Part shown: piece by piece, positions 1-64,000 of the stretch
How positions within the stretch are numbered: position 1 is the first letter of the stretch
Layout of the letters: every line of letters starts with the position of its first letter
NCBI GenBank assembly: GCA_050949565.1
Contig: JBMNFY010000019.1
Coordinates: forward strand, 1 to 64,000
Direction of reading: 5' to 3'
DNA length: 64,000 nt
Origin: Kiritimatiellia bacterium
Lineage (GTDB): Bacteria; Verrucomicrobiota; Kiritimatiellia; RFP12; UBA1067
Notes under the pieces: generated by a model
Database searches by the model: none
The model's input: the letters and a program-made list of their open reading frames with translations, nothing else
What the model was told of the DNA's origin: nothing
Made by a program: the position numbers and the translations under genes

Positions 1-13
1 CTTCGTTCTCTGC

Positions 14-43
14 TTGACGTCGGGTTTAAGTCACTGTTACTAT
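14..43 (+). promoter_or_regulatory. putative sigma70 promoter upstream of ispD
   Basis: TTGACG-N18-TACTAT with an extended -10 TG, ~100 bp before the ATG. Confidence 0.4.
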
Positions 44-143
44 CTTACTCATTCTAGTGCAGATTTTGAGCGGACAAGGACAAGGGCGTCTTTTCCGACT
101 CAAGGGTTGAGTCTGCGAGGATACTTCTTTAAAGGAGAGACGA

Positions 144-824
144 ATGAACACTGTGATCTTGGTTGCGGCCGGCAAAAGTACGCGCATGGGATCGAATACC
201 GATAAGGCTTTTCTGAGTTTAGGATCGCGCCCCGTTATCGCTTGGTCGCTGCTGGCCTTTGAGCAGTGCACTGCGATTGACCAGATTGTGCTGGTCGTCC
301 GGAAAGATCAAATACTGGCCGCTAAGAGTGTTGCGCAGATGTTCGGGATTTCCAAGCTGCGGGAAGTCGTGGCGGGCGGGAGTCGCCGTCAAGACTCGGT
401 CGTGAACGGTATGCGGGAGATGGCACCCGAGACACGCATCGTGGTGGTGCATGACGGTGCCCGGCCGTGCGTCACGCCGGAGTTGATTGAGGCCACAATC
501 AAAACGGCCAAACGGAACGGGTGCGGTATTGCGGCCTCGCGCGTCTGGGACACGATCAAGTATGTGGAGCGCGGTTTGACGGTAGATCGAACGATAGATC
601 GTGCAAAGCTCTGGGCGGTCCAGACCCCGCAAGCGTTCAAGGTGGAGCTGTTGCAACGCGCTTATGAGGCTGTTGAGGAGCAAAAAGCTGTGATCACCGA
701 TGAAGCCAGCGCCGTTGAGTTGATCGGGGAGCCGGTTCGTCTGGTCGAGTGGTCGCGCCACAACATCAAAATCACGACCGCTGAAGATTTGCCTCTGGCA
801 GCGGCAGTGCTGAAAATTAATTGA
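144..824 (+). CDS. ispD: 2-C-methyl-D-erythritol 4-phosphate cytidylyltransferase
   Basis: AAGKSTRMG, GGSRRQDSV, VHDGARP, VQTPQAF and NIKITT motifs; GGAG RBS. Confidence 0.95.
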   Translation: MNTVILVAAGKSTRMGSNTDKAFLSLGSRPVIAWSLLAFEQCTAIDQIVLVVRKDQILAAKSVAQMFGISKLREVVAGGSRRQDSVVNGMREMAPETRIVVVHDGARPCVTPELIEATIKTAKRNGCGIAASRVWDTIKYVERGLTVDRTIDRAKLWAVQTPQAFKVELLQRAYEAVEEQKAVITDEASAVELIGEPVRLVEWSRHNIKITTAEDLPLAAAVLKIN

Positions 825-849
825 TTGCGAGGGATGAGGCTGGGGGGTT

Positions 850-1578
850 ATGGAACGAAAGTATGCTATTCTGGGGGACGTTCACGCCAATCTTGAAGCG
901 CTGAATGCTGTCATCGAAGACGCCCGTGGCCGAAGCGTTACGGATTTCGTTTCGGTCGGTGATGTGGTGGGGTATAACGCCAGCCCTTCGGAGTGCATCC
1001 GGCTGGTGCGCGAGTTAGGTTGTATCACCGTTCGCGGCAATCATGACCACTACTGCTCCTACAACGAAAGTCTGGATGACTTCCAGCCGCTGGCGGCCAG
1101 TGTGATCGCATGGACGCGGCGTCAATTGACGGAAGATGACGCCAAATGGCTGCATGACCTGCCTTACCACAAAGCCTGCGGCGGCTTTACGTTGGTGCAC
1201 AGCACACTTGATATGCCGGGACGTTGGGGGTATGTGTTCGACACGCTGGCGGCTGAAGCCAACTTCAGTTACCAGATGACCGCCCTCTGCTTTCACGGCC
1301 ATACGCATGTTCCTATGATCTACCAAAAACAGCATGAGATCACGCGCATCGAGCCCTGTAAAATGAAGATCACATTCGGCAAAAAGTATTTCATCAACGT
1401 CGGTAGTGTGGGACAACCGCGCGATGGCGATTCGCGTAGCGCGTACGTGCTGTACAGCACCAAGACCAAAGAGATCGAGTTCGTCCGCGTTCCCTACGAT
1501 GTGCAGACCGCCATGGAGAAAAACATGCGGGCCGGCCTGCCCGAACGGCTTGCGTTGCGTTTGGCGCAGGGACGGTGA
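850..1578 (+). CDS. calcineurin-like metallophosphoesterase
   Basis: GDVHAN, GDVVGY, RGNHD, GHTH and INVGSVGQPRDG motifs. Confidence 0.9.
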   Translation: MERKYAILGDVHANLEALNAVIEDARGRSVTDFVSVGDVVGYNASPSECIRLVRELGCITVRGNHDHYCSYNESLDDFQPLAASVIAWTRRQLTEDDAKWLHDLPYHKACGGFTLVHSTLDMPGRWGYVFDTLAAEANFSYQMTALCFHGHTHVPMIYQKQHEITRIEPCKMKITFGKKYFINVGSVGQPRDGDSRSAYVLYSTKTKEIEFVRVPYDVQTAMEKNMRAGLPERLALRLAQGR

Positions 1579-1666
1579 TCCCGAAAGCAGTGATTCGATT
1601 TGTCAGACCGCTCGATATCGTGTAGAATCGCGCGGTTTTTTTCGTACACCTATGGAGGTCTATCAC

Positions 1667-2380
1667 ATGAGTTGTCCGTATCCGTGCTCCCATGAAGTGG
1701 AGCAGATGTGCTGTGTGGCGAAGGGTCCCAAGCACGGTCCGGCACCGATTCCCGAAGAGGGCAAATGGGTGCAGGTCAAAGAAGTCAAAGACATTTCCGG
1801 TCTGACGCACGGCGTGGGTTGGTGCGCACCGCAGCAGGGTGCCTGCAAGCTGACGCTGAACATCAAAGATGGCATTATTCAGGAAGCGCTGATCGAAACG
1901 CTCGGCTGCTCGGGGATGACCCACTCGGCAGCGATGGCCGCTGAGATTCTGCCGGGCAAGACGGTGCTCGAAGCGCTCAACACGGATCTCGTGTGCGATG
2001 CGATCAACACAGCCATGCGTGAACTTTTCCTCCAGATCGTGTACGGCCGTAGTCAGAGCGCATTCTCTGAGGGCGGCCTGCCGATCGGCTCCGGCCTTGA
2101 AGATCTGGGCAAGGGCCTGCGCAGCCAGATCGGTACGATGTACAGCACCAAGCAGAAGGGCGCGCGTTATCTCGAGATAGCGGAGGGCTATGTGAGCCGT
2201 CTGGCGCTCGACGAAAACAACGAAGTGATCGGGTACGAGTTTGTCCGCATAGGGCCGTTCATGGAGCTGCTCAAGAAGGGCGAAGACCCAAAGAAAGCGC
2301 TGGAAAAATGCACCGGCACCTACGGCCGGTTCTCGAAAGAGATGGGCGCCGTTAAATTCATCGACCCGCGTCACGAGTAG
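1667..2380 (+). CDS. NifU/IscU-like Fe-S scaffold-type protein (GGGtGRT partner)
   Basis: Conserved Cys motifs GWCAPQQGACK, GCSGMTHS and LVCDAIN; GGAGG RBS at 1654-1658 places the start at 1667 rather than 1406. Confidence 0.8.
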   Translation: MSCPYPCSHEVEQMCCVAKGPKHGPAPIPEEGKWVQVKEVKDISGLTHGVGWCAPQQGACKLTLNIKDGIIQEALIETLGCSGMTHSAAMAAEILPGKTVLEALNTDLVCDAINTAMRELFLQIVYGRSQSAFSEGGLPIGSGLEDLGKGLRSQIGTMYSTKQKGARYLEIAEGYVSRLALDENNEVIGYEFVRIGPFMELLKKGEDPKKALEKCTGTYGRFSKEMGAVKFIDPRHE

Positions 2381-2398
2381 TTGAAAGGAGTTTTTCTT

Positions 2399-3403
2399 AT
2401 GGCAGCACTGTTCGAAAGTTATGCGCGGCGCATCAAGCAGATTGAGGCCGTGTGCAAGAAGTATGGGATCAAGGATCTCCAAGAGGCGCGCAAACTGTGC
2501 GTAGCTCAGGGTTTTGACCCCTACGAAATCTGTACCTCGATCCAGAATATCTGCTTCGAGAACGCGAAGTGGGCCTATGTGTTGGGCGCGGCGATCGCGT
2601 TGAAAAAGGGATGTGTCAAGGCGGCTGAAGCGGCCGAGGCCATCGGCGAGGGACTCCAAGCCTTCTGCATCCCCGGTTCGGTGGCGGATGACCGCAAGGT
2701 CGGTATCGGGCACGGCAATCTGGCCGCGATGCTGTTGCGTGAAGAAACCCGCTGCTTCTGCTTCCTCGCAGGGCACGAGTCGTTCGCGGCAGCCGAAGGC
2801 GCGATCGGTATCGCCCTCAAGGCCAACAAGGTCCGCACCGCCCCGTTGCAGGTGATCCTCAACGGTTTGGGCAAAGACGCGGCCTACATCATCAGCCGCA
2901 TCAACGGCTTCACCCATTGCGAAACGAAGTTCGACTACGCGACCGGCAAACTGAAGGTCACGAAGACGACCCCGTTCTCCGACGGGCCCCGCGCGGACGT
3001 CCGTTGCTACGGCGCGGATGATGTGCGCGAAGGTGTGGCGATCATGTGGAAAGAGAAGGTGGATGTCTCTATCACCGGCAACTCCACCAACCCCACGCGC
3101 TTCCAGCACCCGGTCGCAGGTACCTACAAGAAAGAGTGCATCGAGAAGGGCAAGAAGTACTTCTCAGTCGCTTCCGGCGGCGGCACGGGCCGCACGCTGC
3201 ATCCCGACAACATGGCGGCGGGGCCGGCTTCGTACGGCATGACCGACACCATGGGCCGCATGCACTCCGACGCGCAGTTCGCGGGCTCCTCCTCGGTGCC
3301 GGCGCACGTTGAGATGATGGGCTTCCTCGGTATGGGTAACAACCCGATGGTCGGCGCAACCGTCGCAGTGGCCGTCTCGGTCGAGATGTCCCACAAGAAG
3401 TAG
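2399..3403 (+). CDS. GGGtGRT family protein (function unknown)
   Basis: Signature SGGGTGRTLHPDN; AAGGAG RBS before ATG 2399. Confidence 0.9.
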   Translation: MAALFESYARRIKQIEAVCKKYGIKDLQEARKLCVAQGFDPYEICTSIQNICFENAKWAYVLGAAIALKKGCVKAAEAAEAIGEGLQAFCIPGSVADDRKVGIGHGNLAAMLLREETRCFCFLAGHESFAAAEGAIGIALKANKVRTAPLQVILNGLGKDAAYIISRINGFTHCETKFDYATGKLKVTKTTPFSDGPRADVRCYGADDVREGVAIMWKEKVDVSITGNSTNPTRFQHPVAGTYKKECIEKGKKYFSVASGGGTGRTLHPDNMAAGPASYGMTDTMGRMHSDAQFAGSSSVPAHVEMMGFLGMGNNPMVGATVAVAVSVEMSHKK

Positions 3404-3413
3404 GGGTACGCGT

Positions 3414-3524
3414 TTTGGAGTGCGGTGACAAGAGCCGCGCTGTACGCGGGTCGCGGCACCGCTTTCCGGCCCGTCTACGCCAAAGCGGCGTCGTGAGGAA
3501 TACCGCTTGCCGCCGCACTCCAAA
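3414..3524. repeat. REP/REPIN-like palindromic intergenic element, copy 1
   Basis: Terminal IR TTTGGAGTGCGG...CCGCACTCCAAA and internal CCGCTTT/AAAGCGG arms; homologous copy at 31207-31335; lies between convergent genes. Confidence 0.8.
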
Positions 3525-3540
3525 TCTATTCGCTTGAGCT

Positions 3541-3571
3541 CCTAAATCCTAAATCCCAAATCCTAAATCCT
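3541..3571. repeat. heptamer tandem repeat (CCTAAAT)x4
   Basis: cctaaat cctaaat cccaaat cctaaat cct; overlaps the PqqD stop codon. Confidence 0.8.
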
Positions 3572-3838
3572 ACTCGCCAAGCCCCGCTCAACGAGATGCG
3601 CGAGAAAACGGTCAATCTCCGCACGCGCTGTCTCGTCGTCGACCTCGTACTCCTCCAGCATCGCCTCAAGCAGTTCGGCTTTCGTGACCGGTCGCTCCAA
3701 CTGCTGCCAAAACCAGAGGCCCATGTCGTTCAGGCTGAACATTTTGGACTCGCCAACATGTAACACGATGAGGAAATGTTCACCCACGATCTCCCTCAAC
3801 TCGATATCCTTCGCCCGTGTAAAACGTGTGTCATCCAT
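3563..3838 (-). CDS. stand-alone PqqD/RRE-family protein
   Basis: 91 aa with LREIVGE..LIV, SLNDMGLWFWQQL and EYEVDDETARAEIDRFLAHLVERGL, typical of the PqqD fold. Confidence 0.85.
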   Translation of the reverse strand: MDDTRFTRAKDIELREIVGEHFLIVLHVGESKMFSLNDMGLWFWQQLERPVTKAELLEAMLEEYEVDDETARAEIDRFLAHLVERGLASRI

Positions 3839-3849
3839 ACTGATACTCC

Positions 3850-6591
3850 TTAGTGTTCTGCAACCGGTTTGTAAAAGCGACGCCGTGCATTCTTGTCGAA
3901 CGGCACCTCAATCTGCTTAAGCGGCCAATCACCAGGGATGGGCTCGGTCGACCATGTCTCCCCCCCTACCGGCCGCCACGGGAGCGGCACCCACGACGTA
4001 CTTCTCAGATCATCTGTCGTCATCACCCTGAATGCAATACCAGCCAGCGTTTCGACATTCAGCGCGAGGCCCGGTGCGGCAGAATCCGGCACTACAGCCA
4101 GCGGATCGTAGGTTCCGGCCTGCGGCAACACCAATCGGCTGATCCGCATCCCGCCCACAAGCGCCCCGGTGCCGGCCAGCGCCTCGATCCACGTTGCAAA
4201 CCCGTCACCGTCTTGATCAAGAAGATCTGCGTAAGGGTCCCCCCCCAACCCCTGCGCCAGCAACCAATCGCTCGACGTTCCGCGCGCGGTTTGGTCAGGC
4301 CGTATGTTGAGCGATGGGTCACCCAAGAACACCATGTGCCGCAGGGAGAGTGCGTGGCTACCTCCCAGCGCGGCAAAAGTTCCGCACCAGACATCTCCCA
4401 GACGACGCGCACCGGTCGCCACCTGAGCACCAAAGGCCTGTGAGTAAAGCTTAGCCTGATCCGGCATCGTATAGCCAGCCGTGCTGATGACAGCCGCGAA
4501 ACCCGACACCGGATTCCTGACACCCGCCTCGGCGATCGCCTGTTGCTCTTGCCTCAGATCAAGTAGCGTCCAACGCCCCATGCGGCACCCCATCAGTAGC
4601 GCCACGGGCGCGAACGGCCATGTGGCGGTTCGGAGCATCGGGGCATCAAACAGCTTGCCGTCCCTTGTGTAGCCTGCAATGGTGTCACTGGAATGACCGA
4701 CGAAATAGTAGAAGCCGGCCCCCTCCTGCAACTCATATGAAACACCCGTTTCATGATACGTGTCACGCCACAACGGCGCCAGACGGCTCTGGTCCGGTGC
4801 GGGATAAAAGGTTTCGAGCCACCACCCCACGCTCGGGAAAGAGACGGCGGTAGATTCGGCAAACCCGGTGAAGTTCACGTATTTTGAACCCGTGTTCTGC
4901 CAATCGCAAGAGAACACCGCCTTACGCTTCCACGTCTCGGTCAACTCATACCGGATGGTCTTCTCCACCATGCGCGTCAGTTCCAGCGCGTTCGTCGCCA
5001 AAAAACGCCCGACCGCCACCTCCGGCACCGCGTCCCCCTGCACATCACCCAATACCGGATCATTCGGCAACAACAACGCGCCGTTTGCCGCCGCGTCCAC
5101 CTGCGACACCAAATACAGCGGAAACAAGGCTGGGTAGGCCCCCGCCTTGCCAGGCGGGAACACCTCCAATTTGTAATCGCTTCCGCCATGCCCGGCAAAC
5201 AGCAGATAGCGCAGCACCTGACCGCCCGCCTGCGCCACACCCGCCGCACTAAAGCGGCGGAAGGCCTCCGGATGCACCAAGCCGTCCGTGAAGGCGTTGT
5301 AGAGATCTTCCGCGTCGATCACCCGCGCGCGCAACCCCTGCGCCTCGCGAAACTCGGCCAGCGGTGCCGCCGCTTCCGCGAACCCCGGCCACCACCGGCG
5401 CGGCGGTGTCACGATCGCCAACTCGGGCATTTCGTCCGGGGCACTCCAGTCGATCACACGCGCACCACTGACGGACGGTTCAAAAGCGCCCTGCGACCGA
5501 TCGAAAACCACATAGCGCGCCGTCGCCCCGCCACATGCAAACAGCGCCTGCCAGCCCCCCTCCCCGTCCGGCACCACGCACACATCGGACAACGCTACCG
5601 GTTGAGCCGCGTCCGTCACCTCCCACACCGCCAGATTCTGTGTCGTGAAACCACCCGCCGCAATCACCGGGCCCTCCCCGCCCGTGCACTGCAGCATGCC
5701 CTCCTGCGCCGTGTAATATCTCGGGTAGTGCACTGTCGCGGCCAGCAACATAAAATCGTTAACGACCTGCGTACCGCCCGCATTTTGAACAGTCAACTCA
5801 ATCGTCCCGTTCGTCACCGTGCCCGCCGGCACAACATAGTCAAACGTCACCGCTTGCTCACCCGACCACCCTTGTGAACCGCCGCTCACCCCATTCACGC
5901 AAACTTCGCACAGATGTTCATCCGGCGTGGGGAAATCGTGGTATGACGCCAGTTCGACTCGCACGGTAACGCCCGTCACCGCCTCGGCGCACCATTCCGG
6001 TAGCACCACTGCCCGGGTTTGCGTACGTGCCGCTGCATACGTGGACCCGATCCACTCGCCAAAATTCAGTACATTGGTGAGCGTACCCACTGAACTGCGC
6101 CGGTCACGCGGCTCATAAGGCGCCAGAAAGGCTGCGCGGCAGGGCCTGTCAGACATGAACCAAAGATTGGTCGCGCCGCTTCCCGGCGCGGCCGCTTCTT
6201 GCGGCATCACCGCCCCATCCTCCAACGTCAGCCAATAGACATTTTCCGGTGCGTAAAGCTCGCTTGTCGGCTGGCCGTAAAAAAACAGGGCATCCCCCTC
6301 CGTGCGCCACGTCACCGCCGCACCGCCGCATGCGAGCGCCACCCCGCCCTGCGCCATCGCCGCACGCACGGTGTCCGCATCCCAGCCTGAGACCAGCGCC
6401 ACCTCGTCGGCGGTCACGCGGTAAACCCCTGCGTCGCGCACACCGATCCGCACACGATCCGCCCCCTCAACCGACGTCCAAGGCACCACGCGCGGCGCTA
6501 CGCCGATCCAGTGCTGCGCACCCAAGGCCAGCATCGGCCAGCACACGGCCAACGCCCAGCGCACACGTCCATTGGATGTTCTTCCTGTCAC
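3850..6591 (-). CDS. secreted C25 (gingipain/PorU-like) cysteine peptidase
   Basis: Signal peptide; VRIGVRDAGVYRVT N-domain; YLLFAG and PEVAVGRF; catalytic FVGHS and LLMGC; FLGDPSL; DQDGDG motif; C-terminal RRFYK. Confidence 0.85.
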   Translation of the reverse strand: MTGRTSNGRVRWALAVCWPMLALGAQHWIGVAPRVVPWTSVEGADRVRIGVRDAGVYRVTADEVALVSGWDADTVRAAMAQGGVALACGGAAVTWRTEGDALFFYGQPTSELYAPENVYWLTLEDGAVMPQEAAAPGSGATNLWFMSDRPCRAAFLAPYEPRDRRSSVGTLTNVLNFGEWIGSTYAAARTQTRAVVLPEWCAEAVTGVTVRVELASYHDFPTPDEHLCEVCVNGVSGGSQGWSGEQAVTFDYVVPAGTVTNGTIELTVQNAGGTQVVNDFMLLAATVHYPRYYTAQEGMLQCTGGEGPVIAAGGFTTQNLAVWEVTDAAQPVALSDVCVVPDGEGGWQALFACGGATARYVVFDRSQGAFEPSVSGARVIDWSAPDEMPELAIVTPPRRWWPGFAEAAAPLAEFREAQGLRARVIDAEDLYNAFTDGLVHPEAFRRFSAAGVAQAGGQVLRYLLFAGHGGSDYKLEVFPPGKAGAYPALFPLYLVSQVDAAANGALLLPNDPVLGDVQGDAVPEVAVGRFLATNALELTRMVEKTIRYELTETWKRKAVFSCDWQNTGSKYVNFTGFAESTAVSFPSVGWWLETFYPAPDQSRLAPLWRDTYHETGVSYELQEGAGFYYFVGHSSDTIAGYTRDGKLFDAPMLRTATWPFAPVALLMGCRMGRWTLLDLRQEQQAIAEAGVRNPVSGFAAVISTAGYTMPDQAKLYSQAFGAQVATGARRLGDVWCGTFAALGGSHALSLRHMVFLGDPSLNIRPDQTARGTSSDWLLAQGLGGDPYADLLDQDGDGFATWIEALAGTGALVGGMRISRLVLPQAGTYDPLAVVPDSAAPGLALNVETLAGIAFRVMTTDDLRSTSWVPLPWRPVGGETWSTEPIPGDWPLKQIEVPFDKNARRRFYKPVAEH

Positions 6592-6649
6592 ACGTTATAT
6601 TTAACCACACCGTTACCAACGAAGGGAACACAATATTGGTTTTTGATAT

Positions 6650-7642
6650 TCACTGCTTTCTTTTTCGGAGACCACGCCACAGGAGAAGGGCAACGAAGAT
6701 ACCCGCGCCGACACCGACAGCGAGCGGGACAATTGATCGCTTTTGCGCCGGTGGTGGAACATCGGGCGTTTCCGCGATATGAGGGGCTTCGGTTTTTTCT
6801 GGCACGTTGTTGGTGGGCGGGGGTGGCTCGGTCATGGCGGGTTCATGGGTGAAGGCGGGCGGGGGTGGAGGGAAGTCCGGCATGACAAGCCCGTATTTGG
6901 AGGGATCGACGCTGCAGACGGGCTTTCCGTCCGCGTCGAACGAGACGGCCATCGTCACCAGTTCGGGCGGGAGGTTGGTCGCGTCTCCGTATTTCGCGAG
7001 GGCCTGTTTCAGCAGGTCGTAGACATAGACGGCCTGCGGGCCGGTGTTCGCCACGGAAGGCAGAAAAGGCGGCTCGTTGGTCGACCAGCAATATAATCGC
7101 GTCTTCGAAAGATTTAGCACATTCGTGCCTGAGGCGCGCGCTTTCAGGATTCGGAGACTTTCCAACCCCGCATTCTTTGCAAAATCCAGCTTGGAAGGAA
7201 GTTCCGCGTATTTCTCAAGCAGAGGGAGATCGCTAGCATCCCCTTTTTGCGAGAGATACAACAGGCTGTAATCTACAAACCGCCAATCGGGATTGCCACT
7301 CTTTGATACGAGGAACTCCCTCGTCAGCCGTATGATGTCAGCGTCCCCGGGCGAACACATGTTGACACCATCAATTCTACAGATTAACTCCGTCAGAGTA
7401 GAATAGGTGTAGTTGTCATAAGGTCTGCCTTCCTGCAATATCTTTTTGTATGCCGGAAAATCGTGATATCCGGTGGCCGCCTGGTCTGCCAACCACTGTG
7501 CAGCGGGGATCTCATCAATTGATGCAGTCCATAATCGCACAACCCGCGCCATTGACTCGTCCTCAGGCAAGACATTGATCTCTCCAAAAGTCGGGAAGAG
7601 TGCCCAGAATGCGAATATTGACATAAGCCGTGTTTTTTTCAT
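6650..7642 (-). CDS. secreted, C-terminally anchored hypothetical protein; candidate immunity partner of the zincin tip
   Basis: AGGAGG RBS; signal-like MKKTRLMSIFAFWALF; Pro-rich linker; C-terminal TM plus RKRK; ATG overlaps the stop of the HExxH ORF. Confidence 0.65.
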   Translation of the reverse strand: MKKTRLMSIFAFWALFPTFGEINVLPEDESMARVVRLWTASIDEIPAAQWLADQAATGYHDFPAYKKILQEGRPYDNYTYSTLTELICRIDGVNMCSPGDADIIRLTREFLVSKSGNPDWRFVDYSLLYLSQKGDASDLPLLEKYAELPSKLDFAKNAGLESLRILKARASGTNVLNLSKTRLYCWSTNEPPFLPSVANTGPQAVYVYDLLKQALAKYGDATNLPPELVTMAVSFDADGKPVCSVDPSKYGLVMPDFPPPPPAFTHEPAMTEPPPPTNNVPEKTEAPHIAETPDVPPPAQKRSIVPLAVGVGAGIFVALLLWRGLRKRKQ

Positions 7643-8710
7643 TGTACATGTCCTCCTGATCGTAGAGTTGGAATTTGCTCGACATACAATCGTTTGGAAG
7701 CGCTCACATCCATGAAGGGGGAGGCTGTTGAAAACATGAGATTGCATTTATCTGATACGTGGGCGTAAATGCCGAGCGCATGACACAGTTCGTGCGCGGA
7801 AACGAACGGCGCTATCTGGCTGGCCGAAATGAGGCAGTGGTCCGTATACGGGGCATCCAAAGGATCTGTATACCAATAGGATGCGGTTGTGTGCCCCGCG
7901 ACTTCGGCTGCCGGCGTGCTCTCTTATGCCGGGCACAAAGATCAGGCAGCGGTTGCTGGCGCCGTTCGTGACTGAGGCCAGAGCGCTTCGTGAACGACCG
8001 ACACCGGGCGATCTGCGTGAGAGAGCTGGAACTTCCAGATTGTTCGTCGACGCAACATGCCAGTTATCGACATCCACCTGCGGCGGCGCGTCGAAGTACA
8101 CAAGCGAGCCCATCTCCACGGTGATGTTGGCCTGTGCGAACCTCTCCTTGGCCGAGCGTGACCTGTGCACGAGCGCGGACAGCGTGTCGATGCAGGCGAC
8201 GCCGTTGGTGCGCATGATCGCCACATCGACGCCCACGGACTTGACGTCCACGCCGACCGGAGCGCTGAACACGTTGGTCTGCCCCCACCCGTCGACGTAT
8301 GACCCGCACACGCTGCTCAAGAGTTGCGACAGGAAGAGGCGGTTGGTCGAGTCCGGCGCGACACCGTACACGGTCGTGTCGAAGTGCGCGTCATCCCAGT
8401 CCGAGACCAGCAGCAGGTTCGTGGACGCGAAGACGCCCGGCGAGACGCGGGGCAGCGTCATCACGCGCGATGCCGCGTCATACGCGGAATCGCCCGGATG
8501 CTCAGTCCAAAGGACGACCTCAACCGACTCGGCATCCGCGCGGCGCTCGTCGGTCACGCGGACGCGGAAGCGGTCCGCGTCCGCGCTTATGAACTCGCTC
8601 TGACGGAACACGGCGTTGGTCACGATATAACTGCCCGCCTGGACATACCCGTTGGAAAACGCGCTTTCCCATTTCGCGACTTGCAGGCTATTTGTGACGA
8701 CCGTAGTCAT
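7639..8710 (-). pseudogene. orphan C-terminal cassette with a zincin-like metallopeptidase motif (frameshifted)
   Basis: ORFs 7748-8710 and 7639-7860 overlap in different frames; the distal part has AHELCHALGIYAH plus a Met-turn-like NLM; no signal peptide. Confidence 0.6.
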
Positions 8711-8727
8711 GCTCTTTGGGGTTTAAT

Positions 8728-9876
8728 TCAGTTCGGATTCATGATTCGTCCCAGAAACAGGATGTTGCCCGAGCTGTTTTCCTGAATAAGAAAGAGAAAG
8801 GGATGGTCAGCACAAAAATGGGGGGGAAGGGACTCAAGAAAACTTGCAGCCGTACTGGCAGTCGCTTCGGTTCCCATTTCGTTGACTTCGATATACGTCT
8901 GGTGGATGACTTTATTGATGTACAGAGGCTTTTCGGTGATGCCACTGAAGTCGGCTTTGGGCGTGAAGGCCAATTTAAGCCCGAGTGCCTCAAGCGCAGG
9001 ATTGAGGATAGTGGAACCCCATGAGAATTTGAAACGCGGGATTCGCACAACCACTTCGGCGACTTTCATACGGGATGTCCAAGCCGCTAATGACGTAGCA
9101 GAAAGTTTCTCCTCCGCATGAGCGAAATCCTCGGCAGACTTCCCATCTGGGAGAATGAAAAGCATGGAAAAAGCGTTGCCTTGGTACGGAAGTCTGAGCA
9201 ACTGGAGTCCGTCGGTTGCGAGATAAGCAAAACGCCCCGTCTGCATCATTAACGGCACAAGGATTTGATCCGTCCCGTTGATGAAAAACGGCTCCTTTCG
9301 TGTGTCAGATAATTTGAATTGCGATTTCCAATTCCCTTTGAAATAGACAGCATTGATTAGCATCAGGCGGGTGCCTGTCTCAGGGGGGGCGGTGAGGATG
9401 TTCTGAATCTTGCCATTGGTCTGTTTCCCGACCCAATTGTTGATGCGAAAACGTACCGCCGAGGAGTCGTTGACAAAATCAACAGGGAACGGCGTTACGC
9501 CATATCCCGTCTTGAGGTGCTTGATGAAAGTTGGTTTGACGGGATATCCCTGTTGTAGAAAAAGGGCGCATGCAAGGTCAAAACGAACAGCTCCCAGATG
9601 GCGGGACAATGGGAACCTTCCGGGGACAGAGGGCGAATGTAGAACTTGTGCGAACTCCTCAGCGGTTTCGCCCTCCGCTCCTCCGTAAGCCATGGAAAGT
9701 GTCGCAAAGACGCTGACAGGCGAGATGCAAAGATTGCCTGATCGGTGGCGCACTTGTTGGTAAAGATCACATCCGAAGGCGTTGATTGGCGACAAACCGC
9801 CGTCAGCGCAGACGGTCAACGCATGACTCGCCACAGTAATGGAAAAAAGTGTCAGCACCTTTGTTTTTAAAGACAT
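8728..9876 (-). CDS. secreted serpin
   Basis: NLCISPVS, INNWV..QTNGKI, LINAVYFKGNW, hinge EVNEMGTEA, FCADHPFLFLI and ILFLGRI; signal peptide. Confidence 0.95.
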   Translation of the reverse strand: MSLKTKVLTLFSITVASHALTVCADGGLSPINAFGCDLYQQVRHRSGNLCISPVSVFATLSMAYGGAEGETAEEFAQVLHSPSVPGRFPLSRHLGAVRFDLACALFLQQGYPVKPTFIKHLKTGYGVTPFPVDFVNDSSAVRFRINNWVGKQTNGKIQNILTAPPETGTRLMLINAVYFKGNWKSQFKLSDTRKEPFFINGTDQILVPLMMQTGRFAYLATDGLQLLRLPYQGNAFSMLFILPDGKSAEDFAHAEEKLSATSLAAWTSRMKVAEVVVRIPRFKFSWGSTILNPALEALGLKLAFTPKADFSGITEKPLYINKVIHQTYIEVNEMGTEATASTAASFLESLPPHFCADHPFLFLIQENSSGNILFLGRIMNPN

Positions 9877-10581
9877 TGTGAATATCCTTTCTCCCCTTCA
9901 ATCACACCCGCCGAGCATTTCGCCAGTGGCGGCGTCCACGTAGATGCTCACCCAAGGAAAGCCTGTGCCCTCCGGCTTCTGGAAGGCGTTGTTCCAGACC
10001 AGCGCGACCTCGTCCCACTTCGGCTCGTAGTCAGAAAATCCGCTGTCGTCTGCAGGGCGGATGTAGTTGTAATTTGGGCTGATGTACTCCAGTCGGTTGC
10101 TGTGGAACGTAAGCTTCGGAGTCAGCTCTTTCACCGGAAAGTACTTCTTGAGGTATTCAAAGCCTTTTTTTCTCCCCTCTTCGGATGTCAGCACGACCTT
10201 CGTTGTGAGATTCGTCGGTATCTGGTAGAGACAACTGAACCATTCTCCGAGGGGGTATCCCGGCAGGTCGGCAATATGGACACCAACGGGATAAAGAGTC
10301 GGGTAGCCGTTGACACAAGGCGTGAAAGCGAATTCCCATACACCGTGAAAGAAACCGAACGAACGGCACTCGAACTTCGTCTTGTCCCAGAGGTTGGACA
10401 CCCCAAACATAGCTGCGTACTCAGCGGCTTTCAGCCGCGCTTCGCGCTCGTTGGTGTGGATCGGCTTGTGGTCGGGAACACTGTAACAAACGTCTGGGTA
10501 GCGGTACACGTAGTTATTGACGATCAGTACAGTATCAGAGCCATCATCCAGAAACTCAAGAGGCTCTTGCAAAACCCCCTC

Positions 10582-10630
10582 GTGACATGGGCGTCCCGCC
10601 CATGAAACACGGGCAGGATGCCCGTGCCAC
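10582..10630. repeat. REP-like palindrome doublet inside the IS end
   Basis: CATGGGCG-tcc-CGCCCATG and CACGGGCA-gga-TGCCCGTG hairpins. Confidence 0.7.
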
Positions 10631-10801
10631 GCCTGCACGCAAGGGATTTTGCAGGATTTTCTGACGAAGAGGCGCAGCGGTTGCTGAAAAACGGACGCGA
10701 CAGGGCGTTTTTCCCGTTTTTCGGATGTTTCCGGGCAGACCCCGGCGCCTCCGCCCGGTCGCGGGCGGGTTTTCAGGGAGGGCAGTCTGCCGCGGGGCCG
10801 G

Positions 10802-11917
10802 TCAGGGAAGCATTCTGAGCATCTGCTCGGCGGCGATGACCAGCAGCCCGAAGGCCAGATGCGCCGCCACCTTCGCCGGGCCGCGCACCCGGACGTTCCG
10901 TCCGCCGTGCTCTTCGTGCAGATGGCTGTTGACGCGCTCGACGGCCGTGCGTTCGTGGTAGCGCCGGGCTTCCGCCGGGGAGAACTCGATCTTCTCGCCC
11001 CGGCGCGGGTTGTGGTCGATGAGCGCCACGTGCCCCAGCCGCGCCGACATCTCGCGGATCTCCTTGGCGTCGTAGGCGGCGTCGGCCAGATCATAGAGGT
11101 TGACGATCCGTCCGGCGGTCATCTGCGCCAGCGGGATGGCGGCCTGGCTGTCGTGCAGGCTGGCGGAAGTGAGTATGAAGCTGACCGGGATATCGCCGTC
11201 GATCACGTCCAGATGGGCCTTGTAGCCGCGCCAGCATTCGGTCTTGCCCTGGCTGTTGCGCTTGCAGCCCCAGTCGCATGCGCGGGGCAGATCGGCGAGA
11301 TTCGCGGAGAGGTCGCGCTTGAGCTGCCGTTGCAGCCGGGTGGGATCCGGCGGAGGAGTCTGGGGCTCGTCTTTGCGGCGGCGTCCGCGCCTGCCGCGCT
11401 TCCTCTCGCGCGGGGCGCGGGGCTTGGCCTCGGCCTTCTCGCGGGCGTGGATCGCGGTCGAATCGCGGTTGACGTGGCCGGCGAGCTTGTCGCCGTAGTG
11501 GGCTTCGAGCAGCGCCTCGTGGATTCGCTGCGGGCGGCCGTCGCGGGCGAAGGCGTCGAAGGCGCGGGAGAAGGTCGCCTCCGAAGGCACCTCGCCGAGC
11601 GTCTCCCATCCGCAGAGGCGGCGCAGGGTCGGACGGTGGCGGATCGCGTCGATCAGGTCGCGTGTCGTGGCGAAGTTCCAGACCGCCTTGGCGATGAAGG
11701 CCTTGCAGAGCGCCAGCCGGTCGCTGGGCGGGCAGCCGTTGCCGACCCAGCGGTAGGCGGCCATGTGGTCCTGCGGCGCGCAAAGCTCGCAGACGGCCAC
11801 GAACTGCCGATGCTTCTCGTCGAGTTCGCCGATCTCGTCCTCCAGCATGGGGAACAGCCACGACTGGATGCTCTCCCAGAGTTCGCCAAGGGATCTGTGT
11901 TCCGATGTCGTCTTCAT
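10802..11917 (-). CDS. DDE transposase (DUF772/DDE_Tnp_1 type)
   Basis: LRRLCGW..VPSEATFSR, RDSTAI, GYKAHLD, ADAAYD and RTAVERVNS motifs. Confidence 0.9.
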   Translation of the reverse strand: MKTTSEHRSLGELWESIQSWLFPMLEDEIGELDEKHRQFVAVCELCAPQDHMAAYRWVGNGCPPSDRLALCKAFIAKAVWNFATTRDLIDAIRHRPTLRRLCGWETLGEVPSEATFSRAFDAFARDGRPQRIHEALLEAHYGDKLAGHVNRDSTAIHAREKAEAKPRAPRERKRGRRGRRRKDEPQTPPPDPTRLQRQLKRDLSANLADLPRACDWGCKRNSQGKTECWRGYKAHLDVIDGDIPVSFILTSASLHDSQAAIPLAQMTAGRIVNLYDLADAAYDAKEIREMSARLGHVALIDHNPRRGEKIEFSPAEARRYHERTAVERVNSHLHEEHGGRNVRVRGPAKVAAHLAFGLLVIAAEQMLRMLP

Positions 11918-11972
11918 GCGCCAAGGCTCCTTCGTTCGATGCGCACACCCGTTCTTTCGGGCGACAGAGCCT

Positions 11973-12001
11973 TTATAACATATTGCGCGGCAATAGTCTA
12001 C
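11973..12001 (-). promoter_or_regulatory. putative promoter of the outer transposase
   Basis: TAGACT-N17-TATAAA on the minus strand. Confidence 0.45.
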
Positions 12002-12025
12002 AACTATTTTCAAAAAAACGGGGGG

Positions 12026-13482
12026 CGCGGTATGTCATAGTCATGGACACCGTAGCCAAAATCGCGGTGTCCGGAAATCAAGCGCATCCGTCAAATACTG
12101 GACACCGTGCTAGAATCGGCTCGCATGAGAAACGAGATGTCACGGAAAGCCACGATGGAATACGTCGGCGCGAAGCGTCGCGCCTATTCAAAACTGAAGA
12201 GCAAGAAGGCCAAGAGTGCCGCGATCGACGACTTCTGCCAGGTCACGGGGGCCGAGCGCAAATACGCCATCCGGCTGCTGACCGGCAACCGGAAGTACCG
12301 CGATCACGCCGGGCGCGGGAAGACGTACACGCCCGGGGCGGAAGCCCTGTTCCTGCGTCTCTGGCGCGCCTCGGGACGCATGACGCCCCAGTACCTTGTG
12401 ACCGTGACGGGCCGCCAGATGGCCGCGCTGCGCGAGCTCGAGCATGTCGACGAGGCGGCCGCGGCGCAGGTTCTGCGCATGAGCGCGTCGACGATGGAGC
12501 GCATCCTCCGCAAGCACCCGCGCGAGGCCCCGCGCCGCCGCAACCGCCGCAGCGGGGCGAACGCGCTGGCGTCGAGCGTCCCCTGCGTCCCGGGCGAGGC
12601 GCTGCCGCCCGCCGCCCCCGGCGACACGCAGGTCGACACGGTCGCGCTCTGCGGGGGCGACATGAGCGGCAACTTCTTCTGGATCCTCACGCTCACGGAC
12701 CGCCTGACGCAGTGGACGGAGCTGCGCTGCGTCTGGAACCGCGGCGCGGCCGCGACCAAGGAAGGCCTCGCCGACGCCGAGGCCGCGTTCCCGTTCCCGC
12801 TCACGGCCATGCACTCGGACAGCGGGCTGGAGTTCCTCAACGCCCACGTGCTCGGCTACGCGCGGGACCGCCCCCGCCCCCTCGCCTTCACCCGTTCCCG
12901 CCCCGGGAACAAGAACGACAACGCCCGCGTGGAGCAGAAGAACGCCTCCGTCGTCCGCGAGTATTTCGGCTACGAGCGCATCGACCGCATCGAGCTCAAG
13001 AAGGACATGGACGTCCTGTGCGCGAAGATATCGCTGTACAACAACCTCTTCCGCCCCTGCAAGCGGCTCATCTCCAAAACCAAAAGGCCGGACTCGCACG
13101 GCTTCTCCAAGCGTTACGACAAGCCCGCCACGCCCCTCGACAGGGTGATTGCGTCGGGACACGCGGACCCCGCCGTGATCCGGCGTCTTACCGCGCTCCG
13201 CGAAAAGACCAATCCGATCCGCCTCCTTGAGGACATCCGCCGCCGATACGCGCTGATCCTGCGCAAGCAGAACAAGCTCGCCAAACGCGAAGCGCAAGGG
13301 ATGACCACCCCGGGTTCCGCGCCCTGTCCCGCCGGAATACCGGCGGGACAGGGCGCGGAACTCGGCCACCCTTCACGCCGTTGACCAGCCCCTCGTCCCT
13401 TGACCCCCTCGGTGTCCAGTATTTGACGGATCGTCACCGCCTCAAAAAAACCTACGGTGTCTTTTCTATTTGACGGACCGCG
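12026..13482 (+). mobile_element. inner IS with an integrase-core transposase (ISNCY-like)
   Basis: Ends CGCGGT...ACCGCG flanked by GGGGGG on both sides (candidate TSD); subterminal inverted motif TCCGTCAAATACTGGACACCG / CGGTGTCCAGTATTTGACGGA plus degenerate second copies. Confidence 0.75.
12125..13384 (+). CDS. rve/integrase-core transposase
   Basis: RKYAIRLL, QVDTVALCGG, LTLTD, HSDSGLEFLN and TRSRPGNKNDNARVEQKN motifs. Confidence 0.9.
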   Translation: MRNEMSRKATMEYVGAKRRAYSKLKSKKAKSAAIDDFCQVTGAERKYAIRLLTGNRKYRDHAGRGKTYTPGAEALFLRLWRASGRMTPQYLVTVTGRQMAALRELEHVDEAAAAQVLRMSASTMERILRKHPREAPRRRNRRSGANALASSVPCVPGEALPPAAPGDTQVDTVALCGGDMSGNFFWILTLTDRLTQWTELRCVWNRGAAATKEGLADAEAAFPFPLTAMHSDSGLEFLNAHVLGYARDRPRPLAFTRSRPGNKNDNARVEQKNASVVREYFGYERIDRIELKKDMDVLCAKISLYNNLFRPCKRLISKTKRPDSHGFSKRYDKPATPLDRVIASGHADPAVIRRLTALREKTNPIRLLEDIRRRYALILRKQNKLAKREAQGMTTPGSAPCPAGIPAGQGAELGHPSRR

Positions 13483-14173
13483 GGGGGGTTGACAAACTCT
13501 CTGGAATATGCGAGGATACCTTTGTTCGTTTTGGGCGAGGCATGGTGCCGCGCAGAAAATGAAGGAGCAGGCTGGAGCGTCGGGCTCGCCCGCGGTGGGC
13601 GGCTGGATATTTCAGCCTGCCGGACGCCCCGCGAGGCAAGCCGTCAGGCGCAGCGTCGCGGGGGGTTTTGCAAGAGCCTCTCAAAATAACACTTTCTGGT
13701 TTTATCCGTGATATTGAAACTGTACCTGCTTTCAATACGGCTCCACGGCATCGACTCCGAAATCGGTTTGCGCGATATATCGACCTTGCTTCGCGTGAAT
13801 TCGTTCGTCCAGACCCCGCGGTGATACGTCCAGACAGGCTTGTCACTTCTAAACGGGTTCTTTGCCACAAAACAATTGTTGGTCACCCAGAGGCGTTCCA
13901 CCCACTTAAGGGCAAGGCTTTCATAATGTTCCGCCTGCTGTCGTGTGGGCGGCTTAGGCGGCGGGGGCGGGACAGGCCGTTTCCAACCTGCGGTTTCGGC
14001 CTCCCTCTCAAGTTCCTCCATGAGGGCAAGATGCTTGGCCAGAGCTTCTTCCTCTTTCTGCTTGCGACGTGCCTCGTCCGGTAAGGATGCGGCCGGCCTC
14101 CTGTCCGCGAAAATGCAGAACGCGACTGCCAAAACAAAAAATAGAACCAAGGTTTTCATTTTTTCCTTTCCGG

Positions 14174-14647
14174 TTAGAACGGCTTTTTGTTGAGGTCAAG
14201 AAAGACTGAGTTGTCCTTATCCACCAGATTTAGTCTCGCTTCGTAATACCAATAGTCACGTTTAGGATATTCAGTCCGTATTTTTCGACGCACTTCGTCT
14301 ACCGCCTCCTCAACCGTTCTCGTTTGCCCCGTCCCTGTGGAATCCAGTTCTTGCATCAGCATCTTGGGGATGCCGACGGAAAACTGGCGCACGACCTCGC
14401 AGTCCCATCCGATGTAGTTTTTGGCGTTGAGTTTCGTGCCGATGTCCCGCACGGCATGTGTGCTTTGCGTTTCATACTCGGGAGAAAAGCCGATTATTCT
14501 GGTGTTTTCGCCAAACCTTATCGGCCTGTACCATCGATCGGTCGACTCGCAGGTGTTCATGAACACGAGGTTGTATTCGAGGTCGTCCCGGGAGATGTCA
14601 GACGCCTTGAAATAATCCTTCGCATACCTGTTGTTGCCGACGGTCAT
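14174..14647 (-). pseudogene. orphan divergent C-terminal tip of the caspase/CHAT-like peptidase
   Basis: Homologous to 16802-17250 (LVFMNTC.STD, HAV.DIG..LNA.NY.GWDCEV, PKMLM.ELD, KDNS..LDLNKK) but begins after the catalytic-His strand. Confidence 0.8.
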
Positions 14648-15714
14648 TTGCTGAAGTCCAAGCCGCCAATCATTTCGCCTGTCACGGCATCCACGTAGAT
14701 AAACGCAGAGCGGGGATAATCCTCTTTATCCGTGGACTCAAACGACACGATGTACGCCAGCCGAACCTCGTCGCGTTTGGGGACGTAGTCGGAAATGCCG
14801 ACCCCGTAGTCAGAACTAGGATGGATGTAGTTGTAGTTCGGCTTGACGTACATCAGCCAGTTGTTGTTGTCGTACACCATCCGGGACGCGACTTCCTTGA
14901 AGGGGAAGTATTTTTTAAGGTACTCCTCCGCCTTGGATGCCGCCTGCCCGGAGGACAGGACTGCCCGCGACGGCAGATTAGTCGGGCACCAGTCCAGTGA
15001 AGAAACAAAATAGCCGAGCGGCATTCCCGGGAGGTCTGCCACCTCGAGGCCCACGCTGTACGGGGTTGCCAAGCCGTTTGTGTAAAAATGCCCGTCATAA
15101 ATCCACACTCCCTCCTCATACTGGAATTTGCGTTGCTTGAACTTCACGTTGTCCCACAAATTGTGGACGCCGAACATGGCCGCGTATTCGCTCATTTTCG
15201 CTTTGACCGCCTCCTCCGACGTATGGAGCGGAGGATGGTACGGCTGCCCAAGGATGTAAGGAAGATAAGGGACATCGTGTTGTCTGTAGAGCGGGTTGCT
15301 GATCGAAGTCACTTTTTCAGAGCGTCCAAAAAAATGCACGCAAAGTTCTCTCGAAGTTGCTACGGTTTTAGAATCCACAATAGGCTCAAACGACCTATAG
15401 ACAAACACATCGAAAAAATCGCTTCCGGGGCCAGCCGGGTCTTTACAAACAGCGGATGCCCGTCCCGATGTGTACAAGTCGGGGCGGTATTTCTGCAGGG
15501 GGTACCATTGCGGCTTTCTGTTGCTGAAAGGGTTGCCGCAAACATAATAATCCATGCCCGTCCACAGACGCTTGGCCCAGGCATCGGCCAGACGGATATA
15601 CGGTGCCTGCTCTTCCGCCGACAGCACGGGGGGGATCGGCTCGGCGCAGCAGGCTTCCGCCAGCGCAGAGGCGAGGATGATGAATGACAGACTTTGCTTC
15701 GCAATTCTGATCAT
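14644..15714 (-). CDS. secreted immunity-like protein with PepSY-like C-terminus, paralogue B
   Basis: Signal peptide; tandem paralogue of 15739-16791; ends IYVDAVTGEMIGG. Confidence 0.75.
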   Translation of the reverse strand: MIRIAKQSLSFIILASALAEACCAEPIPPVLSAEEQAPYIRLADAWAKRLWTGMDYYVCGNPFSNRKPQWYPLQKYRPDLYTSGRASAVCKDPAGPGSDFFDVFVYRSFEPIVDSKTVATSRELCVHFFGRSEKVTSISNPLYRQHDVPYLPYILGQPYHPPLHTSEEAVKAKMSEYAAMFGVHNLWDNVKFKQRKFQYEEGVWIYDGHFYTNGLATPYSVGLEVADLPGMPLGYFVSSLDWCPTNLPSRAVLSSGQAASKAEEYLKKYFPFKEVASRMVYDNNNWLMYVKPNYNYIHPSSDYGVGISDYVPKRDEVRLAYIVSFESTDKEDYPRSAFIYVDAVTGEMIGGLDFSK

Positions 15715-15738
15715 GATGGTCTCCTTAGTCGCCGACGG

Positions 15739-16791
15739 TCATTTGCTGAAGTCCAAGCCGCCGATCATTTCGCCTGTCACGGCATCCACGTAGATAAGCG
15801 CGGTGCAGGGATCGTCGTCTTTGTCCGTGGACTGAAACGGCACGGAGTACACCATCCGAAGCTCATCGCGTTTGGGAACGTAGCCGGAAATGCCGATCCC
15901 GTAATCAGAATCGGGGTGGATGTAATTGTAGTTCGGCTTGACGTACTCCAGCCAGTTGGTGTTGCTGTACACCATCCGGGACGCGATTTCCCTGAAAGGG
16001 AAGTGTTTTTTCAGGTACTTCTCTGCCTTGGATGCCGCCTGCCCGGAGGACAGGACCGCCCGCGACGGCAGATTGGTCGGGCACCAGTCCAACGTGGAAA
16101 TAAAATGTCCGAGCGGCATGCCCGGGAGGTCTGCCACCTCGAGGCCCACGATATACGGGGTTGCCAAGCCGTTTGTGTAAAAGTGCCCGTCATAAATCCA
16201 CACCCCCTCCGCATACCGGAGTTTGTGCTGCTTGAATTTTACGCTGTCCCATAAATCGTGGACGTCGAACATGGCCGCGTATTCGCTCATTTTCGCCTTG
16301 ACCGCCTCCTCCGACGTATGGAGCGGAGGATGGAACGGCTGCCCAAGGATATATGGAAGATAAGGGACGTTGTGCTGTCTGTAGAGCGTATTGCTGACGA
16401 TGCTCACCTTGTGGGAACGCCCCAGAAAATGCACCCTGAGTTCGCAGCGTCCCGTAATTGTGATGAGTGAGCGACAGACAACCACATCAAAAAAGTCGCT
16501 CCCGGGAAGGGCTGGAGCTTTGAATGCGGCACCCACCGGCCCCGAGGTGTACAAGTCGGGGCGGTATTTCTGCAGGGGGTACCATTGCGGTTTTCTGTTG
16601 CTGAAAGGGTTGCCGTGAACATAATAATCCATGCCCGTCCACAGGCGTCTGGCCCAGGTATCGGCCAGACGGATATATGACGCCTGCTCTTCCGCCGACA
16701 GCACGGGGGGGATCGGCTCGGCGCGGCAGGCTCCCGCCAGCGCAGAGGCGAGGATGATGAATGACAGACTTTGCTTCGCAATTCTGATCAT
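15739..16791 (-). CDS. secreted immunity-like protein with PepSY-like C-terminus, paralogue A
   Basis: AAGGAG RBS immediately after the stop of the large peptidase-tip gene; signal peptide; ends IYVDAVTGEMIGG. Confidence 0.75.
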   Translation of the reverse strand: MIRIAKQSLSFIILASALAGACRAEPIPPVLSAEEQASYIRLADTWARRLWTGMDYYVHGNPFSNRKPQWYPLQKYRPDLYTSGPVGAAFKAPALPGSDFFDVVVCRSLITITGRCELRVHFLGRSHKVSIVSNTLYRQHNVPYLPYILGQPFHPPLHTSEEAVKAKMSEYAAMFDVHDLWDSVKFKQHKLRYAEGVWIYDGHFYTNGLATPYIVGLEVADLPGMPLGHFISTLDWCPTNLPSRAVLSSGQAASKAEKYLKKHFPFREIASRMVYSNTNWLEYVKPNYNYIHPDSDYGIGISGYVPKRDELRMVYSVPFQSTDKDDDPCTALIYVDAVTGEMIGGLDFSK

Positions 16792-16801
16792 GATGGTCTC
16801 C

Positions 16802-26589: not shown

Positions 26590-28196
26590 ACCTGCCCCGT
26601 CTTTTCCGTCTTTCACCGCTCACGCAGAAACGGTTACGCAACTTTCTGCGTATCCGTCGTGCGCGTGCAGCGTTGATCCTGCTCGGCATCCTCTTCGCCA
26701 TCAGTCTGGTGGCCGAGTTGCTCTGCAACAGCCGTCCGCTTTTTCTGCGCGTCAACGGCCGCGACTTCTTTCCCTTTATCCAGAAACTGACGCAACGTGA
26801 CCTACTGGGCGAAGAGGCGGAAGCCACCCCGGTCAACTACGCCGCCTTCATCGCGTCGCCGGCCTTCTCCACCAACCCCGCCAATCGCGTGGTCTGGGCG
26901 CCAGTACCGTACAGCCCCGGCGATGTGGTGGATGCCGCCACCCTACGCCATGCGCGCACGGTCAGGGTCTCCGTCGTGCCCGAAGTCCACGTCGGGCGTA
27001 TCAACCTGTTGCGCGACGGCACCATCGTGCGCCCGCAAAGCGTCGCCCCGTTTTTCCGGGGGACAACACCCATCGCTGGCACGCGCCTTGATACGCAATG
27101 GCGCCTGACTGAGGCGTTGCGCGACACGCTGACGCGACGGTTCGATGGACGCGCCGCGCCGCAAGAGCGCTTCGACTTAGAACACGCCAGCGTCACTGGT
27201 TTGACCGCACGCGTGACGTTGCCCGAATGCGCCGCGCGTTCCACGCCGCCGCAATCGGTGCGCCTGATGTTCCGGCAGTCGCAGCCTCCCGACAACCCCC
27301 TGCAACTGCGTTTCAAACGTCTGTCGGACGGCACGCTCGCCGCAACCGACCGTCGTGCGTGGAATCGCGTGCCGGAGGCCCACCGCCCCGACATCCTGCG
27401 TCTGGCCGATGAGGCCTTCAACGGCACTGCGCCATCGGCCACGATCGACTGGAAAGGACGCAAGGCGGCGGTAGCCTGCGCCCTGAATGAAATCGCCTGG
27501 CCCTATCCGCCGGTGCGCGGACACTGGATGGGCATCGACGCCGCCGGCCGCGATGTGTTGGCGCGTGTGCTCTACGGCATGCGCATTGCGATGATCTTCG
27601 GTCTGCTGCTGGCCTTCTGGGCCATGTTCTTCGGGCTGACCCTCGGCGCCATTCAAGGTTATTTCGGCGGTTGGATCGACATCGCCGGACAGCGCCTGAC
27701 CGAAATCTGGAGCGCCCTCCCCTTCCTGTATGTCATGATCTTTATCGGTGCAGCTCTCGGCCGCAGCTTCTTGATCCTGCTCGTCTGCTACAGCCTCTTC
27801 AACTGGATCGGCATCTCCCACTACATGCGCGCCGAGTTCCTGCGCCTTCGCAACCGTACCTTTGTGGAGGCGGCACGTTGCCAAGGCCTTTCCGTGCGGC
27901 GTATCATTTTCATTCACATCCTGCCCAACGCCCTCACACCGCTCATTACGCTCTTCCCGTTCACTTTGATCGGTGCGATCGGCTCGCTGGCGGCTCTGGA
28001 CTTCTTGGGTTTCGGCCTGCCGCCGCTTACGCCGAGTTGGGGCGAGCTGCTCCAGCAGGCGCAGCAGTTCCGCCGGGCGTGGTGGTTGATCCTTTTCCCC
28101 TCGCTCGCGCTCTTTACCGTAATGTTGCTGACGGTACTGGTCGGCGAGGGCCTGCGCGATGCTTTCGATCCGCGCCAACACACGAAGATGGAATAA
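26586..28196 (+). CDS. yejE: ABC peptide transporter permease (YejE-like) with a large periplasmic insertion
   Basis: ELLCNSRPL, HWMGIDAAGRDVLARVLYG, RAEFLRLR..FVEAAR, LDFLGFGLP and GEGLRDAFDPR. Confidence 0.8.
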   Translation: MNLPRLFRLSPLTQKRLRNFLRIRRARAALILLGILFAISLVAELLCNSRPLFLRVNGRDFFPFIQKLTQRDLLGEEAEATPVNYAAFIASPAFSTNPANRVVWAPVPYSPGDVVDAATLRHARTVRVSVVPEVHVGRINLLRDGTIVRPQSVAPFFRGTTPIAGTRLDTQWRLTEALRDTLTRRFDGRAAPQERFDLEHASVTGLTARVTLPECAARSTPPQSVRLMFRQSQPPDNPLQLRFKRLSDGTLAATDRRAWNRVPEAHRPDILRLADEAFNGTAPSATIDWKGRKAAVACALNEIAWPYPPVRGHWMGIDAAGRDVLARVLYGMRIAMIFGLLLAFWAMFFGLTLGAIQGYFGGWIDIAGQRLTEIWSALPFLYVMIFIGAALGRSFLILLVCYSLFNWIGISHYMRAEFLRLRNRTFVEAARCQGLSVRRIIFIHILPNALTPLITLFPFTLIGAIGSLAALDFLGFGLPPLTPSWGELLQQAQQFRRAWWLILFPSLALFTVMLLTVLVGEGLRDAFDPRQHTKME

Positions 28197-28197
28197 C

Positions 28198-29175
28198 ATG
28201 CTGCTCGAACTTTCAGATCTGCACATCCAGTTCGAAACCGAAGATCAAGTGATCCGCGCGGTCGACGGTGTGTCGTTCACGCTTGACCGTGGCCAGGTGC
28301 TCGGCCTAGTCGGCGAGTCGGGTTGCGGCAAATCCGCCACGGCGATGAGTATCCCCCGGTTGCTGCCAATGCCGCCGGCCCGCATCACGCAGGGCAGCAT
28401 TCGCTTCGACGGCCGCGAATTGGTCACCTTGCCGTTGCCCGAGTTGCGTCAATTGCGCGGCGCGCGCATCGGCGTGATTTTTCAAGATGCCCTCTCCGCG
28501 CTCTCGCCGTTGCACCGCATCGGCCGTCAGCTTGCAGAGGTTCTCAAGCTACACCGCGACATCTCGATTGCCGCCGCGCGTGACATCGCGCGCGACTGGC
28601 TGGGCCGCGTCGGCATCCCCGATCCGGATGCCTGCCTGACCGCCTACCCGCACGAACTTTCCGGCGGCATGCAGCAGCGCGTAATGATTGCCATGGGCTT
28701 GATCCTTGAGCCCGATCTGGTGATTGCTGACGAACCCACCACCGCGCTCGATGTGACGATTCAAGCGCAAGTGCTGAATCTGATGCGCCGTCTCTACCGG
28801 CAAAACAGCGGCCTGCTTTTGATCACGCACGACATGGGTGTGGTTTCACAGATGGCCACGCATATTGCGGTCATGTATGCCGGCCAGCTTGTGGAACAGG
28901 CCGACGCCGCAAGCTTTTTCGCCAAGCCGCGTCACCCCTACTCGATCGCGCTGTTGGAAGCCATGCCCTCCGCCGCCACACGCGGCCATCGGCTCAAAGC
29001 CATCCCCGGACAGGTTCCGTCGGCCGGGCAATTCCCGCCGGGTTGCCGCTTTCACGACCGTTGCCCCGTTGCGCAGCCATCGTGTGCGCACACCCCGCCC
29101 GCACTTGAGCCCTGCGACGACCACCTCGTGCGTTGCCCCCACGCACGTGGGGGCAACGCACGAAGGGGGATTTAG
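28198..29175 (+). CDS. oligopeptide ABC transporter ATP-binding protein (OppD/DppD-like)
   Basis: [24 protein letters not shown] and C-terminal GCRFHDRCP. Confidence 0.92.
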
Positions 29176-29186
29176 GAGTTAGTGCA

Positions 29187-31184
29187 ATGAAAAGAGATGC
29201 TTGCTTGTTTGCTTGGTCGGATCTGCGGTAAGTGCTTTCACGCGTGACCTCGTGTGGCTCGGCACAGATACCGATAACAACTGGGATCTCGTCACCGATA
29301 ACTGGTTTGTGAAAGGCGACGACACGAAGACACGCGTCTGTTTCGAGCCGGGCGATAACGTCTACTTCCTCGAAAGCGACTGGGTGAACCCTTCGACGCA
29401 GCTCGTCCGAACCAACACAACCGCATGGGCGAAGGAGTTCGATATCGGGTCGATCGTCATCAGCAACGACACCACGACCTTCACGTGGAAATGCAACGTG
29501 GGGAGCTACGTCGACGCTTTGTGTTTTCAGGCGACCTCTATCGACAAGTATGGCAATGGTGCTCTGGCGACCCCCTTCTGCTTCCAGTGGAACTGCGACT
29601 ACACCGTACATGGCGGGCGGTTCATCTCGTCCAACGGATCATCCTATCCCGTCGACCACCGTAATGACACGGGTTCCATGATCGTTCCGCGCACGGTCAG
29701 CTTCCTCACAGGGTCGACGTGGGATGTGACAGGAGGCGTGGGGTTCGGTGGTGCCGGCAACGGAGCACCGCTCCACGTGGTGTTCTCCAACGCAACGTTC
29801 AAGATCTCGCAGAGTTCGCGGTACGTGAGCTTGCCGAGGACAACGTTCTACGACACATCCTTCATCATCAGCAGCAGCGCGGAGGCATCGCGTGCACTGC
29901 TGTTCACCGGTGACATCGTCATCACCGGTAGCACACCGGCCGTTATTCCGGCCGGCCGCACAATGACCTTTGGTCGGAAGGATAGGATGCCCCTCGATGT
30001 AAGGGTCGATGATGTCACCGGCGATGACGCGACCGACTTCACTGTGGGGGGCATACTCTGTAATATGGATGTCATCTACCCTTCCGTCTCAGACAAGCCT
30101 TATTATTTCGGCTACGGTAACTTCAGGAAAACCGGTGCGGGCACAATGTCAATCACCCACCCCGACAACACGTTCACCGGTAACGTCGAGATTGCCGAGG
30201 GCACGTTGCGGCTCGACAACACCAGTTCGCCTAACATCCGCGACGGCTACAACTATCGGTGCAGTACGCTCGGTGCTGTGGATGGCTACGACCGGACGAT
30301 CACGGTCAAGAATGGCGCAACGCTGTTCACCGGAAACAATGTGCCGTTCGGCCTCGTCAATACGCCGATGAGCTTCAAAATCGCAGTCGAGGAGGGCGGT
30401 GCACTTACGTTGGGTCAGACACAGAACAACTTCGGCCAGCTTTCACTGGAGGGCGGCAACTTCTCGTACACAAACGGTGCCCAGGCAACCTGGATCGAGT
30501 ACGGACTGATGGCCATTGGCAAGAAGCTGTCCTTCTCCGGCTCGACACCCTATGACCTGCAAGTCCGCGGCACCCACAACGTCATATACCTCGGCTTCAC
30601 GCTTGACAGTCAACTTGACACAGAACCGGTCAGTCCGAGTCAGCCGCACCTTACAAACCTCTGGAGTGTGGTTGAGATCGAGGTCGCCGACATTACGGGC
30701 GATTCCGGCATTGACGCCGCAATCGGGCTGCCGATGCGCGACATGATCAACATGTGCTACCCGACCTACGGCAACAATCCCAACGGCTACACCTACGACC
30801 CGTGGAAGTACTGCTATTTCCGTGACGGTTGACGCCGGTGCCTTCCTGGGTGGCACGGGCACAGTCTCGGCGGTGACGTTGACGGACGGTGCGGGTTTCA
30901 TCTGCACGGCGAAACGCGGTCAGACGGACGTCCTGAAAATGCCGTCGCTGACGATGCAGGGTGCAGTGACGGTGCGCGTGCTCAATCCCGATGCGACCGA
31001 ATTTTCCACATTCAACCAGAATCTGCTGAAGGTCACTGGCCTGCCCGCATCCGTTGACTTTACCAACTGGAGCGTCTCGTTTGAAGGGGTCGAACAGTCA
31101 AAGATGTTTACCTTTGCGTACGATTCAACGACGGGCATCGTCTCGGCGCACTATGCGGGCGGCACGATGATTCTTCTTCAGTGA
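29187..31184 (+). pseudogene. secreted PATR-repeat protein, disrupted (frameshift near the start; frame break near 30820)
   Basis: FRKTGAGTMSI..NTFTGNVEIAEGTL repeats in 29201-30832; the tail 30822-31184 (LGGTGTV...GGTMILLQ) is in another frame; ATG 29187 is out of frame by one base. Confidence 0.65.
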
Positions 31185-31206
31185 CAAACGCGCGGGGAGG
31201 ATAGGA

Positions 31207-31335
31207 TTTAGGAGTGCGGTGACAAGAGCCGCGCTGTGCGCGGGCCGCAGCACCGCTTTTGCACACCACTCTGCCACCGCACTCCTGCTCAAAAAGCGGC
31301 GTCGCGCGGAAGACCGCTTGCCGCCGCACACCAAA
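31207..31335. repeat. REP/REPIN-like palindromic intergenic element, copy 2
   Basis: Shares GGAGTGCGGTGACAAGAGCCGCGCTGT and AAAGCGGCGTCG...ACCGCTTGCCGCCGCAC with 3414-3524; different central spacer. Confidence 0.8.
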
Positions 31336-31343
31336 TCCGTTTC

Positions 31344-32435
31344 TTAGAGCTGCAAACCTTCGAAGATTGTCTCGATCTTCGCCGCGGCTTTCAGGCCCTC
31401 GATATACTTCTGAACCGCTTCGCGCGACTTGCCCTGCTTGAGCTGCTCGGTCACCTGTTCAGCGGTCGGAACCGGCTGCGGCTGCTGCGCTTGATCGACC
31501 TTGACCAGAATGTGTGACGCCGTGACGGACTCGGGACTCGCCGGGGTGTCGCCCTGCGCTGCGGTGGCGGGCGTTTTCGCCGTGACCTTGATCAGATGGT
31601 AGCCGAATTGGGTCTCGACGATGGCGCCGACCTTGCCAACCTCCTGCGCGAAGGCGGCATCCTCAAAGGGCTTCACCATCCGGCCGCGCGTGAACTCGCC
31701 CAGATCGCCACCCTTTTGGCCGCTGGGGCAATCCGAGTGCGCCTTGGCCAACTCGGCGAAATCAGCGCCACCCTCGAGCTGCTTTTTGATGTCCTCGATC
31801 TTGGCTTTCTTGGCCGCCTTGTCAGCCTCGAGCCCTTTATTCTTCTCAACGATTTCCGCGTTGCTCTTTTCAATATCGGCGATGGTCTTTTTGACGTCTT
31901 CGTCGGCGATCTTGATGTCGGCAAGCACACTCTTTTGGATGAGCTTGTCGATGATGAGCCCCTCTTCGAATTCGGCCTTGGCGGCCTCTTCGCCCAGCGG
32001 GGCCTTCTTGAAGTACTGCTCCGGCGTCATATCCTGAGGCTTCAGCGCCTCTTCCATCTTGGCGAGCTGCGCCTTGCGATCATCGTCGGTCACGGTAATG
32101 GACTGCTTTTTGGCCTCATCAAGCAACAGCGTCTTCATGATGAAGCTGTGCGCCGCACGCTGCTCAAAATACTCCTTGGCCTGCGCAATCTGATCGGCGG
32201 GTACGTTTTGCGATTTCAGCAAAGCGTTGACCACCTTATCCATATCTTTGCGCAGATACTTCTTGTCGTTGACCGAAGCGACAACTTCGTTCGGGTCTGC
32301 GGGGACGGCCGCCTCAACGGCTACGGGCTCAGCAGGACTCCCAGCGGCCTTTACGGCCTCGGGTTCTTTTTCGCAGCCGGTTGCAACCACCAGCGTGGAT
32401 GCCAAGGTCAGGCTGAACAAACGGACGCACTTCAT
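31344..32435 (-). CDS. parvulin-type peptidyl-prolyl isomerase lipoprotein (PrsA/SurA-like)
   Basis: Lipobox VATGC; FAELAKAHSDCPS, GGDLG, MVKPFEDAAF, VETQFGYHLIKV and ASHILV. Confidence 0.9.
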   Translation of the reverse strand: MKCVRLFSLTLASTLVVATGCEKEPEAVKAAGSPAEPVAVEAAVPADPNEVVASVNDKKYLRKDMDKVVNALLKSQNVPADQIAQAKEYFEQRAAHSFIMKTLLLDEAKKQSITVTDDDRKAQLAKMEEALKPQDMTPEQYFKKAPLGEEAAKAEFEEGLIIDKLIQKSVLADIKIADEDVKKTIADIEKSNAEIVEKNKGLEADKAAKKAKIEDIKKQLEGGADFAELAKAHSDCPSGQKGGDLGEFTRGRMVKPFEDAAFAQEVGKVGAIVETQFGYHLIKVTAKTPATAAQGDTPASPESVTASHILVKVDQAQQPQPVPTAEQVTEQLKQGKSREAVQKYIEGLKAAAKIETIFEGLQL

Positions 32436-32452
32436 GGTATCGTGATCTCCTC

Positions 32453-33256
32453 TTACGCAGGTCTCTGCGCAGGTGTTGTATCTAACGTCTCCCAAGTGAC
32501 ACGACGGACAGCCGAGGGCACTTCGAGATGGAAGACCATAAACATACCAAGAAATCGGGATAAGCCAAGAAGAAGATTTGCTTGGTTGTCATTTTTTTTA
32601 TCAGCAAGTATCTGTGCCGCCGTCTCAAATTGCGGCGCATCGGCGAGTAGCATAAAGAGACTGCGGACGGCCCGGTGCAACGCCAGGGTCGACTCACCGG
32701 GCTGGCTTTTCGCCAGGTGGGGACAGGTCAGCCGTCCCGAAGGCAGGGAGAAGCGCAACCACATCCGCTCGGACGGATGGCAGTGCGGACAGGTGCGCAG
32801 GTCCGGCAGAAGCCCCACGTGCCGCAGGAGATGCGTTTCATACCAAAGTAGCAGGGCGCGTAGATTTGTCTCGGGCGCATGGCTGAGCCGGTCGAGGGTC
32901 TGGCTCAGCAACGCGAACAGGTCGGCGGCCTCCTGCTGGCTGGGAACCGCGCGCGCCGTGAGGTCGCACAGATAAGTCGCGGCCACAACATGCCGCCAAC
33001 GCTGCCGCAGTGGCTCGCGCAGTTCACGTGGCACGCATTCCCGAATTGCGTGGACGCCATCGCGCTCGCGCCGATAGAAAAGCAGATCGCACGTGTAAAA
33101 AAGATCGTATTGCCCCAGAAACGCGCTTTTAGGTCGGCAAGCTCCCTTGACCGCCGTGACGACGCGGCCATAATCCGGCGTGAGCCACGTCACCATATGG
33201 GAGGTTTGTGACCAAGGGCGGATTTGCAAGACGATTGCCGGATTCTGAACGATCAA
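32453..33256 (-). CDS. recO: DNA repair protein RecO
   Basis: AIVL...SQTSHMVTWLTPDYGRV..VKGACRPKS, CxxC zinc site; TTG start with AAGGA RBS. Confidence 0.8.
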   Translation of the reverse strand: MIVQNPAIVLQIRPWSQTSHMVTWLTPDYGRVVTAVKGACRPKSAFLGQYDLFYTCDLLFYRRERDGVHAIRECVPRELREPLRQRWRHVVAATYLCDLTARAVPSQQEAADLFALLSQTLDRLSHAPETNLRALLLWYETHLLRHVGLLPDLRTCPHCHPSERMWLRFSLPSGRLTCPHLAKSQPGESTLALHRAVRSLFMLLADAPQFETAAQILADKKNDNQANLLLGLSRFLGMFMVFHLEVPSAVRRVTWETLDTTPAQRPA

Positions 33257-33561
33257 TGCAGCGGTTCCTTTCTTTAAACGGCAGTTGGGTACGGGGATGA
33301 TGGCACAGAGGTACTTTCGGTTCAAGCGGTTTAATCCAAAACTAACCAAACCCTGATATTTTACATGCACTAATTCGCTAATGTTACACCGTTTTCACAG
33401 AGCACCCTCCGGGTGAAGGAACGTAACCTCACCAAGGTTTGTGGAACAGTGCGTAAAAGAACGGCGGAAGGCTTTCCCACGCTGTTCGTTGCTGCCCGGG
33501 TGGGCGGTGATTCGGTGCGGCGGATCCGGACCGGGCAGGAAAGCCAACGAAGGAGAGAGCC

Positions 33562-35748
33562 ATGACATGCACAAAAAAAATGTTTACGGGTTTGATATCC
33601 GTATTCACGCTGATGGGTGCTGCGCAGGCAGCGCTGATCACGATTGACGGTTCAACCCCCAACACTGAGACGCGGGCCACTGCGGTATTCGAATTGCAAG
33701 GCATCCACAACTGGACAGCCGACAACGAGTACCTCTTGAAAGGCACCATTCTGGTTGGTAACGGCGCTGAGCTGCATATTGAAGCAGGTACGGTTATCCG
33801 TGGCGCTAACGAAGTCACGACGAAAGCCGCTTACAACGTCGATTATCGTCCAGGGTCGCTGATTGTCGAGCGCGGCGGTAAGATCTTCGCCAACGGCACA
33901 GCCGAAAACCCAATCGTGATGACGGACGAGTGGGACAACCACTTCCCGTGGAAGAACCAATGGGGCTCGTCGGTCACCCGCACGTGGATGTATCGTAACG
34001 GGTCAAACGTTCCCACGACCCACAACAACCAGACATACGACTACGGCAAAATCGGGAACCTCCACGGCGCGTGGGGCGGACTGGTGTTGTGCGGCAAGGC
34101 GTTTGTGAACTGGGACGGTGCGGACGTTGCCGATCTGGGCACGGTAACGATCAACGTAGAGGGTGTTGATTCCGGTTTGGGCATCGCGGGCGGCGGCAAC
34201 GATGATGACGACTCCAGCGGTGTGGTCAAATACGTCCAAATCCGTTACGGCGGTGCGATCACCACACAGGACGGCAAGGAAATCAACGGCCTGACCCTGT
34301 ACGGCGTCGGTCGCGGCACGGAACTGCACCACATCGAGGTGTACAACAACCAGGATGACGGCATCGAGTGGTTCGGCGGGACGGTCAACGCGAAACATCT
34401 GGTGGTTTGGGGTGCGGGCGACGACACCTTTGACAGCGACGCCGGCTTCCGCGGCAAAAACCAGTTCTTGTTCGGTGTGCAGCGCAACCTGAGCGGCTCG
34501 AAGATCGAGTCTGGCTGCTCTGACAAAGGCATGGAGATGGACGGGTTCGAAAAAACAGCGGCCAGCGGGTCGATGCTTTTCTCGGCCTCCCTCTGGGCCA
34601 ACATTACGCTGATTGGCGCGGATTACGTCGACAGTACCAAACGGAACGCGGCCATTTCGATGCGCGACAACGCCTCGCCGCAGATTTACAACAGCGTGTT
34701 CATGGATTTCGGCAGCAAGGCGACCTTCATCGAGAACCGCACGGACATCACGGCAAACGGAATCACATTGAACGTGGCTGATCGTTTTGAAACCCCCAAC
34801 ACATTGGATCAGTTGCCGACGTGGAGGGCAAACAACGCATTTGGACAAAATGTGGGCCCCGAGTACTTCTATCAGGCGCAGGTGCCCGGCAATCAGGCGT
34901 GCCTCCGCGGGTCGGTCTTCTGGAACATCCAGTCAGGACTTTATCCGACCAATGCGGGCCCTACGTCGCTGATGACTGCCTATCCGTGGATCAACGCTAA
35001 AGCAGGCGGAGGGCCGAACGTCAGCGGCTCACTGGCGCTCTACAGCGACTGGGACATGGAGCAGGAAGGCAATGTTGTCGGCCTGTACAATCTCTCTGCC
35101 GGCGACACCGCCGACGCGGACGCAGACAACCTCATGCCCATCAAACGGCGCTACCGTACTCAGGTCGTGAAGGGGCCAAGCATGACCTCTGCCGCGTACG
35201 ATATCACCGAGATCGACCCGCGTGCCGCGAACGATGCGGTGACGGGCGCCATGTACATCCCTGACAGTTGGGTCACGCCGACCGCCTACCGCGGCGCGTT
35301 CGGTCCGTCGAACAACTGGGCGAAGGGCTGGACCACGATCGCAACTCTGGGTGCCTTCGGTGAGGCTGCGAAAACAGACCCGCAGGAAGTCGAGCCGCTG
35401 GTGGACAACACGGTCTATGTCACGAACACGATCGTGACCGTCGTGACCAACGGCGTGAACGGGATTGTCTATCAGGACAACGGAACGGCGTTTACTGGGG
35501 AGCCGCTGAGCACGGACGTCGCCGTTTGGGGTATCCAGACCAGCCCCGTGGTGACCTACACCATCGCGACAGCGGGCACGTATCAGTTGCAATACACGGC
35601 CAGCCTGAACCCAGGCGAAGTAAATTGGCAGCCCGTGAAGACCTTCACGGCCACCGCTGTGCCTGTGACGGTGAACCTGACCGACCTCGTCGGTTTTACG
35701 CCGGAACATTCGGATGACTCGAGGTTCTATCGCTTGATGAAGCAATAG
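33562..35748 (+). CDS. secreted beta-helix-like protein associated with the TonB-dependent receptor
   Basis: Signal peptide; LHIEAGT, ANGTAENPIV, WGGLVLCG, DSSGVVKYVQIRYGG, EINGLTL and DDGIEWFGGTV; C-terminal SRFYRL. Confidence 0.75.
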   Translation: MTCTKKMFTGLISVFTLMGAAQAALITIDGSTPNTETRATAVFELQGIHNWTADNEYLLKGTILVGNGAELHIEAGTVIRGANEVTTKAAYNVDYRPGSLIVERGGKIFANGTAENPIVMTDEWDNHFPWKNQWGSSVTRTWMYRNGSNVPTTHNNQTYDYGKIGNLHGAWGGLVLCGKAFVNWDGADVADLGTVTINVEGVDSGLGIAGGGNDDDDSSGVVKYVQIRYGGAITTQDGKEINGLTLYGVGRGTELHHIEVYNNQDDGIEWFGGTVNAKHLVVWGAGDDTFDSDAGFRGKNQFLFGVQRNLSGSKIESGCSDKGMEMDGFEKTAASGSMLFSASLWANITLIGADYVDSTKRNAAISMRDNASPQIYNSVFMDFGSKATFIENRTDITANGITLNVADRFETPNTLDQLPTWRANNAFGQNVGPEYFYQAQVPGNQACLRGSVFWNIQSGLYPTNAGPTSLMTAYPWINAKAGGGPNVSGSLALYSDWDMEQEGNVVGLYNLSAGDTADADADNLMPIKRRYRTQVVKGPSMTSAAYDITEIDPRAANDAVTGAMYIPDSWVTPTAYRGAFGPSNNWAKGWTTIATLGAFGEAAKTDPQEVEPLVDNTVYVTNTIVTVVTNGVNGIVYQDNGTAFTGEPLSTDVAVWGIQTSPVVTYTIATAGTYQLQYTASLNPGEVNWQPVKTFTATAVPVTVNLTDLVGFTPEHSDDSRFYRLMKQ

Positions 35749-35780
35749 TTCGCGCCAACGCGCAACACGCTACCTAAGCG

Positions 35781-35813
35781 AAAAAACGTCCCGCAGTCGC
35801 GGGACGTTTTTTT
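35781..35813. terminator. rho-independent (bidirectional) terminator
   Basis: AAAAAACGTCCCGC-agtc-GCGGGACGTTTTTT. Confidence 0.85.
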
Positions 35814-35904
35814 GGTTAAGAGTTGGTTTCAGGTTTCCTTTTTGACACGATTAGATTGCGGGCTTCGCCCGCGTTGGTTCCTTATTCAGGTTGCGGGCGA
35901 TGAT

Positions 35905-35943
35905 TTAACAAAAACTGAACAAAGCACTCATTATCAATTAACA
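35905..35943 (+). promoter_or_regulatory. putative PhoB/OmpR-type direct-repeat box upstream of the receptor
   Basis: TTAACA (35905), TGAACA (35916), ctcatt (35927) and TTAACA (35938) at an exact 11-bp period. Confidence 0.45.
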
Positions 35944-35993
35944 GTATTCCCGCATATTCTCTCAAACCAGGAACAACCAGACCTGAATAACCC

Positions 35994-38900
35994 ATGAACG
36001 AGTTACCTTCTTCTCCACTTGGCAGCCGGGACCGGTCCGTCCGTTTGGCAAGAGCCTGTCTAATCATTTTTGGTAGCCTTTGGTGTGCCGCTGGCGCTTT
36101 GGTCCAAGACACGACACCCGGAGCCTTGCGCGTCCGCGTGATCGATCAGGACTGGGACGTGCCGCTTGCGGAGGCAACCGTGCAGGTTCTGGAAGCTGAA
36201 AAGAAACAGTTGACCGCCGAGGACGGCAATGTTTTGTTCGACATGTTGCCGGGCGGCTCTTACACCCTTGTGATCAGCGCTCCCGGCTTTGAGAGAAAAG
36301 TCTTGAACCATGTGGTCGTCATTCCCGGAGAGGCCAAGTTGGAGGAGGTGCGCTTGAACGGCGCCTTCGTCGACATGGATGAATTTGTGGTTAAAGATAT
36401 CGACTTGGGAGGCGGCGGTTCGACCCTCCAGTTGTTGGAGATCCGCTCGCAGCACAGCGGCCTGATGGATGCGGTCGGCGCGGACATGATGTCGAAGGCC
36501 GGAGCCGGCACGGCAGCAGCCGCGCTCAAGATGGTGACGGGGGCGACTGTCCAGGACGGGAAATACGCCGTGATCCGAGGGTTGGGAGACCGTTACACCG
36601 CGACGCTGGTCAACGGCGTTCGCATGCCGACGGCTGACAAAGACAAGCGGGCGGTCCACATGGACCAGTTCCCGTCGTCGATCATCGAGAGTATTCAGGT
36701 GACAAAAACCTTCATGCCGGATCAGCAGGGCGATGCCAGCGGCGGCATCAACATCATCACCAAGAGCGTGCCGGACGGCCCGGTCCTCTCGATGAGCGTC
36801 TCAACAGAGTACGACTCGAATGCCACGGGCCAGAATGACTTCAAGACCTACCGAGGCGGGGGCAATGATTTCGGCGGCATGCGTGGTGTCGGCAGTCTGC
36901 GCTTTTGGGATTCCAGTTCAATGGGGAATCCGCGCGGCACACACTCGGTACCAGGCAAGGAGGGTGAGAAAAGAAAGACGGTCGCGGACGAGAAGTACAG
37001 CTCCGCGATTAAGTCGAAGTCCCCACCGGGGAACTATGGATTCAAGTTTGCTGTGGGTGATGCGGCCGACGTGGGGGAGTGGCGTCTGGGGGGGCTTTTA
37101 ACAGGCTCATACAGTCAAAAATACAAGTACAGGAATGGCTACAAATTCGGGATGATGCCGAACCAGTCTGCAAGGGAGACGGCACCTTTGAAAGGCGAAG
37201 GAGCCAAAACGTATGTTGAAACCTCTACAGATGAACAGCTTTGGAGCATGGGATTAACCCTTGGGGCAAAAAACGAACTCAACGAGATCAAGTTCACCGG
37301 GATTTATTCGCATCAGTCCCTTGACGTGGTAGACATACGCCACGGTCCTAAGAGCGAAATGAGTACCACAATCGACGAGCTTTCCATCGGGCGCGGCAGC
37401 AGAAAGAAAACATACGGGGAATCGCAATCTGACAGCCGGACGCGCACGTTTAGTTCCATCATGCAATATACGGAGAATGCCAATGGCAGTCTGCAGCTCA
37501 CGGGTAAACACACGTTGCCTTGGCTGAATGATGCGGAACTGGATTGGACCGGCGCTTACAACATGGCGGAAAGCATCGAGCCCGACAGACGGCGCATTAC
37601 CGGCAGCTACGTTTACCACCGCGACATTGTCAGGCATTACGCGGATGTGGTTGGCACATTGACGCCATCCCAGCTCCAGCAAATTCGAGCGGAGCAAGAC
37701 GTTGAGCAAAGCAAATGGGTGATCGACTCCTTCGAGCGCCGCTGGCAAGATACGCGTGAAGATGCCTGGCAGGGGCAGGCTAACCTGAAAGTACCCTTCA
37801 CGGTTTTGGAGAATGAAGGCTATGCCAAAGGCGGCGTGTTCGGGGATTTCATGGACCGGACGTACCGGAACCGGGTTTATGAGATCGATGTGCCGGCCAC
37901 GATGACGTTGGATGCCGTGAACGAGTATGACTACCGTTCGTTCGGCAAGCTGGATGGGCTTGACCTGCCGGAAAACCTCACCCCGGCCAGTATCGAGTAT
38001 GACGGGCGCCAAGATCTGACCGCGTATTACTGCATGCTCAAAGCGCCGTTGCCGGAATGGCTTGAACTGGTAGGTGGCGCACGGGTTGAGAGTACGCTCA
38101 TGGAAACCACGGTCAAGTCGCCTCTCTCGGATAAAATCGTCCTGAACTACCTCATCACGGAGCAGAACGCGCAAAATGATTTTGAGAGGGCCAACGTGGG
38201 TAGAATCGGTGCCCGCTCGAATGTCGAACCGAAAGAGGCAGATGCGGAGATCGACCAGGTCGACGTCTTGCCGGCTATTTCGTTGAATGTGAAGCCGCTG
38301 GAAGACTTCAGCCTCCGCCTTACTTACGGCAAGACGATCGCGCGCCCGACATTCAAGGAAATCACGCCGGTACTCTATCAAGATTACGACGCATCACAGG
38401 TTTTTCTTGGCAACCCTGACTTGGTCATGTCGGAGTTGGACAATTACGACGCACGCGTAGAGTGGCGCCCCGGCAACGCGACGGATCTGATTGCGGCCAG
38501 TGTGTTTTACAAGACCATCTCTGATCCGATCCAGTACTCCACGCGGCGGGACACAGGCGCGGGTTCGCTCGACTACATTTATCCTGAGAACTACGGCGAT
38601 GCGGAAATCAAAGGCCTTGAGTTCGAGATGCGCAAAGGTCTCGGTTTCATCTGGTCGGAACTCAGTCCGTTTTCGGTCGGCGGGAATCTGACACTGCAAG
38701 ATTCTGAGGTGAAATATCCTAAGGACATCCGCGCGAAGTTGCTGAAAGCGGAGGTCCGTGATGACTCACGTCCGATGGACGGACAATCGGAGATCCTCGG
38801 CAATGTCAATCTGATGTTTGAAGATGTAGGAACGGGATTGAGCGTGGGCCTGTTTTACAATCTGAAGGGGGAAACTTACGTTTCGGGAGATACCGCGACC

Positions 38901-39119
38901 GACGACACCTATGTTCCCAGTATCGTCGAAAAACCGGTCGGCACGTTGGATCTGATCATTGGGCTCAAGTTTGCAAAAGTCTGGCGCTTGGGGGTGGAGA
39001 TCAAGAATCTGTTAAATCCGGAAATCGAGACCGTTTACCGTACGCCTTACAGAGACATTCCGAACACGAGATACAAGATCGGTCGCATATATGGCCTGTC
39101 GCTGGGATGCGACTGGTGA
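35994..39119 (+). CDS. TonB-dependent receptor with an N-terminal carboxypeptidase-regulatory-like domain
   Basis: Plug GKYAVIRGLGDRY..IESIQVTKTF..GGINIITK; barrel ARPTFKEI, GNPDL and IKNLLNP; terminal Trp. Confidence 0.92.
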   Translation: MNELPSSPLGSRDRSVRLARACLIIFGSLWCAAGALVQDTTPGALRVRVIDQDWDVPLAEATVQVLEAEKKQLTAEDGNVLFDMLPGGSYTLVISAPGFERKVLNHVVVIPGEAKLEEVRLNGAFVDMDEFVVKDIDLGGGGSTLQLLEIRSQHSGLMDAVGADMMSKAGAGTAAAALKMVTGATVQDGKYAVIRGLGDRYTATLVNGVRMPTADKDKRAVHMDQFPSSIIESIQVTKTFMPDQQGDASGGINIITKSVPDGPVLSMSVSTEYDSNATGQNDFKTYRGGGNDFGGMRGVGSLRFWDSSSMGNPRGTHSVPGKEGEKRKTVADEKYSSAIKSKSPPGNYGFKFAVGDAADVGEWRLGGLLTGSYSQKYKYRNGYKFGMMPNQSARETAPLKGEGAKTYVETSTDEQLWSMGLTLGAKNELNEIKFTGIYSHQSLDVVDIRHGPKSEMSTTIDELSIGRGSRKKTYGESQSDSRTRTFSSIMQYTENANGSLQLTGKHTLPWLNDAELDWTGAYNMAESIEPDRRRITGSYVYHRDIVRHYADVVGTLTPSQLQQIRAEQDVEQSKWVIDSFERRWQDTREDAWQGQANLKVPFTVLENEGYAKGGVFGDFMDRTYRNRVYEIDVPATMTLDAVNEYDYRSFGKLDGLDLPENLTPASIEYDGRQDLTAYYCMLKAPLPEWLELVGGARVESTLMETTVKSPLSDKIVLNYLITEQNAQNDFERANVGRIGARSNVEPKEADAEIDQVDVLPAISLNVKPLEDFSLRLTYGKTIARPTFKEITPVLYQDYDASQVFLGNPDLVMSELDNYDARVEWRPGNATDLIAASVFYKTISDPIQYSTRRDTGAGSLDYIYPENYGDAEIKGLEFEMRKGLGFIWSELSPFSVGGNLTLQDSEVKYPKDIRAKLLKAEVRDDSRPMDGQSEILGNVNLMFEDVGTGLSVGLFYNLKGETYVSGDTATDDTYVPSIVEKPVGTLDLIIGLKFAKVWRLGVEIKNLLNPEIETVYRTPYRDIPNTRYKIGRIYGLSLGCDW

Positions 39120-39147
39120 CGGCTGATTCGAAAGGAAAGGGACGAAA

Positions 39148-39897
39148 ATGAGACAGGTGATAAGTTTGATATTGGCACTTGCGACATTTGCCGCATGGGC
39201 GCAAGAGGATCTGGATGCGGCCAAGCAGAGCATCGAGAAGTGGCTGGAGACAGAACGTCTGATCACGAAAGAAGAGCAGGACTGGCGCGTTGGGAAAGAA
39301 GTGCTTCAGGAGCGGATCGATCTTGTCCGTCGGGAAGTCGAAGCACTCAAAGAGCGCATCGCCCAGACAAAAAAGGACATGCAGGAAGCGGAAACAAAAA
39401 CGGCTGAGTTGAAGGCGCAGAACGAGGTGGTCAAGGCCGGAACGAAAAGTTTGTCCGATGATATCAAACAGCTTGAACTCCGCACGCTGGCCATGCTTCC
39501 CCGCACGCCGGAGCCGGTCCGTTTGCGGGTTAACCCGCTGACCCAGCGCATACCGACCAATCCGAAAGATTGTAGGCTGACGCTTTCCGAGCGGTATCAG
39601 AGTGTGGTGGGCACATTGAACGAACTCAACAAGGCTGCGCGCGAAATCTCTGTTTCGGGTGAAATGCGGCAGCTTGCCGACGGTCGCCAAGTCGAAGTCT
39701 CGGTGTTTTATGTCAGCCTTGCGCAGGCCTACTACGTGAACGAGAAGAGTGGCGTGGCGGGAATGGGCTTTGCTGGCGAGCGCGGTTGGGGGTGGGAAGA
39801 GCGTAACGATCTGGTCGAGCCCGTGTCGCGCGTGCTGGCGATCTATCGCGGTGAATCACCTGCGGCCTATGTCCCGCTTCCCGTCAAAGTGAAGTGA
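39148..39897 (+). CDS. DUF3450/TtpB-like coiled-coil periplasmic protein
   Basis: Signal peptide; coiled coil; LSERYQ, AQAYY and YVPLP; position in the TonB operon. Confidence 0.75.
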   Translation: MRQVISLILALATFAAWAQEDLDAAKQSIEKWLETERLITKEEQDWRVGKEVLQERIDLVRREVEALKERIAQTKKDMQEAETKTAELKAQNEVVKAGTKSLSDDIKQLELRTLAMLPRTPEPVRLRVNPLTQRIPTNPKDCRLTLSERYQSVVGTLNELNKAAREISVSGEMRQLADGRQVEVSVFYVSLAQAYYVNEKSGVAGMGFAGERGWGWEERNDLVEPVSRVLAIYRGESPAAYVPLPVKVK

Positions 39898-39907
39898 GAC
39901 CAAACAA

Positions 39908-41317
39908 ATGAATTTCGAAATCGTGGAGAAACGAATGAAATCTGCGTTCACTGTCGGGTTGGCGGGTATGCTGGCCATCGCCGCAGTTGCCCAAGAAGGC
40001 ACGAATAGCGCGGCCGAGGCGATGCAAGCGAGACTTGCCGCGTCAACGGTGCGGTTGGCCGAGGTGCGTAAGCGGATAGCGGACGAAAAAATCCCGATGG
40101 CGCAGGCACTCTCTGCGGCGGAGCAGTCGCTCAGCGACCTGCGGCGCGAGTACGATACCGTCAAGCGGCAATCGGACAACAGCACACTAGAAATAGCGGC
40201 TCTGCGCAATGAGATCAAAGGACGAGAAACGGAGCGCAATTATCTCGCCAGTCTGCTGGGTGAATATGCGCGTAACTTTGAGACACGGTTGCATATTTCC
40301 GAATTGGAGGGCTACAAAGAGATCGTCGAGGAAGTCCGGGGCGCTCAGGAAAAGCTGTCCACCGATCCGGTTGCGGCCTTCGACGCGCAGTTGCGCCTGA
40401 TGCTCATGAGCCTGGCGCGGCTGGAGGAGATGCCGGGAGGCTTGAAATTCCAGGGAGGCGCATCAGCCGAGGACGGCGTCGTCAAACAGGGGCGTTTTCT
40501 GCTTCTCGGCCCGGTCGCCTATTTCGCCTCGGATGACGGGTCTCTAGCGGGCATCGCCAGCCAACGCGTGGGGTCACTTATCCCGGTCGTAGAAGGCTGT
40601 TCAGATCCGGCTTTGAACGAGATGACCAAAATGACCGTGGAAAAAGACGAGGGGAGCATCCCTTTCGACGCCTCGCTCGGCAATGCCCGCAAGATCGAGG
40701 AGACCAAGGAGACTGTGGTGGAACACTTCCTGAAGGGCGGCGCGGTGATGTGGCCGATCCTGCTTCTGCTCTGCTGTGCTGCGGTCGTCGTCGTCCTGAA
40801 GTGGCTCTGGCTCGCGTGTGTCCGTTTGCCGTCTGCCAAGGCCTTGGCGGAACTGTTCACTGCCGTACGCGCGAACGACAAAGAGCGAGCGGTGGCGCTG
40901 ACCCAAAAGATGAAGGGGATGGCAGGGCGGATGTTGCGTGCCGGTGCTGAGGTGCTCGACCAGCCGCGGGAGCTGATTGAGGAGGCGATGTTCGAGAAGA
41001 TGCTGGAAGCTAAAACCAGCCTCAACCGCTTCCTGCCGTTCGTGGCTGTTACGGCGGCCTGCGCGCCGCTGCTCGGTCTGCTCGGTACGGTCACAGGCAT
41101 CATCGCCACTTTCAACCTCATGACGGTTTTCGGATCCGGTGATATCAAAATGCTTTCGTCGGGCATTTCAGAGGCGCTCATCACGACGGAGTACGGATTG
41201 TACGTGGCGATCCCCTGTGTCTTGACGCACTCGTTCCTGTCGCGCAAAGCCAAGGGAATTGCGGATAAGATGGAACAGGTCGCGGTCAAGTTCATGAGTG
41301 AGGTCGGCAAGGTTTGA
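39908..41317 (+). CDS. TtpC-like extended MotA/TolQ/ExbB proton-channel protein
   Basis: Long periplasmic N-domain, then GGAVMWPI, APLLGLLGTVTGII and SGISEALITT. Confidence 0.85.
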   Translation: MNFEIVEKRMKSAFTVGLAGMLAIAAVAQEGTNSAAEAMQARLAASTVRLAEVRKRIADEKIPMAQALSAAEQSLSDLRREYDTVKRQSDNSTLEIAALRNEIKGRETERNYLASLLGEYARNFETRLHISELEGYKEIVEEVRGAQEKLSTDPVAAFDAQLRLMLMSLARLEEMPGGLKFQGGASAEDGVVKQGRFLLLGPVAYFASDDGSLAGIASQRVGSLIPVVEGCSDPALNEMTKMTVEKDEGSIPFDASLGNARKIEETKETVVEHFLKGGAVMWPILLLLCCAAVVVVLKWLWLACVRLPSAKALAELFTAVRANDKERAVALTQKMKGMAGRMLRAGAEVLDQPRELIEEAMFEKMLEAKTSLNRFLPFVAVTAACAPLLGLLGTVTGIIATFNLMTVFGSGDIKMLSSGISEALITTEYGLYVAIPCVLTHSFLSRKAKGIADKMEQVAVKFMSEVGKV

Positions 41318-41339
41318 AAACGGGAACAACGGACAACCT

Positions 41340-42000
41340 ATGACAGTCGAAACCATCCGAATCTTTTTGGAGAGCCACTTGCCGCCCCTGTTCAGGTCGT
41401 GGCTCGAACAGGCGTGGCCCGTCTGGATTGCGGGAGGTTGGGCGATGGTGCCGTTGGCGCTGACAGGGCTCATTATGTATCCCCTCGGACTCAGCACAAT
41501 GCTTCGACTCCTTCTGCTCGGTGCGCGGAAAGTCGCCGCAACGCGCATGGGAGAGATGGCAGAAGCATCCCGACAAACCGAGGGGGCCGGTGCAGCGGCT
41601 GATTCACGAGGCCATGCAATGTGAGTCTCTCCAAGAGCTGGAATCGTACTTCACGCTCGTCCAATCAGTGACGATCAGCCCTTTCACGCGCAACGTGCAG
41701 ATCATGAAGGTCTGTGTGGCGGTCGCACCGCTCCTTGGGCTTTTGGGCACAGTCACAGGCATGCTGGTCACCTTCAATGGTTTGGCGCAGGGTGGCGGAG
41801 GCGAAAAAACCATGAGCGTGATCTCCAAGGGCATATCGGAGGCGCTCATCACGACCGAGACGGGTCTGGTTCTCGCGCTCACTGGCGTGTTCATCCTGTT
41901 TTTTCTGAACCGACAGCACCAGCGGTACGAGAAAGTTGTGACGCATGTAGAAACATTGTGCATGCGCGAGTTCCAAAAACGTCAGGCCGAAACGGCATAA
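41340..42000 (+). CDS. exbB: ExbB/MotA/TolQ protein (frameshift near 41525)
   Basis: GGWAMVPL in ORF 41298-41624; APLLGLLGTVTGM and GISEALITTETG in ORF 41521-42000. Confidence 0.8.
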
Positions 42001-42026
42001 CGAAGTGAAACAAAGGGTGGAGGCTT

Positions 42027-42446
42027 ATGAGCAGATTCAGAAATTCAGGAAGTGACGATGAGGAGTCGGCCGGGATCGACATGTCGCCGCTTATCGACTG
42101 CGTGTTCATCCTGTTGATCTTCTTCATTGTGACGACAACCTTTGTCGATGAAACCGGTGTGGAAGTGGACAAACCGCAGGCCGCATCGTCTGTCAGCCTT
42201 GAGAAGAACAGCGTGTTGCTGGCCATTACGGCCAAGGGCGAGGTGGTCTACGGAGGGCAAGAGATCGGTATCGGCGGCGTACAGACCGTCGTCAAACGCA
42301 TGCTGGAAAAGGAGCAGCTCCCGGTGATCATCCAGGCCGATCAAAGCGTGCCGTCCGGACTGCTGGTGCGTGTGATCGATGAAGCCAAATTGGGCGGCGC
42401 TGAAAAGGTCAGCTTGGCTACGCGCAAGGAGGCGTCGGGAACGTGA
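42027..42446 (+). CDS. exbD: biopolymer transport protein ExbD
   Basis: IDMSPLIDCVFILLIFFIVTTTF, VIIQAD. Confidence 0.92.
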   Translation: MSRFRNSGSDDEESAGIDMSPLIDCVFILLIFFIVTTTFVDETGVEVDKPQAASSVSLEKNSVLLAITAKGEVVYGGQEIGIGGVQTVVKRMLEKEQLPVIIQADQSVPSGLLVRVIDEAKLGGAEKVSLATRKEASGT

Positions 42447-43138
42447 CAAGGTTCGGTCAGAATAACCGGTCAGGCGGCGACCTGTTCGGGCGCTTCTTTG
42501 TCTCCGGCGGCACCTTGATTATGGGCGCGGCACTGACGGTTTGCCTGTTCCTGTTGCTCCCCGTCCTACAGGACATCGGCCATCAGGAGAAAAAGGCAGA
42601 CCTTGAACTCGTGAGTATCGACACGGTCGAGGCGCCGCCGCCGCCCCCTGTCGTCGAGGAAAAAAGAGAGGAAGCACCGCCAGAGGAGGAGGAGCCGCCG
42701 CCGCCGGAGCTGACGGAAAATGCTCCGCCGCTTGACCTCGCGCAATTGGAATTGGCACTCAACCCGAGCATGGGCGACGGCGCAGGCGGCGATTTCGCGG
42801 TCAAGCTCGCAACCGCCGGTGCGAGTGAAGTCACCGCGCAGGCGCACGAGGATATTTTCTCGCTCGCCGACCTCGACCAAGCCCCCCGTGTCATCATGCA
42901 ACCCGCGCCGCAGTATCCGCCCGAGATGAAAAAGAAAAAAATCCAGGGCACCGTCTACATTCTTTTCATTGTGGACAAGGACGGCCGCGTGGTGTCGCCC
43001 AAAGTCCAGAAGACCGACAATCCCGCATTCAACACGCCTGCGCTGAGTGCCGTAAAACGCTGGCGTTTCGAGGCCGGCAAGAAAAACGGACAGCCTGTGC
43101 CCTTCCGCATGCGCCTGCCAATCACTTTCGCACTCTAA
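42443..43138 (+). CDS. tonB: energy transducer TonB
   Basis: N-terminal TM, Pro/Glu linker, PQYP..GTV...FIVDKDGRV and AVKRWRF. Confidence 0.9.
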   Translation: MTRFGQNNRSGGDLFGRFFVSGGTLIMGAALTVCLFLLLPVLQDIGHQEKKADLELVSIDTVEAPPPPPVVEEKREEAPPEEEEPPPPELTENAPPLDLAQLELALNPSMGDGAGGDFAVKLATAGASEVTAQAHEDIFSLADLDQAPRVIMQPAPQYPPEMKKKKIQGTVYILFIVDKDGRVVSPKVQKTDNPAFNTPALSAVKRWRFEAGKKNGQPVPFRMRLPITFAL

Positions 43139-43142
43139 GGAG

Positions 43143-44516
43143 ATGACCATGAGACTGACCTGCCTGACATTAGCCGCTACCCTTGCCGCAATCTGCGCGC
43201 AAGCGGACGCGCTGATCCAAAACCCAGAGACCTTCTGGCGCGATCCGACTTTCCAGAATTCGTTTATGGGGTCATACGGCATGCGCGCCGAAATCGAGCC
43301 GCAAATAACGGTCGTCGAGAAAAAGGTGATGGAAAAGGTGATAAAACTGATGAGTTCCGGCGAAAGTACCGCCGAAGTTGTCTCGCTTCTCGAAAAAAAC
43401 ACAAACGACGCCTCAAGCGCGGTGTTCGACTTCACCCTTGCCAACATCCATTTTCAGGAAGACCGTTTGACAAACGCTTTGACGTGTTACGCTGCAGCCA
43501 TCGCCAAATTCCCGAGTTTTCAGCGTGCCTATAAAAACAAGGGGCTGGTCTTGATCCGGTTGGGTGAGTTTGACGCAGCGCTTGAACCGCTTTCCAAATG
43601 TATCGAGTTGGGCGAAAACGATGGCCTGACGTACGGGTTGCTCGCCTATGCCTACGCAATGACCGAACAGTATGTCTCCGCCGAAAGTGCCTATCGCTTG
43701 GCCATGATGCTTCAGCCTAAGACCCTCGACTGGAAGTTGGGACTTTGCCGTGCGCTTTTCAGACAGCAGAAGTACGGCGAAGCCATCGCCATGTGCGACG
43801 AGTTGCTGCGGAGAGAACCCGGCAAGCCGGACTACCTGCTCTTGCAGGCCAACGCCTACCTCGGGCTTAAACAGCCGATGAAGGCCGCCGAAATCTACGA
43901 AGTGCTCGACCTGAGCGGCGCAGCTCCGGTCGCGGCGCTGCACACGTTGGGAGACATCTATGTGAACGAAGGCTATGCCGAGCAGGCAGCCGACGCCTAC
44001 GGCCGCGCCATGGCACGCGAGGAAACGCCCGACATCGCGCGTCAACTCCGCAACGCGGAGGTGCTCGTCAGCCGCTCGGCCTATTCGGCCGCATCCGGAC
44101 TGCTCAAGAAAATCAAGGATCGTGCAGGTACCGGGCTGGGTGACGACTTGCGCAAACGCATGCTCAAACTCGAAGCGCGCCTTGTGGCCGCACGCAATGA
44201 GGCGAGTGACGAACAGGCGAAGATACTCGAAGAGATCGTCAAGCTGGATCCGTTGGACGGCGAAGCCCTGATCCTGCTTGCCATGCATCATGCGGCATCG
44301 GACGTTGAGAAAGCGATCTTCTACTACGAGCGGGCACAGGGTATCGAAAAGTTCGAGGGCGACGCACGCCTGCGCCACGGTCAACTGCTGGTAAGAAACG
44401 GCAGGTATCAGGAAGCGCTGCCGCTGTTGAAGCGCGCGCAAGAACTGAACCCCCGCGATGACGTTCAGAATTATATCGAACAGGTGGAGCGTGCCGCACG
44501 GGCACGGAACAGATAG
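43143..44516 (+). CDS. secreted TPR protein (TtpD-like)
   Basis: Signal peptide; many TPR-like helical repeats; last gene of the TonB operon. Confidence 0.85.
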   Translation: MTMRLTCLTLAATLAAICAQADALIQNPETFWRDPTFQNSFMGSYGMRAEIEPQITVVEKKVMEKVIKLMSSGESTAEVVSLLEKNTNDASSAVFDFTLANIHFQEDRLTNALTCYAAAIAKFPSFQRAYKNKGLVLIRLGEFDAALEPLSKCIELGENDGLTYGLLAYAYAMTEQYVSAESAYRLAMMLQPKTLDWKLGLCRALFRQQKYGEAIAMCDELLRREPGKPDYLLLQANAYLGLKQPMKAAEIYEVLDLSGAAPVAALHTLGDIYVNEGYAEQAADAYGRAMAREETPDIARQLRNAEVLVSRSAYSAASGLLKKIKDRAGTGLGDDLRKRMLKLEARLVAARNEASDEQAKILEEIVKLDPLDGEALILLAMHHAASDVEKAIFYYERAQGIEKFEGDARLRHGQLLVRNGRYQEALPLLKRAQELNPRDDVQNYIEQVERAARARNR

Positions 44517-44537
44517 GCGGATGATTTTTCACTGATA

Positions 44538-44691
44538 CCGAACAAATGTCTCATCCGCCGCTCACATACCCGTGGGACAATGTGCGGCGTTCACGACTAG
44601 TAGGCCGGGCGGAGTGCGAAGTTACCGACGGAGTTAAACTTTTCCAACGCTCTCTAAGGCACGCCGGGTGGCGGGCTGACCGGCTTTTTTT
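44538..44691 (+). ncRNA. candidate structured non-coding RNA (possibly 6S-like)
   Basis: Terminal stem TCATCCGCCGCTC/GGGTGGCGGGCTGA; nested stems CACAT/ATGTG, CGGCGT/ACGCCG, GGGCG/CGCTC and AAGTT/AACTT; followed by T7. Confidence 0.4.
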
Positions 44692-44724
44692 GAGCGGCCC
44701 GCTTACGCAGACCGCTCTTTTTTC
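44692..44724 (+). terminator. hairpin terminator between convergent units
   Basis: GAGCGG...CCGCTC followed by a T run. Confidence 0.55.
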
Positions 44725-44731
44725 TAGCGAA

Positions 44732-45874
44732 TCAAACAAGTTCACGCAAGACAGCATCGCACACCTCACGCCCGCGCGCCGTCAAACGCCAGCGGTCCCC
44801 CACGCGCTCGGTGATGCCGTGTACGACCAGATCGGCGAGGCGCTGTTCCCAGACGCCGACCTTCCCGGCCAAAGCAGGAAAACGCGACGCCTCGGCGGCA
44901 AGGTCGATCCCCTCGCTCAAGCGTAGGGCGAAAATCACACGCTCCTCAGCATCCTCGACGGCATCAAGCGCGGTGGAGTCCGCCGGTGGTGGCGCATCGT
45001 GTTTCACGGCGTGGATGTACTCTTCAAGATCCTCGCTGTTAGTCCAGCGCATCCGGCCGACACGCGAAGCCGCCGACGGGCCGAGCCCAAGGAAGTCATG
45101 GCCACGCCACACTGCCAGATTGTGACGGCATTCAAAACCCGGAAGCGCGTAGTTGGAAATTTCATAACGCGCGAATCCGGCCTCACCGAGCGCCGTCTCG
45201 GCTTGCGCAAGCGCGGCGAGCTGATCGTCGTCGCCGGGCAGTTCGAGGCCGTCCTCAACCTGTCGCGCCAACGGCGTGCCCGACTCAACGATCAGCGCAT
45301 AAACCGAAAGATGCGTGAGTGAAAGGGAGATTGCGCGCTCGAGCGTTTCACTCCAAAGCGTGGGCGTGACTCCCGGCAGACCGGCGATTAAGTCGATACC
45401 GGTATTCACGAATCCGGCGTCTTGGGCGCGCTTGACTGCCGTGATGGCGGCTTGGGCATCGTGCCGCCGCCCGATGCGCGATAGGATCGTGTCGTCAAAA
45501 CTTTGCACGCCGATACTGATGCGGTTCACACCGATGGTCGCCAACGTCGCGAACAGAGCAACCGAGGCCGAGGTCGGGGTGACCTCCACGGTCCACTCCT
45601 CAAGCGTGTCGAACGGGAGCCGTTTGGACAGAGCGTCAGCCAGCCGTTTCAAGCCGTCATTGCCCAGCATAGCTGGTGTGCCGCCGCCCATGTAAAGAGT
45701 GCGCAGCGGAACTTTTCCCAACTCGGGCAGACGGGTCAGACGGCAATCGTATTCACGCGCTGGCAACGTGTTGTAAAGCTCAATCACGCTGGGTGCCGCA
45801 ACGACCGAGAAGAAGCCGCAATAGTGGCACTTGCCGTCGCAAAAAGGAACATGGATGTAAAGGTGGCTTGGCAT
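44732..45874 (-). CDS. hemW: radical SAM heme chaperone HemW (HemN-like)
   Basis: LYIHVPFCDGKCHYCGF, GGGTP, NRISIGVQSF, YEISNY..ECRHN and GLGPSA. Confidence 0.88.
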   Translation of the reverse strand: MPSHLYIHVPFCDGKCHYCGFFSVVAAPSVIELYNTLPAREYDCRLTRLPELGKVPLRTLYMGGGTPAMLGNDGLKRLADALSKRLPFDTLEEWTVEVTPTSASVALFATLATIGVNRISIGVQSFDDTILSRIGRRHDAQAAITAVKRAQDAGFVNTGIDLIAGLPGVTPTLWSETLERAISLSLTHLSVYALIVESGTPLARQVEDGLELPGDDDQLAALAQAETALGEAGFARYEISNYALPGFECRHNLAVWRGHDFLGLGPSAASRVGRMRWTNSEDLEEYIHAVKHDAPPPADSTALDAVEDAEERVIFALRLSEGIDLAAEASRFPALAGKVGVWEQRLADLVVHGITERVGDRWRLTARGREVCDAVLRELV

Positions 45875-45988
45875 GGAGCGTCAACTTAAGCGCGAGGTCC
45901 GTAAAGACGGCAAGTAGGATACCACAAGTTTAGGCTTGTTGCGCAACGCCTTTTCATGCACCATAGAGTATTCAAGCAGGAGTGATGC

Positions 45989-47941
45989 ATGGCAAAAAGT
46001 ATTGTTGAAAAAATCCTTTCGGCGCACCGGGTAGCCGGCAGTCTGGTGCCGGGTGAGGAACTTGCAATCCGTATTGACCAAACCCTCACGCAGGACGCGA
46101 CCGGCACGATGGCCTATCTGCAATTTGAAAGCATGGGGCTCGACCGCGTCAGGGCCGATCTGGCCGTGAGCTACGTGGATCACAACACGATTCAGGTTGG
46201 CTTTGAAAATGCGGATGACCACGCCTACCTCAAGAGCGTGGCTCAGCGCTACGGTATCATTTTCTCAAGGCCGGGCAACGGCATCTGCCACCAACTCCAT
46301 CTGGAGCGCTTCGGCAAACCCGGCGCGACCCTGCTCGGCAGCGACTCGCACACGCCGACCGGCGGTGGCATCGGCATGATCGCGATCGGCGCGGGCGGCA
46401 TCGACGTGGCCGTGGCGATGGGCGGCGGTCCCTTCTACCTGACCTGCCCCAAGGTCACGCGGGTGTTCCTGACCGGCGCGTTGCGGCCGGGCGTCTCGGC
46501 GAAGGATGTGATCCTGACCGTGCTGGCGCGTTTCGGGACCAAGGGCAACGTCGGGCGTGTGCTGGAGTACGGCGGGCCGGGCGTGGCATCCCTGAGCGTG
46601 CCGTCGCGCGCGACGATCACGAACATGGGTGCGGAGTTGGGGGTCACCACATCGGTCTTCCCGAGCGATGCGGTGACGCGCGCATTCCTCGCGGCTCAGA
46701 ACCGCGTAGCGGATTGGATCGAACTGACGGCCGATGACGGCGCGGAATACGAGCAGACCGTAGAGATTGATCTGGCCACCGTGGAGCCGATGGCGGCATG
46801 TCCGCACTCGCCCGGGAACGTCGCCTCGATCGCCTCGATGGCCGGACGCCGCGTCAACCAAGTACTGATCGGCTCCTGCACCAATTCGTCATACCGCGAC
46901 CTCAAGACCGTGGCGCTGATGGTGCGCGGCCGCAAGGTACACCCTGACGTGGAGGTCGGCGTGGCGCCGGGTTCGCGGCAGGTGGTGAGCATGCTGGCCA
47001 AGGAGGGATTGCTCGCGGATCTGGTGCAGGCCGGCGTGCGAATGCTGGAAAACGCCTGCGGCTTCTGTATCGGCAATCACATGTCGCCCGGCACGGACGC
47101 CGTGAGCCTGCGCACCAGCAACCGCAACTTTGAAGGGCGCTCGGGAACGCTGAGCGCGCAAGTCTATCTGGTGAGTCCGGAGACCGCGGCGGCGGCGGCG
47201 TTGACCGGTGTGTTCACCGATCCCCGCACCTGCGAAGCCGTGCCGCCCGCTGTCGAAGAGCCGGCGGTGTTCGAAGTGGATGACAGCATGTTCCTCTTCC
47301 GCGAGACGGCCGGGCGCGGTGTGCCGGATACGCCGATCGTACGCGGTCCAAACATCGGCGAGGTTCCGGCGGGCAAGCCACTGCCCGAGATGCTCGACGG
47401 CGTGGCGGCGATCAAGGTCGGCGATAAGATCACGACGGATCACATCATGCCGGCCGGTGCGCGTCTGAAATACCGCTCGAACGTGCCGCAGTACGCGAAG
47501 TATGTCTTCGAGCATGTCGATCCCGCTTTCTACAAGAACGCCTCGGAGATCCGTGACGCGGACCGTCACGTCATCATCGTGGCCGGCGAGAGCTACGGAC
47601 AAGGATCAAGCCGCGAGCATGCGGCCATGTGCCCCATGTACCTTGGCGTCAAGGCCGTGCTGGCGCAGAGCATCGAACGCATCCACTGCGCCAACCTGAT
47701 CAACTTCGGCATCGTGCCGTTGATCTTTGATCGTCCGGAAGATTACGAGACCATCACACAGGGTGATGAACTGACATGCGACGATTTCCGCGCAGCGTTG
47801 GCGGGCGACGGGAAAGTAACGCTGAAGAACGTGACGCGCGGAAACACATTCACGGCAACTGCGGCGTTGAGCGACCGCCAAAAGCGTATCGTGCTGAATG
47901 GCGGCCTCTTGGCCGCCGTCGCATCGGGGCATGTGTCATAA
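45989..47941 (+). CDS. aconitate hydratase (short, Aquifex-type)
   Basis: TQDATGT, GICHQ, GSDSHT, IGSCTN, CGFCIG, NRNFEGR, ITTDHI and GSSREHAA. Confidence 0.9.
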   Translation: MAKSIVEKILSAHRVAGSLVPGEELAIRIDQTLTQDATGTMAYLQFESMGLDRVRADLAVSYVDHNTIQVGFENADDHAYLKSVAQRYGIIFSRPGNGICHQLHLERFGKPGATLLGSDSHTPTGGGIGMIAIGAGGIDVAVAMGGGPFYLTCPKVTRVFLTGALRPGVSAKDVILTVLARFGTKGNVGRVLEYGGPGVASLSVPSRATITNMGAELGVTTSVFPSDAVTRAFLAAQNRVADWIELTADDGAEYEQTVEIDLATVEPMAACPHSPGNVASIASMAGRRVNQVLIGSCTNSSYRDLKTVALMVRGRKVHPDVEVGVAPGSRQVVSMLAKEGLLADLVQAGVRMLENACGFCIGNHMSPGTDAVSLRTSNRNFEGRSGTLSAQVYLVSPETAAAAALTGVFTDPRTCEAVPPAVEEPAVFEVDDSMFLFRETAGRGVPDTPIVRGPNIGEVPAGKPLPEMLDGVAAIKVGDKITTDHIMPAGARLKYRSNVPQYAKYVFEHVDPAFYKNASEIRDADRHVIIVAGESYGQGSSREHAAMCPMYLGVKAVLAQSIERIHCANLINFGIVPLIFDRPEDYETITQGDELTCDDFRAALAGDGKVTLKNVTRGNTFTATAALSDRQKRIVLNGGLLAAVASGHVS

Positions 47942-47986
47942 ATCACATTGACCGCGCGGTCAAACAAAAGGTACCATGGAATCACC

Positions 47987-49924
47987 ATGAGCGAGAAGGA
48001 AAAGGCGAAGCCTGAAGGTCAGGACAACGGCGAGATCACGTTTGATTTGAACTTTGCTCCAAGCTGGGCGCGCACGTCTCCCGAGGAGACGATCCAGCGT
48101 TATCAGAACGAGCGGTTTTCGGATGACGGCGATGACCGGCGGGGCGGACGCAGCGATTACGGCCGCGACCGTCGCGCACCGCGCGACTACGACAGCCGCG
48201 AGCGCGATCGCCGCAGGCCGAGCCGCCGTCCTCCGCGTCGCGAGGGTGACCGCGACCGCGACCGCGGGCCGCGGTTTGCCGACGGCGGGATGCCGCGGCC
48301 TGAACCACGTATGGCTGCCGCCGATACGCATGGACCGCGTGCCGGGGGCGGAGATGGCTTCAGACAAGAGCGCGGGGGCGACTATCCGCCACGCCGTGAC
48401 TCCCGCCGACCGCGTCAGGACCGTCGTCCCGAGACGCCTGCGTTACCGCTCGAGATCCGCGTGTTGCCCGAACAGAAGGCGCTGGGGGCGGTCATCCGCC
48501 GCATCCAGACCTCCCACCGTGCGTACCCGCTGCGTGACCTTGCTTCGCTTTTTTTGGACAACCCCACTTCGTGCCTGCTTCGCATCGCGCCGTTGAAGGA
48601 TCAGCAGGTGCCGCTCTTCCAATGTAAGGTGTGCGGCATGCCCGCCCTCTCGGAGGAGGAGATCCGCACCCATCTGGTCAGCCGCCACATGGATGACTTC
48701 TTTGATGTGGAAGAGGTGGAGTGCGAACCGCCCACCGGCGCGTTTGTGTGTGTCGCGCGCTGCGGCCTGAGCGGCGAACTGCTGGGGCCCCCGAATCATC
48801 ACAGCTTCAACAGTAAAGTGCAGGAGATGCTGCGGACGCGCTACGCGACGATGGCCGAGGAGGCGTACCGTGCGCGTATCGAGACTGTGCGCGACGCCGA
48901 GGTCATTGAAGAGTGGCGTCAGCAATGCACTAAGAAAAAGATCTACCGCCGCAAAGGAGCCGCGCCCACAGTAGTCGAGCCGGTTGACACGCCAGACGCC
49001 GCCGAAGCAGATGCGGCCGCTGAAGCGGACGCCGAACCTGCACCCAAGGCCCCGGCCATGGAGCGGGACATCGCTGAACTGGTCTTCCTGCGCGAGATTC
49101 TACCGGAACAGATCGCGAGCGTGCGTCACTTGATCTGCACAGCGGCGATCGGCATGCAGACGCCAAGCCGCCCGCTGTACTTTGCATTGCGAGACATGCT
49201 GCAACGTGAGCGTCGTTTCCCTGCGTCGTTGTTCTTTGCCCTGCGCGGTGCTTTCCGTCATCGCAAGTTGCATCTGTTCCGCGTGAATGACGCCAAGGGA
49301 CCGGACTTCGTGATGCTTAAAGCACCGGTGGCGCTGGACCCGTCGCACGCCGTACAGACGTTGCGTGATGTGTTGACCTATGTCAACGAACACCCCGGTT
49401 GTACCAAAGCGGAAATGGTTGCCGAAATCGCAGGCGACGACGAAGAGAAGATCAAAGAGACGCTCGTCCAACTCATGTGGTTGGTCGAACGCGGTCACGT
49501 CGTCGAGTTTTACAACGATGTCCTGAGTGGTCCACTCGACTATCCCGTTTTCCGTTTGCAGCCCGGTGAGAAACAAGGCGGTGGACGCTCACAGCAAATG
49601 ACGGCGGATCAAACGCCCGCGCCGGAGAGTAAGCCGGAAAAAGCTAAACCGGAGTCTGACGCCACGCAAGAGGCTACGCCGGAAGTTGCGCAAGAAGCTG
49701 AGCAACCGGAGGTTGAGACCGCGCCAGCCGCAGAGGTGGCGCCGGAAGAAGCGGAGGCCGTGACGGAGCAAGAGAGCAGCGAGCCGGAGACCAAAGCTGA
49801 GGAACCGGAAGCGGAGGCCGCGCAAACAAGCGAACCGACCGTAGAGACGGCACCGGAGGTCGAAACAGTGCCAGAGGCTGAGCCTGCGGTGGCCGAGCCG
49901 AAGGCGGATGCGTCGGCCACGTAA
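47987..49924 (+). CDS. hypothetical protein with Arg-rich N-terminus, putative Zn-binding core and acidic tail
   Basis: Long ORF; CKVC..HLVSRH, CGLSGELLGPPNHH; Glu/Ala/Pro-rich tail. Confidence 0.75.
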   Translation: MSEKEKAKPEGQDNGEITFDLNFAPSWARTSPEETIQRYQNERFSDDGDDRRGGRSDYGRDRRAPRDYDSRERDRRRPSRRPPRREGDRDRDRGPRFADGGMPRPEPRMAAADTHGPRAGGGDGFRQERGGDYPPRRDSRRPRQDRRPETPALPLEIRVLPEQKALGAVIRRIQTSHRAYPLRDLASLFLDNPTSCLLRIAPLKDQQVPLFQCKVCGMPALSEEEIRTHLVSRHMDDFFDVEEVECEPPTGAFVCVARCGLSGELLGPPNHHSFNSKVQEMLRTRYATMAEEAYRARIETVRDAEVIEEWRQQCTKKKIYRRKGAAPTVVEPVDTPDAAEADAAAEADAEPAPKAPAMERDIAELVFLREILPEQIASVRHLICTAAIGMQTPSRPLYFALRDMLQRERRFPASLFFALRGAFRHRKLHLFRVNDAKGPDFVMLKAPVALDPSHAVQTLRDVLTYVNEHPGCTKAEMVAEIAGDDEEKIKETLVQLMWLVERGHVVEFYNDVLSGPLDYPVFRLQPGEKQGGGRSQQMTADQTPAPESKPEKAKPESDATQEATPEVAQEAEQPEVETAPAAEVAPEEAEAVTEQESSEPETKAEEPEAEAAQTSEPTVETAPEVETVPEAEPAVAEPKADASAT

Positions 49925-49968
49925 GCCCAATCCGCGACGGACGAGAGTAAAAGTGCCTCTCCGCTTTT

Positions 49969-50018
49969 CGGATCCGCCTGATCTGTCTGATTAGACTGAT
50001 CCGTCCGATCCGTCTGAC
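49969..50018. repeat. 9-bp degenerate tandem repeat (CTGATCCGT-like, ~5 copies)
   Basis: cggatccgc ctgatctgt ctgattaga ctgatccgt ccgatccgt ctgac, between convergent genes. Confidence 0.7.
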
Positions 50019-50052
50019 AAAAACCACAAACGTGCTCCAGCCGCGCGTTTTT

Positions 50053-50682
50053 TTATGAAATCACCACGCGCCGGCCTGTCACGGTCAGGCGGTTTTCGGA
50101 AAGCAGGCGCAACGCTTCCGGATATGCACGGTGCTCTTCGACCTGAATGCGCGCGTGCAGCGACTCGGGGGTGTCGTCCTCCAGCACCGGCACACTGCGC
50201 TGAATGATGATCGGCCCGGTGTCCGTGCCGGCATCCACAAAGTGTACCGTGCAGCCGGCCACCTTTGCCCCATACGCCAGCGCTTGCGACCACGCCTGCA
50301 AGCCAGGGAAGGCCGGCAACAGCGCGGGATGGATGTTGAGCACCCGGTTCGGAAAAGCCGCGAGAAGTCCCGGCTTCACAATCCGCATGAAGCCGGCGAG
50401 AACCACCGTATCAACGTCGGCATCCCGCAACATCTGGATGCAACGCTGCTCGGCCGCGCCGTCCAGTTTGGTCTTGAAAGGGGCGCAATCCAACCAAGCA
50501 CCAGGAACCCCGTGATTGCGAGCGCGTTCAAGAATACGGGCGTCTGGCACATCGGCAAGGACGAGACGTACCTCGGCGTTCAGGGTACCGGCGGCGATCG
50601 CATCCAATATCGACTGCATGTTCGAGCCAGAGCCGGAGCCCAGCACACCAAGTTTCAAGCGGGTGGAAGAGGTCGTTTGCAT
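50053..50682 (-). CDS. purN: phosphoribosylglycinamide formyltransferase
   Basis: GSGSGSN, LAGFMRI, NIHPALLPAFPG and GCTVHFVDAGTDTGPII. Confidence 0.95.
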   Translation of the reverse strand: MQTTSSTRLKLGVLGSGSGSNMQSILDAIAAGTLNAEVRLVLADVPDARILERARNHGVPGAWLDCAPFKTKLDGAAEQRCIQMLRDADVDTVVLAGFMRIVKPGLLAAFPNRVLNIHPALLPAFPGLQAWSQALAYGAKVAGCTVHFVDAGTDTGPIIIQRSVPVLEDDTPESLHARIQVEEHRAYPEALRLLSENRLTVTGRRVVIS

Positions 50683-50727
50683 GGTGGAAGAGTAATACAA
50701 GGAAGCGTCGCTTCCAAGCCGAAAACA

Positions 50728-50766
50728 AAAAAAGCGACCGGCGGCGCATGGCTGCCGGTCGCAAAA
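50728..50766 (-). terminator. rho-independent terminator
   Basis: GCGACCGGCGGC-gcatg-GCTGCCGGTCGC hairpin preceded by A7 (U-tail on the minus strand). Confidence 0.75.
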
Positions 50767-50780
50767 CGAGAAGGGCCGAA

Positions 50781-50978
50781 TTACTTCTTCAGCGCACCTT
50801 CCAGCTTCTTCTGCGCATCGCTGGTGGCCTTCTCGGCATCCTTGGCAGCAGAATCAGTCGCCTTCTCAGCAGACTTGACGGCCTTGTCAACCTTGTCGCC
50901 CAACGTCTCTTCCTTCTTGCAGCCGACAAACGCGAACGTCGCGACGGCCATGATCGTAACCATCAACAGGCTCTTCAT
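50781..50978 (-). CDS. small Lys/Ala-rich lipoprotein
   Basis: AAAGGAG RBS; lipobox FVGC; amphipathic repeat KSAEKATDSAAKDAEKATSDA. Confidence 0.8.
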   Translation of the reverse strand: MKSLLMVTIMAVATFAFVGCKKEETLGDKVDKAVKSAEKATDSAAKDAEKATSDAQKKLEGALKK

Positions 50979-51092
50979 GTGAACTCCTTTCAACCGTGCC
51001 GAATTAGCACAGATTTGTTTCCTTCCCTTCGGAAGTGGATGAGAGAGTAACAGAAACTGCCTCGCGAAACAAGCAGGAGTTGAGCAGATTTA

Positions 51093-53234
51093 TCAGCGCC
51101 GCAACAACGGCAGCAAACTGCCCCTTTCATCGGCAGGCACTACGATATCGCGGACACGCTCCCACGCGACCTCGCGCACCGACATTTGGCCCGGAAAGAG
51201 GTAACGGTGCGGATGGCGCGTCATGAACACCCACATGGCATCGGTCGTGACGCTGTTTTCCGCCACACCCACCACACCGTAGGGATGGACGCCAAGTGCT
51301 TGAGCCACCGCCTTGCACAACGGCAGCAGGTCCACATGCCAGTTGCTGACATGCATCGCCAAAACGCCATCCTCTTCAAGCCGCTCGAAATAGAGCCGGA
51401 ACGCCTCCAGCGTCGCCAAATGGTAAGGCACTGCATCCCCGCTGTATGCATCGATCATCAGAATATCGTAGCGCGGATCGCCGACCGCCTGCTCGCGTTC
51501 CAACATCTTGCGCGCATCGCCGGGCACCAGATCAATGCGCATCGGCGCGTCGTTCAGAAACGAGAAAAACTGCGGTGCCCCCGCCACCTGAATCATCAGC
51601 GGGTTGATCTCATAAAAACGGAAGAGATCCTGGGGTCTCCCGTAGCTGGCCAGACAGCCCGCGCCGAGCCCCACAATGCCTACCTTCACACCGCGTCCCT
51701 CCCGATAGGCGGGATGCGACGAGAACGCGATGCCGCCCCCGGTCGCGCCATAGTACGAGGTGCCGCGCCCAGCGAAAAGCGGCGACCTGACCTGCAGGCC
51801 GTGCGTGGTTTGTCCGCACCACAGATAATGCACAGGCAGCGCACCGGCCTGACCGAACAACTCCAGCGTCTGCGTCACCCGCACGGTCCCGTAAAAATTA
51901 CGCGCCTGAAAGAGCGTGTTCGACGCCGTACGCCGCGACATGACGCCGAACAGGACCAGCCACAACGCGGCGCAACACACGGCAAACACAGGGCGCACCG
52001 CACTCAAACGCCTCAACCGCTGCGGCCACGGCAACCGCAAGGCCAGCAGCAACGCACACAGGCCCAGCGCCAGCGGGTATTCGGTCACGCGCGTAAACAC
52101 GCGCGGCGCTACAAGCGACGCCAGCAGTCCCCCCACCGCGCCGCCTGCTGCAATCGCCAGATAGTAATGACTCAAGCGCGTCGTCTCGGGGCGTTCCTCA
52201 TACAGCCAGCCGTGCAACACGCTCCCGCCAAAAAAGATGACGCCTAACCCCGCAGCCGCATTTGGCAGGAAACTACCGTCCCCCCACTGGCCTTGAACAA
52301 TCGCCGCCGCGCACAGCGACACAGCCGCAAGGATGATCCCAATTGATGACGTCAGCCAGCGCCACGAAGAGAAACCGACGACATAACTCAGCAGAAATGC
52401 CGAAAGCATCGCAACCCACACCAACGGCAACGGCGTCACATCGGTGAACAGATGCGCAACAATCGCATTCAGCAGAAACGACGTCACGCCCGGCAACACG
52501 TACCACGTCCAGACCCGCACCGGCCGCCGCACCGCCAGCTCGTCCGAATCGGCTTCTTCCACCATCACTGCGCCGCCGCTCTCCCCGTCCCGTACAAAGC
52601 GACCGAGGCACGCCATCAGCCCGGTATATCCGCAAAGACCAAGCGCCACCGCCCACCACTGGACCGAGAGCGATACAAACGGCTCCAGCACGAACGGATA
52701 AACCAACAATCCCGCGAATGACCCCAAGTTTGAAACCGCGTATAGCCGATATACAGAAGCGACGGAGCCTGTTGACGCATCCGTCCCGTCACCGCAGCCC
52801 CCACCGTCTCCACGCGCAGCCAGCCACCCTTGCACCACCGTCGATCCGGCGGCAAGCGCCACATAGGGAAGGCCCACGCACGCGAGTACGCACAGTAGCA
52901 CCTCAAGCGCCGGTTGTTCCGTATTGCCCGCCACCGTGCGCAATGCGGGACGCAGCACGGCAAACGCCACCGCCCACGCCGATGCCGCACACAACAGGGA
53001 GAGATGCACCGCACGCTGCTTCGAGCGGCGACGACGCGCGACGCCGTGCGCATAGGTGTAGCCTGCCAGCAACAGGAGTTGATAGGCCGCCAAGGAAATT
53101 GTCCAGACCGCCGCACTTCCGCCGAACAGCGGCAACAGAGTTCGTCCCAGCAGCGGCTGAATCAAAAACAGCAAACAAGAGCCGCAGAACACAGCGGCCG
53201 CTGAAACGCGGGCTTGCTGACGGTCTGCGGTCAT
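51093..53234 (-). CDS. fused MFS-like membrane / spermidine synthase-like methyltransferase
   Basis: LLFLIQP, LYAVSNLGS, RNFYG, TTHGLQ, IVGLGAG, YEINP, GDAR, IDAYSGDAVP.HL and HVSN. Confidence 0.85.
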   Translation of the reverse strand: MTADRQQARVSAAAVFCGSCLLFLIQPLLGRTLLPLFGGSAAVWTISLAAYQLLLLAGYTYAHGVARRRRSKQRAVHLSLLCAASAWAVAFAVLRPALRTVAGNTEQPALEVLLCVLACVGLPYVALAAGSTVVQGWLAARGDGGGCGDGTDASTGSVASVYRLYAVSNLGSFAGLLVYPFVLEPFVSLSVQWWAVALGLCGYTGLMACLGRFVRDGESGGAVMVEEADSDELAVRRPVRVWTWYVLPGVTSFLLNAIVAHLFTDVTPLPLVWVAMLSAFLLSYVVGFSSWRWLTSSIGIILAAVSLCAAAIVQGQWGDGSFLPNAAAGLGVIFFGGSVLHGWLYEERPETTRLSHYYLAIAAGGAVGGLLASLVAPRVFTRVTEYPLALGLCALLLALRLPWPQRLRRLSAVRPVFAVCCAALWLVLFGVMSRRTASNTLFQARNFYGTVRVTQTLELFGQAGALPVHYLWCGQTTHGLQVRSPLFAGRGTSYYGATGGGIAFSSHPAYREGRGVKVGIVGLGAGCLASYGRPQDLFRFYEINPLMIQVAGAPQFFSFLNDAPMRIDLVPGDARKMLEREQAVGDPRYDILMIDAYSGDAVPYHLATLEAFRLYFERLEEDGVLAMHVSNWHVDLLPLCKAVAQALGVHPYGVVGVAENSVTTDAMWVFMTRHPHRYLFPGQMSVREVAWERVRDIVVPADERGSLLPLLRR

Positions 53235-53243
53235 CGCGGTACT

Positions 53244-54911
53244 CTACCCCCGTGCCTCGTCGCTTTCGCGGATCTCGACCCGACGGATTTTGCCGCTGAT
53301 GGTTTTGGGCAACTCCTTCACAAACTCCACAACGCGCGGATACTTGTAAGGCGCTGTCACGTGCTTGACATGATTTTGCAGGGTCCGCGCCAACTCGTCC
53401 GAAGGCGTGTAACCCTTTGCCAGCACGACGGTCGCTTTGACGATTTGGCCGCGGTCAGGATCTGGCACGCCGGTGATGGCGCACTCCAGTACTGCCGGAT
53501 GTTCCAATAGAGCGCTTTCCACTTCGAACGGACCGATGCGGTAACCGGAACTCTTGATCACATCGTCAGCGCGTCCGACAAACCAATAGTAACCATCCGC
53601 GTCGCGCCAGGCCATGTCGCCAGTGTAATACACATCATCATGCCAGACCGAGCGCGTCAACTCAGCATCGCGATAATAGCCGTCAAACATGCCCAGCGGA
53701 CGCATGATGTCGGTACGCACCACCAACTGCCCTTCTTCGCCGCATTCGCACGAGCGCCCATTCGCATCCAGCAGATCCAGATCATAGCCGGGCGACGCCA
53801 TCCCCATTGAACCAGGCTTCGGTTGCATCCAAGGGAAGGTAGCTGCCACCACCGTCAATTCGGTCTGTCCGTAGGCTTCGTACAGTTTCAGCCCGGTCCC
53901 TTCCAGAAACTTCTGGTAGACCTCGGGGTTGAGCGGTTCGCCGGCGACCACGCAGTGACGCAGTTTGGAAAAGTCGTAATTGGAGAGGTTCTCTTTGATG
54001 AAATAGCGGTACATCGTGGGAGGAGCGCAGAAGGTCGTGACCCCGTACTTGACGATCACATCCAGCACAGCGCGCGCACGAAAGTGCTCCATATCGTAGA
54101 CCATCACCGCACATCCGACCATCCACTGGCCGTAGATCTTGCCCCATGCCGCTTTGGCCCAGCCGGTTTCCGCAACGGTCAGATGCAGGCCGCCCTCGAC
54201 GCATCCCTGCCAGTATTTCGCGGTGACCAGATGGCCGAACGGATAGAAGAAATTGTGCCGCACCATCTTGGGCATGCCGGTGGTGCCGGAGGTGAAGTAA
54301 AGCAGCATGATATCGCCGGCGCCGGTCTGACGCGCGCAGTCCGCTTCGTCCAGCGTATCGGAGGCCGCTGCCATGCAAGCATCAAAATCCACCCATTCCC
54401 CGCACTCACCGCGCGGTTGCACCAAAGCCCGCAGTCCGATCTCGACTTCTGCGGCAGCCTGTTCCACCGCCTCGCGCAGCGAGGGCTCATCCACCGCGAC
54501 AATCGCCTTCACGCTGGCGGCCTTGACGCGGTACACCACATCTTTCTTCATGAGCTGTGTCGTGGCGGGAATGGCGATCGCGCCCAGCCGGCAAAGTCCC
54601 AGCAGCGCAAACCAAAACTCATAGCGCCGCCGTAGGATCAGCATCACAGCGTCGCCCTTGCCAATGCCCAGTGTCTTGAAGACGTTGGCTGCGCGCTTGC
54701 TTGCGCGCGCGATGTCGACCATCGTGAAGACCCGCTCATCTCCTTTGTCGTCACACCAGACCAACGCGCGGCGCTCTGGGTCCGCAGCCGCGATCTCGTC
54801 AACCACATCGAACGCGAAATTGAAACACTCAGGCACGTCCACCTTGAACGTGCTGCAAAACTCCTCTTGAGACGCGAAGGTGTCTTTGTCGAGCCACCGG
54901 CACTTCATCAT
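53244..54911 (-). CDS. AMP-forming short/medium-chain acyl-CoA synthetase
   Basis: YFTSGTTGMPK, YGQTE, YYTGD, GRADDVIKSSGYRIGPFEVE and LPKTISGKI. Confidence 0.92.
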   Translation of the reverse strand: MMKCRWLDKDTFASQEEFCSTFKVDVPECFNFAFDVVDEIAAADPERRALVWCDDKGDERVFTMVDIARASKRAANVFKTLGIGKGDAVMLILRRRYEFWFALLGLCRLGAIAIPATTQLMKKDVVYRVKAASVKAIVAVDEPSLREAVEQAAAEVEIGLRALVQPRGECGEWVDFDACMAAASDTLDEADCARQTGAGDIMLLYFTSGTTGMPKMVRHNFFYPFGHLVTAKYWQGCVEGGLHLTVAETGWAKAAWGKIYGQWMVGCAVMVYDMEHFRARAVLDVIVKYGVTTFCAPPTMYRYFIKENLSNYDFSKLRHCVVAGEPLNPEVYQKFLEGTGLKLYEAYGQTELTVVAATFPWMQPKPGSMGMASPGYDLDLLDANGRSCECGEEGQLVVRTDIMRPLGMFDGYYRDAELTRSVWHDDVYYTGDMAWRDADGYYWFVGRADDVIKSSGYRIGPFEVESALLEHPAVLECAITGVPDPDRGQIVKATVVLAKGYTPSDELARTLQNHVKHVTAPYKYPRVVEFVKELPKTISGKIRRVEIRESDEARG

Positions 54912-54924
54912 TGCTCCTTTGTTA

Positions 54925-55479
54925 TTAGGCGGTGATCATCGCCAGAAAAGTGACGGGCTCACTGCCGTCGGCGCGCATGCCGTGCGGTACCGTCGCGTTA
55001 AAATAGATGCTGTCGCCCGGCTCCAGCAACAGCGTGTTCTCCCCGATGGTCAACCGCAGCCGCCCTGACAACACATAGTTGAACTCTTGGCCGGGATGCG
55101 CGTTGAGATGGGTCTCCTTGAGGGACGGCTCCACCGTCACGATGAAGGGCTCCATCACCTTGCCGGCAAAGCGCGCGCCCAGCGCCTCGTAGTGATAGAC
55201 GTGGCGGCGCGCGATGATCGGCCCCGTCCCCTTGCGCGTCACATGAAAGGTCTTGGCGTGCGCGTCGCTCCCGGTCAGCAGCACCGTCACATCTACCTGA
55301 TAAAAAGCCGCCAGTACCGACAGATAGCTCACCGACACATCTGCCTCGCCGGCTTCATAACTCAAGTATGCATCGACGGTCACGCCGGTTTCGGAGGCGA
55401 CGGCCTCCGGCGTCAGATCAGACGCATCGCGCAATCCCTTGATCCGTTCCGCAATCAACTGCCGTTGGTTGTTGGTCAT
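54925..55479 (-). CDS. XRE-family regulator with cupin domain
   Basis: IAERIKGLR HTH; HPGQEFNYVLSG and LEPGDSIYF..PH. Confidence 0.9.
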   Translation of the reverse strand: MTNNQRQLIAERIKGLRDASDLTPEAVASETGVTVDAYLSYEAGEADVSVSYLSVLAAFYQVDVTVLLTGSDAHAKTFHVTRKGTGPIIARRHVYHYEALGARFAGKVMEPFIVTVEPSLKETHLNAHPGQEFNYVLSGRLRLTIGENTLLLEPGDSIYFNATVPHGMRADGSEPVTFLAMITA

Positions 55480-55516
55480 CGTTCCCTCCTCCGTTCCGGC
55501 TTCCGCCGCTAACAGG

Positions 55517-56932
55517 TCACAGCTTCAGGTTCTCGTCCATCCACGTCTCAGCTTCACGTAGCAGCAGGCGGTTCTTTTCAACTAGCGCGGGCTTGCCTTT
55601 GAAACTGGCGTCCAGCGCCGTTGTCAGACTCTCGTTGTTCAATCCGGTCACGCCCAGCTTCGCCAGAGCCGCCAGCATCATCGTGTTGGCCGCTTTGGGC
55701 ACGCCCATCTTGATCGACAGATCAATGGCCGGCATCGAGATCACCCGCACGCCTTCGGGCGCGGCGACCGTCAAGGGCACCGTGGCATCCACGATCACCG
55801 TGCCGCCGGGCTTGACGTCCTTGACAAACCGCTCATACGAAGGCTGGTTCATACAGACCAACACGTTCGGCTGGTCCACCGAAGGCGAGCCGATCGGGTG
55901 CCCTGAGATGACCACCGAACACGCCGCCGAACCGCCGCGCTGCTCTGGCCCGTAGGTGGGGAACCACGTGGTGAACCGCTTCTCAAGGCGCGCGGCCTCC
56001 GCCACGCAGATACCGAGGCTCAGGATGCCCTGACCGCCGAATCCGGTGAATTTCAGGCGCAGTTCCTTAAAGCTGTCGTCCACCTCGGCCTTCGGTGCTT
56101 GATGCTGATCCATGTCGCGGAAGAAATCGTCTACCGCAGGCGTTTCAGGCAACGCCGGCCGCGCACACGCAGTCGCGCTCTCATCACGCAGGCAACCGAG
56201 CGGGAACTCCTTCTCCATCTGCTCCATGCAGAAGAGCGCCGCCTTGACCGAATTCACCCCCATGTTGGTCGGACAAGGTGAGATCACCTCCACGAAGGCA
56301 TACCCCTTGCCGTCACGCTGAATCTCCAAAGCCTTGCGGATCGCGCGTTTCGCCTGCATAATCCGCCGGGTGTCCGCCACCGAAACCCGCTCGATATAGA
56401 CCGGTGCCTTGAGTTGGTTCAAAACCTCGCAAACATGAAGCGGATAGCCAGCGGTCAGCGGGTCGCGCCCGAACGGCGAGGTCGCGGTCTTCATACCCTC
56501 CAGCGTGGTCGGCGCCATTTGGCCGCCGGTCATGCCGTAAATCGCATTGTTGACGAAAAAGGCCGCCATGTGCTCACCACGGCTCGCGGCCTGAAAGGTG
56601 TTGTTGAAACCGATCGCGCCCAGATCGCCGTCGCCCTGATAAGAGACAACCACCGCGTCGCGCCGCACGCGATTAATCGCCGTGCCCACCGCAGGCGCGC
56701 GCCCATGCGCGGCGCCCACGTTACCGCAGTCCCAATAGTAATAGCCAAACACTGCGCACCCGATGGGGTTCACGATGACCGTGCGGTCTTGGATGCCCAG
56801 ATCCACCATCGCTTCCGTGATCAACTTGTGGATGATACCGTGGCCGCAGCCCGCACAATAGTGCGTCGCGCGCGTCTGCTTGCCGCTACGGCAGAAGACC
56901 TCGTACATGCCCTCTGTTTTCTTCTCTTTCAT
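55517..56932 (-). CDS. vorA: 2-oxoacid:ferredoxin oxidoreductase beta-gamma fusion (VorA-like)
   Basis: [14 protein letters not shown] and [11 protein letters not shown] (beta); GFGGQG and YGPEQRGG (gamma). Confidence 0.8.

Positions 56933-64000: not shown

Follow-up and report, generated by a model that had tools for sequence, protein, structure and literature searches.

A predicted secreted serpin with a probable glutamate bait and no apparent helix D in the putative immunity-gene string of a polymorphic-toxin-like island from Kiritimatiellia

Few bacterial serpins have a known natural target, and the locus described here offers a candidate partner for one more. The window, a stretch of 64,000 nucleotides from a Kiritimatiellia bacterium (contig JBMNFY010000019.1), contains a serpin gene within a string of protease-like cassettes (Table 1). 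The original prediction had read the product as a serpin with a short, CrmA-like reactive loop and an acidic P1 residue, which might be an immunity protein against caspase-fold tips, the nearby C25 enzyme or a lost serine-protease tip. Which protease, if any, would this serpin inhibit?

Table 1. Features of the serpin gene and of the surrounding island (positions in the window).
Feature	Position	Strand	Basis or remark
PqqD-like (lasso-chaperone-like) gene, directly after the C25 gene	3563-3838	-	
C25 (gingipain/PorU-like) peptidase	3850..6591	-	PF01364, 158 bits; PorU models below cut-off
Exported protein, membrane-anchored by its C-terminus; probable immunity gene of cassette 3	6650..7642	-	Position and sequence
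Cassette 3, metallopeptidase-like fragment in two frames	7639..8710	-	Peptidase_M10 E 0.0051, below cut-off
Serpin gene (I4 / PF00079), product of 382 aa	8728..9876	-	ORF, Pfam and model
Reactive centre loop EMGTEATASTAASFLESLPP, hinge Glu333 to Pro352	8821..8880	-	Alignments and homologue loops
Probable P1, Glu348	8833-8835	-	Next residue, Ser349, is P1'
Pro/Gly-rich connector replacing helix D	9589..9639	-	Alignment and model
Predicted Sec signal peptide, residues 1-24	9805..9876	-	Read by eye from sequence
Putative immunity gene copy 3, 3' part (PepSY-like C-terminus)	9898..10559	-	45% to copy 1; C-terminal match to P0165
Composite insertion, 3.1 kb, splitting copy 3	10560..13680	.	20-bp terminal inverted repeats, 4-bp target duplication TTGA
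IS5/IS1182-like transposase	10802-12013		Inside composite insertion
rve/IS481-like gene	12107-13384		Inside composite insertion
Putative immunity gene copy 3, 5' part, with signal peptide	13681..14159	-	N-terminal match to P0165 up to insertion
Orphan tip cassette 2, C-terminal half of clan CD domain	14174..14647	-	44% to P0121 tip
Putative immunity gene copy 2	14644..15714	-	82% to copy 1; both with signal peptides
Putative immunity gene copy 1, directly behind tip 1	15739..16791	-	10-nt gap; 9 homologues
Tip 1, clan CD (caspase/CHAT/gingipain-fold) protease domain	16802..17518	-	Fold from 92%-identical intact relative P0121
Trunk of large surface protein	17391..21367	-	N-terminal hydrophobic segments, TSP3-like repeats, GC 0.715

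The open reading frame is intact, and its product matches the serpin profile over positions 3 to 370 of 370 (residues 31-381; 353.7 bits against a cut-off of 27). The predicted model of residues 27-382 has a pLDDT of 92.3, with an unstructured loop at 310-321, and compares with serpinB1 (4ga7) at a TM score of 0.92. Among the representatives its top structural match was native miropin (PDB 5NCS; Z 42.5, rmsd 2.2, 350 aligned residues, 34% identity), tengpin being level within 1 Z. The product is thus a full-length serpin with the serpin fold and an exposed reactive loop, located where the original prediction had put it. Its N-terminus is basic, then hydrophobic (hydropathy 2.0), and ends in VCA; the predicted signal peptide was judged from sequence and hydropathy alone, without a dedicated predictor. 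The hinge of inhibitory serpins has the consensus ExGTEAAAA (PMC8233489), and the window serpin reads EMGTEATAS, with Thr and Ser in place of two Ala and Met at P16. ATAS at P12-P9 occurred in one of 119 homologue loops; these positions nevertheless all remain small, which supports the inhibitory type of hinge claimed earlier despite the three departures from the consensus.

The segment leading from helix C to strand 2A counts 27 residues in the window serpin and in its relative P0002, and 33-53 residues (mode 38) in 62 of the 64 aligned rows. The model contains no helix between these two elements, and both alignment and model indicate that helix D has been lost in the clade formed by the two proteins. 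CrmA is probably devoid of helix D as well. It has been described as a minimal serpin (PMC7863939). Helix D loss, a shorter loop and the Thr/Ser hinge could also mean that the serpin inhibits weakly or not at all and serves mostly as a substrate, or that its gene is decaying along with the island, and it is true that the hinge departs from the consensus and that neighbouring genes are broken. However, the frame of the serpin is intact, its own cluster (P0001) has 24 member sequences and a representative that differs at 4 residues, none of them inside P17-P4', the loss of helix D recurs in P0002, which is 67% identical, and the model is confident. Moreover, 16-residue loops function in three known inhibitors, CrmA, C1 inhibitor and alpha2-antiplasmin (PMC4493575). 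We consider a weak or decaying serpin very unlikely.

The identity of the bait depends on the register of the loop. With hinge Glu333 counted as P17, Glu348 is the 16th residue. The earlier claim of a loop one residue shorter than that of antitrypsin, with Glu at P1, was reproduced with 6ee5, a PDB construct with the antitrypsin loop: the alignment opens a one-residue gap and sets Glu348 opposite the residue preceding SIPP. Plain conserpin (5cdx), however, aligns without a gap and brings Ser349 to the 17th place, so that the window sequence by itself allows two registers, cut at Glu-Ser or at Ser-Leu. We thus looked at the homologues. P0002 is the sole close relative among those listed (the next best reach at most 44%), and in its loop, ESGTEAAASTSVSGLLESIPP, Glu stands 17th, as is standard, with Ser-Ile-Pro-Pro behind it; the motif LE-S[LI]PP (hyphen at the bond) is common to both proteins. 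Among the 119 loops read of 120 listed homologues (P0113 was left out), L[ED]S was present in two, P0001 and P0002, an acid stood at the 17th place in two and at the 16th in seven, and two were equally short (at most 26 residues, counted from P17 up to the s4B Pro-Phe). A quick tree of 55 rows, comprising the window serpin and 54 of P0002-P0060, all of at most 470 aa, showed the window serpin and P0002 as a long-branch pair (SH-aLRT 100). Because P0002 keeps Glu-Ser at the standard place, L[ED]S is limited to this pair among the loops read and the two form a long-branch pair, we regard Glu348 as quite likely to be P1. The acidic bait would be shared and the short loop is not, because P0002 has its Glu at the 17th and not the 16th place; a short loop as a conserved trait was thus ruled out. 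Glu at the 16th place is uncommon, not unique: of 76 GTDB loops, read in 73 of the 80 loci listed (seven yielded none by pattern), 11 have an acid there, and Glu16-Ser17 occurs in three (L031, L074 and L076), at unrelated loci among the matches listed.

The short loop had also been taken as a CrmA-like sign, and this argument found no support. The P0002 loop has the normal 17 residues, and a 16-residue loop is not diagnostic of a caspase inhibitor since C1 inhibitor and alpha2-antiplasmin share that length. The loop of CrmA (cowpox SPI-2) has 16 residues (PMC4493575), whereas that of the window serpin has 16 only if P1 is Glu348 and 17 if P1 is Ser. CrmA, which inhibits caspases across protease class (PMC7863939), has Asp at P1 (PMC8007001) and is intracellular, whereas the window serpin has Glu as its probable P1, no Asp in the stretch P17-P4' and a signal-peptide-like N-terminus. 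No kinship with CrmA was seen: the model best matches cellular serpins, viral ones reaching 11-34% identity, and the CrmA structure compared was a cleaved 245-residue chain only (Z 17.4), which is not a fair comparison. Judged by the absent Asp and the predicted export, the protein belongs to the serpins without being of the CrmA type, and any likeness to CrmA would be convergent.

Glu is also the P1 residue of SERPINB9/PI-9 and of myxoma Serp-2. The same residue stands at P1 of the tick serpin Iripin-4, for which granzyme B was the sole target among the proteases tested, weakly inhibited (PMC10167670). PI-9 inhibits caspases and granzyme B (PMC7863939, PMC4493575), and Serp-2 and CrmA also inhibit granzyme B (PMC7863939). 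These Glu-P1 serpins are eukaryotic or viral, whereas the window serpin is bacterial. Since their documented common target is granzyme B, a serine protease, Glu at P1 alone does not imply a clan CD target.

Looking at the genes around the serpin, all lie on the minus strand in the order trunk with tip 1 (one large exported protein, 21367 to 16802), copy 1, copy 2, half-tip 2, the insertion-split copy 3, serpin, cassette 3, anchored protein, C25 and PqqD-like gene. The serpin ATG is 21 nt past the end of copy 3, and cassette 3 begins 17 nt past the serpin stop. Neither gap flanking the serpin holds a terminator-like match, promoter and terminator scans being at chance level, and Rfam gave no match over 3000-23000. 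Once the composite insertion is set aside, the serpin is the second gene behind tip cassette 2. The claim that it occupies an immunity-gene slot behind copy 3 thus stands on position, strand and short gaps. Its GC3 (0.56) is the lowest of 12 segments measured (the others 0.62-0.81), the seven genes outside the island ranging from 0.67 to 0.81. Inside the composite insertion, the rve-type transposase gene is oriented opposite to the IS5/IS1182-like element.

Copies 1-3 are exported proteins of one unnamed family whose PepSY signal is weak (E 0.014 in Pfam for copy 2, below cut-off; Atlas PepSY/YPEB clusters at 0.82-0.83 for copy 1, a lead only), each copy lying behind a caspase-fold tip or another copy, and are a candidate new immunity family by sequence and position. 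PepSY is a protease-inhibitory propeptide. An intact relative of copy 3, P0165, matches both of its halves, and the named relatives from Kiritimatiellia include P0160 (85%, a repeated immunity-like gene) and P0124, a tip homologue. Compared with P0123, the trunk as sequenced has at least four frame changes, one within tip 1, where a break near 17400-17430 leaves the first strand and helix in a different frame; sequencing error and decay are indistinguishable there because of the GC content. At 19200-19520 the trunk contains a Cys/His-rich stretch of repeated CxxHxC-like units in a frame of its own, and P0124 has a shorter Cys-rich stretch. Cassette 3 carries HELCHALGIYAH and a downstream NLM in its second frame; the third His comes one residue later than in what we take to be the usual metzincin motif. 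A profile built on 12 pre-tip regions gave cassette 3 -1.6 bits, where the best of 200 shuffles reached 3.0, and so did not support it as a swap on the same trunk. The anchored protein behind cassette 3 matched no Pfam or NCBIfam family. Elsewhere in the window, two exported PATR (passenger-associated transport repeats) proteins are each apparently split over two ORFs (22425-25500 and 29201-31184), and 33562-44516 encodes a surface protein, a TonB-dependent receptor, DUF3450, an ExbB-like and then, by eye, TonB-like and TPR-like proteins, which form an uptake cluster with no relation to the island.

Where several immunity genes follow a toxin gene, they have been read as remnants of earlier tip replacements (PMC3482391). 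With its orphan cassettes and immunity-gene strings, the island layout matches that of polymorphic toxin loci as far as sequence goes. It resembles in particular the Tox-Caspase toxins of Zhang et al. 2012 (PMC3482391), which are large exported proteins with a C-terminal caspase-fold domain, orphan cassettes and downstream gene strings; the immunity partners listed there for Tox-Caspase are Imm36 and Imm57, whereas the candidates here are a serpin and PepSY-like genes. The toxin role of the present tips and their exchange on this trunk are putative.

We then looked at the tips as a possible target. Searches with the tip yielded 5 longer homologues and 33 representatives, among which short pieces from the C-terminus are numerous. 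The model of the intact P0121 tip (pLDDT 87.7) matches SAVED-CHAT (Foldseek E 1.3e-6; Z 16.7, rmsd 2.8, 185 aligned), RgpB (Z 15.1), separase (14.3), MALT1 (12.8) and caspase-8 (12.4). By sequence, the tips gave only 2 chance-level matches to solved structures, the 33 representatives matched no Pfam or NCBIfam family, and Pfam C25 appeared at E 0.082 in one of 17 members; Atlas leads were CHAT on 13% of one cluster at 0.92 and C25 at 0.89. Conservation was scored over 36 sequences, several of them near-copies of the window tip, with P0157 (repetitive, likely a chance match) excluded. Among the sequences covering each position, the dyad is invariant (His69 in 21 of 21, Cys111 in 24 of 24), and Gly comes after the His in 20 of 21; the His-Gly follows strand 3 and the Cys follows strand 4. 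Tip 1 has its His-Gly near 17300 and its Cys near 17173; tip cassette 2 keeps MNTC and the loop-5 Arg and is devoid of the His-Gly. Model and sequence thus agree with the caspase-fold tips of the original prediction, as clan CD proteases with a His/Cys dyad. P0130 is an apparent recombinant, its first half like tip 1 and its second half different.

Three regions, helix 1/L1, L4 and L5, determine S1 specificity in clan CD; caspases carry Arg/Gln/Arg there, and MALT1 carries Asp/Asp/Glu (PMC4357240). The tips conserve Arg23 at the start of helix 1 (13/15), Asn109 two residues before the Cys (22/24) and Arg165 in the loop after strand 5 (28/29), which we place in the S1-forming regions by secondary-structure order, not by residue-level superposition. 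Conserved Arg, Asn and Arg where caspases build their acid pocket predict an acidic P1, which would fit the Glu bait, and bait and pocket therefore appear to match in charge. The tips also conserve acids nearby, Glu17 (16/16) and Asp160 (23/29). A complex prediction of the serpin with the P0121 tip scored 0.00 in two runs; as controls were not folded, it counts neither way.

The serpin could instead be an orphan immunity gene, the cognate partner of a tip since replaced, e.g. a Glu-specific serine protease, and be inactive on the present tips. Serpins mainly inhibit serine proteases. The serpin is second in its string as copy 2 is behind copy 1, the array is mixed and includes a metallopeptidase cassette, acidic-loop serpins do inhibit granzyme B (PMC7863939, PMC10167670), and tip replacement would account for such strings (PMC3482391). 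On the other hand, no serine-protease fragment was found beside the serpin when the island ORFs were scanned with Pfam, and the match in charge between bait and tip would then have arisen by chance; two of 119 homologues have an acid in the 17th position. We regard this as possible but unlikely.

The other protease at hand is the C25 enzyme, and that a bacterial serpin can inhibit gingipain K, as invoked originally, is borne out by miropin (bioRxiv 10.1101/2025.09.05.674453). The C25 gene lies on the serpin strand, its product belongs to the clan of the gingipains, and His and Cys motifs are present, with His-Ser instead of the usual His-Gly. Nevertheless, the gene is 2.1 kb downstream of the serpin with two genes between, and its GC3 (0.72) is like that of housekeeping genes; it is probably a resident at the island edge. 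According to the miropin study, gingipains cut after Arg or Lys and miropin requires a matching basic residue, inhibiting Kgp through Lys368 and sparing RgpB (bioRxiv 10.1101/2025.09.05.674453). The serpin loop, with no Arg or Lys, therefore fits a gingipain-type enzyme poorly. Nor did the C25 sequence of the window, taken alone, give a sign of an acid pocket, as Arg is absent both where helix 1 begins and from loop 5. The C25 enzyme is thus a weak candidate where the original prediction had included it, and we hold it to be the least probable of the explanations considered.

If the serpin belonged to the island by function, close homologues might be linked to similar loci, as had been proposed. 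The GTDB scan returned at least 80 serpin loci at 32-41% identity, with no close relative among the matches listed. None of the 80 listed loci matched any of 18 non-serpin island queries (tblastn) or the tip or immunity profiles, and among their 145 flanking frames no match to a clan CD family of Pfam was found (66 hit nothing, a few were other peptidases); the neighbours were unrelated and mostly housekeeping genes. Linkage was thus not seen, but relatives as distant as these put it to no real test, and it rests on one locus. Serpins were also found in 105 plasmid records, all below 60% identity (29-34% among the 15 matches listed), and in 2 phage records (31-35%). In L031 (6154-11988; Tannerella sp. 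MAG, JAVBNB010000090.1), a C10 cysteine peptidase lipoprotein, a serpin, a second C10 peptidase and a second serpin follow one another on one strand; the two serpin loops differ, both with acids near the 16th-17th place, and the array looks like a protease-serpin gene pairing with a clan CA enzyme. L063 (3209-5734, a WOR-3 genome) has two tandem serpins, and L077 (948-3586, a Kuenenia genome) a serpin and a serpin fragment beside a trypsin-like peptidase. At the level of titles and abstract openings, the papers listed gave no serpin as a polymorphic-toxin or interbacterial immunity protein, and no such role for serpins in Kiritimatiellae or their polymorphic toxins or for prokaryotic serpins by caspase-like genes. 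Neither 'serpin' nor 'PepSY' occurs in the first 300,000 of the 357,715 characters of PMC3482391, whose supplement could list one.

These neighbourhoods bear on a further explanation, in which the serpin is a general envelope guard against foreign proteases (glutamyl endopeptidases, or subtilases using the nearby Leu or Ser) and a mere passenger in an island that takes up mobile DNA. The unrelated surroundings of its distant relatives fit this well. So do most prokaryotic serpins, which have a transport peptide, an inhibitory hinge and a partner not known (PMC8233489), and miropin, which uses three adjacent bonds for broad inhibition (bioRxiv 10.1101/2025.09.05.674453). A passenger would not, however, be expected to share tight spacing and orientation with immunity-like genes. 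Moreover, the window serpin and P0002 make up a clade of two that evolves fast, has a bait of its own and has lost helix D, which suggests specialisation. A general guard seems to us rather improbable.

Taken together, the sequence and model data are best accounted for by a secreted inhibitory serpin acting as a secondary immunity factor against acid-preferring caspase-fold tips, to which we give a little less than an even chance. The serpin gene would have joined the immunity genes of a polymorphic surface-protease locus and be transcribed together with the cassettes, and its product would be exported. A tip of the caspase fold, from the same cell or a variant from a neighbour, would bind Glu348 in a pocket of two conserved Arg and one Asn and cut the Glu348-Ser349 bond; the cleaved loop would then insert into sheet A and the enzyme be trapped as a thioester, as with CrmA and caspases or miropin and gingipain K. 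The serpin would thereby form a broad second layer behind the PepSY-like gene that follows each tip. In favour of this immunity role are the tight position between copy 3 and cassette 3, the lowest GC3 measured, the LE-S[LI]PP motif kept by P0002, the clan CD fold of the tips with their conserved Arg/Asn/Arg, and the precedent of miropin, with a clan CD enzyme trapped one residue short of the usual bond (bioRxiv 10.1101/2025.09.05.674453). Against it, tips 1 and 2 each have their own PepSY-like gene behind them, so the serpin would not be the first-line partner; island genes were found at this locus and at none of the 80 listed distant ones; Glu16-Ser17 recurs at unrelated loci and the gapless conserpin register gives Ser at P1; the tips conserve Glu17 and Asp160 as well, with the S1 placement made by secondary-structure order; Iripin-4, with Glu at P1, inhibited granzyme B only, and weakly (PMC10167670); and the trunk-tip gene is broken as sequenced. 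That the small helix D-less, Glu-baited clade as a whole provides suicide-substrate immunity against acid-cutting caspase-fold tips of Kiritimatiellia polymorphic surface proteins, a convergent counterpart of CrmA and caspases in cell conflict, is a more tentative proposal, and we think it doubtful as it stands.

Altogether, the serpin itself was confirmed and its interpretation as an immunity protein is partly supported, on grounds other than those first given: the immunity-gene slot, the clan CD tips and the likely Glu at P1 speak for it, whereas the short-loop argument and an acid pocket in the C25 enzyme found no support and homologue linkage was not seen at the 80 distant loci listed. New beyond that prediction are the loss of helix D, the polymorphic-toxin-like cassette string and the basic residues in the S1-forming regions of the tip. 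The closest comparison is with miropin of Tannerella forsythia, like the window serpin an exported bacterial serpin (export being predicted here), which traps the clan CD enzyme Kgp at its P2-P1 bond, i.e. at the 16th place (bioRxiv 10.1101/2025.09.05.674453), the place also of Glu348. Miropin, however, uses a Lys bait against proteases of another species and of the host, whereas the window serpin has a Glu bait and no helix D, and its gene, unlike that of miropin, sits in a cassette array with a candidate target. In the KLIKK peptidase/potempin pairs of T. forsythia, too, secreted peptidases are genetically coupled to inhibitors in the envelope, which shield the producing cell (PMC9890683); potempins are small beta-barrels with genes that lie upstream of those for the enzymes and outside cassette arrays, whereas the window inhibitor is a serpin.

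If the immunity role is wrong, the gene is one more secreted bacterial serpin within a mobile island. If it is right, serpins would join the immunity families of polymorphic toxin systems, a new job for serpins, bacteria would possess an acid-preferring caspase-fold family, and a natural helix D-less serpin would be at hand for folding studies. The unnamed tip family, with its predicted basic S1 pocket, may outrank the serpin in interest.

Follow-up and report, generated by a model that had tools for sequence, protein, structure and literature searches.

Is the 157-codon open reading frame (ORF) that lies between two immunity genes of the window (the whole 64,000-nucleotide stretch of Kiritimatiellia DNA analysed here) a displaced toxin tip, a store of exchangeable segments, or debris? 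It resembles the C-terminal tip of a large gene encoded upstream on the same strand, starts downstream of the predicted catalytic histidine of that tip, and is called the orphan below. Toxin arrays often contain truncated orphans, and the fragment alone would be ordinary; the mosaics found in this orphan and its relatives bear on whether toxin orphans are debris or donors.

Layout of the array

The genes followed one another on the minus strand in the order stalk, main tip (tip1), imm1, imm2, orphan, imm3, serpin, HExxH-tip remnant, HEAT-like partner and C25 peptidase (Table 1). The locus is most likely a polymorphic-toxin-like array of Kiritimatiellae, composed of a membrane-anchored stalk, a C-terminal caspase-fold cysteine protease as putative toxin and an exported PepSY-type putative inhibitor after each tip. 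The N-terminal hydrophobic segments of the stalk and the signal peptides of the partners suggest Sec export.

Table 1. Features of the array in the window (aa, amino acids; nt, nucleotides; IS, insertion sequence).
Feature	Position	Strand	Description
Stalk of the main gene	17396..21367	minus	Two N-terminal hydrophobic segments, TSP3-like repeat, Cys-rich region, hinge; six frame changes
Conserved 199-aa hinge	17739..18335	minus	Identity 192/199 to L003, 188/199 to P0013, 195/199 to P0014
Main tip (tip1)	16802..17501	minus	Predicted caspase/CHAT-fold protease domain; His codon 17299-17297, Cys codon 17173-17171
imm1	15739..16791	minus	Signal-peptide protein, predicted inhibitor; YpeB/PepSY-type fold (from the 87%-identical L003 orthologue)
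Echo of the first four orphan codons	15731..15742	minus	Overlaps the imm1 stop; imm1/imm2 duplication junction
imm2	14644..15714	minus	Tandem imm1 paralogue (85.6% nt); stop overlaps the orphan ATG (ATGA)
Orphan ORF	14174..14647	minus	157 aa, ATG start
Orphan N-half, residues 1-71, type X	14435..14647	minus	Contains Cys33; 40/40 informative sites as in P0002
Crossover window, residues 72-75	14423..14434	minus	Switch of informative sites, inside the DIG..LNA block
Orphan C-half, residues 76-157, type Y	14174..14422	minus	53/53 informative sites and 82/82 residues as in the end of P0013
imm3, N-terminal piece	13681..14159	minus	159/159 identical to residues 1-159 of intact P0061
IS	10560..13680		Perfect 20-bp inverted repeats, 4-bp target duplication
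DDE transposase in the IS	10802..12013		
Nested rve-type element inside the DDE element	12107..13384		
imm3, C-terminal piece	9898..10559	minus	218/219 identical to residues 160-378 of P0061
Serpin	8728..9876	minus	Signal-like N-terminus, intact-looking hinge; Pfam Serpin E 1.7e-105
Probable further cassette	6650..8710	minus	Stalk-like remnant and HExxH tip (8710..7639), HEAT-like partner (7642..6650)

The main gene was intact in two relatives, as a single ORF of 1449 aa at the locus L003 and as the 1331-aa protein P0013; relative to the intact L003 gene, the window gene changed frame where the tip begins, near 17395. The housekeeping genes of the window matched Pfam profiles nearly end to end, and the GC-rich stalk changed frame six times. 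These changes could be real decay or sequencing errors in an unpolished sequence, and, if errors, they would weaken the case for decay of the entire locus. The window stalk matched the Pfam family TSP3_bac with an E-value of 0.026; in the L003 gene and in P0013 the same family was the sole Pfam match at E ≤ 0.001, with no FHA/VENN or RHS/YD repeats, and by this repeat criterion the array is neither CDI nor Rhs. Right after the hinge, identity to P0013 dropped to 32/95, and the alignments point to the exchange of whole tips at this hinge.

The serpin is probably a further inhibitor of the array. No serine-protease tip adjoined it and it is possibly an orphan inhibitor; serpins can inhibit caspases across protease classes. 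In the probable further cassette, the HExxH-tip remnant had one frame change (near 7880-7900), and the HEAT-like partner had a signal peptide, a C-terminal hydrophobic tail and a 3' tail 82% identical in nucleotides to L003 12316-12397. A gingipain-like C25 peptidase (3850..6591, minus strand), belonging to the same protease clan as the tips, lay directly downstream of the array.

Predicted fold of the tip and its partner

The L003 tip (91% identical to tip1) was modelled from a 35-sequence alignment with a pLDDT of 90.6. The model matched SAVED-CHAT (Foldseek E 8e-8; VIA Z 17.0, rmsd 2.9, 184 aligned residues) and gingipain (Z 15.9), as well as separase and caspases, and the best Atlas match of the tip was a cluster with CHAT on 41% of its members (score 0.94). 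The full tip had HG and Cys motifs, with the Cys invariant across the 35 aligned sequences and the His held in the motif HNGHG of tip1; in the model, His68 and Cys110 sat in the usual strand-end motifs. From this model, the full tip is predicted to be a caspase/CHAT-fold (clan CD) protease domain in which these two residues would be catalytic, sharing fold and His-Cys arrangement with clan CD proteases (CHAT/separase, gingipain C25) at a sequence identity of 11-17%. None of the 35 aligned members matched Pfam CHAT (PF12770) at E ≤ 0.1, and one showed a weak C25 match (E 0.08). Searching 1.84 billion representatives with a profile yielded 35 matches, so the tip family is small in these data. 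Pfam gave no match for the orphan or the tip, the PDB sequence search returned two weak, unrelated matches only (E 0.016 and 0.022), and no relatives were found among the plasmids and phages searched.

A PepSY-like gene came directly after each of the seven tips with DNA context. For imm2 the PepSY match was below the Pfam cut-off (E 0.014; 16.2 bits vs. 24). The model of the L003 partner (pLDDT 80.1) matched the YpeB C-terminal domain (E 1e-7) and M4/M36 propeptides, sharing with YpeB/PepSY proteins a repeated PepSY-type fold (structural superposition with Z 13.5, rmsd 7.7 and 218 aligned residues). PMC6393860 describes PepSY domains as probable inhibitors of proteases, and the exported PepSY-type partners are here predicted to inhibit the neighbouring tips. 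The PepSY proteins matched were a regulator of a spore lytic enzyme and propeptides of metalloproteases; caspase inhibitors were not among them. Paired with caspase-fold tips, the PepSY-type partners would be candidates for a new class of natural inhibitors of this fold. Literature searches covering few subscription papers and no supplements found neither polymorphic toxins of Kiritimatiellae nor this pairing (PepSY was met in another context only), and the protease-plus-inhibitor family seems undescribed.

Tip and partner similarities were correlated (rho 0.86, 8 of 5040 permutations, seven pairs, no starred branch), in line with congruent tip and immunity trees, which the sequence-only reading of this DNA had proposed as a check. 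Two tip-partner groups cut across genomes, separating L001 from L004, which belong to one MAG, and imm3 grouped with the partner of the Y-like tip of L001. This congruence is expected from linkage alone, since neighbours share history.

What the orphan retains

The four blocks of sequence by which the orphan had been recognized were all found in it and in the main tip alike, and in the tip family alignment variable loops were interleaved with the conserved blocks. The two proteins were 43.8% identical over 153 aa (E 1e-34), with an alignment score of 298 vs. a maximum of 59 among 1000 shuffles; the longest exact nucleotide stretch common to both was 17 nt, at the Cys block. As noted from the sequence, the orphan started past the HG motif (about 10 residues after it, at about model residue 78) and lacked the His; it retained Cys33 (codon 14551-14549), so that the His-Gly/Cys dyad was incomplete. 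Model residues 1-77, comprising three strands, two helices and the predicted catalytic His, had no counterpart in it. The orphan also lacked the 199-aa hinge and, by signal prediction, a signal peptide; its frame was closed upstream, and scans for promoters and terminators remained at shuffle level (4 vs. 2.8 and 18 vs. 16.1). Seen against the tip model, it is probably a catalytically dead fragment that would be unable to fold. With the hinge, the His and three core strands missing, reloading of the whole tip is not possible, and with no hinge and a 17-nt longest match to tip1 only segments downstream of the His could move. The same His-less start, with the ORF intact, was seen in three variants of the orphan, which could reflect selection rather than recency.

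The divergent immunity paralogue reported directly after the orphan was imm3, which followed it after a gap of 14 nt and was about 39-40% identical to imm1 and to the L003 partner. Both pieces of imm3 were near-identical to the intact P0061, so the insertion that split it is recent. The start of the orphan was echoed after imm1, so the junction between immunity gene and orphan is probably older than the imm1/imm2 duplication. The end of imm2 was also considered as tip-derived, the orphan frame upstream of the ATG being faintly like the post-HG strand, and this was rejected: the partners of L003, L004 and P0057 had the same type of tail before different downstream sequence.

A chimera of two tips

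Ninety-three sites distinguished P0002, a 157-aa ORF with an equally His-less start, from the full-length gene product P0013. The orphan was P0002 at the first 40 of these sites and P0013 at the last 53, with one switch between residues 71 and 76, zero unexplained sites and a runs p of 6e-27; its N-half was identical to those of the His-less ORFs P0001 and P0002. In segment trees built on 20 of the 46 aligned rows, it left the P0002/P0037 clade (0.99) for the P0013 clade (0.99). The diverged P0037 was collinear with P0002 and sided with it at 36 of 41 sites, so P0002 was taken as the native combination. The orphan is a clean two-parent chimera, not one displaced allele.

The same two parents also made up P0001, joined at another block (residues 99-103; 52 + 41 sites). 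Two further mosaics were noisier: P0004, tip1-like up to residue 72 and P0003-like beyond, and P0012, which finished with the tip1 C-terminus. The four mosaics switched at three different blocks, and the L003 immunity gene was itself mosaic, resembling imm2 over its first two thirds and imm1 over the rest. Recombination through conserved blocks does occur inside the toxin domain, and one parent pair joined at two blocks gives an unusually clean view of it. Of the 46 aligned rows, 30 were His-bearing tips, and the type-X half was not found on any of these (best identity 37/73, best loop identity 7/25); by eye it was also missing from the 13 matches, of 53 in the tip search, that lay outside that alignment. 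None of the four loci obtained by genome scanning from 17 candidates had the orphan.

The sequence-only reading had offered two origins, a former C-terminus displaced by an incoming tip and immunity module, or a reservoir able to recombine back through a conserved block. Part of the first survives, as the full-length P0013 has both the last 82 residues of the orphan and the hinge; the N-half came instead from a His-less ORF, and nothing ties the orphan to a former tip of the window stalk. Of the second, recombination at blocks holds and the return of a whole tip does not, the hinge being gone and imm3 broken. Absence of any full-length gene with this tip type, together with incongruent tip and immunity trees, would have spoken against both; a full-length gene with the C-half, though not the N-half, was found, and tips and partners were congruent.

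Comparison with known systems

In the available text on Tox-Caspase polymorphic toxins (Zhang et al. 2012, PMC3482391), these share with the window a constant trafficking body, a variable caspase-like C-terminus and downstream immunity, together with standalone cassettes and strings of immunity genes. Caspase tips are paired there with Imm57, Imm36 and a SUKH-type entry, and PepSY does not occur in the 300,000 of 354,187 characters of text covered. In contrast to those systems, the window stalk had no RHS or FHA repeats and exchange also took place inside the toxin domain. The orphan cdiA-CT/cdiI and rhs-CT/rhsI pairs (PMC3150448, PMC3967940) are, in the parts of these papers available, also tip fragments with immunity genes downstream of a main gene, subject to IS disruption and to interchange between main and orphan positions, as in the window. 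They usually retain the VENN/core junction and a toxin domain that is complete and active, and as a rule they have no start codon. The window orphan has lost hinge and His, begins with an ATG that overlaps the stop codon before it, and is chimeric within the domain. Junction, complete toxin domain and intact immunity gene, which characterize a reloadable module, were all lacking in the orphan.

For the tandem esaG and tipC immunity genes of type VII systems (Garrett et al. 2022, PMC9484751, as far as available), recombination between conserved blocks produces mosaic genes with deletion of the intervening DNA, and this is the nearest mechanistic precedent for both the orphan junction and the imm1/imm2/L003 mosaics. 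It was shown there for immunity genes, and its authors found no evidence that tspA recombines with its fragment, whereas in the window family toxin-domain sequences are clean mosaics.

Origin of the orphan

Most likely, tandem cassettes recombined and left the orphan behind as a remnant, now decaying, that would still be able to donate segments. In such an array, whole tip-plus-inhibitor modules would swap at the hinge, and smaller segments at conserved blocks inside protease and inhibitor. An older type-X tip would have been trimmed to the stop of the preceding immunity gene, with loss of hinge and His; a crossover at DIG..LNA with a downstream type-Y tip, simplest as a deletion between two tandem cassettes, would then have brought in the Y-type 3' end together with imm3; and the IS would have split imm3 last. 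We give this course of events a probability of about 0.65. P0001, P0002, P0013, P0014 and P0061 are known as protein sequences alone and, the parental proteins being without DNA or neighbours, the parental array and the deletion were not observed. The product could at most donate post-His segments to a His-bearing tip.

Other readings, not all of them mutually exclusive, were weighed against the remnant. The orphan might be a silent donor under selection, part of a harmless library of loop variants copied blockwise into the expressed tip while the inhibitors exchange matching blocks. The four mosaics with three switch blocks, the alternation of conserved blocks and variable loops, the mosaic inhibitors and the His-less start common to three variants fit this, but with the X loop on no His-bearing tip no donation from the orphan was seen, the longest exact match to tip1 is short, imm3 is broken and a single crossover suffices for each mosaic; we regard it as unlikely. 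If it were true, toxin specificity would diversify inside one domain, in the style of antigenic variation, rather than by swaps of whole tips. Equally doubtful is the wider idea of a combinatorial protease-inhibitor arms race in Kiritimatiellae, in which His-less donor loops, including the post-Cys loop, would be recombined blockwise into the expressed toxin and PepSY-type immunity shuffled in parallel. That the orphan was the complete former C-terminus of the window stalk, displaced by incoming tip1 and immunity and still reloadable, is very unlikely: its two-parent structure without hinge or His contradicts the strict form, and P0013, which has a Y-type tip on the same hinge, shares no more than 27-60% identity with the window stalk at some distance upstream of that hinge. 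Tip1 and its immunity gene do occur elsewhere in the chromosome and on another stalk (L003, adjoined by a purA-like gene, unlike the window), and tips of the tip1 and Y types seem to exist in full-length genes as well as in fragments (P0004, P0048, P0014), as displacement would lead one to expect.

The array might not be a weapon at all, the stalk-protease being a surface-processing enzyme, the PepSY proteins its chaperones or propeptides in trans and the array a product of paralogue turnover. Gingipain and protease propeptides were among the closest folds, a C25 peptidase lies just downstream and a dedicated delivery system was not found in a Pfam scan of 57 proteins. On the other side, the tips are exchanged on a hinge that stays constant, the arrays also contain tips of unrelated types (HExxH tip, DUF900-like hydrolase), every tip has its own partner and the cassettes are lower in GC content (0.50-0.59 vs. 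0.61-0.67). These features fit the conflict systems described in PMC3482391, and we hold this reading to be distinctly improbable. Finally, the mosaics could be chimeric contigs assembled from strain mixtures rich in paralogues, since the sources are metagenomic assemblies with short contigs and the window stalk changes frame six times. The switch windows, however, contain 4 and 3 identical residues (about 9-14 nt), below usual assembly k-mers (k of 21 or more), and the neighbouring housekeeping genes match their profiles almost completely, so that we give such an artefact hardly any credence. The remnant of recombination between tandem cassettes is the reading retained here.

Related loci and flanking genes

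The named relatives were mostly from Kiritimatiellae or Verrucomicrobia. Standalone cassettes lay downstream of the main gene in the window and in L001, L002 and L003, and in the latter three other gene fragments likewise started at or just after an immunity stop. Three tips were found in L002 (92..7961). One was caspase-like but very divergent and had a PepSY-like partner, one belonged to the orphan's family and one was a DUF900-like alpha/beta hydrolase. In L003 (11534..12784), a partner gene was followed by two stalk fragments, each begun at the preceding stop; the second started like P0014, which suggests that P0014 is itself an orphan, a long one with a Y tip. On the plus strand of the window (22810..30832), an oligopeptide-type ABC transporter was flanked by two PATR-repeat proteins.
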